A stretch of 64,000 nt of DNA from Balanoglossus misakiensis. Taxonomy: Eukaryota > Animalia > Hemichordata. The stretch lies in contig CM082577.2 of assembly GCA_040954595.2 (NCBI GenBank), positions 14,329,903-14,393,902 on the forward strand, written 5' to 3'. Within the stretch, counting starts at the first letter, position 1; each line of letters opens with the position of its first letter. Made by a program: the position numbers and the translations under genes. The notes beneath the pieces were generated by a model. The model did not search any database and was not told the origin of the DNA. It saw only the letters and a list, made by a program, of their open reading frames with translations. Positions 1 through 64,000 of this stretch are shown here, in pieces.

Positions 1-172
1 GTTAATCAGATTTTCAAAGTCCATCTAAAAATCATTTAATCTTTCCAGGGTGCGGTTTATGTTGGAGATAGTATCAGTCAGGCTATTTCTCAGAAAATCA
101 ATGAATGATCTGCGGACATCCCGAATAATGTGTTACCACAACGCTAGCCAGGAAGCACATGGGACATTTCAC

Positions 173-525
173 AATGAGGCAGTGAACACTGGGGGACCAG
201 ACTGACATGTTAACCAATCAGGGAGCTGTATGGTGAATAAATACATATTAATAAGACCTAACCTATAAGGTCCTGTATAATGAGGCAGTGAACACATGGG
301 GGACCAGACTAACACGTTAACCAATCAGGGAGCTGTATGGTGAATAAATACATATTAATAAGACCTAACCTACAAGGTCCTGCATAATGAGGCAGTGAAC
401 ACTGGAGGACCAGACCTACACATTAACCAATCAGGGAGCTCTAAAGTGAATAATGCATAGTAATAAGACCTAAGCTACAAGGTCTAGTGAATAATACATA
501 GTAATAAGACCTAACCTACAAGGTC
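173..525. repeat. Tandem repeat, ~106-107 bp unit, about 3.3 copies
   Basis: AATGAGGCAGTGAACAC...CCAATCAGGGAGCT...TAATAAGACCTAACCTA recurs at 173, 279 and 386, with a partial fourth copy. Confidence 0.85.
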
Positions 526-720
526 CCTCCAATCAGCGAGCCGCAAGTGGACCTAAGATTACCAGATCGACCAATCACAGATGTCGGTACTTATGTCTTG
601 GACCTGACTTATGAAACAGGACTACTACAACATCCGCCGAACATTTAGCAGATTTCTTCAGAGATAAATTACATCAGTCACTATATCTCGCATCTTTTAT
701 TTCTGCAGGTATATTGTAAA

Positions 721-3700
721 ATGGCGTTTAAGGCTGTATCGTGGATGATACTCGTACTCGTAGTGGTATTTCCCGACAATGCGTTACTCACAGACGAACG
801 TGCAGGAACCGATCACAAAGTTGGTCAGTATTAATCTTCGCTCATTGATATACGGGTTTTGTTGACTACCTTAGTTATTCTGACGACAGTTCGATCGGAA
901 GGATAACATTTTGACTAATCCCCACGTTTCGCCGATCGTAATGCTCACTCCCACTACTTTACATATTTGCATGAAATACCGTAAACATATCGCTCTCACC
1001 TGAAAACTATTTACGGTAATGAGCACGTGACTCGTTTGCATCGTTCCGTACCGAAATTGCTCAACAAGAACTATTGCATCTAATTTGCTTATCACGTGTT
1101 ATAAATACTACTTTTATTTCGCGGGCAACAACAAGGTAATTGACAGTACATATACAATAGATAAAATTAAGTAGGGTGCATCTTATTTAACTTGATAAAA
1201 ATGTACTGACTAAAGATTAAGTGTAAGGGAGCCGTAAATGCACCACTTAACATGTTTTATTTAATAAAGGTGATAGGTGAAACGTTTCTAGGGTTCAGAA
1301 CATTATTCCTACCGGGACCTGTTCATGCACCGCATGAAGCTGTTTTGTCACAAAACGCCACGTCAACTTTGATCAATAATTTATGGAATAATCATACTCC
1401 CCTATACAAAGTATCCATTGACATATGCAGATTAAATAATAATAGATTCTCAGTGGGTTGAACACGCGGAAATGAAGTCATCCGAATGATTAAACACGCC
1501 CTTTTGACCATGTATAGGTATATTCAAATTAGAGGTGACAGCTATGACAATTTACCTTTAATTCTGCCCCGGTATTGTCGTCATATAGGCCTCAGGCTAA
1601 ATTCACTTCCATATCGTCTATCCATTTTTGTGTGTTACAGTCGGGACTTCATCGCTTAATTTTACCTAAACGTCTATAATGATTCAAAGATGATGATTTT
1701 TTTAGATTTTTTTATTTCTAGCGAATCGGCCATCGAAGGATTGCTATGACATTTATCAGTTGAACAAAGAAGCCCCAAGTGGCGTATACACTGTGCAACC
1801 CATGGACAACGCAACACCATTCCAAGTCTATTGTGACATGGAAACAGATAACGGAGGGTGGACGGTATGTAGGAATATCATCAAACACCTGTTTCGTTAA
1901 AAATAAAACGTTGCTCCGACAGAAAAAAAACACATTCAACCAAAGATGTAAAACTATAGTACATGAACCAGGTGAAAGCTAATTTGATAACATTACTCAT
2001 GGTATATGTTATGATTTTGCAATTCAACTATTTGCAATTGTCTGGATTTCACTCGAAAGTAATTCCTATGCATATTGTGTACACTATAGTGCAGCGATGA
2101 AGGCTTTAACGATATTACACCAATTCCTTTGATACTAAGGTCTTCCAGAGAAGACGCGATGGTCTCTTAGATTTCTACCGCTACTGGAATGCCTACAAGA
2201 ATGGATTTGGGTTTCCTGCTGCCGAGTTCTGGCTAGGAAATGACAGACTTTATCGATTAACAAATCAACAGACTTATGAACTCAGAATCGACATGGAGGA
2301 TTTTGAAAACGAAACTAGATACGCCAAATATGATGAATTCGCCATTGGTGATGAATTCAGTAAATATAAACTGGCCCTTGGCGAATATACCGGAAACGCA
2401 GGTTAGTAGACATTTGTTTCAACATTCAATTGCAAGCCTGACTCAAAAACAATGTTGTTCGAGAGGGCGCTGCCCTGGTTCCCTGCCCCATTCCCACCGC
2501 TGGCTGCGCTACGCTAAAGGGAAAGGGTCAGGCACGGGCTATTTCTCTCATTGGAGTACGGACATTGGAGGCATCCATCTAGTTTATGATCATGTGGTCT
2601 TTGGTTCATTATAATATGCTGGCCAGGTTTTAGGCCAAGACAGCGGCCCGTACCTGACCCCTTTCCCTTTAGCGTAGCGTAGCCAGCGGTGGAAATGGGA
2701 CATGGGACCAGACTATGGGTAGATGTGTTTCTTAACAAAAGGGGCGTATGTTATACTCATAGTCTGGTTCCCTGTCCCTATTCTACGCTGATGGCGCTAC
2801 ATTCACGAAAGGGTCAGGCATGGGCCATGTAATCCATTTAAGTGTCCTAGTTAGACAATAAACTTTTACCAGATTTTAGCGGCATTGAATTTGAAATTTC
2901 TCCGTAAAATTGTTGACTATTTTTTTTCCATTGTCAACAGGCGGCGTTTACAGTTTTGACAATGTTTACCTTCTGTAGCTCAATATGTACATGTATTTCG
3001 TCATATTTGATGATCAACATACGGAGTCGATCTCATTAGCGCCGCAAATTTTCTTAAACGGTTTTTCAACTTCCCCACACAAGCAACACATCATTGAGTT
3101 TATCTTTATCGGTGTTTTAGTAGCCATGATGGTCTCAGTGATGTACATGTAGGTATAATAGTTCGATAATATGAGACTGAAGTTATGTGACAGTCCGACA
3201 TCTTGGTCGGGATCCCGTCCATAATGGCGGCCCATTCCTCAGGGACACTTTCTCTGAGCAGCGCAGTCAGCGGGAATAGGGCAGAGAATAAGGAGGCGGG
3301 GGACCCGACAACCTATACTCCCAAGGGCAGGTACAGCATAGTCAACCACCAGCCTCCCCCTCCCCCGCCCCAAATTGAGCAAGTAATAAATCTATGGCTG
3401 GGCAGAGTCTACGATGCATGGGGAGAACAGGATGTGCCCTCGAAGGACAGATTTTCCAGTCAACATGCTAGACTCTCTCACAACCCCTCTCGTCGTCAAT
3501 GCAGGCTTATGGACTTATTGCATGTGTGCCATGGCGAGAGGTTCGCTACACAACACCATATGGGGCTTCTCCTTTGCTAAACAGTTGAGGGCGTGTCAGT
3601 GAAGAGTCTTGTAGCGAACCGTGGGCTGTGAGAGAGTCTATCAACATGCAAGCATACATCTCCATTTTCACACAACATGCACTCTCTCTGTCCGTGAAAC

Positions 3701-6304
3701 GCATTTAGGCAGCATACGGATTAAATTAAACACACTTTTGAAGAAGAAAAAAACTACAGCTTTTTAAATTAGTCCATAGCAACCAATCATGATCAAAACA
3801 GTGAAAATTTGGGTTCCTTTGGACGATCGTAGAAGCTTATAAATATTGAATTTGCGCGCCATTGTTTTGGCCTGCATTTGCACAATCAGTTGTATACATG
3901 TATGTCACTCCTGTATCTAGGGATGTACGGCATTTGTTGGACAGAAATTTCCTTGCGCAATAAAGGTCAGAGAAGAGATCAATAAAACTATATTTTGCGA
4001 TTTTTTTCTCAATTTGTTACCAATTTTTCATATATATCTCAAAAATATGTCAAAAATCTAACACGTGAAATATTTCAATACACTTCCGCATTTCCGTATT
4101 CTAGCGTATAAGTTTCACCCATTACATATCACTTAATAAAGTGTCCGTCATGCCGTTCACAACTGTTGATATTTGGGGTAGAAGAATTTGTGAGACTTAG
4201 TGGGGAGCATACTTACAATAGATCATTAATATTGTCACATTGTCAGATATACCAGTCAACATGCTAGACTCTCTCACAACCCCTCTCGTCGTCAATGCAG
4301 GCTTATGGACTGATTGCATGTGTGCCTGGCGAGAGGTTCGCTACACAACACCATATGGGGCTTCTCCTTTGATAAACAGTTGAGGGCGTGTCAGTGAAGA
4401 GTCTTGTAGCGAACCGTGGGCTGTGAGAGAGTCTATCAACATGCAAGCATACATCTCTATTTTCACACAACATGCACTCTCTCTGTCCGTGAAACGCATT
4501 TAGGCAGCATACGGATTAAAACACACTTTTGAAGAAGAAAAAAAACTACAGCTTTTTAAATTAATAATTGCTAACTGCATAATCGGATATAATAATTTGC
4601 GTAGTCCTTAGCAACCCATCATGATCAAAACAGTGAAAATTTGGGTTCCTTTGGACGATCGTAGAAGCTTATAAATATTGAATTTGCGCGCCATTGTTTT
4701 GGCCTGCATTTGCACAATCAGTTGTATACATGTATGTCACTCCTGTATCTAGGGATGTACGGCATTTGTTGGACAGAAATTTCCTTGCGCAATAAAGGTC
4801 AGAGAAGAGATCAATAAAACTATATTTTGCGATTTTTTTCTCAATTTGTTACCAATTTTTCATATATATCTCAAAAATATGTCAAAAATCTAACACGTGA
4901 AATATTTCAATACACTTCCGCATTTCCGTATTCTAGCGTATAAGTTTCACCCATTACATATCACTTAATAAAGTGTCCGTCATGCCGTTCACAACTGTTG
5001 ATATTTGGGGTAGAAGAATTTGTGAGACTTAGTGGGGAGCATACTTACAATAGATCATAAATATTGTCACATTGTCAGATATACCAGTCAACATGCTAGA
5101 CTCTCTCACAACCCCTCTCGTCGTCAATGCAGGCTTATGGACTGATTGCATGTGTGCCTGGCGAGAGGTTCGCTACACAACACCATATGGGGCTTCTCCT
5201 TTGCTAAACAGTTGAGGGCGTGTCAGTGAAGAGTCTTGTAGCGAACCGTGGGCTGTGAGAGAGTCTATCAACATGCAAGCATACATCTTCATTTTCACAC
5301 AACATGCACTCTCTCTGTCCGTGAAACGCATTTAGGCAGCATACGGATTAAAACACACTTTTGAAGAAGAAAAAAAACTACAGCTTTTTAAATTAATAAT
5401 TGCTAACTGCATAATCGGATATGATAATTTGCGTAGTCCTTAGCAACCCAACATGATCAAAACAGTGAAAATTTGGGTTCCTTTGGACGATCGTAGAAGC
5501 TTATAAATATTGAATTTGCGCGCCATTGTTTTGGCCTGCATTTGCACAATCAGTTAGTTGTATACATGTATGACACTCCTGTATCTAGGGATGTACGGCA
5601 TTTGTTGGACAGAAATTTCCTTGCGCAATAAAGGTCAGAGAAGAGATCAATAAAACTATATTTTGCGATTTTTTTCTCAATTTGTTACCAATTTTTCATA
5701 TATATCTCAAAAATATGTCAAAAATCTAACACGTGAAATATTTCAATACACTTCCGCATTTCCGTATTCTAGCGTATAAGTTTCACCCATTACATATCAC
5801 TTAATAAAGTGTCCGTCATGCCGTTCACAACTGTTGATATTTGAGGTAGAAGAATTTGTGAGACTTATTGGGGAGTATACTTACAATAGATCATAAATAT
5901 TGTCACATTGTGATATTGTTGCCTTTAGCTGCAGTACTTCATTTATGTGCTTCCGTTTTGCTGTAAGATAATTCGAAAAGGTACTTCTGAATATACTTCA
6001 GTGCCCTAATAAAACACTGAAGAGGTTCTGTTCTGTCTTTTCGTCTGCAGGAGATAGTCTAACATATCAAAATAATTACAATTTCACAACAAGAGATAGG
6101 GACAATGACGGACGCACGGCAGAAAACTGTGCCGAAACGCACACTGGGGCATGGTGGTACAAATATTGTCATGCATCCAATTTGAATGGTCGATACCTTG
6201 GCGGAGAGACGGAAGAGTACGCCGATGGGATAGTTTGGTATACATGGAGAGGGTATTATTATTCTTTGAAGAAGACCGAGATGAAAATAAGACCTGCTCT
6301 GTAG
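721..6304 (+). CDS. Secreted fibrinogen-related domain (FReD) protein, ficolin/MFAP4/tachylectin-5-like; exons 721-823, 1722-1864, 2140-2401, 6051-6304
   Basis: Manual splicing with phase-compatible GT-AG introns gives the signal peptide [17 protein letters not shown]. FReD motifs follow: [91 protein letters not shown]. Confidence 0.95.
2472..2715. mobile_element. MITE family A (~245 bp, ~65-bp TIRs) in FReD intron 3; a further truncated end at ~2760-2826
   Basis: CTGGTTCCCTGCCCCATTCCCACCGCTGGCTGCGCTACGCTAAAGGGAAAGGGTCAGG is inverted at ~2652-2713 and ends in AGAC-TA. A second, reversed copy lies at 19771-20028. Confidence 0.75.
3456..5912. repeat. Near-identical tandem triplication of a ~800-830 bp intronic unit
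   Basis: CCAGTCAACATGCTAGACTCTCTC starts at 3456, 4252 and 5084. The bodies align almost base for base; copy 1 lacks a ~40-bp segment. Confidence 0.92.
3469..3640. mobile_element. 172-bp MITE with TIR TAGACTCTCTCACA and 9-bp TSD TCAACATGC (Mutator-like by TSD length); copied at 4265-4435 and 5097-5267
   Basis: TCAACATGC|TAGACTCTCTCACA...TGTGAGAGAGTCTA|TCAACATGC. The same right end also occurs at ~9624-9655. Confidence 0.75.
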
Positions 6305-6709
6305 CGAATTGAAATTGTCTAACTCCTTTATCCAGAGGCAGAATATAGTAATTTGACTGTTTGGCGAAAAAAAACACTTTTCAATTGTGAAATTCTATAT
6401 ATAAAAAAATCTGCGTTAAAGAGGTATGCCCGTAAAATGTAAAAAAATGTATTATATTAATGTCAAATAAAGTTAAGCTCAAGCAATTCAAATAACTGTT
6501 ATTTACAGCCTTGATGTATGAAAGAGAAACAATTCACTTGCACATCACAGAAGTGTTTATGAGACAAAGCATATGTATCAATAAGAAAGTCCCTCTCTTA
6601 CATTTCCAGTGCAGTTACTCATGTTGTTGCCCACTGGACTAAACTCGGAACTTTTCCTATTTGGCTTGTGCGAGTGACCTTACTATGGCAAATTCAATCT
6701 CAATGTCTT

Positions 6710-7262
6710 TATGCCTCGAGAGATATTTTCAAGAAAATGAGTCCTCCAAGCCTTTCAATTATTTGTGATATTTAAGGGAAGTTCCCGTGGTGGTGCGATT
6801 CTGCTTGAGAATGTTCTCCGTGGTAACAACATAACCCAGAACGCTTCACTAATCGTTAAAATAAAAATGGCGGCTATAGATGACGTCAGTGAATTTCACC
6901 GACAGTACAATTTCAACTACAACGTTGACAGTACGTGATTGATGGAATTCGCAGGGATTTGTGGGTAAAATATTATGTTTATCAACAAACACAACATGAA
7001 TGCTCAGTGCCACGAGAACTCCACTTTAAAATGTGTGGAGAATGATTTTGACAATAAAATCAGTACTTGAACTTCTCCCGCCCATAGAGTTAACACAACC
7101 ATTGGCAGTCATTTTGAATTTCGGATAATTTTACTCTCTAATATTAAATGTTGCAAGGTGACCCCTATTTTTTTCTCAATGTCAAGAGAAAATAATCCAA
7201 GTTCGCCTTGAGCAAAATATTAGAACAAGTTCAAGACTTTGATTTTAGAGACGTATATTACC
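6710..7262. repeat. Degenerate member of a dispersed interspersed-repeat family (other copies ~34195-34410 reversed, ~35848-36140, ~43730-43930)
   Basis: Shared core CCATAGAGTTAACACA...TGGC(A/G)G(T/C)CATTTTGAATT at ~7082, ~34290-34330 (reverse complement), ~35970 and ~43780. Boundaries are approximate. Confidence 0.45.
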
Positions 7263-10200
7263 AGTTTCTTTTAACTAACGCTATCATCGAAAAAAATATT
7301 ACCAACAATATTTAACAAAATGTGTAGCGGGGACATTTACAATCTACTCCACAAACATATACCTTTGTCACCACTGCTGACCTACCCTCAGTAAACAGTT
7401 GCAAGGAAGCCTTCCAAAAACACAAGTATTCATTTGATGAAATGAAGTCTTTGCGAAACAGTTACTGCCACAGGATTTTTGGATGTGTGAACGACTTGAT
7501 AAGGACATTATATGACAACATTCAGAATGACGAGATTGACATGGGCATTAAAATAAATTTTACCATAACTTAAGAAGGACGAGAAAATCAACTGAGCTGG
7601 GGTACTCACCAACCTGCAATAAGTTGTTTTTTTTTACTGTCGAGAATATCATACCATCCCTTATAGTTTGATGATCGATTAGCAAAAGTTGCACGTAGGA
7701 GTCTACGGCCTTGTGTTCCAATATAACAAAATAGCAACATTTCATGTTTTAATAGTCATCATTAAGGGTTCCTTCCTAGTCTTCCCTTGTTGCAAGTTCA
7801 TTAGACGGTGATTCTTTATTAGAATGGACGTCTAATTGCATGTGTGCCATCAATGGCCGAGTGTGGCGCATCTCCTGAACGGTTGAGGGCGCATATGTGC
7901 GCAACCCCAGACGCTGTACAAACGCAACGCGCATGCGTGAGTTAACCCGGAAGCGTATGCAGCGTGATTCGAAAAGTTTTCTCTGCTGGAGCCAACTACT
8001 TGAGACTTCTGGCCGTAATCATGAGGAGGAGAAACCAATAGTACAGAAATAGAGTTAAAGGAGTTTGATGAATTGTCGTTTCGGACGGTTTAACTTGTTT
8101 AAGTATAAACGAAATGAGTGTTTACCGAATACATGAGAAGTTGGCCAGATTAGAAGTCGGCCAGTACGCGCGTATGAGAAGTCGGGCAGTTGTTGAACTT
8201 GTACCCGAACAGTGCAATAATTACCCAGATTACTAATGAAAACACTTAATAAAATATAATTGCACTAAATATTTTCATTTGGTCGGATTTCCCACATTCT
8301 TGACATCACAATGGCGTCATTTCAAATAATGGCGTCTGGTTCCCCGGCCCCGTATCCCGCGTAAAGGAGCTTAGGGTGTTCGCCAAATTCCTTCGACATT
8401 TCTTCAAAGCCTACTATCATACATAGAAGATGTATGTGTATATTCACAGTTTCCGAGACAACACCAAACAGACAAACGCGACGAGGAACAGACTAGCGCA
8501 GCGCAGTATGTGCAGGCGACTGATGTTGACGTTCACCAATGACGTAGTGAACAGACAGTTTTAAAATTCGTCGGCTATTTGTACAGATATCTCAACTCCT
8601 TTGCTGGTACATCAAGGAAACATTTCGTAGTGAAACCTGCATAAAAATTCACCTTCCTACCACTGCAGTAAACAATGCATATCTACCATAGACTCGACGG
8701 CGCTCACCACTACATAAATCTTGGTATTTAGACCGTGTACGTGGTGACAAAGCGCATATCATCGCCATCATCAGGTTTGGCGTAGTACTGACTGGCTTAC
8801 TTATGAGTGAATGATTTCAAATTTCCAACTTACAGCAATCTTGTTGCTAAGGACGCCGTCATGGTTAGTTCAAAATTCGCGCCGTGCTATCGTTATGTTA
8901 ATTACATCAGTAAACGTGCGAATTTCGCGGCAAGACTGACTTCCGCATCAAAACACGATCAAAATCATTCTAGTTCTACGTCCATGGTGTTACAGAAACA
9001 ATATTTTTTGTTATTTTGTATAGTTGTGTAGTAATTTAATATTATTAATAGCATTATTAATTTCACGTTCAGGTGGTTGCATCATCGGGGACGATGGCCT
9101 TGTGCAGTGTCTTGCATCTCGTCTCGGCAGTAATAACCATGCCAAACTTTCGCTAAAGAAGGCATGACCAACTTCGGAAGCTTGGAAATATACTCGGGCA
9201 AGCGAAGTTTTTTCGGGCAAAAGTATGGCTTTGAGTCAATTACTAAGCTTCAATTTGGAAAAGTTTTAGAACCAGCAACTTAAATTTGAAACCAGCAACT
9301 CCATAAAACTGGGGATACATCACTGAAAAAATGAAGGCTCCAAAACGGAGGGACAAATGTGCTTGATTTATTCCTAGCAGAAAATGTCTCAAAATAAACT
9401 ATAAAAATGCCTTTAACATGTTGTTATTCGTGTATATTAATCCCTATGTAGTTTTTACTTTGGAAAGATTGACGGTTGAGTAACCCAAGCACCTCCATTT
9501 TTGTTGATGCGCGCAGGAATCAAAGTCTCGACCACCCCTCCAGTGATAATCGACGAACCATTGTCAAAGAATGCGCACAACTATGCGCAATGCATTTGTA
9601 CAGCGTCTTGCGCAACCCGTGCCTTGTAGCGAACCGTGGGCTGTGAGAGAGTCTATGTCCTGACATACGTCACATATCAATAATACGACTTTATATGGTG
9701 GGCCGATCATCATATGTTGATTTTTATTCGATACATTCACGTTTGTCTTTGACCACTGAATGCTAATGTAGGTGTATATGTTCTAAATATCAGGACATAG
9801 GTCACAGAAGCCAATGATCGGTCCATCGCACGAGGGCGTATCATATTCGCCGATACACAGCCTATCTATAGTAAATTAAATGCGGTAGCATGCGGTGGTT
9901 GTCTTATACCCCACGAGTACTGTGTACCCCAACCATATCCACCACTTTTATTTCATGATCCCCCCTTACAGAAGCATTGTTATATACAAAGGATCCAAGA
10001 ACTTCAAACATAAGAATGCAGACCAACCTTCTTGTAAAAACTATTAAACCTGTCACGTACCACGACGACATTTAAACATACATTTGACACAACTTATTTT
10101 CCGTTGGATAAATTGCGTGTCGTATCGAAAAAGTAGAGTGCTCAGGTCGAAATAGGGGAACTTCACGTGAGCCGTCAAGGCTGCGTCAAGATGACAGATT

Positions 10201-11157
10201 TGATAGTTCTATCAGAGGGCGGTATTCAGTATCTTGCCCAATGTAAACGTGACGTTACCATAGAGTCCAGTATGTTTGATGTCAGATATGTTTTTTACTA
10301 CCTCGGCAGGATATCGGTTGCGTGCATTGATATATCAGTATTTGTCAGGTGAATCAGCACATGCACATAGTCTGGAAAATGACAGAACAACAAACAATGA
10401 AGAATTTCAGAAAGATTTGTGATTTGAATCGGACAGGCGACCACTGTTCGCTTCGACACTTAACCTATTTTAGTGGCGGTCTGCAGTTGGGGTCATGAGA
10501 TCATGAACCTCTAACCAATAAAAGTACACAATTCAATTTACAAATGACAAGAGTTTCACCGAGTTTGTCAGAGACTCACACGATTCAAGACTTTGTAGTG
10601 CGTGAATGAATATCGCTGAGAAATAACGCAAAGCTCAGTCTTAATATGTATCACAACGATATTTTAAAAAAATCGATTGATACAAATTGTTTTTCGTTGG
10701 AATATTCGACATGATGCGCCTTAACGTAAAGGGTGAATGCCTTATGTGGAAATGCGGAACTTCACGTGAGCCGCCGTCACGGCGGCGCCAAGATGACTGG
10801 TTTGATAGTTCTGCCAGAGGGCGGTATTCAGTATTGGTCCATGTAAACGTGGCGTTACCATAGAGTCCGGATCAGGCGATGTTTGTTGTTCTAGGTGTTT
10901 TTATTACCCCGGCAGGAGTTCGGTTTCGCGCATTGATATACCAATATTCGTCAGGTGAAGCAGCACATGCACAACGATCAAAAGAAGACGGACGGGTCTC
11001 TTTGCGCTGAAAATCTTGTGACCGGGAAGGACGAGTTAGAAGTTCAAGTGGCTGATACACATCGCAACCATCTAGTGTGTTACATCAGACAAGCAATATT
11101 GCAGTAACTGTTCTTCAACACTTCTTAATCATCAGAACGAAGACCAACGCGAAGATC

Positions 11158-11382
11158 ATGAAGTGTTCATTTGTTGTCGTCATTTTGCTGTGCTGTTTGA
11201 TTCCGGCGAATTCGGTGCCAGCCTTTTTAGAGGTGCCACGACGGATCCACGAAGTGAATAAAGTTCGGCCAAATATGAAAATTGGAGCCGAACGAGTCAT
11301 CGAAGAAACTGACAAAAACAAACGGGGTGAGCACCTTCAAAGGGTGTGTCCTCCAATGTGCTGCCTCCCTCCATATTGCTGA
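11158..11382 (+). CDS. Small secreted prepropeptide, copy 1 (74 aa); predicted mature peptide GEHLQRVCPPMCCLPPYC
   Basis: ATG in AAGATCATG context, hydrophobic signal MKCSFVVVILLCCLIPANS, charged pro-region, dibasic KR, 4-Cys C-CC-C tail, and AATAAA at ~11594. The ORF is conserved in three paralogues. Confidence 0.8.
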   Translation: MKCSFVVVILLCCLIPANSVPAFLEVPRRIHEVNKVRPNMKIGAERVIEETDKNKRGEHLQRVCPPMCCLPPYC

Positions 11383-12510
11383 TCGACCACCATAACCATT
11401 ACGAAACAAGCGGGTGCCAGCCTTAAAGGCAAATGTCTACCTGACTGTTGACGTCTATATTACTGCTTTCATATTTACAAGAATTCGAAGGAAAATACAC
11501 AGATGAAAAACTTCTACTTCCAGAATATATACTGTCTTTGAAATAGTATGTTACAACTATAACCTTAACTGCATAGGAATCTTTGGGACAATGAATAAAA
11601 CGGACGCGTTATTCAACATAACCTAATGACTTCACACAAGTGGACAGTGCCAGAATTATTATCCAACAACTATGAATATCACAATTCCCCGATCCTTAAT
11701 AGGCATATCCAAATGTTCAAGCCCAGCACTGACCAGGAAAAGTGTCTCTCTACGTACGGCCACGAGTCTTACTTAGGAATACGGACTGCTATGAAAAACG
11801 CCACAAAACTATTAATGACTAAATCTCGTTGATGGAAGACACTAAACAGGAAGATAATCCTTAAATTTTCTTCCATACTTTCACTTGTATTGCCTTAATT
11901 TGTCTCTCTTTGATTTGAATCAATTTTAGAGGTAAGATGATGGTTGTGATGATCATCGGACTCAGAATTTAGACGACTCATTTTCTTGTCATTTTGCACA
12001 GATCCCACGGAATGGAAGCGCAATGTATAACACCATGTAATTTGAACACTTTGGGACAAGGGATTTGTATCTGCCAAATTTGACAACTTGCCGTAATTTA
12101 GTAATTATTGATATTCATAATTGAGTAATTTTTCATTCCCGCTTAGCAACCTGATAATTTTACTTATCTGTGATCGGTGTGTTTTACGACTCATACAAAA
12201 TAAAAATGCCTTGTCAAAACATGACTGAGTTGTCATGAGTTCAATGTATCCGGCAGAGAATGCTCTGTAGGAAACTGAGGGCTGCTTATTCGACTAATAA
12301 ATTCTCTGAGTGTGACATTCTAGCGTTTAAGAAGTCTTTGCGAAAGCAGTGCCGTTCTTAATGGGTGCATGCATTTGCATGGCATAGGACTGTTCTACTA
12401 TAACCAAAATTTGATAATAGTTGAAGATGTTTATGGACTATTTTGTCACAGTTTGTGGGGAGGAGGTGAACAGGTTTATGCCACCAAGGTCTTATGTTCA
12501 GGCCAATTAT

Positions 12511-13630
12511 GTATATATATCGTATGACTAACGAGGCGATATCCATAATATCAACCGAGGACGAAGTCCGAGGTTGATATTATGGATGACGCCGAGGTAG
12601 TCATACGATATTTAACATACACAACGAGTGAAAGGTGCAGGCCCCTCTACAAGTAAACACCCCTCAACCGACAATACAGTGTTTAAACATCTTTTGTATG
12701 GACCCTAAGCGGTTGATATCAGCCTAACTTTCAAAATGGTATGGTCCTACTTACGGAAAGTATTTAATTATTCAGCGTTTTGCACCTGGGATGCATATAT
12801 TACCTAGTTCAACCAATTATTGTTTAGTAATAAGCTCACACGCAATGTTTCTTCCAATTGTATTGGCTGTGCATGTTTTACACATGCACAATGGCATATC
12901 TTATAATATAAATGCACGGCCACGAGGCACAATTTCTTTCTACCTGAACGTGTCATAGTGGCAGCATGGCGCATGAGGTGTATCCCGATTTTTCTGATAT
13001 CTCTGATGAAGAGTTAATTGAAGCCTCACAAGCAGCAGAATATTTGAACGAGCTTGGCTTCGAAAATATGGATATAGCAGTCAGCAGCATTCCTTCGGTG
13101 AGTCACGAATTCTTTTATTCATTCCGCCATTTTCACCTTTTTATTGTGTACGTTGTCGTTGAACATGCAAGTAAGAATGTATATTGAATCATTTTTTATT
13201 TCGTTAAAGGACATTCCCAGAGGCGGTTTGCTGACCCGGTGTCGGATTCCTGCGTACAGGGGTTGCAAAAAATTCCATTCCCAAGAATACTCAACGCCGT
13301 AATATGTGGGCGCTACGGACTTTCAACGAATGGGCCATGGCCCGAAATGTTACATTTTGTAGTTTTGTCTGCATTTTTATTTGGAGGTAGGTCGTGATAT
13401 TGTCTCGAGGCGTAGCCGAGAGTCAATATCACGACCGTACCGCCAAATATTCATTTTCGAGGCATGATGGCTGAAATATCACGAGACGAAGTCGAGTGAA
13501 ATTTCTGCTATCATGCCGAGAGTTCAATAGGTTGATATCACCCCACCCCAAAAATATCACCTCAAAATGAGGTTGCTCTCTAAAATATCAACGGCTAAAT
13601 CTATTGTATTATCTGTGACGAGTTGTGTAT
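12511..13630 (+). mobile_element. Non-autonomous Crypton-like (DUF3504/tyrosine-recombinase family) deletion derivative with long hairpins
   Basis: The empty site GGCCAATTATCAGTAG is visible at the next unit junction (~17664-17678), which fixes the boundaries. The coding remnant 12966-13097 plus 13210-13348 reads ...RRFADPVSDSCVQGLQK/NSIPKNTQRRNMWALRTFNEWAMARN (1-nt frameshift), resembling the Crypton/ZMYM/KCTD1 DUF3504 N-terminus. Hairpins at ~12518-12611, ~13391-13437 and ~13462-13516. Confidence 0.65.
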
Positions 13631-14427
13631 CAGTAGAAACACCTAGACAATGACAGAACAACAAACAATGAAGAATTTGCTGAGGCATTTATGTTTTTGA
13701 ATCGGACAGGAGACCACTGTTTGCCTCGACACATAACCTATTTTAGTGGCGGTTTGCCGTTGAGGTCATGAGATCATGAACCCCTAACCAATAAAAGTAC
13801 ACAATTCAATTTACAAATGACAAGAGTTTCACCGAGATTGTCAGAGACTCGCACGATTCAAGACTTTGTAGTGCGTGAATGAAAATCGCCGAAAAATAAC
13901 GCAAAGCTCTATTAATATGTATCATAACGATATTTTCAAAATAAGATTAATACAAATTGTTTTTCATTGGATAATTCGACATGATGCGTCTTAACGTAAA
14001 AGGTGAGTGCCTTAAGTAGAAATGCAGAACTTCACGTGAGCGACATGGCGGCGCCAAGCTGGGAGGTTCTATAGTTCTGCCAGAGGGCGGTATTCAGTAT
14101 ATTGACCCATGTAAACGTAACGTTACCATAGAGTCCGGATCAGGCGATGTTTGATGTCAGGGGTGTATTTTTACTACCCCGGCAGGAGATCGGTTGCGCG
14201 CATTGATATACCAATATTCGTCAGGTGAAGCAGCACATGCACAAGGATCCCAAGAAGACGAACGGGTCTCTTTGCGCTGAAAATCTTGTGACCGGGAAGG
14301 ACGAGTTAGAAGTTCAAGTGGCTGATACACATCGCAACAATCTAGTGTGTTACATAAGACAAGCAATATTGCAGTAACTGTTCTTCAACACGTCTTAATC
14401 ATCACAACGAAGACCAACGCGAAGATC

Positions 14428-14628
14428 ATGAAGTGTTCATTTGTTGTCGTCATTTTGTTGTGCTGTTTGCTTCCGGCGAATCCAGTGCCAGCCTTTTTAG
14501 AGATGCCACGACGGATCCATGAAGTGAATAAAGTTCGGTCAGATACGAAGATTGCCGCTGAAGGGATCATCGGAAAGATTGACAAAAACAAGCGGTGTGC
14601 ACACCTTGGCTGTCCTCCTGATTGTTGA
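14428..14628 (+). CDS. Small secreted prepropeptide, copy 2 (66 aa; mature CAHLGCPPDC); divergent, possibly truncated by a premature stop
   Basis: Signal and pro-region are paralogous to copy 1. The tail reads TGT CCT CCT GAT TGT TGA CGT CCA TAA TAT TGC, with TGA and TAA at the Cys and Pro codons of the copy-1 CC-L-P-P-Y-C motif. Confidence 0.65.
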   Translation: MKCSFVVVILLCCLLPANPVPAFLEMPRRIHEVNKVRSDTKIAAEGIIGKIDKNKRCAHLGCPPDC

Positions 14629-16444
14629 CGTCCATAATATTGCCATCCAATTGACAAGTATTCGAAGGATAAATTCGGATAGAAGAGCTACTACTTCCAG
14701 AATATATACTCTCTTTAAAATGGCCTGTTACAACTATAACCATAATTGTATAGGATTCTTTGGGACGAAGAAAAAATAGGTGTGTTATTTTAAAGACTCT
14801 ATAATGACTTCACACAAGTGGTCGTTGCCAGAATTATTATCCAAGAACTATGAATATCAGAATTCCCCGATCCTTAATTAGAATTTCCAAATGCCCAAGC
14901 CCAGCACTGACCACGAAAAGTGTCTCTGTACGTATAGCAACGCGTCTTACTTCATAGGAATACGGACTTCTAAGAAAGACACCAAAAAACTATTGATGAC
15001 TAAATCTCGTTGATGGAAGACACTAAACAGGAAGATAATCCTTAAATTTTCTTTCATACTTTCACTTGTATTGCCTTAATTTGTCTCTCTTTGATTTGAA
15101 TCAATTTTAGAGGTAAGATGATGGTTGTGATGATCATCGGACTCAGAATTTAGACGACTCACTTTCTTGTCATTTTGCACCGATCCCACAGAATGCAAAT
15201 GTGTAACACCATGTAGTTTGAACACTTTGGGACAAGGGATTTGTATCTGCCACATTTGGCGATTTACCGCAATTGAGTAATTGTTGATTCCCGCTAAACC
15301 TGATAATTTTACTTATCTGTAATCTGTGTGTTTTACGAGACAGAATAAAAATGCCATGTCAAAACATGACTGAGTTGTAATGAGTTCAATGTATCTGCAG
15401 AGAATGTTCTATAGGAAACTGAGAGCTGCTTATTCGACTACATTCCCTGGGTGTGACATTCTAGCGTTTAAGAATTCTTTGCGAAAGCAGTAGTGGCCGT
15501 TCATTATTGGGGCATGCATTCCCATGCCAGAGGACTGTTCTACTGTAACAAAAATTTGATAATAGTTGAAGACGTTTATGGACTATCTTGTAACAGTTTG
15601 TGGGGAGGAGGTGAACAGGTTTATGTCATCTAATTCAAGGTTTTATGTCAGGCCAAATATCAGTAGAAACACCTGGTAAAAGACAGAAAAACAAACAATG
15701 GAGAATTTCTGAGAGATTTATGATTTTTAATAGAACAGGCGACCACTGTTCGCCTCGACACTTAACCTGTTTTAGTGGCAGTCTGCAGTTGGGGTCATGA
15801 GATCATGAACTCCGAACAAATAAAAGTACACAATTCATTTATAAATGACAAGAGTTACACCGAGTTTGTCAGAGATTAACAAGATTCACTACTTTGTAGT
15901 GCGTGAATGAATATCGCTGAGAAATAACGCAAAACTCTCTTAATATGTATCACAACGATATTTTAGAAATAAGATTGATACAAATAGTTTTCCGTTGGAT
16001 AATTCGTCTTAACGTAAAATGTGAATGCCATAAGTGGAAATGCGGAACTTCACTTGAGCGGTCACGGCGGCGCCAAGATGACAGGTTCGATACTTTTGCC
16101 AGAGGGTGGTATTTAGTATCTTGGCCCATGTAAACGTGGCGTTACCATAGAGTCCGGATCAGGCGATGTTTGTTGTTCTAGGTGTTTTTATTACCCCGGC
16201 AGGAGTTCGGTTTCGCGCATTGATATACCAATATTCGTCAGGTGAAGCAGCACATGCACAACGATCCAAAGAAGACGGACGGGTCTCTTTGTGCTGAAAA
16301 TCTTGTGACCGGGAAGGACGAGTTAGAAGTTCAAGTGGCTGATACACAACGCAACCATCTAGTGTGTTACATCAGACAAGCAATATTGCAGTAACTGTTC
16401 TTCAACACTTCTTAATCATCAGAACGAAGACCAACGCGAAGATC

Positions 16445-16669
16445 ATGAAGTGTTCATTTGTTGTCGTCATTTTGCTGTGCTGTTTGATTCCGGCGAATTC
16501 GGTGCCAGCCTTTTTAGAGGTGCCACGACGGATCCACGAAGTGAATAAAGTTCGGCCAAATATGAAAATTGGAGCCGAACGAGTCATCGAAGAAACTGAC
16601 AAAAACAAACGAGGTGATCACCTTCAAAGGGTGTGTCCTCCAATGTGCTGCCTCCCTCCATATTGCTGA
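16445..16669 (+). CDS. Small secreted prepropeptide, copy 3 (74 aa); predicted mature peptide GDHLQRVCPPMCCLPPYC
   Basis: Protein identical to copy 1 except E>D in the mature region. Confidence 0.8.
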   Translation: MKCSFVVVILLCCLIPANSVPAFLEVPRRIHEVNKVRPNMKIGAERVIEETDKNKRGDHLQRVCPPMCCLPPYC

Positions 16670-18200
16670 TCGATCACCATAACTATTATGAAACAAGCGG
16701 GGTGCCACCCTTGAATGCGAATGTCTGCCTGACTATTGACGTCTACATTATTGCTTTCAAATTTACAAGAATTCGAAGGAAAATACACAGATGAAAAACT
16801 TCTACTTCCAGAATATGTACTGTCTTTGAAATAGTATGTTACAACTATAACCTTAACTGCATATAGGAATCTTTGGGACAATGAATAACAGAACCTATAA
16901 TGACTTCACACAAGTGGACGGTGCCAGAATTATTATCCAAGAACTATAAATAACAGAATTCCCCGATCCTTAATAGGCATATCCAATTGTCCAAGCCCAG
17001 CACTGACCAGGAAAAGTGTCTCTCTACGTATGGCCACGAGTCTTACTTAGGAATACGGACTGCTATGAAAAACGCCACAAAACTATTGATGACTAAATCT
17101 CGTTGATAGAAGACACTAAACAGGAAGATAATCCTTAAATTTTCTTTCATACTTTCACTTGTATTGCCTTAATTTGTCTCTCTTTGATTTGAATCAATTT
17201 TAGAGGTAAGATGATGGTTGTGATGATCATCGGACTCTGTCACATTTGGCGACTTGCCGTAATTTAGTAATTATTGATTTTCATAATTGAGTAATTATTG
17301 ATTCCCGCTAAGAAACCTGATAATTTTACTTATCTGTAATCTGTGTGTTTTACGACTCAGACAAAATACAGATCCCATGTCAAAACATGACTGAGTTGTC
17401 ATGAGTTCAATGTATCCGGCAGAGAATGCTCTGTAGGAAACTGAGGGCTGCTTATTCGACTACATTCCCTGGGTGTGACATTCTAGCGTTTAAGAAGTCT
17501 TTGCGAAAGCAGTGCTGTTCTTAATGGGGGCATACATTTCCATGGCATAGGACTGTTCTACTATAACCAAAATTTGATAATAGTTGAAAATGTTCATGGA
17601 CTATTTTGTCACAGTTTGTGGGGAGGAGGTGAACAGGTTTATGCCACCAAGGTCTTATGTTCAGGCCAATTATCAGTAGAAACACCTACAAAATGACAGA
17701 ACAACAAACAATGAAGAATTTGCTGAGAGATTTACGTTTTAAATCGGACAGGCGACCACTGTTTGCCTCGACACATAAACTATGTTTTTGGCGGTCTGCA
17801 GTTGGGGTCATGAGATCATGAACCCCTAACCAATAAAAGTACACAATTCAATATACAAATGACAAGAGTTTCACCGAGTTTGTCAGAGACTCACACGATT
17901 CAAGACTTTGTAGTGCGGGAATGAATATCACTGAGAAATAACGCAAAGCTCTCTTAATATGTATCACAACGATATTTTCAAAATAAGATTAATACAAATT
18001 GTTTTTCATTGGATAATTCGACATGATTCGTCTTAACGTAAAAGGTGAGTGCCTTAAGTGGAAATGTGGTACTTCACGTGAGCGACATGGCGGCGCCAAG
18101 CTGGGAGGTTCTATAGTTCTGCCAGAGGGCGGTATTCAGTATTTTGCCCCTGGTAAACGTGACGTAACCAAGGTGTCTGGCCCGGCGATGTTTGACTTAA

Positions 18201-19739
18201 AGGCGGAACTCCCGTGTAAAAGCGCGAGAGCACGCGAGAGTTGGCATAATGGTTGGAGATTCAAACTCACTAACAACAGAACGGACGTTGTCCATAAAAG
18301 ACAGTAAATTTAGGTCTACCGATGATTTTTTTTCTCTAAATTCAGAAAGGAGTGCATGAGTTTATTTAGCACGACATCCGCGGTTTCTGGTGCAATACAA
18401 TTTGAAAATACTTTCGAAAACCGAAGATGAAATCATTTTGTCCCCGAGATATGACCGGTATATCGGTACGATGTTCAGTTTGAATCTGCGTGATTGACAT
18501 ATTATGCAAATCAAAATTGGGCACCATTGATACATTTTGGCGTTGATTGCAAAGTGTGCGTGACCTGAAAATGGGGATATGATCATACCAAATTTATCAC
18601 ACATGAACATGCACACATCCATAAAAATCGGTAGTTCTCTTCTTGGAAATTGTGTTGGTCCTGAAATGGACCGTTTGTATTTGTGTACCAACCGTACAAA
18701 GTGAAGAGGGGAAAGCCTCATCAGTGCCATTTATGCCCAACGTAAGAAACACCGGGTAAATTCGGGAAGAGACCACGGACTAGCCAAGACTGCCTATGTG
18801 TGGTAACACATTGTGATCAAAAACAAAATTCACAGGAGTTGACCGAATCTCCGGAAGCCGATGTGCTCATGGACACGGTGTTTACTTCGACGGCTGTTGC
18901 ATCCGATAGACTGGCAGTGTCCCCCGCAACAAACTCGCCGGTAGCCGATACCACGCACAGTACTAACCCCCGCGGCAGCCAGGTGAACTTATCATATGTG
19001 CCCCCGCCGGTCGATGACCGAAAGCTCCCATTTATTCATGGCAGAGAAAATTGCCAGTGCTTTCTCCTGCTCTTCAGTGACCGCTATCTTGATAATTCGG
19101 GTCGACATGATAGATTCAGCTGACAACACGTTCCGCGTGTACGTAAGAACTAGCTGGATCGCTTGGGTTTGGCGGGCGCGACCCGTACGAAGTTTTGGTA
19201 AAATGTTGCAATTCTACTCACACTTTTGCGCCAATATTTGGTAGTAAATTTATCGCATGCAAGTCATCACAATATCAAAGTTCTGTTCTAATAATAACAA
19301 ATTATAATCATATAACAACAAAAGTCTGCAAATCATGATGCAAACTGAGGCCGTCGAAGCAAATAATCAACAGTGTCCAGCTGGTCCACCTACTCGACCC
19401 ATCAGAGATTCAACTCGCGATCGGAGCCAAGTGAATCGCCGCAGGGGGACCTACCCGTCCGACAGCAGTGAATGCATGAGACAAGCAACGAAATTTGAAA
19501 AGGAAGTTGGGCTGGTACGAGTTCAAAAAACGTCCGTATTCAAAACTGTGGGGAAAATGGTTGGAAGTACTGTATCGTGTATGAAAAATAAACACGTGCA
19601 GATGTTTACATTTTGAGTGCGTGTTCCATTTCGGAGGTGAGAGGTCAATTGTTGTAACAATATATAGTGGCGTCATAGTTTTAGCCACGCCCACATTTAT
19701 TGATTTTTGCTCGGTAGGGCCCTACCGAGCGTTCCGCCT
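18201..19739. mobile_element. 1,539-bp non-autonomous TTAA-targeting DNA transposon (Kolobok-like purine-starting termini)
   Basis: TTAA|AGGCGGAAC...GTTCCGCCT|TTAA. It interrupts the fourth array unit, whose sequence resumes at ~19747 (GTCAGGTGAAGCAGCACATGCACA). A 22-bp palindrome GCTCGGTAGGGCCCTACCGAGC abuts the right TIR. No transposase ORF seen. Confidence 0.7.
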
Positions 19740-19770
19740 TTAAGAAGTCAGGTGAAGCAGCACATGCACA

Positions 19771-20028
19771 TAGTCTTGTCCCCAGACCCATTCCCACCGC
19801 TGGCTGTGCTACGCTAAAAGGAAACGGTTTAGGTACGTACGAACCGCCATCTTGGCCAAAAAGCTGGTCCGCATATTATAATTAAACAAAGACCATGTGA
19901 TCATAAGCAAGATGGATGCCCCCAATCTCCGTACGCCAATGAGAACCATGTTTACAATAGCCCGTGACTGACCCTCTTCTTTTCGAGTAACGCAGCCAAC
20001 GGTTGGTATGGGTCAGGGAACCAGACTA
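19771..20028. mobile_element. MITE family A, second copy (reverse orientation), TA-flanked
   Basis: TA-GTCT...AGAC-TA termini. The interior (AAAGACCATGTGATCATAA...GATGGATGCC) is the reverse complement of 2570-2605. Confidence 0.75.
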
Positions 20029-20505
20029 CCTGAGATATAGATGCTCTCGAACACTCACCCAGCCGAGCGCGAGTGTGATATTATTTTTTCCTGAAGACGA
20101 ACGACGCCAACAGTCACACATAAATCTGATCAAATAATCAATATTACTATTCATATTTCAAAATAAAGCTCTGCAACATGTGATTATGGAAGAGGATAGG
20201 ATTCGGTAGCGGCATACACCATTGATGTACACATACGTTAAGTGCAACACTTGTCACAGACACCAGACAAATGGCATACAGAATGTAGCAACGACAACTT
20301 TTGAATTTCACGCCTTAAAAAGGTAGATCCGGATATTTAACGCGTACACCCGCGTCTTTCAAATATGGTCACAGGGCCGTGGCGTGCTAAGCAAAAAACT
20401 ACACGGATGTGAGGGCGCTTTTCCCCTTAGACTTACATGGGCACGCGATTCTAGGCATATCAAACGAATTAACCCCGCCCCTTGCCTTACTCATGAATAT
20501 TCTTA

Positions 20506-21092
20506 TCAAATATATGTGCACAGAAACGTACAGTCGCTTTGCCTGGCGTCGCATCGTAAGTTCCATTCATTATCGACAGGCACAGCGACTGCCATAGAAT
20601 CTAACTTTACTATATCAGAGAATTAAAAGGTTTGTGAAATACCTTTATAGTGTATGGTAATGTAATGGCCTGTCCTTTATACATCCTTATCTTTGTGACG
20701 ATGCTTCACTAGCATACTTATAATAAAGTATGAACATTTTAAAGTTAGTGAATGCCACATAATTGATCACAACTGGCGGTAGTCCTCTCTCATTAATTTA
20801 AACAGGAATTTAAGTACTTGTAATTACTGTTGCCATTATACCTGAATGTTAGTGCAAATTGGCTGTAAGTATACCCTGACTGGTATTATGATTATTATAT
20901 AAACATCAGTTTGTCTTTACTTGGTATAACGCTTGCGCTACAGAGAGATATTACGACTAAAATCAATCTTCGATTGTGTTTTTGTCTCAAACCAATGATG
21001 GCATGTGCAAAATGCGTGGATGAAATGTGTAGACTGACAAATAGCACTGCGCCAAACACTAGTATGCTGCGAAGTAGACTAGGATTGGCCAT
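20506..21092 (-). CDS. Possible small secreted protein: signal-peptide exon 21092-20993 with tentative exon 20600-20506
   Basis: MANPSLLRSILVFGAVLFVSLHISSTHFAHA looks like a signal peptide and is followed by a G|GTTTGA donor. The tentative exon 2 has a weak acceptor and adds DSMAVAVPVDNEWNLRCDARQSDCTFLCTYI*. Confidence 0.25.
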
Positions 21093-23788
21093 GCCGGTTA
21101 TCCATGACAAGGTTGACACATGCGCATCGCTCTGCTGGCGTAAATGACCCCACCAAAGACATTTAGACAACCCCGAGACAATTTGGTTTGACACGTTGGT
21201 TGCACGGTTGAACGCTTGGCTCAGTTTATCGTACAAAGGTAAGTGTTCCGGCCTTTTCTTATGGTAGAATTTACAAAGATACATCTTACGGCAACCAAAA
21301 CTATAACATTGAGAAACAGCGTTGTTACTGAGTCATATATAGGTATTTTTTCTTTAAGTTTATTACTTAAACTCCTGGGGGTTTTTTTAGGAAGTAGTCT
21401 TTCTTTCGTACGTGAGATGCCACAAAATGTTCAGTTGTCGCCGTGAAATTTATTACCGTCGGAACAGTTGGTATCTTCCGACCGCATTCTCTCGCCTGTA
21501 TGTCACGTTGCCCTAGTTATCGCTTTTCTGGGGGGATCCTTGTCCTTAGAGCACCAGCGATCGAGGTCAACAACCGATGTGACCTCGGACAATACTCTCC
21601 ACGTCCCAGCCCCCACTTTTTTATAGGTCACCTTAAAAGTTCGATTGTGCTATACCTCTACTTTCATCTTTACAGTGAAAGCTGCAGAGAATTTAAATTA
21701 TTTTCAACAGTTGACACCATTTTATCTCTATGCAGACGTGACTGAAAATGACTGACTTCGAATTTTCCTCTCTCACCGCAACACTGGTTTTACTGACTAC
21801 AATAACCGCCATTATTATTTGGTTAGTATGTGACGTATTTGATCTGACATTTACCCTTTTCCTTGTCTATATATTGACTTGTTCTGCTTTCAAAGCATAC
21901 AGCAGTTCCCAATGTTCTGTCTGTGACATAATCTGTATATGTGTACCATTGTGTAATGTGCAGACCCCACGCTGGCAGCTTTGATATGCTTGAAAAGGCT
22001 TCGGTATTTTTGGAGAGTACTCAATTCTGGAGGTCACTCAGTCTGTGGTTTACTGCGTAAAGTGGCCGGGGTCAGACCCTGGCCTGACCTTACGGTCAGG
22101 CCTGACACAGACTAAGTGACAAAACACAATTGCTCTCAGCCCAAGCTAAGAATAAGACAAAGACGGTTACAATACAATTCTGATAAAAGATGTTCCCCTG
22201 GGAGTTGAGCTTGCGTGCTAAATGCTGGGTGTTAGCGCCAAATTACAATTTGGCGCGAATATTCGCCTAGCAGCTAGGCCGAAAATGGGCCCTTATTTAA
22301 GTGTCATGACACCACTGTTGATGAAAAATGAGTTCTCATTCGGACTTGAAATAAATTCCCCCTAAAATCAACGCTGACTTTACACAATACGCGGTGTTGA
22401 TAAGCTGCATGAATACCCGGCATTCCATAACGCTTCAGGTACCTTTCTACCCGCCTGTAATCAAGAGCTTTAAACACTCATTTCCAGGTGGTCTGTCTCA
22501 CCGTTTACATTCTTTGCGAACTGCAACGTTTCTGGGCCGAGACCATGGCCGTTTGTTGGCAACGTGATCCATCTTTATGGTGGTAAAACACTTTCCATAA
22601 AACCGTGATGGAAATGATACGCCAGTATGGAGACGTATTCTGGTAAGTTAATTCTAAATTGTCCACTGTATAAAGGCTTTATTTAAATATGCCCAGATAT
22701 GAGCGTGAACAAATACGAGTCGTCTGCGATATGGTAGGTCTACAGGTCGAGCTTAATTACAATGTACGCCATCATAACATTACGATACACCCAATTGAAC
22801 TGCTATGATAAAGTAAAACATTTGCAATTGTACCCGTGAAAAGTCCAAAGCTCACTTGGTCAATTGCATGGCCAGTTTCAACGACAAACACAAGCAATAC
22901 AGCACAAAGCAACACAGATCAGAATCAAGTACGTGTAAGAAAGACATATGGAACAAAGACATAAAACCGCATGAGTAAACAACACCAGCAATACTTTACC
23001 CGGCGGTAGAGGGCGACATCAACGATGTAAACGTTAAAACACAGTGCGGCAAAGCTCCGTGTGTAACGCAAGCGACGTTTATATGCATTTGAAACGCCGC
23101 CGATTTTTGAATGACGACAAGAATGACGTCCATGTGATCAATAAATGTTTGTCATTTACAGTTGGTATGAAGGTATGGCTCCTTTCATTACGATTACTGA
23201 CCCGAAGTTGCTGAAAGAGATTCTTATCAGACACTTCAGCAAATTTCAGGATAGAAATGTGAGTGTCAAATTTCTTTTGCTATTAGTTATAGCATGTAAT
23301 TATAGGCTACATCTGGCGGAGAGAACAATATAATTTTAAATGTGGTAAGATGCCGTACAGAACGCCCTTTCCGTTCGTCGATAGGTTCAAGGCGCCCAAA
23401 CTCGCCGTGTATAGGTATTCACTTTCACTGCGGACAGACCCCCCTCAAATGTAAACAAAAAAGATGTCTGCTCACTGTGTACCGTGTTTCAGCTGAGCAG
23501 TGATGATCGATCGTACCGGTGCTTTGAAACCCAAATAATATGCAACGCAAAAACTAACGGAGATGTTGTGAAAATACCGCGAAGTATGCATTCGGACATT
23601 CGCGTCCGCACCGCCCTCCTCTACGCATCGGACAATACGCGGCGATAATGTCCTGGTACCCCCATGAATACTTTGCGATATTATCGTAATAACCCCATAA
23701 TAACACCACGTGTCATATATACAGACCACCCATTGCTGCGCGACACGTTGTCGACACAGTGAACTTGTTTTACGGTTACAGTGGATCG

Positions 23789-24252
23789 TACGGTAGCCCG
23801 TATGTGACAGACCAATTCACTAATTAAGTGTACACAACTTTAATTTTGTCCCGACAAAACTCTCTAATTGGTGGACACAACTCTAACTTTGTCGGACAAA
23901 ACTCTCTAATTGGTGGACACAACTCTAACTTTGTTGGACAAAACTCTCTAATTGGTGGACACAACTCTAACTTTGTCGGACAAAACTCTCTAATTGGTGG
24001 ACACAAAACTCTCTAATTGGTGGACACAACTCTAACTTTGTCGGACAAAACTCTCTAAATTTGTCGGACACAACTCTCAAATTGATGGACACAACTCTAA
24101 TTTCGCCTGACACAGCCCTTTATTTGTTGGACACAACTCTAATTTTGATGGGCGCAACTTTCTAATTTTGTCGGACACAACTCTTATTCGCGTGGACAAA
24201 ACTTTCTTTTGCTCAAGGCGGAAATTCACTATATATCCCACAATACAGTTCG
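23789..24252 (+). repeat. Left TIR (464 bp) built from 42-bp tandem subrepeats
   Basis: Unit AAAACTCTCTAATTGGTGGACACAACTCTAACTTTGTCGGAC. Reverse complement of 29017-29436, with one extra unit. Confidence 0.92.
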
Positions 24253-24334
24253 CGTCAACGTCACTGGATATTACTGCCATTTGAGTCTGATGCATGATGC
24301 AGGAGATGGAGTTACACTACATCCTTCAAACAAA

Positions 24335-26376
24335 ATGTCGAAATTTATTCGTGTAACTGACAAAGTCAGGACCGGCGAAGCAGTCGAACTTCCAACAGAG
24401 GAAAATGGGACAGTTTTACTCAGTACATTGGAAGGTCAGTTTCAGGTGAGGAATGCAGGAAAGGTGTTGGTCTATTTGGCAAAGTCAAATCTTTCCAGAC
24501 TTACAAATATGAGAAGACCTCCTCTGACTTCAGAAAACTGCCTTTTTCCAGTAGCAAGAAGAAATCAAAGCAAGAAGATGACATTGTTACTATAAATATT
24601 GGTGCCATGTCTTTCGATGAGAAAACAGGGAAACTGAAATCCCACTGGGGTAAACGTTTGCCTATAAAAGTTGAAAAAAATGCAAATTACTCAACAATTT
24701 TGGAAATTGGTTTGAGTAAATGGAAAGCTTTTGGGAGAAATTTTATCAAGGATGGCATGAAGTATTTTCTTCTCTTTGATGATGGCTCTAGAGCTCTTTT
24801 CATACCAGGAGAAGAGAAAAAAGAGTTTTTTACTCTTTGTAAATATAAAGAAGCTTTAGGTAAGGAGTACAAAAGAATATGCTTGTATCTCTGTGCAGAG
24901 AGTGATTTTGATAAATCGCAGGGATTTAATGATTGTGATGTAGGAGTTGATGATGAGTTGCTTTGTAATTATGATGTTGACGAAAGTAATTGTAATTATG
25001 ATGTTGACGAAAGTAATTCTAATTATGATGTTAACAAAAGTAATTGTAATTATGATGTTGACAAAAGTAAGAGGAGGAGAGTGAAATTGGGTGAGACGTC
25101 CAACACAAGTCAAACTCATGTAGTGTCTGATGATGGATATGCCATGCTTTTCAGTGATGACATTGGTGATCAATTCTCTGATTCCGAAAATGATGTCAAT
25201 CTAGAGTCTCCTAAATTCCCTGAAGAAATACCACTTGAAGATATTCTGAGTAATTTGGCAAAACAGATTAACCAAGAAAAAATATCAAAGTTTAACATTG
25301 CAAGGAATAATCTTTTTGAAGGTGTGAAAAGAGGGTTAAAGCGAAAGACATTTAGTCCTTGCAATAAAATCTCTGTCAAATTTACAGATGATGTGGGTTC
25401 CTCAGAGGGGGCTGTTGATGCTGGAGGCCCTATGAGAGAAATGCTGTCTCTCAGTGTGAGCTATATCACAAATTCTCAGTTGTTTGATGGTGATGAACAT
25501 CAGAAATACATTTCCTGTGTGAGCAAATGTATTGATGAGAATGAATACTTCTATGCTGGGCAAGTGATTGCCATGTCTTTACTTCATGGGGGTCCTCTAC
25601 CACATTGTTTTGCTGAGCACTTTTTTGATGCTGTTGTATTTGGGCCAGACAGTGCAAAACCTACATTGGATGACCTCCCACAGGATAGTTATGCTAAAAA
25701 TGAGTTGACAAAGTTGAAGAATGCCCCTTTAACTGAGGTTGATAGTGTGATAACTGGAAGCTTGGATAATTTCCTTGAATTAGCTGGGACATGGAAAATA
25801 ATGAGATGTGAAGATGACAAAGATAGGGTTATCCTGTCCACAGTAAAGTGGTATTTATATGGAAGGAACAGACCAGCACTTGACCAATTTAGAGACGGTC
25901 TGTCTACCCTTGGAGTTCTTGCAGCCATGCAGCAGTATCCAAATAGTTTCAAGTCAGCATTCTGCCAAAAAAGCATCACTCTCACAGCAGATATGTTTGC
26001 TGATGTTGACAGGGTAAAATACACAAGAAGTGAAATTGGATCTAATAGACACATTGTTGAAAGTAATGTATTATCCTATTGGGCAGACTTTCTTCAGGAT
26101 GTTGAAGAGGGTGAAGTTTCCAACATAACACTTTCACAAATTCTCATGTTCATTACTGGTTGCAGTGAATTTGTGTATGGATTAACATTAGAAATTCAAT
26201 TTCTACATCAAAATGAGGAAACTGGTACACCATCAAGGTTTCCTAAGGCCAATACTTGTGCTTGTATACTTCATTTACCTGTTATACATAAAACATACCC
26301 TGACTTCAAAAACGATGTTGCATTTGGCATTGCAAATGCTAAGGGTTTTTGGATATGCCTGAACATTAAAGTGTAA
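24335..26376 (+). CDS. Transposon-borne HECT E3 ubiquitin ligase (G2E3-like HECT) with an N-terminal TDP-43-NTD-like segment; two apparent 1-nt indels (~24443, ~26350)
   Basis: HECT motifs ISVKFTDDVGSSEGAVDAGGPMRE, YFYAGQVIAMSLLHGGP, LDQFRDGLSTLGVL, ILMFITG and FPKANTCACILHLP (catalytic Cys codon 26257-26259). The HECT frame is open from 24361. ATG 24335 in the adjacent frame encodes MSKFIRVTDKVRTGEAVELPTEENGTVLLSTLEGQF. Confidence 0.88.
24964..25068 (+). repeat. In-frame 27-bp tandem repeat (CNYDVDESN, about 4 copies) in the acidic linker of the HECT ORF
   Basis: TGTAATTATGATGTTGACGAAAGTAAT repeated with minor variants. Confidence 0.85.
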
Positions 26377-27049
26377 AATGAGACATAACTACAGTTTTTC
26401 ATCTATTTTCACACGGTGTCCAGACTCGGCCATTCACTGATGACCAAGCTTAAGTTCACACACTATTTTTAAACCTCAGAAGCAAGTTAAGCAAATTCTA
26501 TGTAATAAGATGTGCTGCTGTTTATGCATTCAACTGCCAAACAGTACACCTGGTATGCAAGAGATTTGATTTTGCCTTTTGGCAAGTGGTTTCACTGTTC
26601 AGGTGTGATAAATTTAGACAAAATTGTTCCAGATTTGTGCCAGAGAAAAAACATGGTTCCCAATGTCATCACTACAAATGTGCATGTGTTCATGTTGCCC
26701 ATTTATGAATGTCTATCAATGGACAAAACATTTTATTGGGAAATCAGTAAGAAAAGAGTAGTTTTTACCTTTTTTACTTCGTTCTCCTTTAAAAAGTGTT
26801 CACAATTCTGTTGAGCATCAGTTGTTTAAACCGATTCGTGTAGTAGTCACAAGTTTTAGAATAGAACTGTACTCTGTAGTATATTATATTGTGCTTGATC
26901 GACCAGTTTAGGGTTTAACCTTCTGTTAGATGTTTACTGTAACACTTGGAAATAAAAAATGATACTCTGTTCATAAATTAGTTGTGTATGTTCATTAAAG
27001 TGTGTGTGAACACCATTATGTCATGAAACGAGGTAATGCTGTACTAATG

Positions 27050-27075
27050 TCTGTGTGTGTGTGTGTGTGTGTGTG
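27050..27075. repeat. (GT)n microsatellite
   Basis: Run of TGTGTG seen directly. Confidence 0.9.
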
Positions 27076-27797
27076 AATATGACATAGTGTGTGACATTTG
27101 GGAATTATGACTTGCTAATTGACAGCTAATTTGCATATTTAATGATTCTATGCAATTAGCAATACAACTCTTGAAATACTGTTCTGATATTCATGAAATT
27201 TGCCAGCTTATACTGTTTTTTACACAGATCAAACAAAACCTCACTGCTGCCATTTTGGCAATAATTTCAGATTTTCAACATTAATTTGGTGTATTTGCAA
27301 TATATCATAAAACTACAGTAAGAATCCCAAACTGATCTTAGGGGAGAACCATTTGATTTTTTGGGTGGGGGGGGGGGGGGGGTTATTGCAGAAGGAAACA
27401 AATTCATTTGCAATGCCATGTTTGAAATGGAGTAAAGAATGTCACACAAGTTAGAAAATCTCATTCTTTCATTTTTAGGCACTTGTCAGTTTATGAGCAG
27501 TTTATTCTTGTCCACCGTTCATTTGAATAATTTGGCAATCAAAATGATAGGTAAAATGAACAAATCTACGCTATTTTGATGTTTTATGAATATATTTTAT
27601 TATATTCAAAGACAATCTTACTACCATGTTTGCTTGGATTACTACCAATTTAAAAATGTGGTAGTCACAACTGATTGCTGCGAAAAATGTTTATTTCGAG
27701 CCATGTTTTGCAGCAAGTATATCACAGACTGGACTGGAAAATGTCGCTCTCCCGTTGGTGAAGGAAGCGCCCTCAATCGACGGGTTTACATGTCTAA

Positions 27798-29009
27798 TTA
27801 TACACCATCATTTGCGCACGTAAGTAAATGCTCGTACAGCTCTTTTGCCTCGCGCCAATTTGCTGGTTCGGACAGGTTTAAATATCGAAACACATATTGG
27901 AAATACTCCTGGTATTCATTATTATAATCTACTTCAATGATTTGGGTTTCTGCATAATTTATTTCATGTTCTGGTACAGGCAACATCAAATTGTCAGTGC
28001 CACCATGGTGCTCTGGGAGGAAATACAATGAATCAGGTCTCCCACTGACGGTTTCATGTCGAGATTTTCTTATGTAGTGTGTGTTCCAATTTTCCTTCAC
28101 ATGATTTAAATCTTCTTGGAGGAGACGGGCAAAACAAAACCACAAACACTCCTTATGTAGTGTGTTACTACTGTCAAAGGTACCCTGTGCTTCAAAATCT
28201 TTAAAAAGATTGATCCACCATGTCGAACGATTTCTGCGCAGAAACGACCACCATGCCTCAATTCTTTGATTACGTTGTGATGCAACATATCTATGTGCAT
28301 CTGAGTTATCGCGAAAGAAACACTGAACCGCTGCAACTGTGCCATTTTCAGTACCCAAATCAGTATCTAGTTCTATAGGACACCCTCCAAACTCACGCAC
28401 AGCTTGTAAGTAGTATGCAGCCACATTGTCAGGCAAGTTATTTGAACGTGTAACATACAACCATAAAATCTTTCTGCTGTATCCGTCAATACACCCGTGT
28501 ATTGGGAAGCCAAAGGGCTTTAGTTTGTCGTACCCGTCCATATGCCACACACAGTTGGGTCCTGGGCACAAATACTCCCTTCTTTTAAGACGGTGTGTTC
28601 TCCGTAGTTCACTTCCTTCTGGGTCTAATTCCCTCAACATTTCTTGAACTACAATTCTAGGCACATGGATGCCTTTCAGCTGCAGGGAATGCCACACTGT
28701 TCGATACCCTCCTATACATCCAGGACCATCCAATAGCTGAATGACAGAGTCTCTGACGACACTAACATCGTAATCGGGAGATCTTCGCCTTAAATTCAAC
28801 CGTTGCAATCGTCGTAACAGCGTTCTGCGACTCATATAAACGTCGCAGTATTTTGACAGATATAATAGAATTTCATTGTACGTATACCCCCTATAAAAGA
28901 AATAGGTGATGAGGCCTTCTTCATCGTAGTTGGCGACCGAGTGGCTGCTCATTTCTGTGCACATCGGCGACACTCGATAAGGCAAGGTTGGTGTGAAGAC
29001 GTCGTCCAT
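27798..29009 (-). CDS. IS3/IS481-like integrase-core DDE transposase, 403 aa, intronless and intact
   Basis: N-terminal HTH-like region (GYTYNEIL...SRRTLLRRL), then RREYLCPGPNCVWHMDGYDKLKPFGFPIHGCIDGYSRKILWL, DTDLGTEN and SQRNQRIEAWWS. About 33 residues separate the second D from E. Confidence 0.93.
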   Translation of the reverse strand: MDDVFTPTLPYRVSPMCTEMSSHSVANYDEEGLITYFFYRGYTYNEILLYLSKYCDVYMSRRTLLRRLQRLNLRRRSPDYDVSVVRDSVIQLLDGPGCIGGYRTVWHSLQLKGIHVPRIVVQEMLRELDPEGSELRRTHRLKRREYLCPGPNCVWHMDGYDKLKPFGFPIHGCIDGYSRKILWLYVTRSNNLPDNVAAYYLQAVREFGGCPIELDTDLGTENGTVAAVQCFFRDNSDAHRYVASQRNQRIEAWWSFLRRNRSTWWINLFKDFEAQGTFDSSNTLHKECLWFCFARLLQEDLNHVKENWNTHYIRKSRHETVSGRPDSLYFLPEHHGGTDNLMLPVPEHEINYAETQIIEVDYNNEYQEYFQYVFRYLNLSEPANWREAKELYEHLLTCANDGV

Positions 29010-29016
29010 TTTAAAT

Positions 29017-29436
29017 CGAACTGTATTGTGGGATATATAGTGAATTTCCGCCTTGAGCAAAAGAAAGTTTTGTCCACGTGAATAAGAGTTGTGTCCGACA
29101 AAATTAGAAAGTTGCGCCCATCAAAATTAGAGTTGTGTCCAACAAATAAAGGGCTGTGTCAGGCGAAATTAGAGTTGTGTCCATCAATTTGAGAGTTGTG
29201 TCCGACAAATTTAGAGTTTTGTCCGACAAAGTTAGAGTTGTGTCCACCAATTAGAGAGTTTTGTGTCCACCAATTAGAGAGTTTTGTCCGACAAAGTTAG
29301 AGTTGTGTCCACCAATTAGAGAGTTTTGTCCGACAAAGTTAGAGTTGTGTCCACCAATTAGAGAGTTTTGTCGGGACAAAATTAAAGTTGTGTACACTTA
29401 ATTAGTGAATTGGTCTGTCACATACGGGCTACCGTA
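29017..29436 (-). repeat. Right TIR (420 bp)
   Basis: Reverse complement of 23789-24252 apart from one 42-bp unit, a 2-bp indel and isolated substitutions. Confidence 0.92.
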
Positions 29437-32400
29437 GGATCGGTTCGCTCAGCAATCCTTGTGGTGCCAGATTATATTGTGTATAAACAATTCTTCTATT
29501 GGTAGAGTCCGTTGAAAAATCCACGTGGCGTGAAGGGATTACTGTTCATGGAAGGGAAACGATGCGATGAAAGGAAATGCGGACACTTTTGTCACCGACT
29601 TTCAGCTCGGGTAAGATTAAGGAGGTAAGAAGACCAACACATCATTCACAGTCAAAATCTATAAATCGAAATCTTACAATTACCGGTACATCGAAGACAG
29701 TTAAGGTTACTAGTGTGTTGTTATTGCTGTTCGTACATTGTTTATGGTGTTTTTGCTGGCCAATATAAAACTTGAACAATGCAATAATGTCTCTGCAATA
29801 TGTCAATAATCATTAAAACAACAACAACAACAACACTGTATGTTGTGGTGATATGTTGTTTACCTTCAATTTTTCAGATGTCAAATCTAGTTAATGACAT
29901 AACTTCAAGACTGTTGGATATCCTTGAAACATGCAGCGTCAGTGGTAACCCAGTAAATGTTCGAAGGTGTGTTGGCCAATGTTGCAGATGAGAAATGATA
30001 CCAGACAACATGAAATGATTTACCATTCACATACTCAGATAGGGGCAAAGACTCCATTAATACAGCAATCTACCACAGGATCATACATAAAGTATAACAT
30101 GTTAAAGTTTAAAACATACAACACACGTACAGAATCAAGGTAAGCGATCAGCGCGATTATGTTTGACAAACAGAAAAAGTATTATTTTTTATTTCAGATA
30201 CTTTTTCCAATTATCTCTCCATAGGGTATTTGGCAACTACGCACTCGATGTCATTGCATCTGTTGCCTTTGGTATAGATATAGTGTCACAGACGGACCTT
30301 AATAATCAGTTTGCAGAAAACGCTAGAAATATGTTGTCACGGTTACCTGGCAGGACGGGCGTGGCATCTTGGTTTCTCGGTAAGCGGCGTCTTGGTTGAA
30401 TCTAGAATGCGCCTGTTCTCGTCCCTCTCTGTATGTACATCGAAAACAATGTTACAAAACATTTGCCGGTACATTGCTAGAGAAGACTGTAACCTTGTGC
30501 CACCGAATATTGTCCAAATGGAATATCCATTTAATGCAGTTACTTTATAGAACTAAGAATTAAAACTATCAAATGTATTTTAGCAACATAAGATTTTCCG
30601 ACCTCCATGAGACCTCTATGGTATCTCGCGAGGCTAAAAATTACATGTATCTTTCAACTCTAAACTCACCTAGTTTGATACAAAGCTTGACTTGTATTCA
30701 CTACCTAGCAACTCATTGCTACGATAATTAACATAGTCTCGCGATATCTCGAAACTCATTTCGATTCAGCATTTTCTTTGCCATTTCAGCGATGTTTCCG
30801 ATGATCAGATTTCTTGCTGAACGGATTGCGGCGGCGACAGAAAGGAAGCCGTTGCAGTTCTTCGATCAATCACTTGACGAAGTTTTAGCTGTGAGACAGG
30901 CATCGGGATCAGTAAGTCCTCCATTATACAGATTGCATCTGTATACTATAAGGTGTCACTGACACATAAGATAAAGATTCATCTTAGCAAATCTAATTGT
31001 ATCGATAAAGTTGTTTTCGGTAATTTGAGACTGTGCACGTACTTGACACTTTTGCAAAAAAATGAGAATGCAACTAAAATTAGTTTGTCGCTTCCCATTT
31101 GGAATAAAACCCCTAATGACTAGAGCATCATCATTTTCTCCCGAAATGATGAAATGATTGTTTGGAATGTTACTTCCACTTCGACACTCTTATCATCTTC
31201 ACTTGAAGGAACGACGGGACTTTCTTCAAGTTCTGCTCGAGGCAGCTGAAAATCACATCATGGAAAGCAACGACAGTGAGTCAATGCAACCGAACGAACG
31301 TGAAGTCAAATTAGCAAAGGCAAAGGAGAAGACAACACTAAGTAGGGCAGAAATCAAGGCTCAGCTTATGCTGTTCCTATTAGCAGGTAATTCATACTGA
31401 TGCGACCCAAGATTCTTTTCATAAGCAAACTCGGAAACGAGGCTACTGGAGGGGTTAGCGCCCTCACATTTTAAAATAAAGAGGGTCTGTAGTTCTATAT
31501 TTCCGAGATCCATTATTTTGAATGACGTCTAAGTTTGACAGCTATCGTCCTATTTGGGGAAGGTCACCTGCGCTAGTCTACTAAAATGGTGCGCTGTGAC
31601 ATTATTATTAAATGTGTACTGTCCCTTTAACACATGCCCCTTTAACATAATGAAACTAAAGAGACTATATGAATGTCGTTTGGCAGGTTACGAAACATCA
31701 GCCCTTACACTTTCGCACTGTACTTATTTACTTGCAAGACATCCTGAGGTTCAAGACAAGTTGATTAAAGAAGTGGACCACGTGTTAGAAGGAGAGGTAA
31801 CCACTTTTAAATGAATGGTCCCTTATTTGAGTATTACAGAAGTGGGAAATTTGCCGCTACATTTTGTAATTAGTCCTGTTTAAACAGCTGTCGGAATGAA
31901 GCAGGCATTATTTTACCGGCTGTCCTAGCTGATCTTACGACTTTTTATACAAATGAATTCAACAATATCGAGTTGATATCCGCGATAGTAAATTTGGAGG
32001 ATATCGTTCAGCCCTAAAATGTTTACAGGGAGAACATAATTTTTTTTGAATGATTCAGTTTAGTCTCACACTTAAACCAACCCAATTTTACATGCGAGGC
32101 CATTCATGCAGATCTTTGTGTGGATTCAGGTATTGATTTCACCATTGTGTGTTTTGTATGTTAGCAACAGTAAACTTGAACACACATTTACTGTTTTCTA
32201 CAGAGCAAGTTGGACTACAACTCAGTGAACGTCCTTCCATACCTGGACATGGTGATATCTGAAACGCTGCGCCTTTATCCAACGGCACATAGGTAAACAG
32301 TGGAAATACAATACAGACATTGTCCATAGACAAACATAACAACGGAAGACAGAAGGACGATTAAACTGACATTGTTGTACATGCGTAGAAACGAACCAAA

Positions 32401-35400
32401 TCACATAATGAACATTTTGTTTATTTTGTTTATAAAATATAAAGCTACCTTCTCCAAAACTGGAGTGTATTACTCGATGTCTTGAAATAGCTTGTTCTAA
32501 TTTGTGTCAACCTACATCGAAATTTATAGATTTTTTTGTTTTATTTTTCTGAGGTTTAATCGCGTGTGTTTAGCGTCGTGCACCATTGATGGGATACATT
32601 TCCGTAAAGGGGTTACTGTCGATATACCCGTTTATGCAATTCACCATAACCCTAAGTTTTGGCCTGATCCGGAGAATTTCAATCCTGAAAGGTAAGAAAT
32701 GCCGTTTTATCACTGTGTGACGACCAATGTATACTTCAGTGCTCAGAAACATCTACATATAAATTGATTAAACTTGTAAATTTGCGCAAGGTTTGCTTCT
32801 GTGGTCTTTACAATGCTAACGTTGCCGCACCTTATACAAATGTGCCCGTAAATATCTACTGCATCAAGTATGAAACATTAATACTAAAACTATATATGAA
32901 ATATAGTGTCAGAGATTTAACTCTTATGGAGTACAAAATATGTTATTTAAAGGTACACGGTCACCTCCAATTTACACACGCCCATATATGGCTAAAATGG
33001 AGTATTTCAGTGTTCTAAAGAACAATTGGTGGCGCCCTATTTTGCGTGTGCCACCCACTAAAAATCTGTGATTGGCTAGATCTCATTTTGCCATGGTACC
33101 TTTAGCTAAATTTACATAGGTGACCGTATCTCTACTCATGTGTAGATACACGTCGGATCTATCCAATTTTACAAAAAAGGTTTATTTGCAACAGTTTGAA
33201 TGTAGGCGATTATCATTTCTACGATTCGATTAGAACACCTTATGCGCATGTCAAAATGCTTGCCCTAAAGCGTTGAGTTAGCTGCTTTCTGATTGGTCTG
33301 TTAGTTTACTTACCGGCTTATCCATCAATAACTTACCAATCTTCAGATTTATTGCTGTCGCCAAAGCAGAAAGAGACCCGTACACGTTCCTGCCATTCAG
33401 TCACGATCCAAGGAATTGTATTGGAATGAAGTTTGCACAGATGGAAATTAAGATAGCATTATCACGCCTTCTACAGAAATATAAGTTTATCACTTGCACA
33501 GAAACTGAGGTATGGCTATTAAAATTCACATATTGACTGTTTTTCAGAATATTTCCGTATCTCGCGAAGAGAACAAATGACATCATTTTTATCAGATCAC
33601 CAATTAATTAGCGGACCGATAATGCATGGACGATATCAATCAGCAATCACCAGTGTTTCAGCAATTTGATCTTTGATATTTCGCAAAGTACACTCTGGCT
33701 GCATGAAATGAAACTGTAACTTCTATTTCAAAACATTGACTATTTTTGCTTCTGACCCAATAACTTCAAGGTGGTTGGAATAGTCGTATTGTTAGCCAAC
33801 TTCGAGCACCATGGTCCGAAGTGATTAATATATTTTTTTTTTTTTTGGTTAACTCGCAGATACCTCTGGCGCTGGAGTTAGGAACGGTCCTGTATCCTAA
33901 AAATGACGTCTTCCTGAAAATTGTGAAGAGAGACTGACTCTTGGTCGTTTTCTTCCTTCAGACATGTGGTGTCTTCGAAGATCAACAATCGTTACTTTAA
34001 TGTAGGAACGTATGATGTAGGCGTGCAAGGAGATGTTTTTTTTTCGGTTGACAACACCTACGTTAAACATAAAATTAAACAAAATAATCTGTACTTTTCA
34101 CATCAGTTGTGTAAATTCTGGAATAGTTTCATTTTAGAGCAACGCTCGCCGGTGACAGTTGACATATCGCACGTTTGCAATAAGAAATGGCGTTAGGGTA
34201 GAATGCCTCTTAAAAATCAGTCTTTAAACTGTTTTTTTTTTAATTTGCTTGAGGCAACTTTAAATTGAGAGCTTAATTGTCACAAATTGAAATTCAAACT
34301 GGCCGCAAATCCCTGTGTTAACTCTATGGAGACAATATAGTGGAATTTGTTATAATTAGAGGGTGAGAACGTACTTTTCTCCTATGTTTTCAAAGACGCA
34401 TTTCACACTTTAAAGGTCAGTGTTTATATATTACTGATTGTTAATCAATGTATATGTGTCGAACGGTAATTAAAGGCATATAAGCTGCAACCCTTGGGAT
34501 AATTATCATATTTTATTTCAAACTGTACTATCATTAGCCCATGCATATGTAGGCACTGAACTATATACATGTGCACGTTTTCACCAGATAAATAATGAAG
34601 CTTAATCACAAGGAAATATGACCGCCACCTTGGGAAAATGCAAGAAACAATGAAAAATTTGCATTTCCGAAAATGAAATTTCATAAACAAAGCATGATCT
34701 CATCCACTAGAACTTATGGTAGTAAATGTACTCCAATGAGACATTAAGTTTTCATTTTTTATTGCAATTTGCACTTTTTTTTAAATTGCAGGAATTTTAG
34801 ATTTTCTTCAATGTTTTGGCCATTTCGTAATAAATAAGTGTTGATCTTGATATACTATCCTGAAATATCTGTAGTGTCGGCCGTTCTCGCCAATCTATGT
34901 GTGACGTTCAATTAGTACGGCCAATTAACAGAGTTACAATTATTGCAGCGTGCCGCAAACACTCCATCAAAGGTTGCCACTGTTTGCTAGCTGAATGAAT
35001 ATTGCGACATTTCTATTGTCTATACCAACTTATGTAAACTTTTCGTATGGGTCCCGTAATTGTTTCAAAATATTATGGTGAACGAAATGGACAAGGCGTG
35101 ACACACCCCTTTGTGAAAAAAACTGAAACTGGTAGTAGCAATAGTACATGTATAGTATTGGTAATAGTAAAGTTCGCAGAACAGTTCTTCGCTCCTACTT
35201 ATCTCTATGAACCCGAAAGCAGTTGGTCGTTTCGTCCCTCAGGTTATATAAGTGAACATAACTGTTTCATTTGCTCTCCCGGCCACCCTTCAATGATAAC
35301 CTTGAGAGTGGCGTTCTGCCAAGACTGAATGATTCAGTCCTGTGCTGGCACTCCGGCTAAGAAGGGACTAGGCATTGCCGGAGCGCCCGCACACGACTGA

Positions 35401-35501
35401 ATCTTTCAGTGTACGTCATGTCCACACCCCATTACATGAATGTTACACATGGTTGCCGGATCCGGATTACTAGTAGATATTGTGGATGATTGAGTCACGG
35501 T

Positions 35502-38500
35502 ATGGCAACTTGGACATTTCTTAGGCTGTTTCCAGCTTCACGCACGACCAGAGGAACAGCAACAGATAAGCAAGAGCTGCAAGGCACCGATCTTCGTCGT
35601 AGTTTCTTTATTCTGAGCTTCCTCTGTTCGGTAATCGTTGTTGGTTTAATCATTGCAACGCCGGCTGATAATATCAGATATACGCAACAAACCCTGCAAG
35701 TGAGTACACGTTTTCATACATTTCTGTCATTCTGTTATCGGACAAACTTCACTGTTTCATTTTACTTCAATTTAATCCACATACAAAGCGGCTTGTGCCT
35801 AATGTACATTGGTAAAGTATGATCGAAACTCAGATTTTACATCATTAAAGGTAGTATGTGTCTCGGGGACAGATTATCAGAAGTATGATCGTTCTCCAAA
35901 CCTTTCAATCTTTGGGAACTGGGTGTTCGCCATCTTGTAGTTATAAAAACCAATACTTTCAATTTTCTCCCAAGAGATTAACACATAGATTTGTGATTAT
36001 TTTGAATTCACATTTGAGGTAAATTTGCTGTCTCATTCAAAAGTAATATTCTCAATTTTACGAGGACATAATCTAAAGTTGCCTTGGGCAAAATCTGAGA
36101 AAAAGTTTGACTTTAATTTTCGAGACGCATTATGCCTTGAAGCTCCCAATAACTGCCACTTGTGGCACCCATTTAATCTATAAAATATTTCAATCTTCTT
36201 ATCCAAAGTCGACAGACATGTGTGCATACCACGCTAGTTGTATACTCTTACAATGGGCGGCTGAATAAATTTGTACGGCACCCGTTTATTCTTCAACTTG
36301 CTTATATTTTACATGTACAGCTGGACTTGCCCCAAGTCTGTGGGCCTCTCTATGTCATAATAAATTAAATACATTTCAGAAATTAGTTTGTTCCGAGTCT
36401 CAATAGCGTGTGTGGAGTGAACGCGTAGGTCTTGGGATCGCGCAGGCCCACGCGCTTGCATTTGGTGGGCAGTAACCTAAACTCAACTCGGTGCAGAAAC
36501 TGTCTCAAGCAAGCACACGAAAGGTAACTTTAAAATGATAACATGTGGAAGTAGTTTTAGGATGTAACGGTAAGGCATTCCACAACTGAGGCGTACAGAC
36601 GGAAAAAAGGTCTGTCGAATTTAAAAGCAGTACGGCCAATAGGTTATTAGGGCTTTAAACAAGTTCATTTAGTGTTCGGGAATCAACTTGATGGTTACGG
36701 GATTTAAACTCGAACCACCTTTACTAACCAACGTAGGAAGCGATTGCATAATACCATCAATGTGTATCGTTCAGACATAATTTACTACGAAATTGCATTG
36801 TGCGACAACCTTTTCCATTTTTTTCAGATCAGCGATCGAATCGGACGTGACGATAAATCTACAGTTCCTACTCCGAGTGGTCGATATCTGATGCCTGTGT
36901 TATTGTTTCCTCGATCGGGTCCACAGAACAACTACCTGAGATTGAAGAGCCTCCTTACACTGGCAGTTTTACAAAATTGGACCTTAGTTTTATACCCAAT
37001 TCGAAACCACCACACCCAGAACAGTACTAGCGCAGTCAGAAATATCAGTGAAGTTTTCGATGTTGACCTTCTAAAACAACTTGTGCATGTTATTACACCT
37101 CACGAATTCCACGAGAAGTGCAACGGAAAAGCCATAGTTGTCGATTGGTACAGGGAAGGCCGAGGCGCTTTGTTGAAAGAGATACATGTCGATACCGGAT
37201 TGCATTTTCAGAAAATAGCAGTCGAGAAAAACAACGCCAGTAAAAGATGTAAATTCCCGCGATGCGATGCATTATTTGCCAAATATCCATGTGTCATTTA
37301 TCGATCCCTGCGTACGGCGACCTTTACGAGTATTCGAAGTGCACAGATCGCCGAAAAAGTCGAACAATATCTTCGAAAGGCACCTTACATTCGGCAGATG
37401 GGAGAAGAGGGGGTGCGCCAGATTTGTGACGGCCGCCCGTTTCTCGCTTTTCACTGGAGAAATCGAACTGGAGAAAGGTAAATTATCACAGGGAGAATTT
37501 CTCATAGGAAGAGGTGGCAAATTTACTTGAAGACATAGAATCGAAGCGTATTGCACACTATGAATGTTTGCAAATTTAAACAGCAACACTGATTCTTAAA
37601 GTTAACTTTAGAATTTATTATAATGTGAGCCTTAACAACTCAATTTCTCCATCTCAGCTATTTCCTCATTCCCTTTCGGTAATCATGTCTAATTTACTAT
37701 TGGAATTCATGAGAAATCTCTGATTGGTCACATGCACTAAAATACAGGGACCTCTGTAATTGTGCATGTTGCTGTGATCCTTCGATTTTGACCACTCAGT
37801 GAAGGCGTTACATGACAAATCATTTACTTTACAAAGCAATGCAACAAAGGGGTTGATTTGGGCTGGCAGTGTCCGTTGATGAATGGGCTGTCTTTTGAGA
37901 TGAGTGACAAACTGTTTAATTTACCGACAGGTGCGAGACAGGGCGCAAGAAGAGAGGCTGTGAATTTGACGGACTAAATCCAATGAGTAAAAATCGACGA
38001 TTTGTGAAAGCCTTAAAAGACTTCATGAAAACGGTTAATCTGAGTTGTATGTACATTGCATTCCCCCCATTTTCTCAAGTGAGTATAACACTGTTCCCTG
38101 CAACGCATGTTGAAGGCTGCAACTATCAGGTACGATACAGAAGTAAACAATATGTCACCATGCTTGATGTTGTTAGCCAGCTGTTCAGAAAGTTCTACCT
38201 TAGAGAAACTACAGCACAGAAAAATGCTGACTCGGCATTTCATACCATCTTTTAAAGCCCCAATAGCTGCATTTTTTAATCGATAATTTACTTCAATTTT
38301 CTCCTCATCCTAAGTCGGCAGGCGACAAAATATTGCATTTGTGGAAATTCTAATACCCATTGTGCGCATATCACGATGGTTGTATATTCTTGCAAAGGCC
38401 GGTCGCGACTAAACGGGTATGTTCATTTAAAGGAACCATTGTAAGTTTGAGAGGAAAATCATGAAAATAACGAAACTAAATGTCAGCTAATTGGGCCTTT

Positions 38501-40420
38501 AACCCTCTCAGTGAAAAGTAAGTTGGATTCGAACACCCTTGTTTTCTATCTGTCCCGTACTATACTCTTTGCATATCTTATAGTTACCAGCCCTTTTACT
38601 AAATGCTCACCTTGGGGTCTGATAGGTCTAATGATTTATGAGCTGCCCACGTGCATTGCTACTATAAGTGTCTATATCGCGGATTTAATGTTGTACACAT
38701 ACTTCTGCAGTGTTTGTGGCAAACATGAACAGGAAGTTGCGTGCTTGCGGTACAATATATAAAATCCGGAAAATGGCAATATTCTTACTTTTGAGTAGTC
38801 CCCACCTTAAGTCATTTTAGTTGCTACAGTAGCACTATACATTCATCAAACTTTGCCAGATAAAGAGCTATGTCCCGGCGATGGTTCTCAATGCTTTGTG
38901 TTTTACACAACTTAATTCTGTGTGCGGATCATGGAAGTATTCTTATATTGTTTTTGTATTTGTTTACAATATATATTTCATTCATTTGCACCCAATTTTA
39001 GACAATGTACAACACTCTTCAACCACACATAACACGACTCTACAAGAAGGAAGATTTGATTACCAAAGTGCCGAGCATTGCTTATTACAAGGAAGATAAT
39101 TATGTGATATCTTTAGTTGAACAAGAGATTGTAATACGTAAGTGCACTCACAGAAACATGAGATACTTTCACAGGAAACTTCAAATATCCGATATGCACG
39201 GATTATGTTGATTCGAACATTTAAACTCGCGTATGCAGTTTAGATTTCATAGACAGCCACAATTTGTAGAAATTGGTGTGTGATGCTGCTTGTTATCCGC
39301 CAGCAGTATGGGTTTCTAATCAAAACATGATGACCATAGCCGGCTCAATTTAGGCAAACTGGTATAGTGACGACGTTGATGTTGGTTTAATAATTGACCT
39401 GTCGCGTACTATACTCTTTGCATATCTTATAGTTACCAGCCCTTTTACTAAATGCTCACCTTGGGGTCTGATAGGTCTAATGATTTATGAGCTGCCCACG
39501 TGCATTGCTACTATAAGTGTCTATATCGCGGATTTAATGTTGTACACATACTTCTGCAGTGTTTGTGGCAAACATGAACAGAAAGTTTAGTGCTTGCGGT
39601 ACAATAAAAACACGTAGATAAACCCGCTCATTAGAAAACGTGGACCTTCATGCCCATTTACATGATTTCGTTTGAACTGTGATCCCTCCTAAATTTTTCT
39701 AATTTGCCTATTTGGTATCCCCTTTGGTGCACAAGCCCCATTCCACTAATTCATGAGCTTCATCAACATTGAACAGCAACCCTTTATGCGATAATCTGAA
39801 TATAATACAAGTATTCACATGCACTGAATTAAAGACTGTACTTTGGCCCAGACTTTCGAAGGCAGATAAATACATCGCCGATATGACATTAGCTCACGCA
39901 TGCATGGATGGGTACGGGTATCTTACGAAATACGGGGCCATAGGTTGCGCCAACTTCCTGTCTGCCTGTCTGTCTGTCTGTCCGTCTGCATGCATGCATG
40001 CATGCATGCATGCATGTATGTATGTATGTATGTATGTATGTATGTATGTATGTATGTATGTATGTATGTATGTATGTATGTATGTATGTATGTATGTATG
40101 TATGTATGTATGTATGTATGTACAGTTCCTACTGAGAAACAAGGTTTCATGGTTTTATGTCGGAGTTTGATCAGCGAGAGATCATTATACCTGATGCATA
40201 CATCTATGTTGATAGCGATTCGAGACATCCGTCAATAATTTACATGATCGACATACAGATGTTTTCTCTTCATTTCATTTCAGGGGCAAAAACTTTCATC
40301 GGTTGTCCCGGATCTGCATGGACACGAGCAGCTCGAAATGAGAGAAGCCGCCTGAACCGAACGACGCTGTTTTTGCAATCATTGAAACATGTACCACGAG
40401 AGTTTATTGGTATAAACTGA
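35502..40420 (+). CDS. Type II membrane O-fucosyltransferase-like glycosyltransferase (POFUT1/2 superfamily, GT-B fold); exons 35502-35699, 36828-37477, 37931-38078, 39002-39137, 40284-40420
   Basis: TM anchor SFFILSFLCSVIVVGLII and motifs SGPQNNY, WTLVLYP, PFLAFHWR and SLVEQEIVIRAKTFIGCPGSAWT (resembles the O-FucT DQxIC..A..FIGT..STFS motif). All introns are GT-AG and phase-compatible. Confidence 0.78.
38550..39606. repeat. ~205-bp near-identical direct repeats (38550-38757 and 39399-39606) flanking O-FucT exon 4
   Basis: CGTACTATACTCTTTGCATATCTTATAGTTACCAGCCC...TGCTTGCGGTACAATA occurs twice. Confidence 0.85.
39957..40121. repeat. Compound tetranucleotide microsatellite (TCTG)n(CATG)n(TATG)n
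   Basis: Seen directly. It generates the spurious CMYV/HTYI ORFs in the track. Confidence 0.95.
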
Positions 40421-42751
40421 ATTATATATAGGGACACATTACTGGGATTTCTTAAGCGTCAAATGTAAACAACAGAGATTCGATCATTCAGTGTAGATCC
40501 GCACAACTCGAAATTCAACTGGCAAAACAGTTGAAGGGGGTATTGATATATGCAAATTGTATGCAAATTCGAGTACCACGCCATCTTCTGGTTACCTATG
40601 GCCGCCGCTCGTTCTCTGCAGCAACTCGTGTACTTTGGAACTCTTTACCCTTGGACATAAAAAAACTGTCAACACTTTAAAAAAAACGCTTAAAAACTTA
40701 CATTTTTCATACATTTTCACGATAACGCTAACGTTTATTTTCTTTGGATAACGTTTATTTTCTTTGGATATTTGGCGCCTTACACGTCTGCTGGATTGAT
40801 CATGTCCACATTTCTGTTAAATACAAGCTACTCTCATTTCGTGCACTACAGTCAGAATGTTTATGGTTAGAAATAGACAGGGATTGAACCTGAATTGAAA
40901 AGTAAATAAACAATTATATCAAATTTTGAAACCAGTTTATTCTATGTTATCATTTGTGTCAAACTTCGTCCAACTCTTATGGGAGATGCGAATGGTCATC
41001 TCACAAAGAAGAATTTTTTGTATAAAACTGACATGTTTAACCAGTGTTTACCAAGCGTCAGCTTCCTGGTGCATTAAATAGCACGAGTAGTTTAAATTTT
41101 AAAAGACTTCCAACTTCTTCTCGAAATTATCGCCCAACTTCATATTCCCTTAAACTTGCGTATCTTGTTTGTCAAGAAAACGACACTGATCGTGCTAAAC
41201 ACTGCTGTGAGTGAACTTGACATAGATAGGCTAGTTAAGAAACAGGGAGTGTGGGATTTGGCGTGGAAGGAGTCTTGCCCCATTGACTGATCATGGGTAT
41301 GATTTTCAATGGGAGTTCTCCATATCCTTCTGACAAGGCCCCGTATCCACTTTTCTGTCCCTCCCCACATGTTTGCACCTCTCACGTGTAATTAATTGGT
41401 TTAGGCTCTAGTGTCAGAACAGTTTACCTCAAATATAACGAAATCCCATGCTTGTGTGAATGGACATTTTGGAATTTTCGTACCCCGTATCCAAGTTCAG
41501 ATTAATATCATAGCACATCTATGAATTTTTCAAATAAGTGAAATTTTCAACCTTGTATACAGATTTCGTGAAAAATGCACGAAGATTTCACTCATTAACT
41601 TAATTAAAAATAACTTGCTAAAGAATATTGACAAAGGCAGAGCTACAGTAGAGGTTCCTTTTGAATAAAACAATAAAAACAGGAGACGATGTGATAATTC
41701 ATGTACTTAGAGATTCTCAATCATTCAAACTGTTTCGGTGCATGTCATCCATCAAATATGTCAGTAGCTATCCAGTTTAATTTAGTTAAATACACTGTTC
41801 AAGGCGTTTCAATAATCGGGATCGTTAAAATCAATAAAATGGACGACTTCTCAAAACTAGTCACCGTATCACCGATGACGGGTAGCAGACAAGGGTGTGT
41901 GAGTACGCCCTCACAATCCGTGCAACTGGTAGCGTCTCCAGTCAAGAGTTTCAGTTGGTAATGTCAGTACACTGTCTTTATTGATTTTCCGCGAACCTGG
42001 TAATTTTTAAACCCGAATGCCTAAGTTTATTGAACCAGTTTTAATGTCATGGCAAGACAGTGACGATCGTTCAGCGGTCGGATACTCCGTCCACGTCTCA
42101 CCCGATGCCTCCTTATTTCCGTTCTGCTTATTAACTAGGCTACCAATAGGCTACATACTCCCAGCAGTTATGTGATAGCATTCTTTAGCAGGTACCCAAT
42201 TTGGCCATGTCTGATTTCATTAAACATTTCTAGTTCCAGCGTTCGTGTCAATCTATTCGAATCCGTGAAGGTTTCTCTAGTTATAGCCAAGAGAGATAGA
42301 TCTATCAAATTACAACTGTACTGCTATCTTCCCCATTTCCCCAAAATAATTTACGTTTAGTGAAAAAAAATTCTTTCTCTCGGGTCAATTCAACTCAATC
42401 GCGTGACAATTTTTCAAACCCCATGCAACAATGCAACATGCTTTTATCTTTAATTTATCGGCGTCTGAGGAGAGTCGGAAACGCGCCTATGTTGAATTTT
42501 CTCAGTAAAATAAGCGAAAACGAAAATGAATGTGTAGATAATATATTAAGCGGGAAAAGAGGTCGCCTACAGTAACGACAGCTCCAAATTCATAACACTC
42601 AAAGGTGGAAAATTCCACAAAGACCCATATACATTACGGTGCACAAACATGACTCTGATATAAATGAATCGGAACATAATTGGTTGGTTTATTTTATATT
42701 TCTTTTAGTGGCGCGGGGGAATTCAGGGGGAGAGGGGGTCACATTTTACAT

Positions 42752-43254
42752 TTGAACGGCCGAGGACACAACTACGACATTCGACAATGACTGCACAATG
42801 ACTAGAAAATATATTAACGTGACTGTACAGGAAGATTGCGTCATATTTCCAACTTACTTGAACGCTGAAAATTTCAAACAACAACGAATACGCTTTGGAA
42901 ATTAAAGCGATTCATGAATGGAAATCGAGGTTTCATGAAGACGGGTGATTCACATTTCTGAGATTTACAGCCCAAAAGCAATACCACTCTGCAGACTTCT
43001 GCGTGGAGTGACCGTAGTAGTGTACAGCTTGTTCTGGTTAAAGGTTGGTTCATATTGGATCCATATGCGCAGGTGCAATCGGCGACACTCGCACATTTCA
43101 CATGTGAATGGCCGAGGACACAAGTACGAGGTTCGACAGATAAAAACGTTTCGTCAGCACAATGGCTAGAAAATATGTAAGTTGGTTGTACTCGGGTACA
43201 GGTAGATTGTGTCAGAATTCCAACTTCTTAAATGAGCGCTGAACATTTCAAACA
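42752..43254. repeat. Diverged ~135-150 bp direct repeat (about 42752-42882 and 43105-43254)
   Basis: TGAA(C/T)GGCCGAGGACACAA...CACAATG(A/G)CTAGAAAATAT...TTCCAACTT...CGCTGAA...ATTTCAAACA occurs twice. Confidence 0.7.
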
Positions 43255-44019
43255 CCAAAGACTACTATGCATACGTTGTATACCGCAATTTCGATTGAGC
43301 TTCCTGGAAACTGTGCAGTTTAGACAAACAACATATACTGTGTATGTCCACCAATCGGGCGTATGAATTTGTCAACCCTTCCGATATAAAGTTAAACCAT
43401 AGCCACATTCTAAACTTTACCTGATGAAACACAACACGGTGGTTTCCAAATTAGTTAGAACAGAGTGTTTTCCTCGACGTTTCGAGTTAATCATATACGT
43501 GTAATATTAATGTTGAAATTTAAGAAAATACGTGTACATGTACCATATGGGCTATATGAGATCTTCTCAGTATCCGAATAGTTTTACAGGTAGAATGGGA
43601 TTTCTACAGATATATTGAAATTCAGGTCATATGGGCTATGTTGATGTCTCACCTAAAAGCCTATGCCCCTACACGAGATGTGAGATCATTCTCTTTACTC
43701 TATGTCGATTGGCGTAAGGGCAATATGGGCCCCGCGATAGATCTTCAGAAAAAAGGATAGCATTCGATTTAATTTTTATCCATAGAGATCATAACACAGA
43801 GATTGGCGGCCATTTTGATTATCAAATTTGAGACAGTCTGAGACAATTTTTCTATGACATTCAAAACGACCCCATTTTAAAAAAATAATATAATAGGCCC
43901 TATATTTATTCGCAATTTTACGGGGTGATCATCAAGAACATGTCTTGATTTTTTAGTACTGCAAAAAATGATTGATATATTGTTGGTAACGAACAGAACA
44001 AAACGTTTATCTTGCACAG

Positions 44020-46842
44020 CGCCGATTGGCATATCTCCTCTCGCTCATTGTTGGAGCTTATTGCATTTGGTCAAATCTCCCGATGCGGACTAAACCTGAT
44101 ATTCTTATCAAACAGGACAATTCGGTGTAAGTACGCTTTGAACCGTATATTTTTGCACTGACGCAGGCATTCTGCAGCCGATTGTCTATGTATTTCTCAA
44201 AGGTTTATCGGCGAGTCACCAATAAGTCTCAGTCGATTGTCTCAAAACGTATCCGCGTTCTCGGCATCACCTACCAATTTTGATAAGTTGATGTATTTGG
44301 TTTTGCATGTGACACATGTGACATTAACCTGCAATGTTTCATTTGCAAACAAATTTCAATTATGTTTATTTGTTTCTCTTCAAAATAATAAACACTTGTG
44401 ATATTTCTTCTTGTACTCAAGTGATACCAACAAAATAATGGACTCTCGGTGGACACACAATAAAGGATATGAAGACCCATGGCGAAACAACACAACTGCA
44501 CCAAACCATAATGTATGTTTTGTCAAGACCAGAAAAACGGGAAGTACTACGCTATCGTCCATTTTGAATCGATTTGCCCTGTTACACAATCTGTCATTAG
44601 TATTAATGAAAGATAATAGACACAGTGGACATGTCAATATTATACCGATTCGTGAAGACAGTCCACGTAAACTGTTCCTTCCGCCCCTCGATGTCAAGCC
44701 AGGTGATTGGGACAACTACAAGTATAACATGATGACTGTACACGCCCGTTATAACAGATCAGCGTTCGATACATTCATGCACCCGGGCACAAAATACATC
44801 TCCATATTACGAGAGACGTGCTCACATTACGAGTCGGATTTCATGCATTATAAATTACCATCGGTCGTCAAATCTGCCAAAAAGAATATGCGTGACGAGG
44901 ACACCCTGAAAGAATATTTGAAAGAGCCGGAATTTTACTGGGCGAAAACAAAAAAAATGTACGGAAAGCACATCATGTTATTCACGCGGAATACGCTTGT
45001 CTCCGATCTCGGTCTTGACCATGTTTATCACAACAATACCAAGATTCTGACCGATTTCATAAAGAACCTTGAAGCTAAGATCGATTTAATGCTGATCACG
45101 GAATACTTTGACGAATCGATGTTGCTGCTCAAGAAACTATTAAACTGGAATTGGGACGACGTGATGTACCTGGCCAGGAACGCTCGCCCTGAAAATGCAA
45201 CCCGAACGACAATGACCGACGATTTGTGCGAAAGGATTGTAAAGTGGAATAGTGCTAATCATCAGCTATATACAACGTTCAATAAGAGTCTTTGGCAGCG
45301 GGTCGAAGCATATGGCTCAAACTGGGACGCTGACTTGGCCGAACTAAAACAACGCCTGAAACAGGCTGAGACTAGATGTTTAGTAACAAGCGAGTATAAA
45401 TCTGTCAGCCGCCGTCAACAAGTCCTTTACAAAACGCAGAATTCGTCCTCAGAATTTTGCAGACTATTTACGAAGTTAAATAATGACATAATACACGAAA
45501 CAATTAAAAAGCAGTCATCTGGATACTATTTTGCAAACGTCGAAGGTTGGTAGATTAAAATCACGATCATAATTATATTAGTCTTGTACATTGATTTTGA
45601 ACATTAGTGTACTATCATTACATACGCGATGTAAAATACTCGAGGGAGAAGGTTGTTGAGCAGATCGCACTGACCCGAGTTTGATAGCCAAAAAAATCAA
45701 CTATTATACTTATTCTTTCCAAAATTTGAATTGGGGTTTCTAATTTTCATTTGATTGCCTGACTGCAAATGTTTGTGTTGCTTCACTGTAGGTCGACAAG
45801 GTCGCATTTGTGGCTTCGAATACAAGTCCGATTGTGGATTCGAGTTTTCTGGTATGGGCGACTACACATGGACGTTTGATTCGGGACTAAAGATCAACGA
45901 CGTTACCACCAATTCTGAACATGGTAGGTTTTCAGTGCTTGTTGTTTGGGAAGGCGGAATGCATTCAGGTATCACGGTTTTCATCAACTTCACTGTCGGC
46001 ACTTATCGATTAAGTATCACACCAAGTAAAGTTGCAACGTTTTTACACATGTATTGTTGGACATCACATCAATGTTATAAAAAGACCAGATTCGTATATT
46101 ATGAGCATGAAGTCGTTTTCATCATGCTCTTATATAAGTGATTTTTACAACCCTGTATTCAGACGTCGGTTTAAATCATTACAGGTACGTTTTTGGTTAC
46201 CAAGTATCTGCCGAAGAAAAAAGCTAAAAGAAATCAAGGCGCAAAAAAAGCCCGTGTAACGATGCCAGAACTTGTAATTGGTAAGAGTTGTCTGAGTTTC
46301 TACTATTACACAGATTTTGGCGTGACGGCTGGAAAAACTACATTATGCGTCTGTTTGGTACGAGAACCCAAAGCAAAGTCGGAGGTGTGTTCGACTATTT
46401 GGAAAAGTACGGATTCGCCTAACCATTCTGGACAGTGGAACAGTGTGTCTGTCAATATAACGACAAGTCGTAAATCGCAGGTAAGTTTTGCATTTAAGAG
46501 AAATGTCATCTTTGTAGAATTACACAATGCTCTTGAATTCAAGTTTATGTATTGTTATAACGTTGACGAGCGTTTCGCGTCACCTGAATTTTTGATTTCC
46601 CCTTTAATTTTTTTAACCATCTGGAAACACTTGGAATATTATACATCCTGTTTTTTCTTGTTTCTATGCATCCACTTTCAATATTTTTGCCTTTAATTTT
46701 TCTTTGCCAGGTTGCATTTGAAGCGATTTCATCGGAGTTCCCCACACCCAGGGATAGTACCATCTACCACTTCGGTTTGGACGATGTGTCATTGAAACAT
46801 GGCCGACTTTGCGTACAAGACTCTTACTTAGAAGAACATTAA
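44020..46842 (+). CDS. Galactose-3-O-sulfotransferase (GAL3ST family) with a C-terminal MAM domain; exons 44020-44126, 44422-45545, 45792-45923, 46185-46480, 46711-46842; start-codon exon not identified
   Basis: TM exon RRLAYLLSLIVGAYCIWS. 5'-PSB motif FVKTRKTGSTTLSSILNRF, then YISILRE, DLMLITEYFDESMLLLKKLLNW and LYTTFNKSLW. MAM-like exons follow: CGFE..DCGF..W, SCLSFYYY, IWKS..GQWNSVSVNI, VAFEA..GLDDVSL..GRLC. Intron phases are compatible. Confidence 0.85.
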
Positions 46843-46845
46843 TCC

Positions 46846-46876
<31 letters not shown>

Positions 46877-48263
46877 AAACAAGATCGAATTGTAGTTAGG
46901 AATTGTTAGGTGTTTGAAGAGTTCGCTGTGTACGACAACGTAAATTTAAATTTCGAACACTCAAAAAACAACAGCAACTTGCGCTCATATTTGTGGTGTG
47001 AAGTAAGCTCAAATTCTGAATACCAGTGTTCTTAATCCATTTAGGATTGCGTTTTGCACTGACTGAATATGCCGATGCCGAGAATAAATTATATAACTTT
47101 GTAATTTCCAGAAGAAGAAAAAAAACAGACTAATGCGAGAGACGAACTACTCTTGCGGGAGGCTATTGTTGTCGTTTTGGGTAAAAAAAAACTCTACTCT
47201 GAAATCGCTGTTGCGATAGATTTAAAATTTGTTATGCAGCTTCCTGGCGTAACATTAGATGATGCTTTTAAATTGCAGCGAAATTTGTATATTTGTATTT
47301 TTGGAAAATTTTGCCGTTTTTGAGCTTAAATCTTCACTGAAACACCTCGATCAATTTGGCTTAACATTTTTTTATATTCAGATTTATAGGGATTAGTTAG
47401 ATTTTTTTTAAACTGTCGTAAAGTTTTTATTTAGCGGTTAGTTTTAGTGTTTTATTTCCGAAAACATTTGCTGAGAAGGCTTAATTGCCTTAAAATTGAG
47501 TATGTAAGGGTGATTTTAAATTTAAATGATTCAAATCATTTATTATATAGTAAACTTTTCATATTTGTATTTTGGGGCAAAATTTGCCAGTTTGGCTCTT
47601 AATTTTCCCTAAAACTACTAGTCTATTTACTTTGAAATGTGGCCTAGATATATATCAAAGGGGGGGGGGGGATTGTTAAGCAATTTCGATTACTCCATTT
47701 TTGAGGGTAAAGTTGCCAGTTTCTAGTCAAAATATCTTCTCCCCCAAAACACGATATCTGATTGTTGTGTGAAAGATGGTATGAATATTCCCTCAAATTA
47801 TCCAAGTCTGAATTTTCAAATTCTGCAATATTGTATTTAAGGCAGTTTTTCCCATTATTAAACAAAAAACACCCTATGCCATTATAACGTTTAAATAGAG
47901 CTTCCGAAAATATTAAGGATGATATCGGTCACTTTGTGACATTTTCAGTACTCTATGACAGACACTGGCGTACGTTAACGACGGTGATTAGGTCAGATTT
48001 CCTACGGCCTGGCTCGGTTAAAGACCCGACACTCCAGTACAGACGCTGGCGTTTTGGGGTAAACGGAAGAAGGAAAAATCACACCGGGTCAACACTCGAC
48101 ATTTGTTGGGGCAGGACTGCATCACTGCCGGGTAAACTGAGAGCAGCGTCGCTCATATACCACAGGGGAAACCAGAGCGGTTCAACACTCTACATTTATT
48201 GGAGATCAGCTAATTTTGGTTAATAAACTCAAAAGCAGCTCATAATAATATATATATATATAA

Positions 48264-49905
48264 TGTATAATTTGAGAATATTTCTACCGCCATGTCATCC
48301 TTAATTGGTGGCTAATGGCAAAATACCCAATCGTCCTATGATGCAGCTGGATCTCAACTTCCCATGATAACTGTGCATAGGTGCTCTTAAACCAGAATTC
48401 TAACATGTCTCAACTGATGTGAGCATTTCTTTAATTCCGTGTCATATTGATTCAACGCCAATAAATCGTCTTTCGTTCGTTTACTTTGTTTTGATGAATG
48501 ATTTGAGCTGTCTGCAATTGCGTGTTCTTTAGAAATTACGTCAGCTAATTCATATGACCAGGCGAGATTAAGTGATTTGAGAGATAACACCTGATAGCTG
48601 TGGTCATAGGTCTCAATACCAGGCAGTCACTGGTGCAATTGTCGGCTGATTTCCGTGCATAATAGCAAGATTAATTTACTTTGATAAGATACTCCGCTGT
48701 GTGCTGTCAACATGAGACCCAGTAAACTAAGTCAACTAAGTGGGCTTGCTATGGCAGCGTTTAGTTTTCAGGGCGGATGGGCGACGTGGATGTGTGTGTG
48801 TGTGTGGGGGGGGGGTCATTTCTAATTATGAAGCTGGAAAGGGAGCCATGTCTAGTTTTATGTTTCATGATCAAGTGCAATATTTGCATCGGCCGCCTCA
48901 ATCCGTTGTTCGCAGATAGCTGTTCCTTCTAATTTGCCGCAGTGGCTTAAGTATCAAAAATGCAAAAATGTATGTCATATCTGTATTTTGGGAACAAAAT
49001 TTGCCTTCTTGGTCCAAAATATTCTATGAAACAACTGGTCGGTTTGTGTTGAGAGTTTGCATGTATATCTCTAGGGGAGTGCTTTGGATTTGCTCATATT
49101 GTGAAGAAATTTCGAATACTATGTTTTTGAGAGAATCTTTTTCGGTTTCTGGTCGAATTATATGCTCCTCAAAAACAAGTTTTGTCGGATTGTTGTGAAT
49201 CGTGGCATGAATATTCCCTCACCATTACCCTGGACGGAATTGTGAACATTGTGTAATATTGTATTTAAGCATATTTTTATAATTATCCTAATAACATTAT
49301 GCCAGTACAACAGTGAACTTGATTTTCTGAGTGAAGTACACAAGGATAATGTTAGTTACTTTTGTTGAAAATATGATATTTCCAGTAGTATTGTATAATT
49401 TGAGAAATTTCTACCGTCATGACATCCTCACGTGATACAGCAAGAGCTTAAATTTACATGGAAACTGGGCCGAAATTTGCATAAGTGGCCTAAATCTTCG
49501 ACCCAGAATTCTAACATGTCCCAGATGTTGTAATGATTTCAATTCCATGACACATTGAGTTAAAGGACAACTCATCTTCTTTCTTTCGTCTGTTTTGTTT
49601 TGATGAATGATCTGTCTGTAATTGTGTGTACTTTAGAAATTACGTCAGCTTATTAATTTGACCAGACGAGACTGAATGATTTGAGATATAACGCGCAATA
49701 TGACATTTGTGAGCCGTGGACATGGATCTCAATACCAGCAAGTCACCGGTTGGGATTGTCAGCTTGTTTTCCGTGCATAATAGCAAGATTTTATTATTTT
49801 ACTAAGATGCCAAAATGAGACCCAGCGCAAGGGAGCGTTCGGTTTTCAGGGCGGAGGGGCAACGTGGTGGGGGGGGGGGGGTTCTAATTGTGTAGCTGCA
49901 AAGCG
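48264..49905. repeat. Diverged ~550-bp direct repeats (about 48264-48850 and 49392-49905)
   Basis: Collinear blocks TGTATAATTTGAGAA, CCAGAATTCTAACATGTC, TTAGAAATTACGTCAGCT, TTCCGTGCATAATAGCAAGATT and TTTTCAGGGCGGA. Confidence 0.75.
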
Positions 49906-51048
49906 AGTCACGCTTGATCAATTTTTGTCTTTTACTGATATAGAAAACGTCAGCGGTCATTTATGCGAGGCGATACCTAGGTTCATATATGTCATTAGAC
50001 ATGACAAATTGCCAATGACTTCAAGATCAAACTGATTACAGAATAAAGGAGTTTAGTGCTTATGCTTTTTTTGTTGTCGATAACATCTTGATATTATTTG
50101 ACCTATAGGCCTACTCCTTTTCATTCCCCAAGAGGTGATCACGCCTAGTGCCAGGGATCGAGAGAAATGCCTTTATTTAAATGCAAATTTGGGATAAACA
50201 GTTGATAAGGACGTGATGAAGGGCAGAAATAGGGAATATGTGAATAGCTTCGCTGTGTTTACGTGTATATCCCCACGTAGTGCACTTTTAATACATTACT
50301 TTTATGCAACATCATAACTGCAATTGCATAAAGCCGTATTCTTTATGTCATCACGTATAACGTAGTATCGAAGTATAATGCATAATAATTACAAATACAA
50401 TTGAAATATCCTTAAGCGATAGTTTGTGGTGTGATACCTGTTGTTTTATGTCTAGAACCGGAAATAATAAATTATAAATTATAGGTGAATTTCTGGTGGG
50501 CTTCCTGTTGATGGTGCCCTCAATGACTTAGGCTAACATGGCGGCGTCTCTACAGTGTCACATCCTAGGACTATCAAACTGAAAACGGCCGATTGTGAAG
50601 TAGAAACTGACGTCGATCAGTCTTTCCGAGCACATCGTGTTTGGGCACATGATGGGCAAGGCTGTGCTTGTAAACGTGCGCAGTCGGCCGTTTTAAAATC
50701 TTCGGTCACAAAGGGTGGTTGCAGGCGCTGTCGGTAACAGCACTTACCCAACCACCTCAATGCAAATGATAAGGTCTCCTGTGTTCTTGTATTTATGTGT
50801 TAGGTTGTTTCGGTGTCACTGAACTACGCAATTAATACAAAAATGTGTTGTTAATTCATGACAAATAACAATGAGAACGAATGGGAGTACATTTGCATCA
50901 TGTACACTGTACAGATCATGTATTATGATTTCCATGGATCACAAAGAGAGTTGATGGTTCGTGTTATTCAAACTGGAAGAAGTACCTAAGTCTAGTAACT
51001 TATTGGGTTACGATCAAATTTGCAATTTGAAGCGTAAACGAAAACCTG

Positions 51049-51676
51049 GGGTGCGTTCCACGCACAAAGCGTTCGGTAACGTTCGGAAACGTTTTCATGT
51101 CGAACGATCTTTTGTCATTATTTTTCGCGAACGTTTAGTAACAATGGAAGGCGTAAGACAGAGGTGACTCGCGGTGAACAACTCATTAATTCAAAATGGC
51201 GGACATGTAAGCCGAAGTACGACTCGCAGGGCATATTTTCGAAGAAGTTGCAGAATATTTGTCGATTTAGGTAGTGATAGTTTTACCAAGCGAAAGCTTG
51301 TATTTTTCCACATCAATAAACCAATTCACATGAATTGTGCCGCTACTGTCTTGTGTAAAACGGTTTAAAAGTGGTATGCACTTCCGGAATCATGCCTTGT
51401 ATGCGCACCGGGACGTTCTTGCTGACGGCCGCTGCTGATACTAAATCAAAGGAGGATGTTCGGTTTAAGTTAGCAGCGGCTTGTTGGTTTGTATCCACAT
51501 CGTCAATGCCGACGCTATCGTCCATAAATTGTTGCACAAGTAGCAAACAGGCTTGTCGATTTATATATGCCGCCATTTTGCCTTTCACGCTCCCAATTGA
51601 CAAGCCTATCGTTCGACGAAGTACAAAACCGCCCTGCGCAATTATTCACAAAACGCTATGTGCGTCGAACGCACCC
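51049..51676. mobile_element. Non-autonomous PIF/Harbinger-type element (628 bp, 3-bp TSD CTG)
   Basis: CTG|GGGTGCGTTCCACGCACAAAGCGTT...AACGCTATGTGCGTCGAACGCACCC|CTG, a ~25-bp TIR with a CWG-type TSD. Confidence 0.8.
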
Positions 51677-52028
51677 CTGTTTCACTTTGAAACCTATTCT
51701 AAAATTTACGAGAGGCTACAATTCTCAGTGTTACCCACGATTAGAGGAAAGAGAGGTGAGCCTGCCCTCAATGCAAATAGCTCAACCATTGGTGTGGTAG
51801 CCTTGCTATTTGTGACAACTAACACATCAATCTCAACTGTGACCCTATCACAACTTTTGTAATGCGGGATAATGGTTTACATATAATTAATATTAATCAT
51901 TAGGGGGGGGGGCGGTAACATGACACTTTTAAATCGAAATAGATGAAAAGCCAGTTGTGACTAACCTCTAACAAGGAGGCAGTTGTTCATTTTTTCGGAA
52001 GAAAAAAACCGTCCGGAAAACAGATGAC

Positions 52029-55000
52029 ATGGAACAAGAATCTGTAAACGTACTTACATTGTCCTTAGCTGAAACCAGAAATCTCAAGGAAGGTATTAAT
52101 TTAACAGCTCCCTCAGAAAATGGATCGTTTGTGGTTTACAAGGGTGACGATGGTTACAAAGCTTGTCGAAATAAGTGCAAACACCAAGGGGGAACATTTG
52201 TCAAAGACATGGAAGATATTGATTCCAGGTAAGGTGAAAACGAAAGTGACTGACCCATTTTTCCGATCCTGTATCTGACCCTGTAAATTCAACACTGGCA
52301 CATCACTGTTCATACACCAGTGTTTCAGTCATGTGGGAATCGTTGCATACGTTCCTCTTACATTCACCAAGACTGTTAGTGGCGCTGATCAGACCATGGT
52401 ATAAGCAGGTACTTAAAGTCTGGCCGTGGTTTTCCAGCTGTGCAGGCACCTTTTGTCATTCTGTAAATTAGGCCACACTTACCGTATCCACCATGATTGC
52501 CGTACACCATCTCTGAAAGAATAAGCTCTTTCTGTACTGCAGTAACGTTTGCCAAGCTGTATCACAGTGAGCAAAACACTGACTTAGCGACTTTGGCATT
52601 TGACCTATCAATTACACTGTATCAAGTAAATAACTGTGAACTGGAAAAAAATACCTCACACACCCAAAGTGATATCACAACACCACATTTGGCCCTTACT
52701 ATCCTAATTCCCTCTTTAGAGGTCTTAATGGGGTTGGACTTAAAGGCGCAATTTTCAATCCCTGGTTCTCGCATTATTATGTGCTCCTCCTAGTCATACA
52801 TTAGGCTAGTTGCGATGTTTAACTTACTGTACGTTAGATACACACACGAATCGCAACAGTTTACCACCTTAGCTAATCCTATAAACAGATCTTACATTTG
52901 TGCTACCGGTAGTAGGCCTAGCCAGATAAACGAAAACGATCGTCCAGCCACCTAGCTACATATGAGCACTGTTGTTACAGAGAGCTCGATCGCTCTGACG
53001 GCTTCGACGCTCGATTCGGGGCTGTGTTATTTATATTGACTGTGCCTTCAACCGCGTGTGATTGGACTCGCCGACAGCAACACAGCCGTAACACGCGGCC
53101 GACCTGGCTAGCTAGTGACGGGTACAATTTCTCTACCCAACTTGAGAGAGGTTCCGCTGCCCGAAATATACGTAGATCAAACTTTAGCCCGCCGGTCATC
53201 GTTGTTGTCGTGGTGAAATATATCATTCTTTGTAATACAATGTACACTGTACAAATTCAAGAGCATTCCGACCCATTTTGTTGGCAACGTTTGCTTAATC
53301 GTTGATGCGTGACCATTTGCGACGAAATGCATGAATGCTCGCACAATCACATGGTTCAACTTGAAGTGAGTGACTCGAGGACAACGACACAGAAATCCCA
53401 TTTTCCGAAAACGAGGATAAAATCGGATTTTTGCATGGAAATACTCATTATCTATGTCAGCCCAAACTTAAATTACGAAATTCCTTTGAAAAAAACCCAT
53501 GATAGTCAAAGGGAAATTTTCAAATTGATTTTTCAATGGAAAAGTGCATAAGTGTTTCATTAAAAACCCTCATTATTATTTTTATTGAATAAAAAACTAA
53601 CTTTGAGCGATGCTAAATTTGATATGACTTTTTTCAACAGAAAAAATAGCGCACTTTAATTGTCAATGGGAAAGGAATCTGGTATAGCTTGAAATCCAAT
53701 TGGCAGGAAAACCGCAACGACTTAGAAATCCCTGCCAATTGGCAGGATTTTCGGGCTGTACTAGACTCCTGCCAATCGGCAAGATTTCCAGAGTGTACAA
53801 GACTCCCTGCCAATTGGCAGGATTTCCAGGCTGTACGAGACTCCCTGCCAATTGGCAGGATTTTCGGGCTGTACTAGACTCCTGCTAATTGGCAGGATTT
53901 CCAGGCTGTACAAGACTCCCTGCCAATTGGCAGGATTTCCAGGCTGTATAAGACTCCCTGCCAATTGGAAGGATTTTCAGGCTGTACTAGACTCCTGCCA
54001 ATCGGCAAGATTTCCAGGCTGTACAAGACTCCTGCCAATTGGCAGGATTTTCAGGCTGTACAAGACTACTGCCAATTGGCAAGATTTCCAGGCTGTATAA
54101 TACTCCCTGCCAATTGGCAGGATTTTCAGGCTGTACTAGACTCCTGCCAATCGGCAAGATTTCCAGGCTGACGTACCAGACTCCTGCTCATCGTCGCTAT
54201 CAAATTGCACAAGTGAGCGCGTATTTTCAAGCGCACGATCGCTGAGCACGACATATTCGTCACTTGAATCAAATTGCGTACTGGTTGATGAAAAAATTAC
54301 TGCCATTAATCGACATGCTGACGGGCGCAGAAGACGGCCCCGATACACGGCCGAACAACCTGGCAGTAGCCCTGACCTCGAACGCCGCGGGCCAGCTTAG
54401 GTTTATCTATTCTCTAATACTAATTTGAATAGTAAAGGTTAAGGGTTATAAGATATATCCAGGCACAAAGGTGGCGCCCCGCGCGGCTAAGGTGTGAATC
54501 GCCAAACATATCTATGGAACTATAAAAATCTCCGGATTGTCGGAAATTTCTATTGTTTCTGTGGACAGCGACGGTTTTCTCAACGATGCGATTCAAACCC
54601 GGGTGTGAGCAGAGTGCCCAGCGCAAACTGTCGACGTCCAACGTTATAACATTGCTATCTTGTGGAAGAAGACCGGTGCACTTTAAGTCAATAAACAAGA
54701 ATCGAAGAAAACTTCCAGGCTGATCAACAATTAGCGCAAGGGTGAACCGTTCTGGCCATTGAAAACGTGTAAAGCTTAAGGGTGCGATTCAAACCCGGGT
54801 GTGAGCAGAGTGCCCAGCGCAAACTGTCGACGTCCAACGTTATAACGTTGCTATCTTGTGGAAGAAGACCGGTGCACTTTAAGTCAATAAACAAGAATCG
54901 AAGAAAACTTCCAGGCTGATCAACAAGCGTATTATTATTATGATGTATTATTTTTAAGTGCAATAAAACTCTGATTTTCTATAGAAATATTCTGTCCAAA

Positions 55001-58000
55001 AAGCCATTCAAGTTGTGCATTACTTCCGTCGTCCGATCTTTGTATCTTGCCCTGGTTACCGTATGTCGGACATCGGTGGGCATAATCACCGTGAACATCA
55101 AACACTTCTTTTCGGGAAGACGAGTCAAACTACTATTTTCAGGCCCAAAGAATCTTTGGTCAGAGAATCCTGTGAAATTGTATGACAAACGTTTTTTTTT
55201 CGTGTTAGTAGTAGTAGTAGTAGTAGTAGTAGAAAAGGTTTGCATTTTTACGTCGATTTGATCAAGTCGTGTATTTTACAGCCATGACCTCGAAAAGTGA
55301 GCAGTCAATTGCACATCTACGATCTCGTGAAAACACATTCCAGTTTACAGATAAGGAGATAGCAGGGCAATTAGCAGTGTTTACTGCTTATACAGAATCA
55401 ACACAGATGGAGATTACGTAAATGTGCGTCCGATTAGCGCCTCAGTATACACAAGCGTTTGATTGACAGCGCGTTTGAATTCTCAACGGCTGAAGTTGTG
55501 GGCTCGACTCGCCACCGTCGACGCCAAAAAATGCTGAAAATCGCCCCTGATTTGCGTCTGTCTGGGGAATTTACGCCATAAATCGGTAGGAGACATATTC
55601 ATGATAGAATTTGTATGCATTGTGAAGTATTTTGCGGTCGAAAACTTCGGAAAATCATGCATTCTCGGGAGCGTGTGTCCGCTGTTCACCCTTCAGAGTC
55701 AATTTACACAATGAACGCCGCCATTGGGCTACCCCTTTATATAGGGACGTTCCGACGGCGAAGGGTGAAGTGTGCGAAAACATGCCAACACTAGTCCACA
55801 ATAAGAAACAATCTCAATTCAGTGTGGACTGAGTCACTCGTTGTGACCTGTTGAGTAAATTTCCTTAATCAATTTTATGCGTGAATCGACCGATCATTTT
55901 TTATCTAATAATTACTTTTGTATAATCTTATAAGTGGTAATTCTGTCTCTGAATCGGTATTAATTCCCTGTGTGCATGCTGCCATAGTCAGCTCAGTGTA
56001 CCCATCAACTCGAATTTCAATATTAATTAAAACATAACAATCAGTTTGTTATAAACTATTTTGCCAATCTTGTTTAGAATACCTGAGTGTGTTTCCTAAA
56101 GCTCTGGTAGTCAGTTCAGTGTTTCGAGTGAGCATCTCTTTGAGGTTTTTACTTGCACTGAAAACCACCAGAAACATGCTATATGTCGACTTCTACAGTA
56201 ACAGGATTTTAACCCAGACCTGCTGCCCCAATTCATACTGCACGTGCACAGATCAAAGATCATGACTCCTCTATTAATTGGGATTATACTCGTTGTTGTC
56301 GTGGTGAAATATATCATTCTTTGTAATACAATGTACACTGTACAAATTCAATAGCATTCCGACCCATTTTGTTGGCACCGTTTGCTTAATCGTTGATGCG
56401 TGACCATTTGCGACGAAATGCATGAATGCTCGCACATTCACATGGTTCAGCTTGAAGTGAGTGACTCGAGGACAACGACACAGAAATCCCATTTTCCGAA
56501 AACGAAGATAAAATCGGATTTTTGCATGGAAATACTCATTATCTATGTCAGCCCAAACTTAAATTACGAAATTCCTTTGAAAAAAACCCCATGATAGTCA
56601 AAGGGAAATTTTCAAATTGATTTTTCAATGGAAAAGTGCATAAGTGTTTCATTAAAAACCCTCATTATTATTTTTATTGAATAAAAAACTAACTTTGAGC
56701 CGTGCTAAATTTGATATGACTTTTTTCAACAGAAAAAATAGCGCACTTTAATTGTCAATGGGAAAGGAATCTGGTATAGCTTGAAATCCAATTGGCAGGA
56801 AAACCGCAACGACTTAGAAATCCCTGCCAATTGGCAGGATTTTCGGGCTGTACTAGACTCCTGCCAATCGGCAGGATTTCCAGGCTGTACAAGACTCCTG
56901 CCAATCGGCAAGATTTCCAGGCTGTACAAGACTCCCTGCCAATTGGCAGGATTTCCAGGCTGTACAAGACTCCCTGCCAATTGGCAGGATTTTCAGGCTG
57001 TACAAGACTACTGCCAATCGGCAAGATTTCCAGGCTGTACAAGACTCCTGCCAATCGGCAAGATTTCCAGGCTGTACAAGACTCCTGCCAATCGGCAAGA
57101 TTTCCAGGCTGTATAAGACTCCCTGCCAATTGGCAGGATTTTCAGGCTGTACTAGACTCCTGCCAATCGGCAAGATTTCCAGGCTGACGTACCAGACTCC
57201 TGCTCATCGTCGCTATCAAATTGCACAAGTGAGCGCGTATTTTCAAGCGCACGATCGCTGAGCACGACATATTCGTCACTTGAATCAAATTGCGTACTGG
57301 TTGATGAAAAAATTACTGCCATTAATCGACATGCTGACGGGCGCAGAAGACGGCCCCGATACACGGCCGAACAACCTGGCAGTAGCCCTGACCTCGAACG
57401 CCGCGGGCCAGCTTAGGTTTTAGTTAGTTTTGGCACAGTCACTTGGTAGATTCCATTCAATTGAAGGGTTTCCTGATTGAAAGCACCGGTCAAGTAGGCG
57501 AAGTAATTGGACTTTTACCAGCTAGAAATACTAGAAAGTAGTCATACTGAAAAATTATAACCCATGTAAGATTTCAGTAACATATATCCGTCAGTTCGTA
57601 TTTTTTACTGAAAACATACTCAATCATTGAAGTGCCTTTCCCAAGGTTGGCCCAACCTACACATAATGGTTTATCTATTCTCTAATACTAATTTGAATAG
57701 TAAAGGTTAAGGGTTATAAGATATATCCAGGCACAAAGGTGGCGCCCCGCGCGGCTAAGGTGTGAATCGCCAAACATATCTATGGAACTATAAATATCTC
57801 CGGATTGTCGGAAATTTCTATTGTTTCTGGTTGGGACAACGATGCGATTCAAACCCGGGTGTGAGCAGAGTGCCCAGCGCAAACTGTCGACGTCCAACGT
57901 TATAACGTTGCTATCTTGTGGAAGAAGACCGGTGCACTTTAAGTCAATAAACAAGAATCGAAGAAAACTTCCAGGCTGATCAACAAGCGTATTATTATTA

Positions 58001-61000
58001 TGATGTATTATTTTTAAGTGCAATAAAACTCTGATTTTCTATAGAAATATTCTGTCCAAAAAGCCATTCAAGTTGTGCATTACTTCCGTCGTCCGATCTT
58101 TGTATCTTGCCCTGGTTACCGTATGTCGGACATCGGTGGGCATAATCACCGTGAACATCAAACACTTCTTTTCGGGAAGACGAGTCAAACTACTATTTTC
58201 AGGCCCAAAGAATCTTTGGTCAGAGAATCCTGTGAAATTGTATGACAAACGTTTTTTTTTCGTGTTAGTAGTAGTAGTAGTAGTAGTAGTAGAAAAGGTT
58301 TGCATTTTTACGTCGATTTGATCAAGTCGTGTATTTTACAGCCATGACCTCGAAAAGTGAGCAGTCAATTGCACATCTACGATCTCGTGAAAACACATTC
58401 CAGTTTACAGATAAGGAGATAGCAGGGCAATTAGCAGTGTTTACTGCTTATACAGAATCAACACAGATGGAGATTACGTAAATGTGCGTCCGATTAGCGC
58501 CTCAGTATACACAAGCGTTTGATTGACAGCGCGTTTGAATTCTCAACGGCTGAAGTTGTGGGCTCGACTCGCCACCGTCGACGCCAAAAAATGCTGAAAA
58601 TCGCCCCTGATTTGCGTCTGTCTGGGGAATTTACGCCATAAATCGGTAGGAGACATATTCATGATAGAATTTGTATGCATTGTGAAGTATTTTGCGGTCG
58701 AAAACTTCGGAAAATCATGCATTCTCGGGAGCGTGTGTCCGCTGTTCACCCTTCAGAGTCAATTTACACAATGAACGCCGCCATTGGGCTACCCCTTTAT
58801 ATAGGGACGTTCCGACGGCGAAGGGTGAAGTGTGCGAAAACATGCCAACACTAGTCCACAATAAGAAACAATCTCAATTCAGTGTGGACTGAGTCACTCG
58901 TTGTGACCTGTTGAGTAAATTTCCTTAATCAATTTTATGCGTGAATCGACCGATCATTTTTTATCTAATAATTACTTTTGTATAATCTTATAAGTGGTAA
59001 TTCTGTCTCTGAATCGGTATTAATTCCCTGTGTGCATGCTGCCATAGTCAGCTCAGTGTACCCATCAACTCGAATTTCAATATTAATTAAAACATAACAA
59101 TCAGTTTGTTATAAACTATTTTGCCAATCTTGTTTAGAATACCTGAGTGTGTTTCCTAAAGCTCTGGTAGTCAGTTCAGTGTTTCGAGTGAGCATCTCTT
59201 TGAGGTTTTTACTTGCACTGAAAACCACCAGAAACATGCTATATGTCGACTTCTACAGTAACAGGATTTTAACCCAGACCTGCTGCCCCAATTCATACTG
59301 CACGTGCACAGATCAAAGATCATGACTCCTCTATTAATTGGGATTATACTCGTTGTTGTCGTGGTGAAATATATCATTCTTTGTAATACAATGTACACTG
59401 TACAAATTCAATAGCATTCCGACCCATTTTGTTGGCACCGTTTGCTTAATCGTTGATGCGTGACCATTTGCGACGAAATGCATGAATGCTCGCACATTCA
59501 CATGGTTCAGCTTGAAGTGAGTGACTCGAGGACAACGACACAGAAATCCCATTTTCCGAAAACGAAGATAAAATCGGATTTTTGCATGGAAATACTCATT
59601 ATCTATGTCAGCCCAAACTTAAATTACGAAATTCCTTTGAAAAAAACCCCATGATAGTCAAAGGGAAATTTTCAAATTGATTTTTCAATGGAAAAGTGCA
59701 TAAGTGTTTCATTAAAAACCCTCATTATTATTTTTATTGAATAAAAAACTAACTTTGAGCCGTGCTAAATTTGATATGACTTTTTTCAACAGAAAAAATA
59801 GCGCACTTTAATTGTCAATGGGAAAGGAATCTGGTATAGCTTGAAATCCAATTGGCAGGAAAACCGCAACGACTTAGAAATCCCTGCCAATTGGCAGGAT
59901 TTTCGGGCTGTACTAGACTCCTGCCAATCGGCAGGATTTCCAGGCTGTACAAGACTCCTGCCAATCGGCAAGATTTCCAGGCTGTACAAGACTCCCTGCC
60001 AATTGGCAGGATTTCCAGGCTGTACAAGACTCCCTGCCAATTGGCAGGATTTTCAGGCTGTACAAGACTACTGCCAATCGGCAAGATTTCCAGGCTGTAC
60101 AAGACTCCTGCCAATCGGCAAGATTTCCAGGCTGTACAAGACTCCTGCCAATCGGCAAGATTTCCAGGCTGTATAAGACTCCCTGCCAATTGGCAGGATT
60201 TTCAGGCTGTACAAGACTCCTGCCAATCGGCAAGATTTCCAGGCTGTACAAGACTCCTGCCAATCGGCAAGATTTCCAGGCTGTACAAGACTCCTGCCAA
60301 TCGGCAAGATTTCCAGGCTGTATAATACTCCCTGCCAATTGGCAGGATTTTCAGGCTGTACTAGACTCCTGCCAATCGGCAAGATTTCCAGGCTGACGTA
60401 CCAGACTCCTGCTCATCGTCGCTATCAAATTGCACAAGTGAGCGCGTATTTTCAAGCGCACGATCGCTGAGCACGACATATTCGTCACTTGAATCAAATT
60501 GCGTACTGGTTGATGAAAAAATTACTGCCATTAATCGACATGCTGACGGGCGCAGAAGACGGCCCCGATACACGGCCGAACAACCTGGCAGTAGCCCTGA
60601 CCTCGAACGCCGCGGGCCAGCTTAGGTTTATCTATTCTCTAATACTAATTTGAATAGTAAAGGTTAAGGGTTATAAGATATATCCAGGCACAAAGGTGGC
60701 GCCCCGCGCGGCTAAGGTGTGAATCGCCAAACATATCTATGGAACTATAAAAATCTCCGGATTGTCGGAAATTTCTATTGTTTCTGTGGACAGCGACGGT
60801 TTTCTCAACGATGCGATTCAAACCCGGGTGTGAGCAGAGTGCCCAGCGCAAACTGTCGACGTCCAACGTTATAACATTGCTATCTTGTGGAAGAAGACCG
60901 GTGCACTTTAAGTCAATAAACAAGAATCGAAGAAAACTTCCAGGCTGATCAACAATTAGCGCAAGGGTGAACCGTTCTGGCCATTGAAAACGTGTAAAGC

Positions 61001-63603
61001 TTAAGGGTGCGATTCAAACCCGGGTGTGAGCAGAGTGCCCAGCGCAAACTGTCGACGTCCAACGTTATAACGTTGCTATCTTGTGGAAGAAGACCGGTGC
61101 ACTTTAAGTCAATAAACAAGAATCGAAGAAAACTTCCAGGCTGATCAACAAGCGTATTATTATTATGATGTATTATTTTTAAGTGCAATAAAACTCTGAT
61201 TTTCTATAGAAATATTCTGTCCAAAAAGCCATTCTTTATGTGTTTGTATATTTCCAAGAAAAAACTTGTCTCATTAACATTTGTTGCTACAAGTTATGAA
61301 CAAATGCTAAAAAAATAAGTATTTGTCCAAGGATAAAAGCAAGTTTAAGTTGTGCGTATTTTTTTCTGAGGAAAATTAAAAGTCTGACAAGGCAATTCCG
61401 GGAAATTATTCCAAATATATGTTTTTCCTAAATGTTAACCAAAGACACAAATTCCAGTGTTTTCCTGATTCTTGAATAAAATTAAGAAAAAAAGTCAGTT
61501 TAAAGTTATATTTTTTAGCTTTTTAATTTTAGGTTGATAATATACAAGAATCAATGTAATTTATTAAGGATTTTTAGCTATTTTGTCAAAAAAAATCTCA
61601 AAAAACCTTGTTTTTCGGAAATTGGGATTTCTATGTCGTTGTGTAAATCTTTGTATTTGCCTCGGCAGCGTCCTGAGATGTACAAAACATGGATGGAAAC
61701 TGGATTGTTCCAATATGCGTTACGTGAATCCACCTGACAGCTTTAAACAGGAAGAATTGGGTAATCAGATTTCTGACACCTACTTTACATTCAAACCATG
61801 CGAGTATTCGGATTACATGTACGACAAATGAGGAGTGTCCATAGAGCCCGATGCATGTATTATCGAGGCGTCCATCAACATGCAGTTTCAAAGGAACAGT
61901 TCGCGTAACTCACTTTATTTATATTCATTCAGTGATGGCAAACATTGATTTTAAGTGCTTTAATTTCTTTGTAAGTTCCGGAGATCGGTGAAGATGGGAG
62001 CCTTTCTTTGATAGAACTTAAACCACCGCAACCCTGGCAACATGATGCGAGGGATCCCCAACCACTGGAACCAAGTGAAGTAGAAGTAAGTATCGTCATG
62101 TATGTAAATTCTGCTGTACTGTCTATCCACGGTCACTCCACCACACCATGTGGTCTATCCCAAACCTCCATTGATTTCACCCCCACCCCCCCCACCCCCC
62201 TGCTTTAACGAAAATATGGAGGATTTGAGATTTGAAGTTTGAACTACCATGGGTAAAACCAGGGCCGAGCGCCCCCTCCGTCAGAGCAAGCGTATTCTGT
62301 GCCTGTGAAAGTACTGCCGCATGATCACAGTCGCATGTGGGCTCCAATTTCTAGTCAAATCATGCATGCGTGTATTGTATTTTAGGGGTAAAATACGCGC
62401 ATAACTCAGAGGTGACTTGAGCTAACTCGGAATAGGAGCTCATCACATATGCGACTGTGTACAACATTCACCGCACCACGCGTGAAAATAATCTATGTGC
62501 GTCGTAGATCGTGACCAGAGGTCACGGAGTCTATCATACGTCATATGTTGCCTTAGATTTGACGAAAATCGAAGTTTCGATCACAGTCTGTGTTTCGATT
62601 GTGGTGTCATGATTTGCACTTTGCAGTGAGTGATGCGGCAGGGATGACGCACCCCAGAGACGGTCATTCATTGGCCAAATTACGCAGCTTTTGATATGCA
62701 AAAAAGGTCATGTTGGGTCAGTTCATCAGTGGTTTAGCTCAGAGTTTGCAAGTTCACATCGTCAATGTTCGAGAACACTACCGACAGCAAGAGATCTTCG
62801 TAAATGTTTCGCTGTCCAAATATACTGACAACTAAATCTGATTGGTTAGTATTTCTACATGAAACATGGGATAATATCTATTCTTTCCGCCAATGTTGAT
62901 ATGATTGGTTGATTCTAATTTCATATCCATGAAACGATCGTATTGCAATCTATTTCCAATTACGAAATACGCTAATAAAATAATAGACTGCAAAAATTGA
63001 AGGAATATTTTCCTAGCACGTTATTCTCCCTCCTTTTTCAGATAACTTACTTTACCCACGCCTGCTTGGAGATGAAATTCGGTGATTTTCGTATGTTTAC
63101 GGATCCTTGGTTAACTGGACCAAGCTTTGCACGTGGTTGGTGGCTGGTACATGAACCTCCCCCTGATTGGTTGGAGAGACTAGCAAAGGCGGATCTAATT
63201 TACATCAGTCATTTGCATTCCGACCATCTGAGGTATCAGCTTTTCAATCACGGTTATCTTTCACTTGCCTGTAACACTACTACATCACGATGAGATGATG
63301 AAATTGGCATGATATGTTCACGGTTACTACGATTAGGATATGGTATTGAGTTTGTGCAGATGAAAATGATTTGTAGTCTTCTATGATTTTTGAGAATACT
63401 CTACATCTTGTCTACAACGTGATTTAAACATTTCTATCATCAAATTTTGATACAGCTATCCTACATTGGAATTGCTTCAGAAGAAAAATCAAAATATACC
63501 GATTTATGTTGGCAAAACGTCGACGCCCGTTTTCTGCAAAATGGAACATCACAATGTCCAAATGAACAACATCAAAGTTTTGCCTTTTGGAGTTTGGAAA
63601 GAG
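52029..63603 (+). CDS. CMAH: CMP-N-acetylneuraminate monooxygenase (CMP-Neu5Ac hydroxylase), 5' part; exons 52029-52228, 61669-61760, 61976-62085, 63042-63232, 63456-63603; continues beyond the window
   Basis: Rieske ligands CRNKCKHQGGTF and RCTKHGWKLD, YVNPPDSF, and the highly conserved ITYFTHAC..DPWLTGPSFARGWWLVHEPPPDWLERL..ADLIYISHLHSDHLSYPTL. Confidence 0.95.
53200..61233. repeat. ~3.06-3.09 kb tandem macro-repeat, about 2.6 copies (starts ~53200, 56291, 59351), in CMAH intron 1
   Basis: Identical ORF translations recur at +3060 (for example 56111/59171 and 54979/58039), and the sequences align almost exactly. Confidence 0.95.
53731..54169. repeat. 37-38 bp minisatellite with palindromic core CTGCCAATTGGCAG (also ~56822-57186 and ~59882-60395; copy number varies)
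   Basis: Unit CTGCCAAT(T/C)GGCA(G/A)GATTT(C/T)CAGGCTGTACAAGACTCC repeated about 10-14 times per macro-unit. Confidence 0.9.
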
Positions 63604-64000
63604 GTATAGCGTTTTTGTTTGTAAAATATTATTTCACTAGGCGATTTATTTTTAAAACAGCTGAAAACGCACTTTCTGTGTGGCTCAGCATTTATGTTTT
63701 CCATGACGTTTTGCTTGGTTTTCCCCCAAACCAACAGTTTTCTCCAAAAAACTTTTTCCTTACTTCACTGTATGGTGTGGACAGAATTAACGAGGAGGGG
63801 CGACTTTAGGGAGAGTTAACATTTCCATGTATATATGTGCGTACATAGGTGTAGGGGCCCGAGGGGAGAGCAGAGTGTGAAGAGAGGGGGCGAGTTAAAA
63901 GAGCAGAGAGGGGAGAAGAAAGGAGAGGGGAGCGTGGAAAAGAGAAACACCTGATTCACGTCGTTTCTTTATCGGAGAGAGGAGGAGGGTGAGGTTAGGG

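Follow-up and report, generated by a model that had tools for sequence, protein, structure and literature searches.

A young IS3EU-type transposon of an acorn worm with a convergent, apparently element-owned HECT ubiquitin ligase gene that is broken in this copy

The 64,000 bp stretch of Balanoglossus misakiensis DNA analysed here (the window) contains a recently inserted IS3EU-type cut-and-paste transposon of 5,648 bp (positions 23789-29436). Comparison with relatives supports the idea that a convergent HECT E3 ubiquitin ligase gene, broken in this copy, is the element family's own conserved second gene. Our overall reading, whose chances we judge to be about even, is of a young IS3EU transposon with a conserved ligase gene whose intact counterparts would ubiquitinate host proteins and so aid movement or escape from silencing. 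If this is true, an E3 ligase that a transposon encodes and selection maintains would add a new class to the helper proteins of transposons, and identifying its substrate would reveal which host factor holds these elements in check.

The element is bounded by two copies of the 6-bp target site duplication (TSD) GGATCG at 23783-23788 and 29437-29442, and has the termini TACGG...CCGTA. Repeat comparison delimits a 464-bp left terminal inverted repeat (TIR) with the TACGG end (23789-24252, plus strand), which includes an array of ~14 subterminal repeats of 21-23 bp (23850-24210), and a 420-bp right TIR with the CCGTA end (29017-29436, minus strand); a single substitution and two gaps (42 and 2 bp) set the two apart. 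The available text of PMC10045372 and PMC12730594 defines IS3EU/GingerRoot elements by TA..TA ends and a 6-bp TSD; the present termini fit such ends (TAYGG..CCRTA), GGATCG is the 6 bp long that they call for, and the TIRs exceed the >30 bp of the IS3EU/GingerRoot criterion, whereas the clubmoss GingerRoot TIRs in the available part of PMC6839031 are 100-150 bp. A contig of the same species (X1) carries the empty site: it fuses 23782 to 29437 with six letters that fit both sides, has a single GGATCG, and is identical to the window at all of its 780 + 1,308 flanking bases, so the element is not a chance pattern. A scan of the whole window for a 20-mer inverted repeat with a 6-bp direct repeat returned the element and three trivial palindromes within its TIRs, and an Rfam search gave no matches. 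The original prediction, a young element of this length with a perfect TSD, TAC...GTA ends and near-identical 420/464-bp TIRs, is thus borne out in coordinates, repeats and age.

The transposase is encoded on the minus strand by a single exon (ATG at 29009, 8 bp inside the right TIR, to the stop at 27798; 403 aa) that matches Pfam rva_4 (E 1e-32). Its D158, D217 and E251 are invariant columns of a 41-sequence alignment, and by eye its core has the IS3EU motifs WHxDGxxKL, GxIDGxSR, RxDxGxEN and NQRIExxW of a published alignment, agreeing with IS3EU-1_HM, IS3EU-1_DR and IS3EU-4_CGi in the part of it available. The gene is intact, as had been claimed, and the IS3EU assignment fits termini, TSD, TIR length and core motifs alike; TA..TA ends, a 6-bp TSD, TIRs and an IS3/IS481-like DDE core are all shared with IS3EU/GingerRoot as far as the available text describes them.

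The ligase gene lies on the plus strand, convergent with the transposase gene. Its main ORF (24361-26376) scores 45.3 bits against Pfam HECT (cut-off 23.9), and the HECT domain (25219-26349; Pfam, structure model and fold search) is modelled at pLDDT 90.7, with Foldseek matches to HECT domains at E ~1e-13. The catalytic Cys at 26257-26259, in PKANTC, aligns with the P-x-A-x-T-C of NEDD4L, as expected from the original prediction. With the NEDD4 family and E6AP the ligase shares a bilobal HECT fold and the catalytic Cys, but it has no WW, RCC1 or PHD/RING domains like those of the NEDD4 family, E6AP and G2E3, it is encoded by a mobile element, and it is only 15-21% identical to solved HECTs. 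Preceding the HECT domain are an unnamed ubiquitin-like (beta-grasp) domain of ~105 aa predicted from structure and fold search (24574-24921; pLDDT 89.9; all top Foldseek and VIA matches ubiquitin-like folds, the best with Z 8.5 and rmsd 3.2 over 87 aligned positions; 711 relatives at E<=0.001) and an acidic linker that contains a coding tandem repeat with a 27-bp unit (24936-25070, repeat family D3).

Two lesions interrupt this gene. Its first ATG (24335, 83 bp inside the left TIR) opens a TDP-43_N-like domain, of which only a first third is left (24335-24443; Pfam E 6e-6, profile positions 1-32 of 74). This segment is 74% identical to residues 4-38 of the related protein P0039, and the domain is cut short by a deletion of ~630 bp at 24443-24447, where the X1 contig has 632 letters. 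The residues missing from the window copy are present in P0039, and the deleted DNA was probably the rest of exon 1 plus an intron, the latter deduced from an acceptor-like loose end. The deletion shifts the frame near the 5' end of the gene, and the first ATG and the HECT ORF are in different frames. At the other end (26346-26376), an extra T in a 5-T run (26346-26350), which is one T shorter in both the X1 and X2 contigs, gives the tail GFWICLNIKV-stop, five residues longer than the GFGYA-stop of the family. The Phe at position -4 of HECT E3s (PMC6463701, available part) also occurs in this ligase family (F/Y in 36 of 41 relatives); it is absent from the window copy and present in the sister contigs, and its loss concerns this copy, not the family. 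With two lesions in its ligase gene, the window copy does not support the idea of a working transposase plus E3 system here.

But is the ligase gene a regular part of such elements? Among 80 related HECT loci, 19 have a transposase nearby, every one downstream on the opposite strand; most of the other 61 lack one because the contig ends. With a complete HECT end and at least 2,400 bp of downstream sequence (one of six thresholds tried), all 14 loci have a convergent IS3EU transposase (10/10 sequence clusters); at 1,500 bp or more the count is 17 of 21, and on the upstream side it is 0 of 22. Two loci with partial HECT matches (L037 and L043) have no transposase in 5.6 and 8.5 kb downstream. 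TIRs (252 bp, 99.6%) enclose both genes at L073, where a matching TSD was not found, and L003, L004 and L012 have inverted repeats at both contig ends. In the window element, L003 and L004 the genes start 8-123 bp inside the TIRs; of seven loci measured, four yielded no usable answer. The catalytic Cys is kept in all 46 loci that reach it. HECT dN/dS is 0.08-0.33 in the seven of seven pairs with dS>=0.18 (bootstrap upper limits <=0.62) and 0.49-0.98 in all three pairs with dS<=0.07, whose intervals span 1, the pattern of a gene that is selected while the element transposes and drifts once inserted. Two pairs permit a comparison of ages, and these match: dS is 0.18 for HECT against 0.22 for the transposase in one pair and 0.38 against 0.36 in the other. 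HECT scans found no locus in genome contigs and one weak locus, unconfirmed by our own profile, in viral contigs, where a transposase scan gave two marginal matches. The convergent pairing at 14 of 14 loci, its absence upstream and the low dN/dS between families support the dedicated second gene that had been proposed; one-off capture and neutral evolution between families, the outcomes named beforehand as fatal to that proposal, were neither of them found.

Because both genes begin just inside near-identical TIRs, one promoter sequence, present in both repeats, could drive their joint expression. The transposase would recognise the ~21-bp subterminal repeats and excise and reinsert the element with cuts staggered by 6 bp, while the ligase (in order, an oligomerising TDP-43_N or SAM header, the ubiquitin-like domain and HECT) would accept ubiquitin on its Cys from a host E2 and transfer it to a factor of host chromatin, silencing or repair. 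As a diffusible protein it would work in trans, so that copies whose ligase gene is dead, the window copy among them, could still be mobilised.

The ligase might instead target its own transposase, either marking it for breakdown, so that transposition limits itself, or getting it off the DNA once strand transfer is complete, in the way that ClpX removes MuA; we think this possible but unlikely. The co-expression layout agrees with it, and so does the suggestion of some co-descent: the HECT and transposase trees have three splits in common at 99-100% support, all recent, intron-free HECTs mostly accompany intron-free transposases, and a Mantel test gave rho 0.26 (p 0.06). Against it, the trees are incongruent, each being rejected on the other's alignment by AU tests (p 1.6e-4 and 8e-40), which rules out strict co-evolution, and one clade of closely related HECTs (L006, L017) adjoins both DGYDKL and DGNHKL transposases, subgroups only 28-29% identical to the transposase in the window. 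No TIR pair was seen at L006, L017, L077 and L084, so these discordant pairs are not proven single elements. In two complete IS3EU elements (L002 and L088) a protein kinase stands in the second-gene slot in place of the ligase. Since the trees reject each other and kinases occupy two elements, HECT and transposase are, as far as such comparisons reveal, not a fixed pair, and the ligase appears to re-pair with different transposase lineages over long times. A complex prediction for HECT, ubiquitin-like domain and transposase, run without alignments, gave no verdict, with a score of 0.00 against a mark of 0.34.

The AU rejections, mixed subgroups and kinase replacements thus argue for a host-directed ligase, and the second-gene slot is most readily understood as holding an exchangeable protein-modifying module, HECT here and kinases elsewhere. 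We advance more tentatively the wider view that IS3EU elements are two-part machines in which a swappable arm facing the transposase (HECT, Ser/Thr/Tyr kinase or alpha-kinase, behind ubiquitin-like headers) disarms a host factor of silencing or repair, and that much of the 'G2E3-like' expansion in marine animals consists of their genes. According to the available text of PMC12730594, rust-fungal IS3EU families carry alpha-kinase and TET/JBP genes, and passenger genes shift between transposon lineages; these elements resemble ours in TAYGG..CCRTA ends, 6-bp TSD and a protein-modifying enzyme gene opposite the transposase, and ours differs in its HECT E3 with ubiquitin-like header and animal host, TET/JBP not being seen. 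That HECT is the one partner of IS3EU is therefore not supported. A header common to HECT and kinase second genes found no support either, since a 156-sequence profile picked up none of the ORFs of L088 and L002 at E<10; hints of one are weak (hhalign P 0.02 and 0.56, and a top Atlas cluster that looks the same but has low recognition), and no kinase occurs among 77 relatives of the ubiquitin-like domain (of 150) scanned with Pfam.

It is rather improbable that the ligase is kept for the benefit of the host and not of transposition, as an effector of innate immunity or stress that transposons spread. Its N-terminal headers vary (TDP-43_N, SAM plus a UBX-like stretch recognised by eye, zinc ribbon) and recall fast-evolving effector families, and the gene annotations of Acropora and Saccoglossus include several of the copies; against this, near-identical copies drift and the window copy is doubly broken while still polymorphic, so the selection is between families, as for transposon genes. 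A single event in which this element took up a host G2E3 gene or exon that then evolved neutrally is very improbable and largely refuted by regular pairing, purifying selection between families and the absence of Pfam PHD/RING from the window ORFs, P0039, P0011, P0331, P0334, P0337 and P0340, even though the nearest named relatives are labelled G2E3-like and clubmoss IS3EU/GingerRoot elements capture host gene fragments (PMC6839031, available part). What Pfam does recognise in the window ORFs, P0039, P0334 and P0340 is TDP-43_N or SAM.

The pairing bears on the annotation of 'G2E3' proteins, for example in Acropora. G2E3 has N-terminal PHD/RING fingers; at 706 aa it falls between the lengths that our searches for HECT relatives covered (211-674 and 871-2485), and among longer proteins the sole fusions found were NEDD4-like ones and a single RCC1-HECT, at E>=1e-6. 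'G2E3-like' annotations of acorn worms and corals are intermingled with HECTs that adjoin a transposase, and in Acropora the proteins that NCBI names 'G2E3' share 72-80% identity with such HECTs, so the suggestion that these annotations are transposon cargo stands as a lead. The available part of PMC9700323 reports 'G2E3' expanded to 20 copies in a hadal sea cucumber and interprets this as a DNA-repair adaptation.

IS3EU and its two-gene layout are already in print, the ancestral element being drawn with two proteins in PMC10853768 (available part); the transposases of IS3EU-1_CGi and IS3EU-4_CGi bear the label 2p. HECT as the second gene was not found in the literature searched, Repbase entries lying outside that search, and the available main texts of PMC10045372, PMC6839031 and PMC12730594 have no mention of HECT. 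The depth of the X1 contigs is 117-167 in the element and ~45 in the flank, which hints at a few copies but is not a copy number. Two X1 loose ends with ATAAGG on both sides, matched by eye, are a candidate second insertion.

The transposon occupies positions 23789-29436 of the window (5,648 bp), has the hexamer GGATCG on either side, and starts with TACGG at its 5' end and finishes with CCGTA at its 3' end. Between its terminal inverted repeats (TIRs; 464 and 420 bp) there is one substitution, plus two gaps of 42 and 2 bp that both fall within arrays of 21-23-bp repeats. The minus strand carries a single-exon, 403-aa transposase (Pfam rva_4, E 1e-32) whose D158, D217 and E251 occupy invariant alignment columns, and the plus strand carries an open frame of 671 codons with a HECT domain at its end, the confident structure model of which matches solved HECT domains. 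The window stretch is present in two public runs, both from one sample. A contig of public run X1 of this species links 23782 to 29437, with six letters shared and 0 differences across 2,088 flanking bases, so an empty allele exists and the target site duplication (TSD) is real. This, together with evidence in X1 for another insertion flanked by a hexamer other than GGATCG (at the tip of the TIR, two X1 loose ends were read by eye as its flanks), makes the window insertion very young. All IS3EU features that could be tested are present, and the coordinates, the Pfam match and the empty site bear out the original prediction of a real young IS3EU element with a GGATCG TSD, near-identical TIRs and a DDE transposase. 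A short stretch around a G-run in the element's spacer (27337-27385) has matches, seen as loose ends, in many more of the runs' contigs and is probably a small dispersed repeat.

Is the ligase a regular second gene of such elements, as had been predicted? In metagenome contigs, a profile made from 33 HECT relatives detected 104 loci, the best 80 of which were analysed (42 clusters at 88% identity). A transposase is visible at 19 of these best 80 of 104 loci, invariably downstream and convergent. Among the loci that reach the HECT C-terminus (n=46), it is present at 14/14 (10/10 clusters) with at least 2,400 bp of downstream DNA, one of six downstream thresholds tried, and at 17/21 when the threshold is 1,500 bp; on the upstream side it was found at 0/22. 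No transposase is seen at L037 or L043, where the HECT match is truncated and the downstream DNA is long. At L073 both genes are flanked by TIRs that lack a matching TSD, and L003, L004 and L012 have inverted repeats at their ends. The catalytic Cys is kept in 46/46 loci. The predicted co-occurrence is thus upheld, and the ligase is a gene of the element family. We measured dN/dS, which the original prediction had named as a check, for ten selected HECT pairs, two of which share a cluster: it is 0.08-0.33 in the seven pairs with dS of at least 0.18. The other three, whose dS does not exceed 0.07, give 0.49-0.98, values that cannot be told from 1. Ligase and transposase dS are similar in the two pairs that have both genes.

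The pairing is regular, not fixed. Trees of the two genes at 16 loci that have both share three well-supported recent splits, yet AU tests reject each gene's topology on the other's alignment, and HECT and transposase distances correlate weakly (rho 0.26, p 0.06). L006 and L017 have HECTs of the window's own broad clade beside transposases of the other IS3EU subgroup; no TIR pair is visible at these discordant loci. Eight transposase loci (L001, L002, L084-L089) were confirmed by profile in genome contigs that are animal-like, lie inside bacterial MAGs and are inferred to be host DNA. One of the eight (L084) has a convergent HECT and five have none (the search for another second gene left out L087 and L089). 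The remaining L002 (7068-15128, TSD GAAAAG) and L088 (7883-17213, TSD GTTATC) are complete IS3EU elements with TIRs and 6-bp TSDs, in each of which a multi-exon gene for a Ser/Thr/Tyr kinase is convergent with the transposase; their contigs, which resemble animal host DNA, are assigned to a Nitrospirales MAG. IS3EU families of rust fungi have an alpha-kinase as second gene where the window element has a HECT, in the same orientation (PMC12730594).

Both predicted genes are present in the window copy, but its ligase gene is broken, and the copy is half dead. A TDP-43_N-like domain begins at the first ATG (24335), ends after one third of the profile and is out of frame with the HECT frame. An X1 contig has 632 letters between 24443 and 24447 that are absent from the window copy, and the residues missing from the window ligase are present in P0039, a Ptychodera flava protein. 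At 26346-26350 X1 and a second run, X2, both have one T fewer than the window; the extra T, either a mutation or an assembly error, gives a tail without the Phe at -4, which 36/41 relatives keep and which E6AP requires for chain elongation (PMC6463701, in part). The contig differences listed are residue-changing in 7/8 cases in the HECT frame and 3/5 in the transposase.

At the three loci where they are readable, both genes start 8-123 bp inside the TIRs, so the same terminal repeat would drive both. The ligase would act on a host substrate; this is favoured over the main rival, in which it would target the element's own transposase, because the ligase re-pairs with distant transposases and kinases can take its place. 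The ligase would act in trans on its host substrate, which would account for a copy that is polymorphic and young although its ligase gene is dead; Styx elements offer a parallel, their degenerate copies being described as mobilised in trans (PMC10853768, in part), and we propose likewise for the window copy.

The N-terminal header and the HECT are separated by a 105-aa domain without a name, for which the structure model is a beta-grasp; its best Z, 8.5, is close to what small domains commonly score, but its top matches are all ubiquitin-like folds. The domain's relatives number 711 among 50%-identity representatives, and our own profile finds a HECT in 30/34 of the listed relatives of at least 400 aa, which Pfam HECT missed at E 0.001. 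The headers differ, being TDP-43_N in the window and P0039, SAM in Acropora and a zinc ribbon in L003. SAM domains assemble into head-to-tail chains. TDP-43_N does likewise (PMC5830921, in part). In L003 a CxxC...CxxCG zinc ribbon opens both the ligase (132-797, plus strand) and the transposase (3702-5003, minus strand), just inside the TIRs. The Acropora version (P0334, P0340) runs SAM, ubiquitin-like stretch, UBX-like stretch (by eye), HECT. A divergent HECT subfamily (P0188, P0203, P0252, P0275, P0307 and others), seen as proteins alone, shares the ubiquitin-like domain; it has the catalytic motif P-x-V-x-A-C and the -4 Phe and falls below Pfam HECT detection at E 0.001.

The legend to Fig. 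8 of PMC10853768 already describes a two-protein layout of IS3EU, and a curated second protein is also implied by Repbase protein names with the suffix 2p. A HECT second gene was not found in the full-text literature matches listed, whose scope excludes subscription journals, Repbase Reports and bioRxiv supplements, nor by term search in the available text of PMC10045372, PMC6839031, PMC12730594 (main text and supplement) and bioRxiv 10.1101/2021.09.26.461848. What appears new relative to known IS3EU is a HECT second gene, under selection and exchangeable, with a putative function. The suggestion that G2E3-like annotations may be transposon cargo finds partial support in a tree of 37 sequences, canonical G2E3 not among them, where the G2E3 and G2E3-like proteins of Saccoglossus, Ptychodera, Acropora and Paramuricea are intermingled with HECTs that neighbour a transposase. 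Copy-number-variable repeats of Cottus include G2E3 (PMC5638112, in part).

A CYP3-like cytochrome P450 gene (23145-33536, plus strand) has the element in one of its introns, about 60 bp upstream of the acceptor at 29504. The window P450 allele is probably a pseudogene, because the exon after the element is 5 bp longer than in the X2 contig (at 29560), which shifts the frame, and the haem motif is FSHDPRNCIG. Other host open frames encode an O-fucosyltransferase (36708-37481), a galactose-3-O-sulfotransferase (44402-45553) and a MAM domain (46175-46696), and a repeat-like stretch at about 59840-60396 has two frames open.

Follow-up and report, generated by a model that had tools for sequence, protein, structure and literature searches.

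Within a 64,000-nucleotide stretch of the genome of the hemichordate Balanoglossus misakiensis (contig CM082577.2; the whole stretch is called the window here), a DNA transposon of the IS3EU/GingerRoot type carries a gene for a putative HECT E3 ligase that opens with the first half of the N-terminal domain (NTD) of TDP-43. The ligase gene in the window is broken; by its sequence, a protein model from Ptychodera flava (P0001; RefSeq XP_070570922), which has a full NTD, a ubiquitin-like (Ubl) domain, and the N-lobe of HECT, is the same fusion. With a probability of about 0.5, the captured TARDBP exon is the polymerisation module of the ligase. The features concerned, in window coordinates, are the following.

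23783..23788, no strand: left target-site duplication GGATCG, the same 6-mer as at 29437-29442
23789..29436, no strand: DNA transposon of the IS3EU/GingerRoot type, 5,648 bp, ends TACGG..CCGTA
23789..24252, + strand: left terminal inverted repeat, 464 nt, carrying 21-nt tandem units
24335..24443, + strand: ligase exon 1, surviving 5' part, the first half of the NTD in 36 codons (PF18694, PDB alignment)
24438..24446, + strand: deletion junction, with AGTTTC microhomology, the old acceptor AG, and one G where the contigs have four letters
24447..26376, + strand: ligase exon 2, in a stop-to-stop ORF at 24361-26376, with a basic stretch, Ubl, acidic linker, and HECT
24577..24921, + strand: predicted ubiquitin-like (beta-grasp) domain, common to sister elements
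25231..26376, + strand: HECT domain, G2E3-like (PF00632, 45.3 bits against a cut-off of 23.9)
27798..29009, - strand: DDE transposase of the integrase-like kind (PF24764 rva_4, 113.7 bits), an open frame of 403 aa convergent with the ligase
29017..29436, - strand: right terminal inverted repeat, 420 nt
29437..29442, no strand: right target-site duplication GGATCG, the same 6-mer as the left copy

The element and its ligase gene

IS3EU/GingerRoot elements are defined by TA..TA ends and 6-bp target duplications (excerpts of PMC10045372 and PMC12730594). The window element has TA..TA termini, a 6-bp duplication (GGATCG), and an integrase-like DDE transposase (PF24764), for which the Pfam search also returned a weak rve match. 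The left and right inverted repeats are identical at 419 of 420 aligned bases, which suggests that the insertion is young. It probably sits in an intron of a cytochrome P450 gene (exon pieces within 23145-31814), since P450-like exon pieces lie on either side of it, one above the cut-off (31539-31811) and one weak (23145-23330). A total of 1,108 transposase relatives were found at E<=1e-50; among the best 120 of these, the nearest named relative is a coral protein (63%) and none is from Ptychodera. Other repeats in the window include tandem arrays at 53199-61302 (~3.06-kb units with 37/38-nt subrepeats) and at 10112-18178 (units of ~2-3 kb), and long ORFs at 36708-37481, 44402-45553, and 46175-46696 encode O-fucosyltransferase, galactose-3-O-sulfotransferase, and MAM domains.

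The ligase gene begins at ATG 24335, which is 83 bases internal to the left inverted repeat (repeat end 24252). The frame from this codon comprises 86 residues, the first 36 of which are TDP-43-like and are those that the initial annotation of this DNA had given. That annotation had likened them to the TDP-43 N-terminus, and the likeness was confirmed by Pfam: the segment scored 29.5 bits against TDP-43_N (PF18694; cut-off 27.1, E 6.8e-7), covering positions 1-32 of 74 in the profile, so that only the first half of the domain is present, as had also been proposed. Its placement within a transposon and 5' of a HECT ORF agrees with the element ends and the Pfam matches. In a PDB search with the segment, eight of nine matches were TDP-43 chains (best E 2.9e-5). 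A search of the ESM Atlas yielded leads that were all under 0.9, with TDP-43 rows at TM below 0.5. Against a profile built from host NTDs only (146 rows), the segment reached E 1.8e-10 versus E 2.5 for the runner-up among 2,136 six-frame window peptides, and a chance match to the TDP-43 NTD is therefore ruled out. A TARDBP paralogue or pseudogene was likewise rejected, as the segment stands without an RRM and inside inverted repeats with a target duplication; no RRM domain, which marks a TARDBP orthologue, was detected by Pfam in the window ORFs or in P0001.

Exon 2 is 66% identical to P0001 over shared columns. Its middle domain (24577-24921) was modelled by AlphaFold2 from 16 sequences with a pLDDT of 91.9, and the top Foldseek rows were ubiquitin, Ubl, RBD, PB1, and LC3 structures at E about 1e-3, none at E<=0.001. 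VIA gave Z 8-9.3 and an rmsd of about 2.8-4 over 77-102 residues, and the domain is predicted to be a ubiquitin-like beta-grasp. The acidic linker contains four near-repeats of ~21 nt (24960-25070) that are absent from P0001. The window HECT is a putative E3 ligase in that the domain scores above its cut-off and keeps the C-lobe Cys, the codon of which (26257-26259) falls in the same column in all 10 of the rows that reach it. An extra T at 26346 alters the last HECT residues in the window copy and abolishes the Phe four residues from the C-terminus, which we take to be a HECT feature; this Phe is present in the frame given by public contigs of the runs X1 and X2, described below, and in nine relatives.

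Among the 20 listed matches to the HECT ORF, P0001 was the best (60% identity). It carries the whole of TDP-43_N at residues 7-89 (63.4 bits, profile 2-74 of 74), followed by the middle domain also present in the window and by the N-lobe of HECT, in which the model ends at 512 residues. A HMMER search with the P0001 NTD returned 287 matches at E<=0.001, the best two kinds being P0172, a 96-residue ORF on a 733-bp ENA contig (74% to the P0001 NTD; TDP-43_N 71.2 bits), and P0174, a 106-residue Saccoglossus model without an RRM. The window segment, P0001, P0172, and P0174 form one clade in an NTD tree of 150 rows (FastTree local support 96, over only 83 columns), and a longer loop preceding the basic face is common to the three clade members in which this region is present. 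It should be noted that two of the 150 rows (P0195 and P0315) are repeats and not NTDs and were left out of the NTD counts; 146 rows are of host type. In the HECT tree, the window groups weakly (90/81, unstarred) with P0001 and the Saccoglossus model P0011, in a group that also includes a long-branch beetle row. A word-seeded search with P0001 residues 1-100 among proteins of 281-896 residues recovered P0001 alone (52 candidates), a scan of viral contigs found no relative, and no acorn-worm TDP-43 was among 20 NTD matches looked up by name. Four further ORFs that lack an RRM (P0176, P0225, P0286, and P0194; by Pfam for the first three) contain two TDP-43_N stretches in tandem.

The deletion junction and the origin of the first exon

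Public contigs (Logan) containing this stretch were found in two of three runs (X1 and X2), all from one sample. One X1 contig covers both 24327-24443 and 24447-24517 but separates them by 632 letters, the first 30 of which continue exon 1 in frame as Pro-Gly-Ala-Cys-Gly-Leu-Arg-Tyr-Ser-Val; the first eight of these residues (Pro-Gly-Ala-Cys-Gly-Leu-Arg-Tyr) are a conserved NTD motif. In an X2 contig, 24447 is preceded by four exon letters, which follow a TTTCAG acceptor with its pyrimidine tract. Because these contigs carry the continuation of the NTD and the acceptor, the window copy is, at the level of sequence, a deletion derivative from which ~630 nt are missing, apparently the rest of the NTD exon and the intron. 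As only 60 of the 632 extra letters were read, 30 at each end, the division between the two is an estimate: ~170 letters would be coding and ~457 intronic if the exon were as long as in P0172. As P0001 also stops in the HECT N-lobe, no single sequence found spans the entire NTD-Ubl-HECT protein, which counts against the favoured reading of the fusion as a polymerisation module. The motif AGTTTC closes the surviving exon and recurs directly before the acceptor AG, and since it flanks the gap on both sides, the lesion looks like a microhomology deletion of ~626 nt combined with a four-to-one letter change.

A microhomology deletion that joined exon 1 to a TTTCAG acceptor is what the initial annotation had offered as its alternative explanation, and both contigs fit it. 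Its first choice, by which one C is missing at ~24443 and a half-NTD is fused directly to HECT, does bring the frame back arithmetically but is scarcely credible and was rejected as the history of the gene, given that near-identical contigs hold 632 further letters at this point, with the NTD continuing and an acceptor at the end, and that the relatives P0001 and P0172 hold the whole domain. Of the two forms that it had envisaged for sibling copies, the one with a full NTD and an intron fits the near-identical contigs, and the one with an extra C was not found in them.

The window's own 24443/24447 junction is in none of the contigs listed from X1 and X2, and it may represent a rare copy, an allele of another individual, or an assembly error. 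Contigs of both runs are also free of the extra T at 26346 and of a 7-nt insert at 24288. The window copy is incapable of making the ligase; it retains an open transposase and near-identical ends. At 24252 and 24515-25479, contigs of X1 and X2 have loose ends in which the same inverted repeat is followed by variant starts of the transposase, as well as joints that leave out 942 and 68 letters; the joints point to further copies with internal deletions, or to subfamilies.

The end of the first exon bears on its origin. A motif at the end of the domain is present in 92 of the 146 host NTD rows, and it is followed by Gly in 60 of 77 short or RRM-less ORFs versus 1 of 15 full-length proteins. Because such a Gly is the read-through of a G|GT donor, a phase-1 intron appears to follow the NTD directly in TARDBP genes. 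At the position of Asp in the spliced P0001, P0172 reads Gly followed by a stop, and the X2 acceptor resumes in phase 1, gapless and in register with P0001. In the intact gene, the NTD exon would be followed by a phase-1 intron, as in TARDBP, and spliced to the Ubl-HECT exon. The NTD would have been captured from a host TARDBP once, in or near acorn worms, in place of the zinc ribbon or other module found in sister ligases. Capture of this kind has been described for GingerRoot in a clubmoss, where 22 of 77 elements contain pieces of host genes, exons and introns included (excerpt of PMC6839031).

Sister elements and possible roles of the NTD

The sister set consisted of 80 metagenome HECT loci, 56 with at least 1 kb upstream and 27 with at least 2 kb downstream. 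A related transposase was present in 16 of the 80 loci and in 15 of the 27 with sufficient downstream sequence. As all 16 lie downstream of HECT on the opposite strand, HECT is, on the evidence of gene order, the standing second gene of this transposase family. The N-terminal slot of the ligase, by its domain matches, is swappable and holds a zinc ribbon, a SAM, or a TDP-43 NTD. A SAM-like piece is located upstream of HECT in 7 of the 80 loci and also occurs in P0026/P0032, a further one is downstream of HECT in L006 (L014 and L006 pass the SAM cut-off), and zinc-ribbon-like starts, below the cut-off, were seen in L002 and L003. No TDP-43 NTD was found in the 80 loci, including the 56 with at least 1 kb upstream. 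The closest sister ligases, which share the Ubl, have a zinc ribbon and no polymer domain, and those with a SAM differ from them in the middle domain. At L006:776-2650, SAM and a piece of the middle domain lie just 3' of HECT, perhaps as a tandem copy. L063:18-12632 is a complete sister element of 12.6 kb. Its inverted repeats measure 252 bp, its ends read TATGG..CCATA, and its Ubl-HECT gene is rich in introns; a clear target duplication was not found at L063.

In human TDP-43, NTD chains form between one face with E14, E17, E21, and Q34 and another with R52 and R55, and the interface includes N45 and S48 (excerpts of PMC5491494); E17R or R52E alone blocks one face each (excerpt of PMC12905282). 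The six residues of the two faces are all kept in P0001 and in P0172, and the four that are present in the window (14, 17, 21, and 34), which make up the acidic face, are kept as well. In the Saccoglossus model P0174, four of six are kept, with Lys at both 21 and 55. By comparison, P0001 and P0172 keep 1 of 13 other charged consensus positions, having lost the well-conserved acidic E11 and D23, and 31-32 of 72 non-key positions. The resulting Fisher p of 2.6e-4 for interface against other charged positions is overstated because five of the six positions are near-invariant in host NTDs (137-144 of 146) and because P0001 and P0172 are kin. Retention of the interface may also partly reflect constraint on the fold, given this near-invariance and the selection of host rows by their likeness to P0001. 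The stretch that holds N45 and S48 is replaced by the longer loop.

Clustering of the ligase through an NTD polymer is the favoured and likely reading of these alignments, since both faces, which a self-polymer needs, are kept and since SAM, a head-to-tail polymer domain (excerpt of PMC5491494), takes the same slot elsewhere. Head-to-tail association of the NTD would be weak and reversible, and the resulting chains would bring ligase molecules together and so raise their avidity for a substrate. That substrate would serve transposition and could be the transposase of the element itself or a host protein of silencing or repair. Self-oligomerisation through this domain had been put forward in the initial annotation, and the kept interface residues and the SAM in the sister slot lend it indirect support. 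Points against the polymer reading are the two Lys of P0174, the loop that replaces N45 and S48, and the zinc ribbon, instead of a SAM, in the sisters that share the Ubl.

Several other proposed roles would involve host TDP-43. The transposon may have turned the domain of TDP-43 into bait by which the ligase inserts itself into polymers of TDP-43 in the nucleus and ubiquitinates TDP-43 itself or its partners, although we consider this rather unlikely. If true, the element would encode a natural TDP-43 degrader and exemplify a eukaryotic transposon counter-defence via domain theft. Should the fusion bind TDP-43, it would be a natural NTD-guided ubiquitin ligase, relevant to ALS/FTD research, and a novel type of transposon counter-defence. 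Mixed chains are plausible on chemical grounds because both faces in P0001 and P0172 agree with the host consensus at each residue.

In a separate reading, the NTD would join host TDP-43 polymers solely to bring the ligase to chromatin, nascent RNA, or DNA breaks, and the protein ubiquitinated there would be a different one. Cut-and-paste excision generates double-strand breaks. TDP-43 binds such breaks and helps the XRCC4-ligase IV complex to form (excerpt of PMC8535693), and in the closest sisters the slot is occupied by zinc ribbons, which resemble binding modules. These points and the match of both faces to the host consensus speak for such a tether, but with its altered N45/S48 loop the NTD may pair with itself in preference to the host protein, and this reading is unlikely.

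In another reading, close to the anti-silencing device suggested in the initial annotation, the captured NTD would co-polymerise with host TDP-43, which the HECT domain would then ubiquitinate and remove, relieving a TDP-43-dependent block on transposons. TDP-43 is essential in animals, so that its degradation would be costly, and because none of the 80 sister loci has an NTD, the family works without one. The residue-for-residue match of the faces to the host consensus is compatible with co-polymerisation, and heteropolymers are formed by DIX, PB1, and SAM domains (excerpt of PMC5491494). The initial annotation had further noted that TDP-43 is implicated in restraining transposons; TDP-43 inhibits L1 retrotransposition, for which the NTD is needed (excerpt of PMC9683724). 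However, the described anti-transposon role concerns L1 retrotransposons and not cut-and-paste elements (excerpts of PMC9683724 and PMC8535693), the term 'DNA transposon' has no occurrence in PMC9683724, and the L1 results are called controversial in a review (excerpt of PMC8535693). Removal of host TDP-43 is thus distinctly unlikely as the role of the fusion.

Finally, the exon may have been picked up passively, like the fragments in the clubmoss elements (22/77), contributing a start codon and a splice site and having no role of its own. The loss of two interface residues in the Saccoglossus model P0174, the broken window copy, and the shortness of P0001 are in line with this. Against it, P0001 and P0172 depart from the consensus at about half of its positions with no stop or frameshift arising, and all six interface residues and the core have been retained in both, making a roleless exon very doubtful.

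Comparison with known systems

The fusion of a TDP-43 NTD to HECT on an IS3EU/GingerRoot element is apparently unreported, the superfamily itself being known. No report of a TDP-43 NTD-HECT protein or of a transposon-borne HECT was found in the openly accessible full-text literature as judged by listings and abstracts, although annotations of IS3EU in supplements may mention HECT. The words 'HECT' and 'ubiquitin' have no occurrence in PMC10045372, PMC12730594, and PMC6839031, the terms 'TDP-43' and 'transpos' have none in the HECT survey PMC3673628, and transposons go unmentioned in the excerpts of the HECT surveys PMC2837046 and PMC3673628. The fusion would place a TDP-43 NTD at work outside TDP-43, joined to an enzyme that a mobile element encodes, and the swapping of front modules gives a handle on the role of IS3EU-borne ligases.

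Like the TDP-43 NTD itself (PF18694, PDB 5MDI/6B1G), the domain of the fusion passes the Pfam cut-off, keeps the interface residues, and is followed immediately by what ORF ends indicate to be a phase-1 intron. It differs from TDP-43 in that an RRM was not found, about half of the consensus positions differ, the loop that holds N45/S48 has an extra 5-9 residues, and a Ubl and HECT follow.

Among HECT proteins, the divergent G2E3 or 'GL-Metazoa' ligases are closest, the nearest named relatives of the window HECT being annotated as G2E3-like. PHD/RING fingers, by which a G2E3 orthologue is recognised, were not detected by Pfam in the window ORF or in P0001, and the window ligase, unlike G2E3, is transposon-borne. 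The HECT of human G2E3 is described as non-functional (excerpt of PMC3673628), whereas the window HECT keeps its catalytic Cys. Shuffling of N-terminal domains is the rule among HECT proteins (excerpt of PMC3673628), and the same is seen here.

With IS3EU/GingerRoot elements, the window element shares TA..TA termini, a 6-bp target duplication, long inverted repeats, an integrase-like DDE transposase, a second gene in opposite orientation, and the capture of host gene fragments. In fungal IS3EU, the oppositely oriented second gene is an alpha-kinase, whereas in the window element it is a HECT ligase gene that opens with a TDP-43 NTD.
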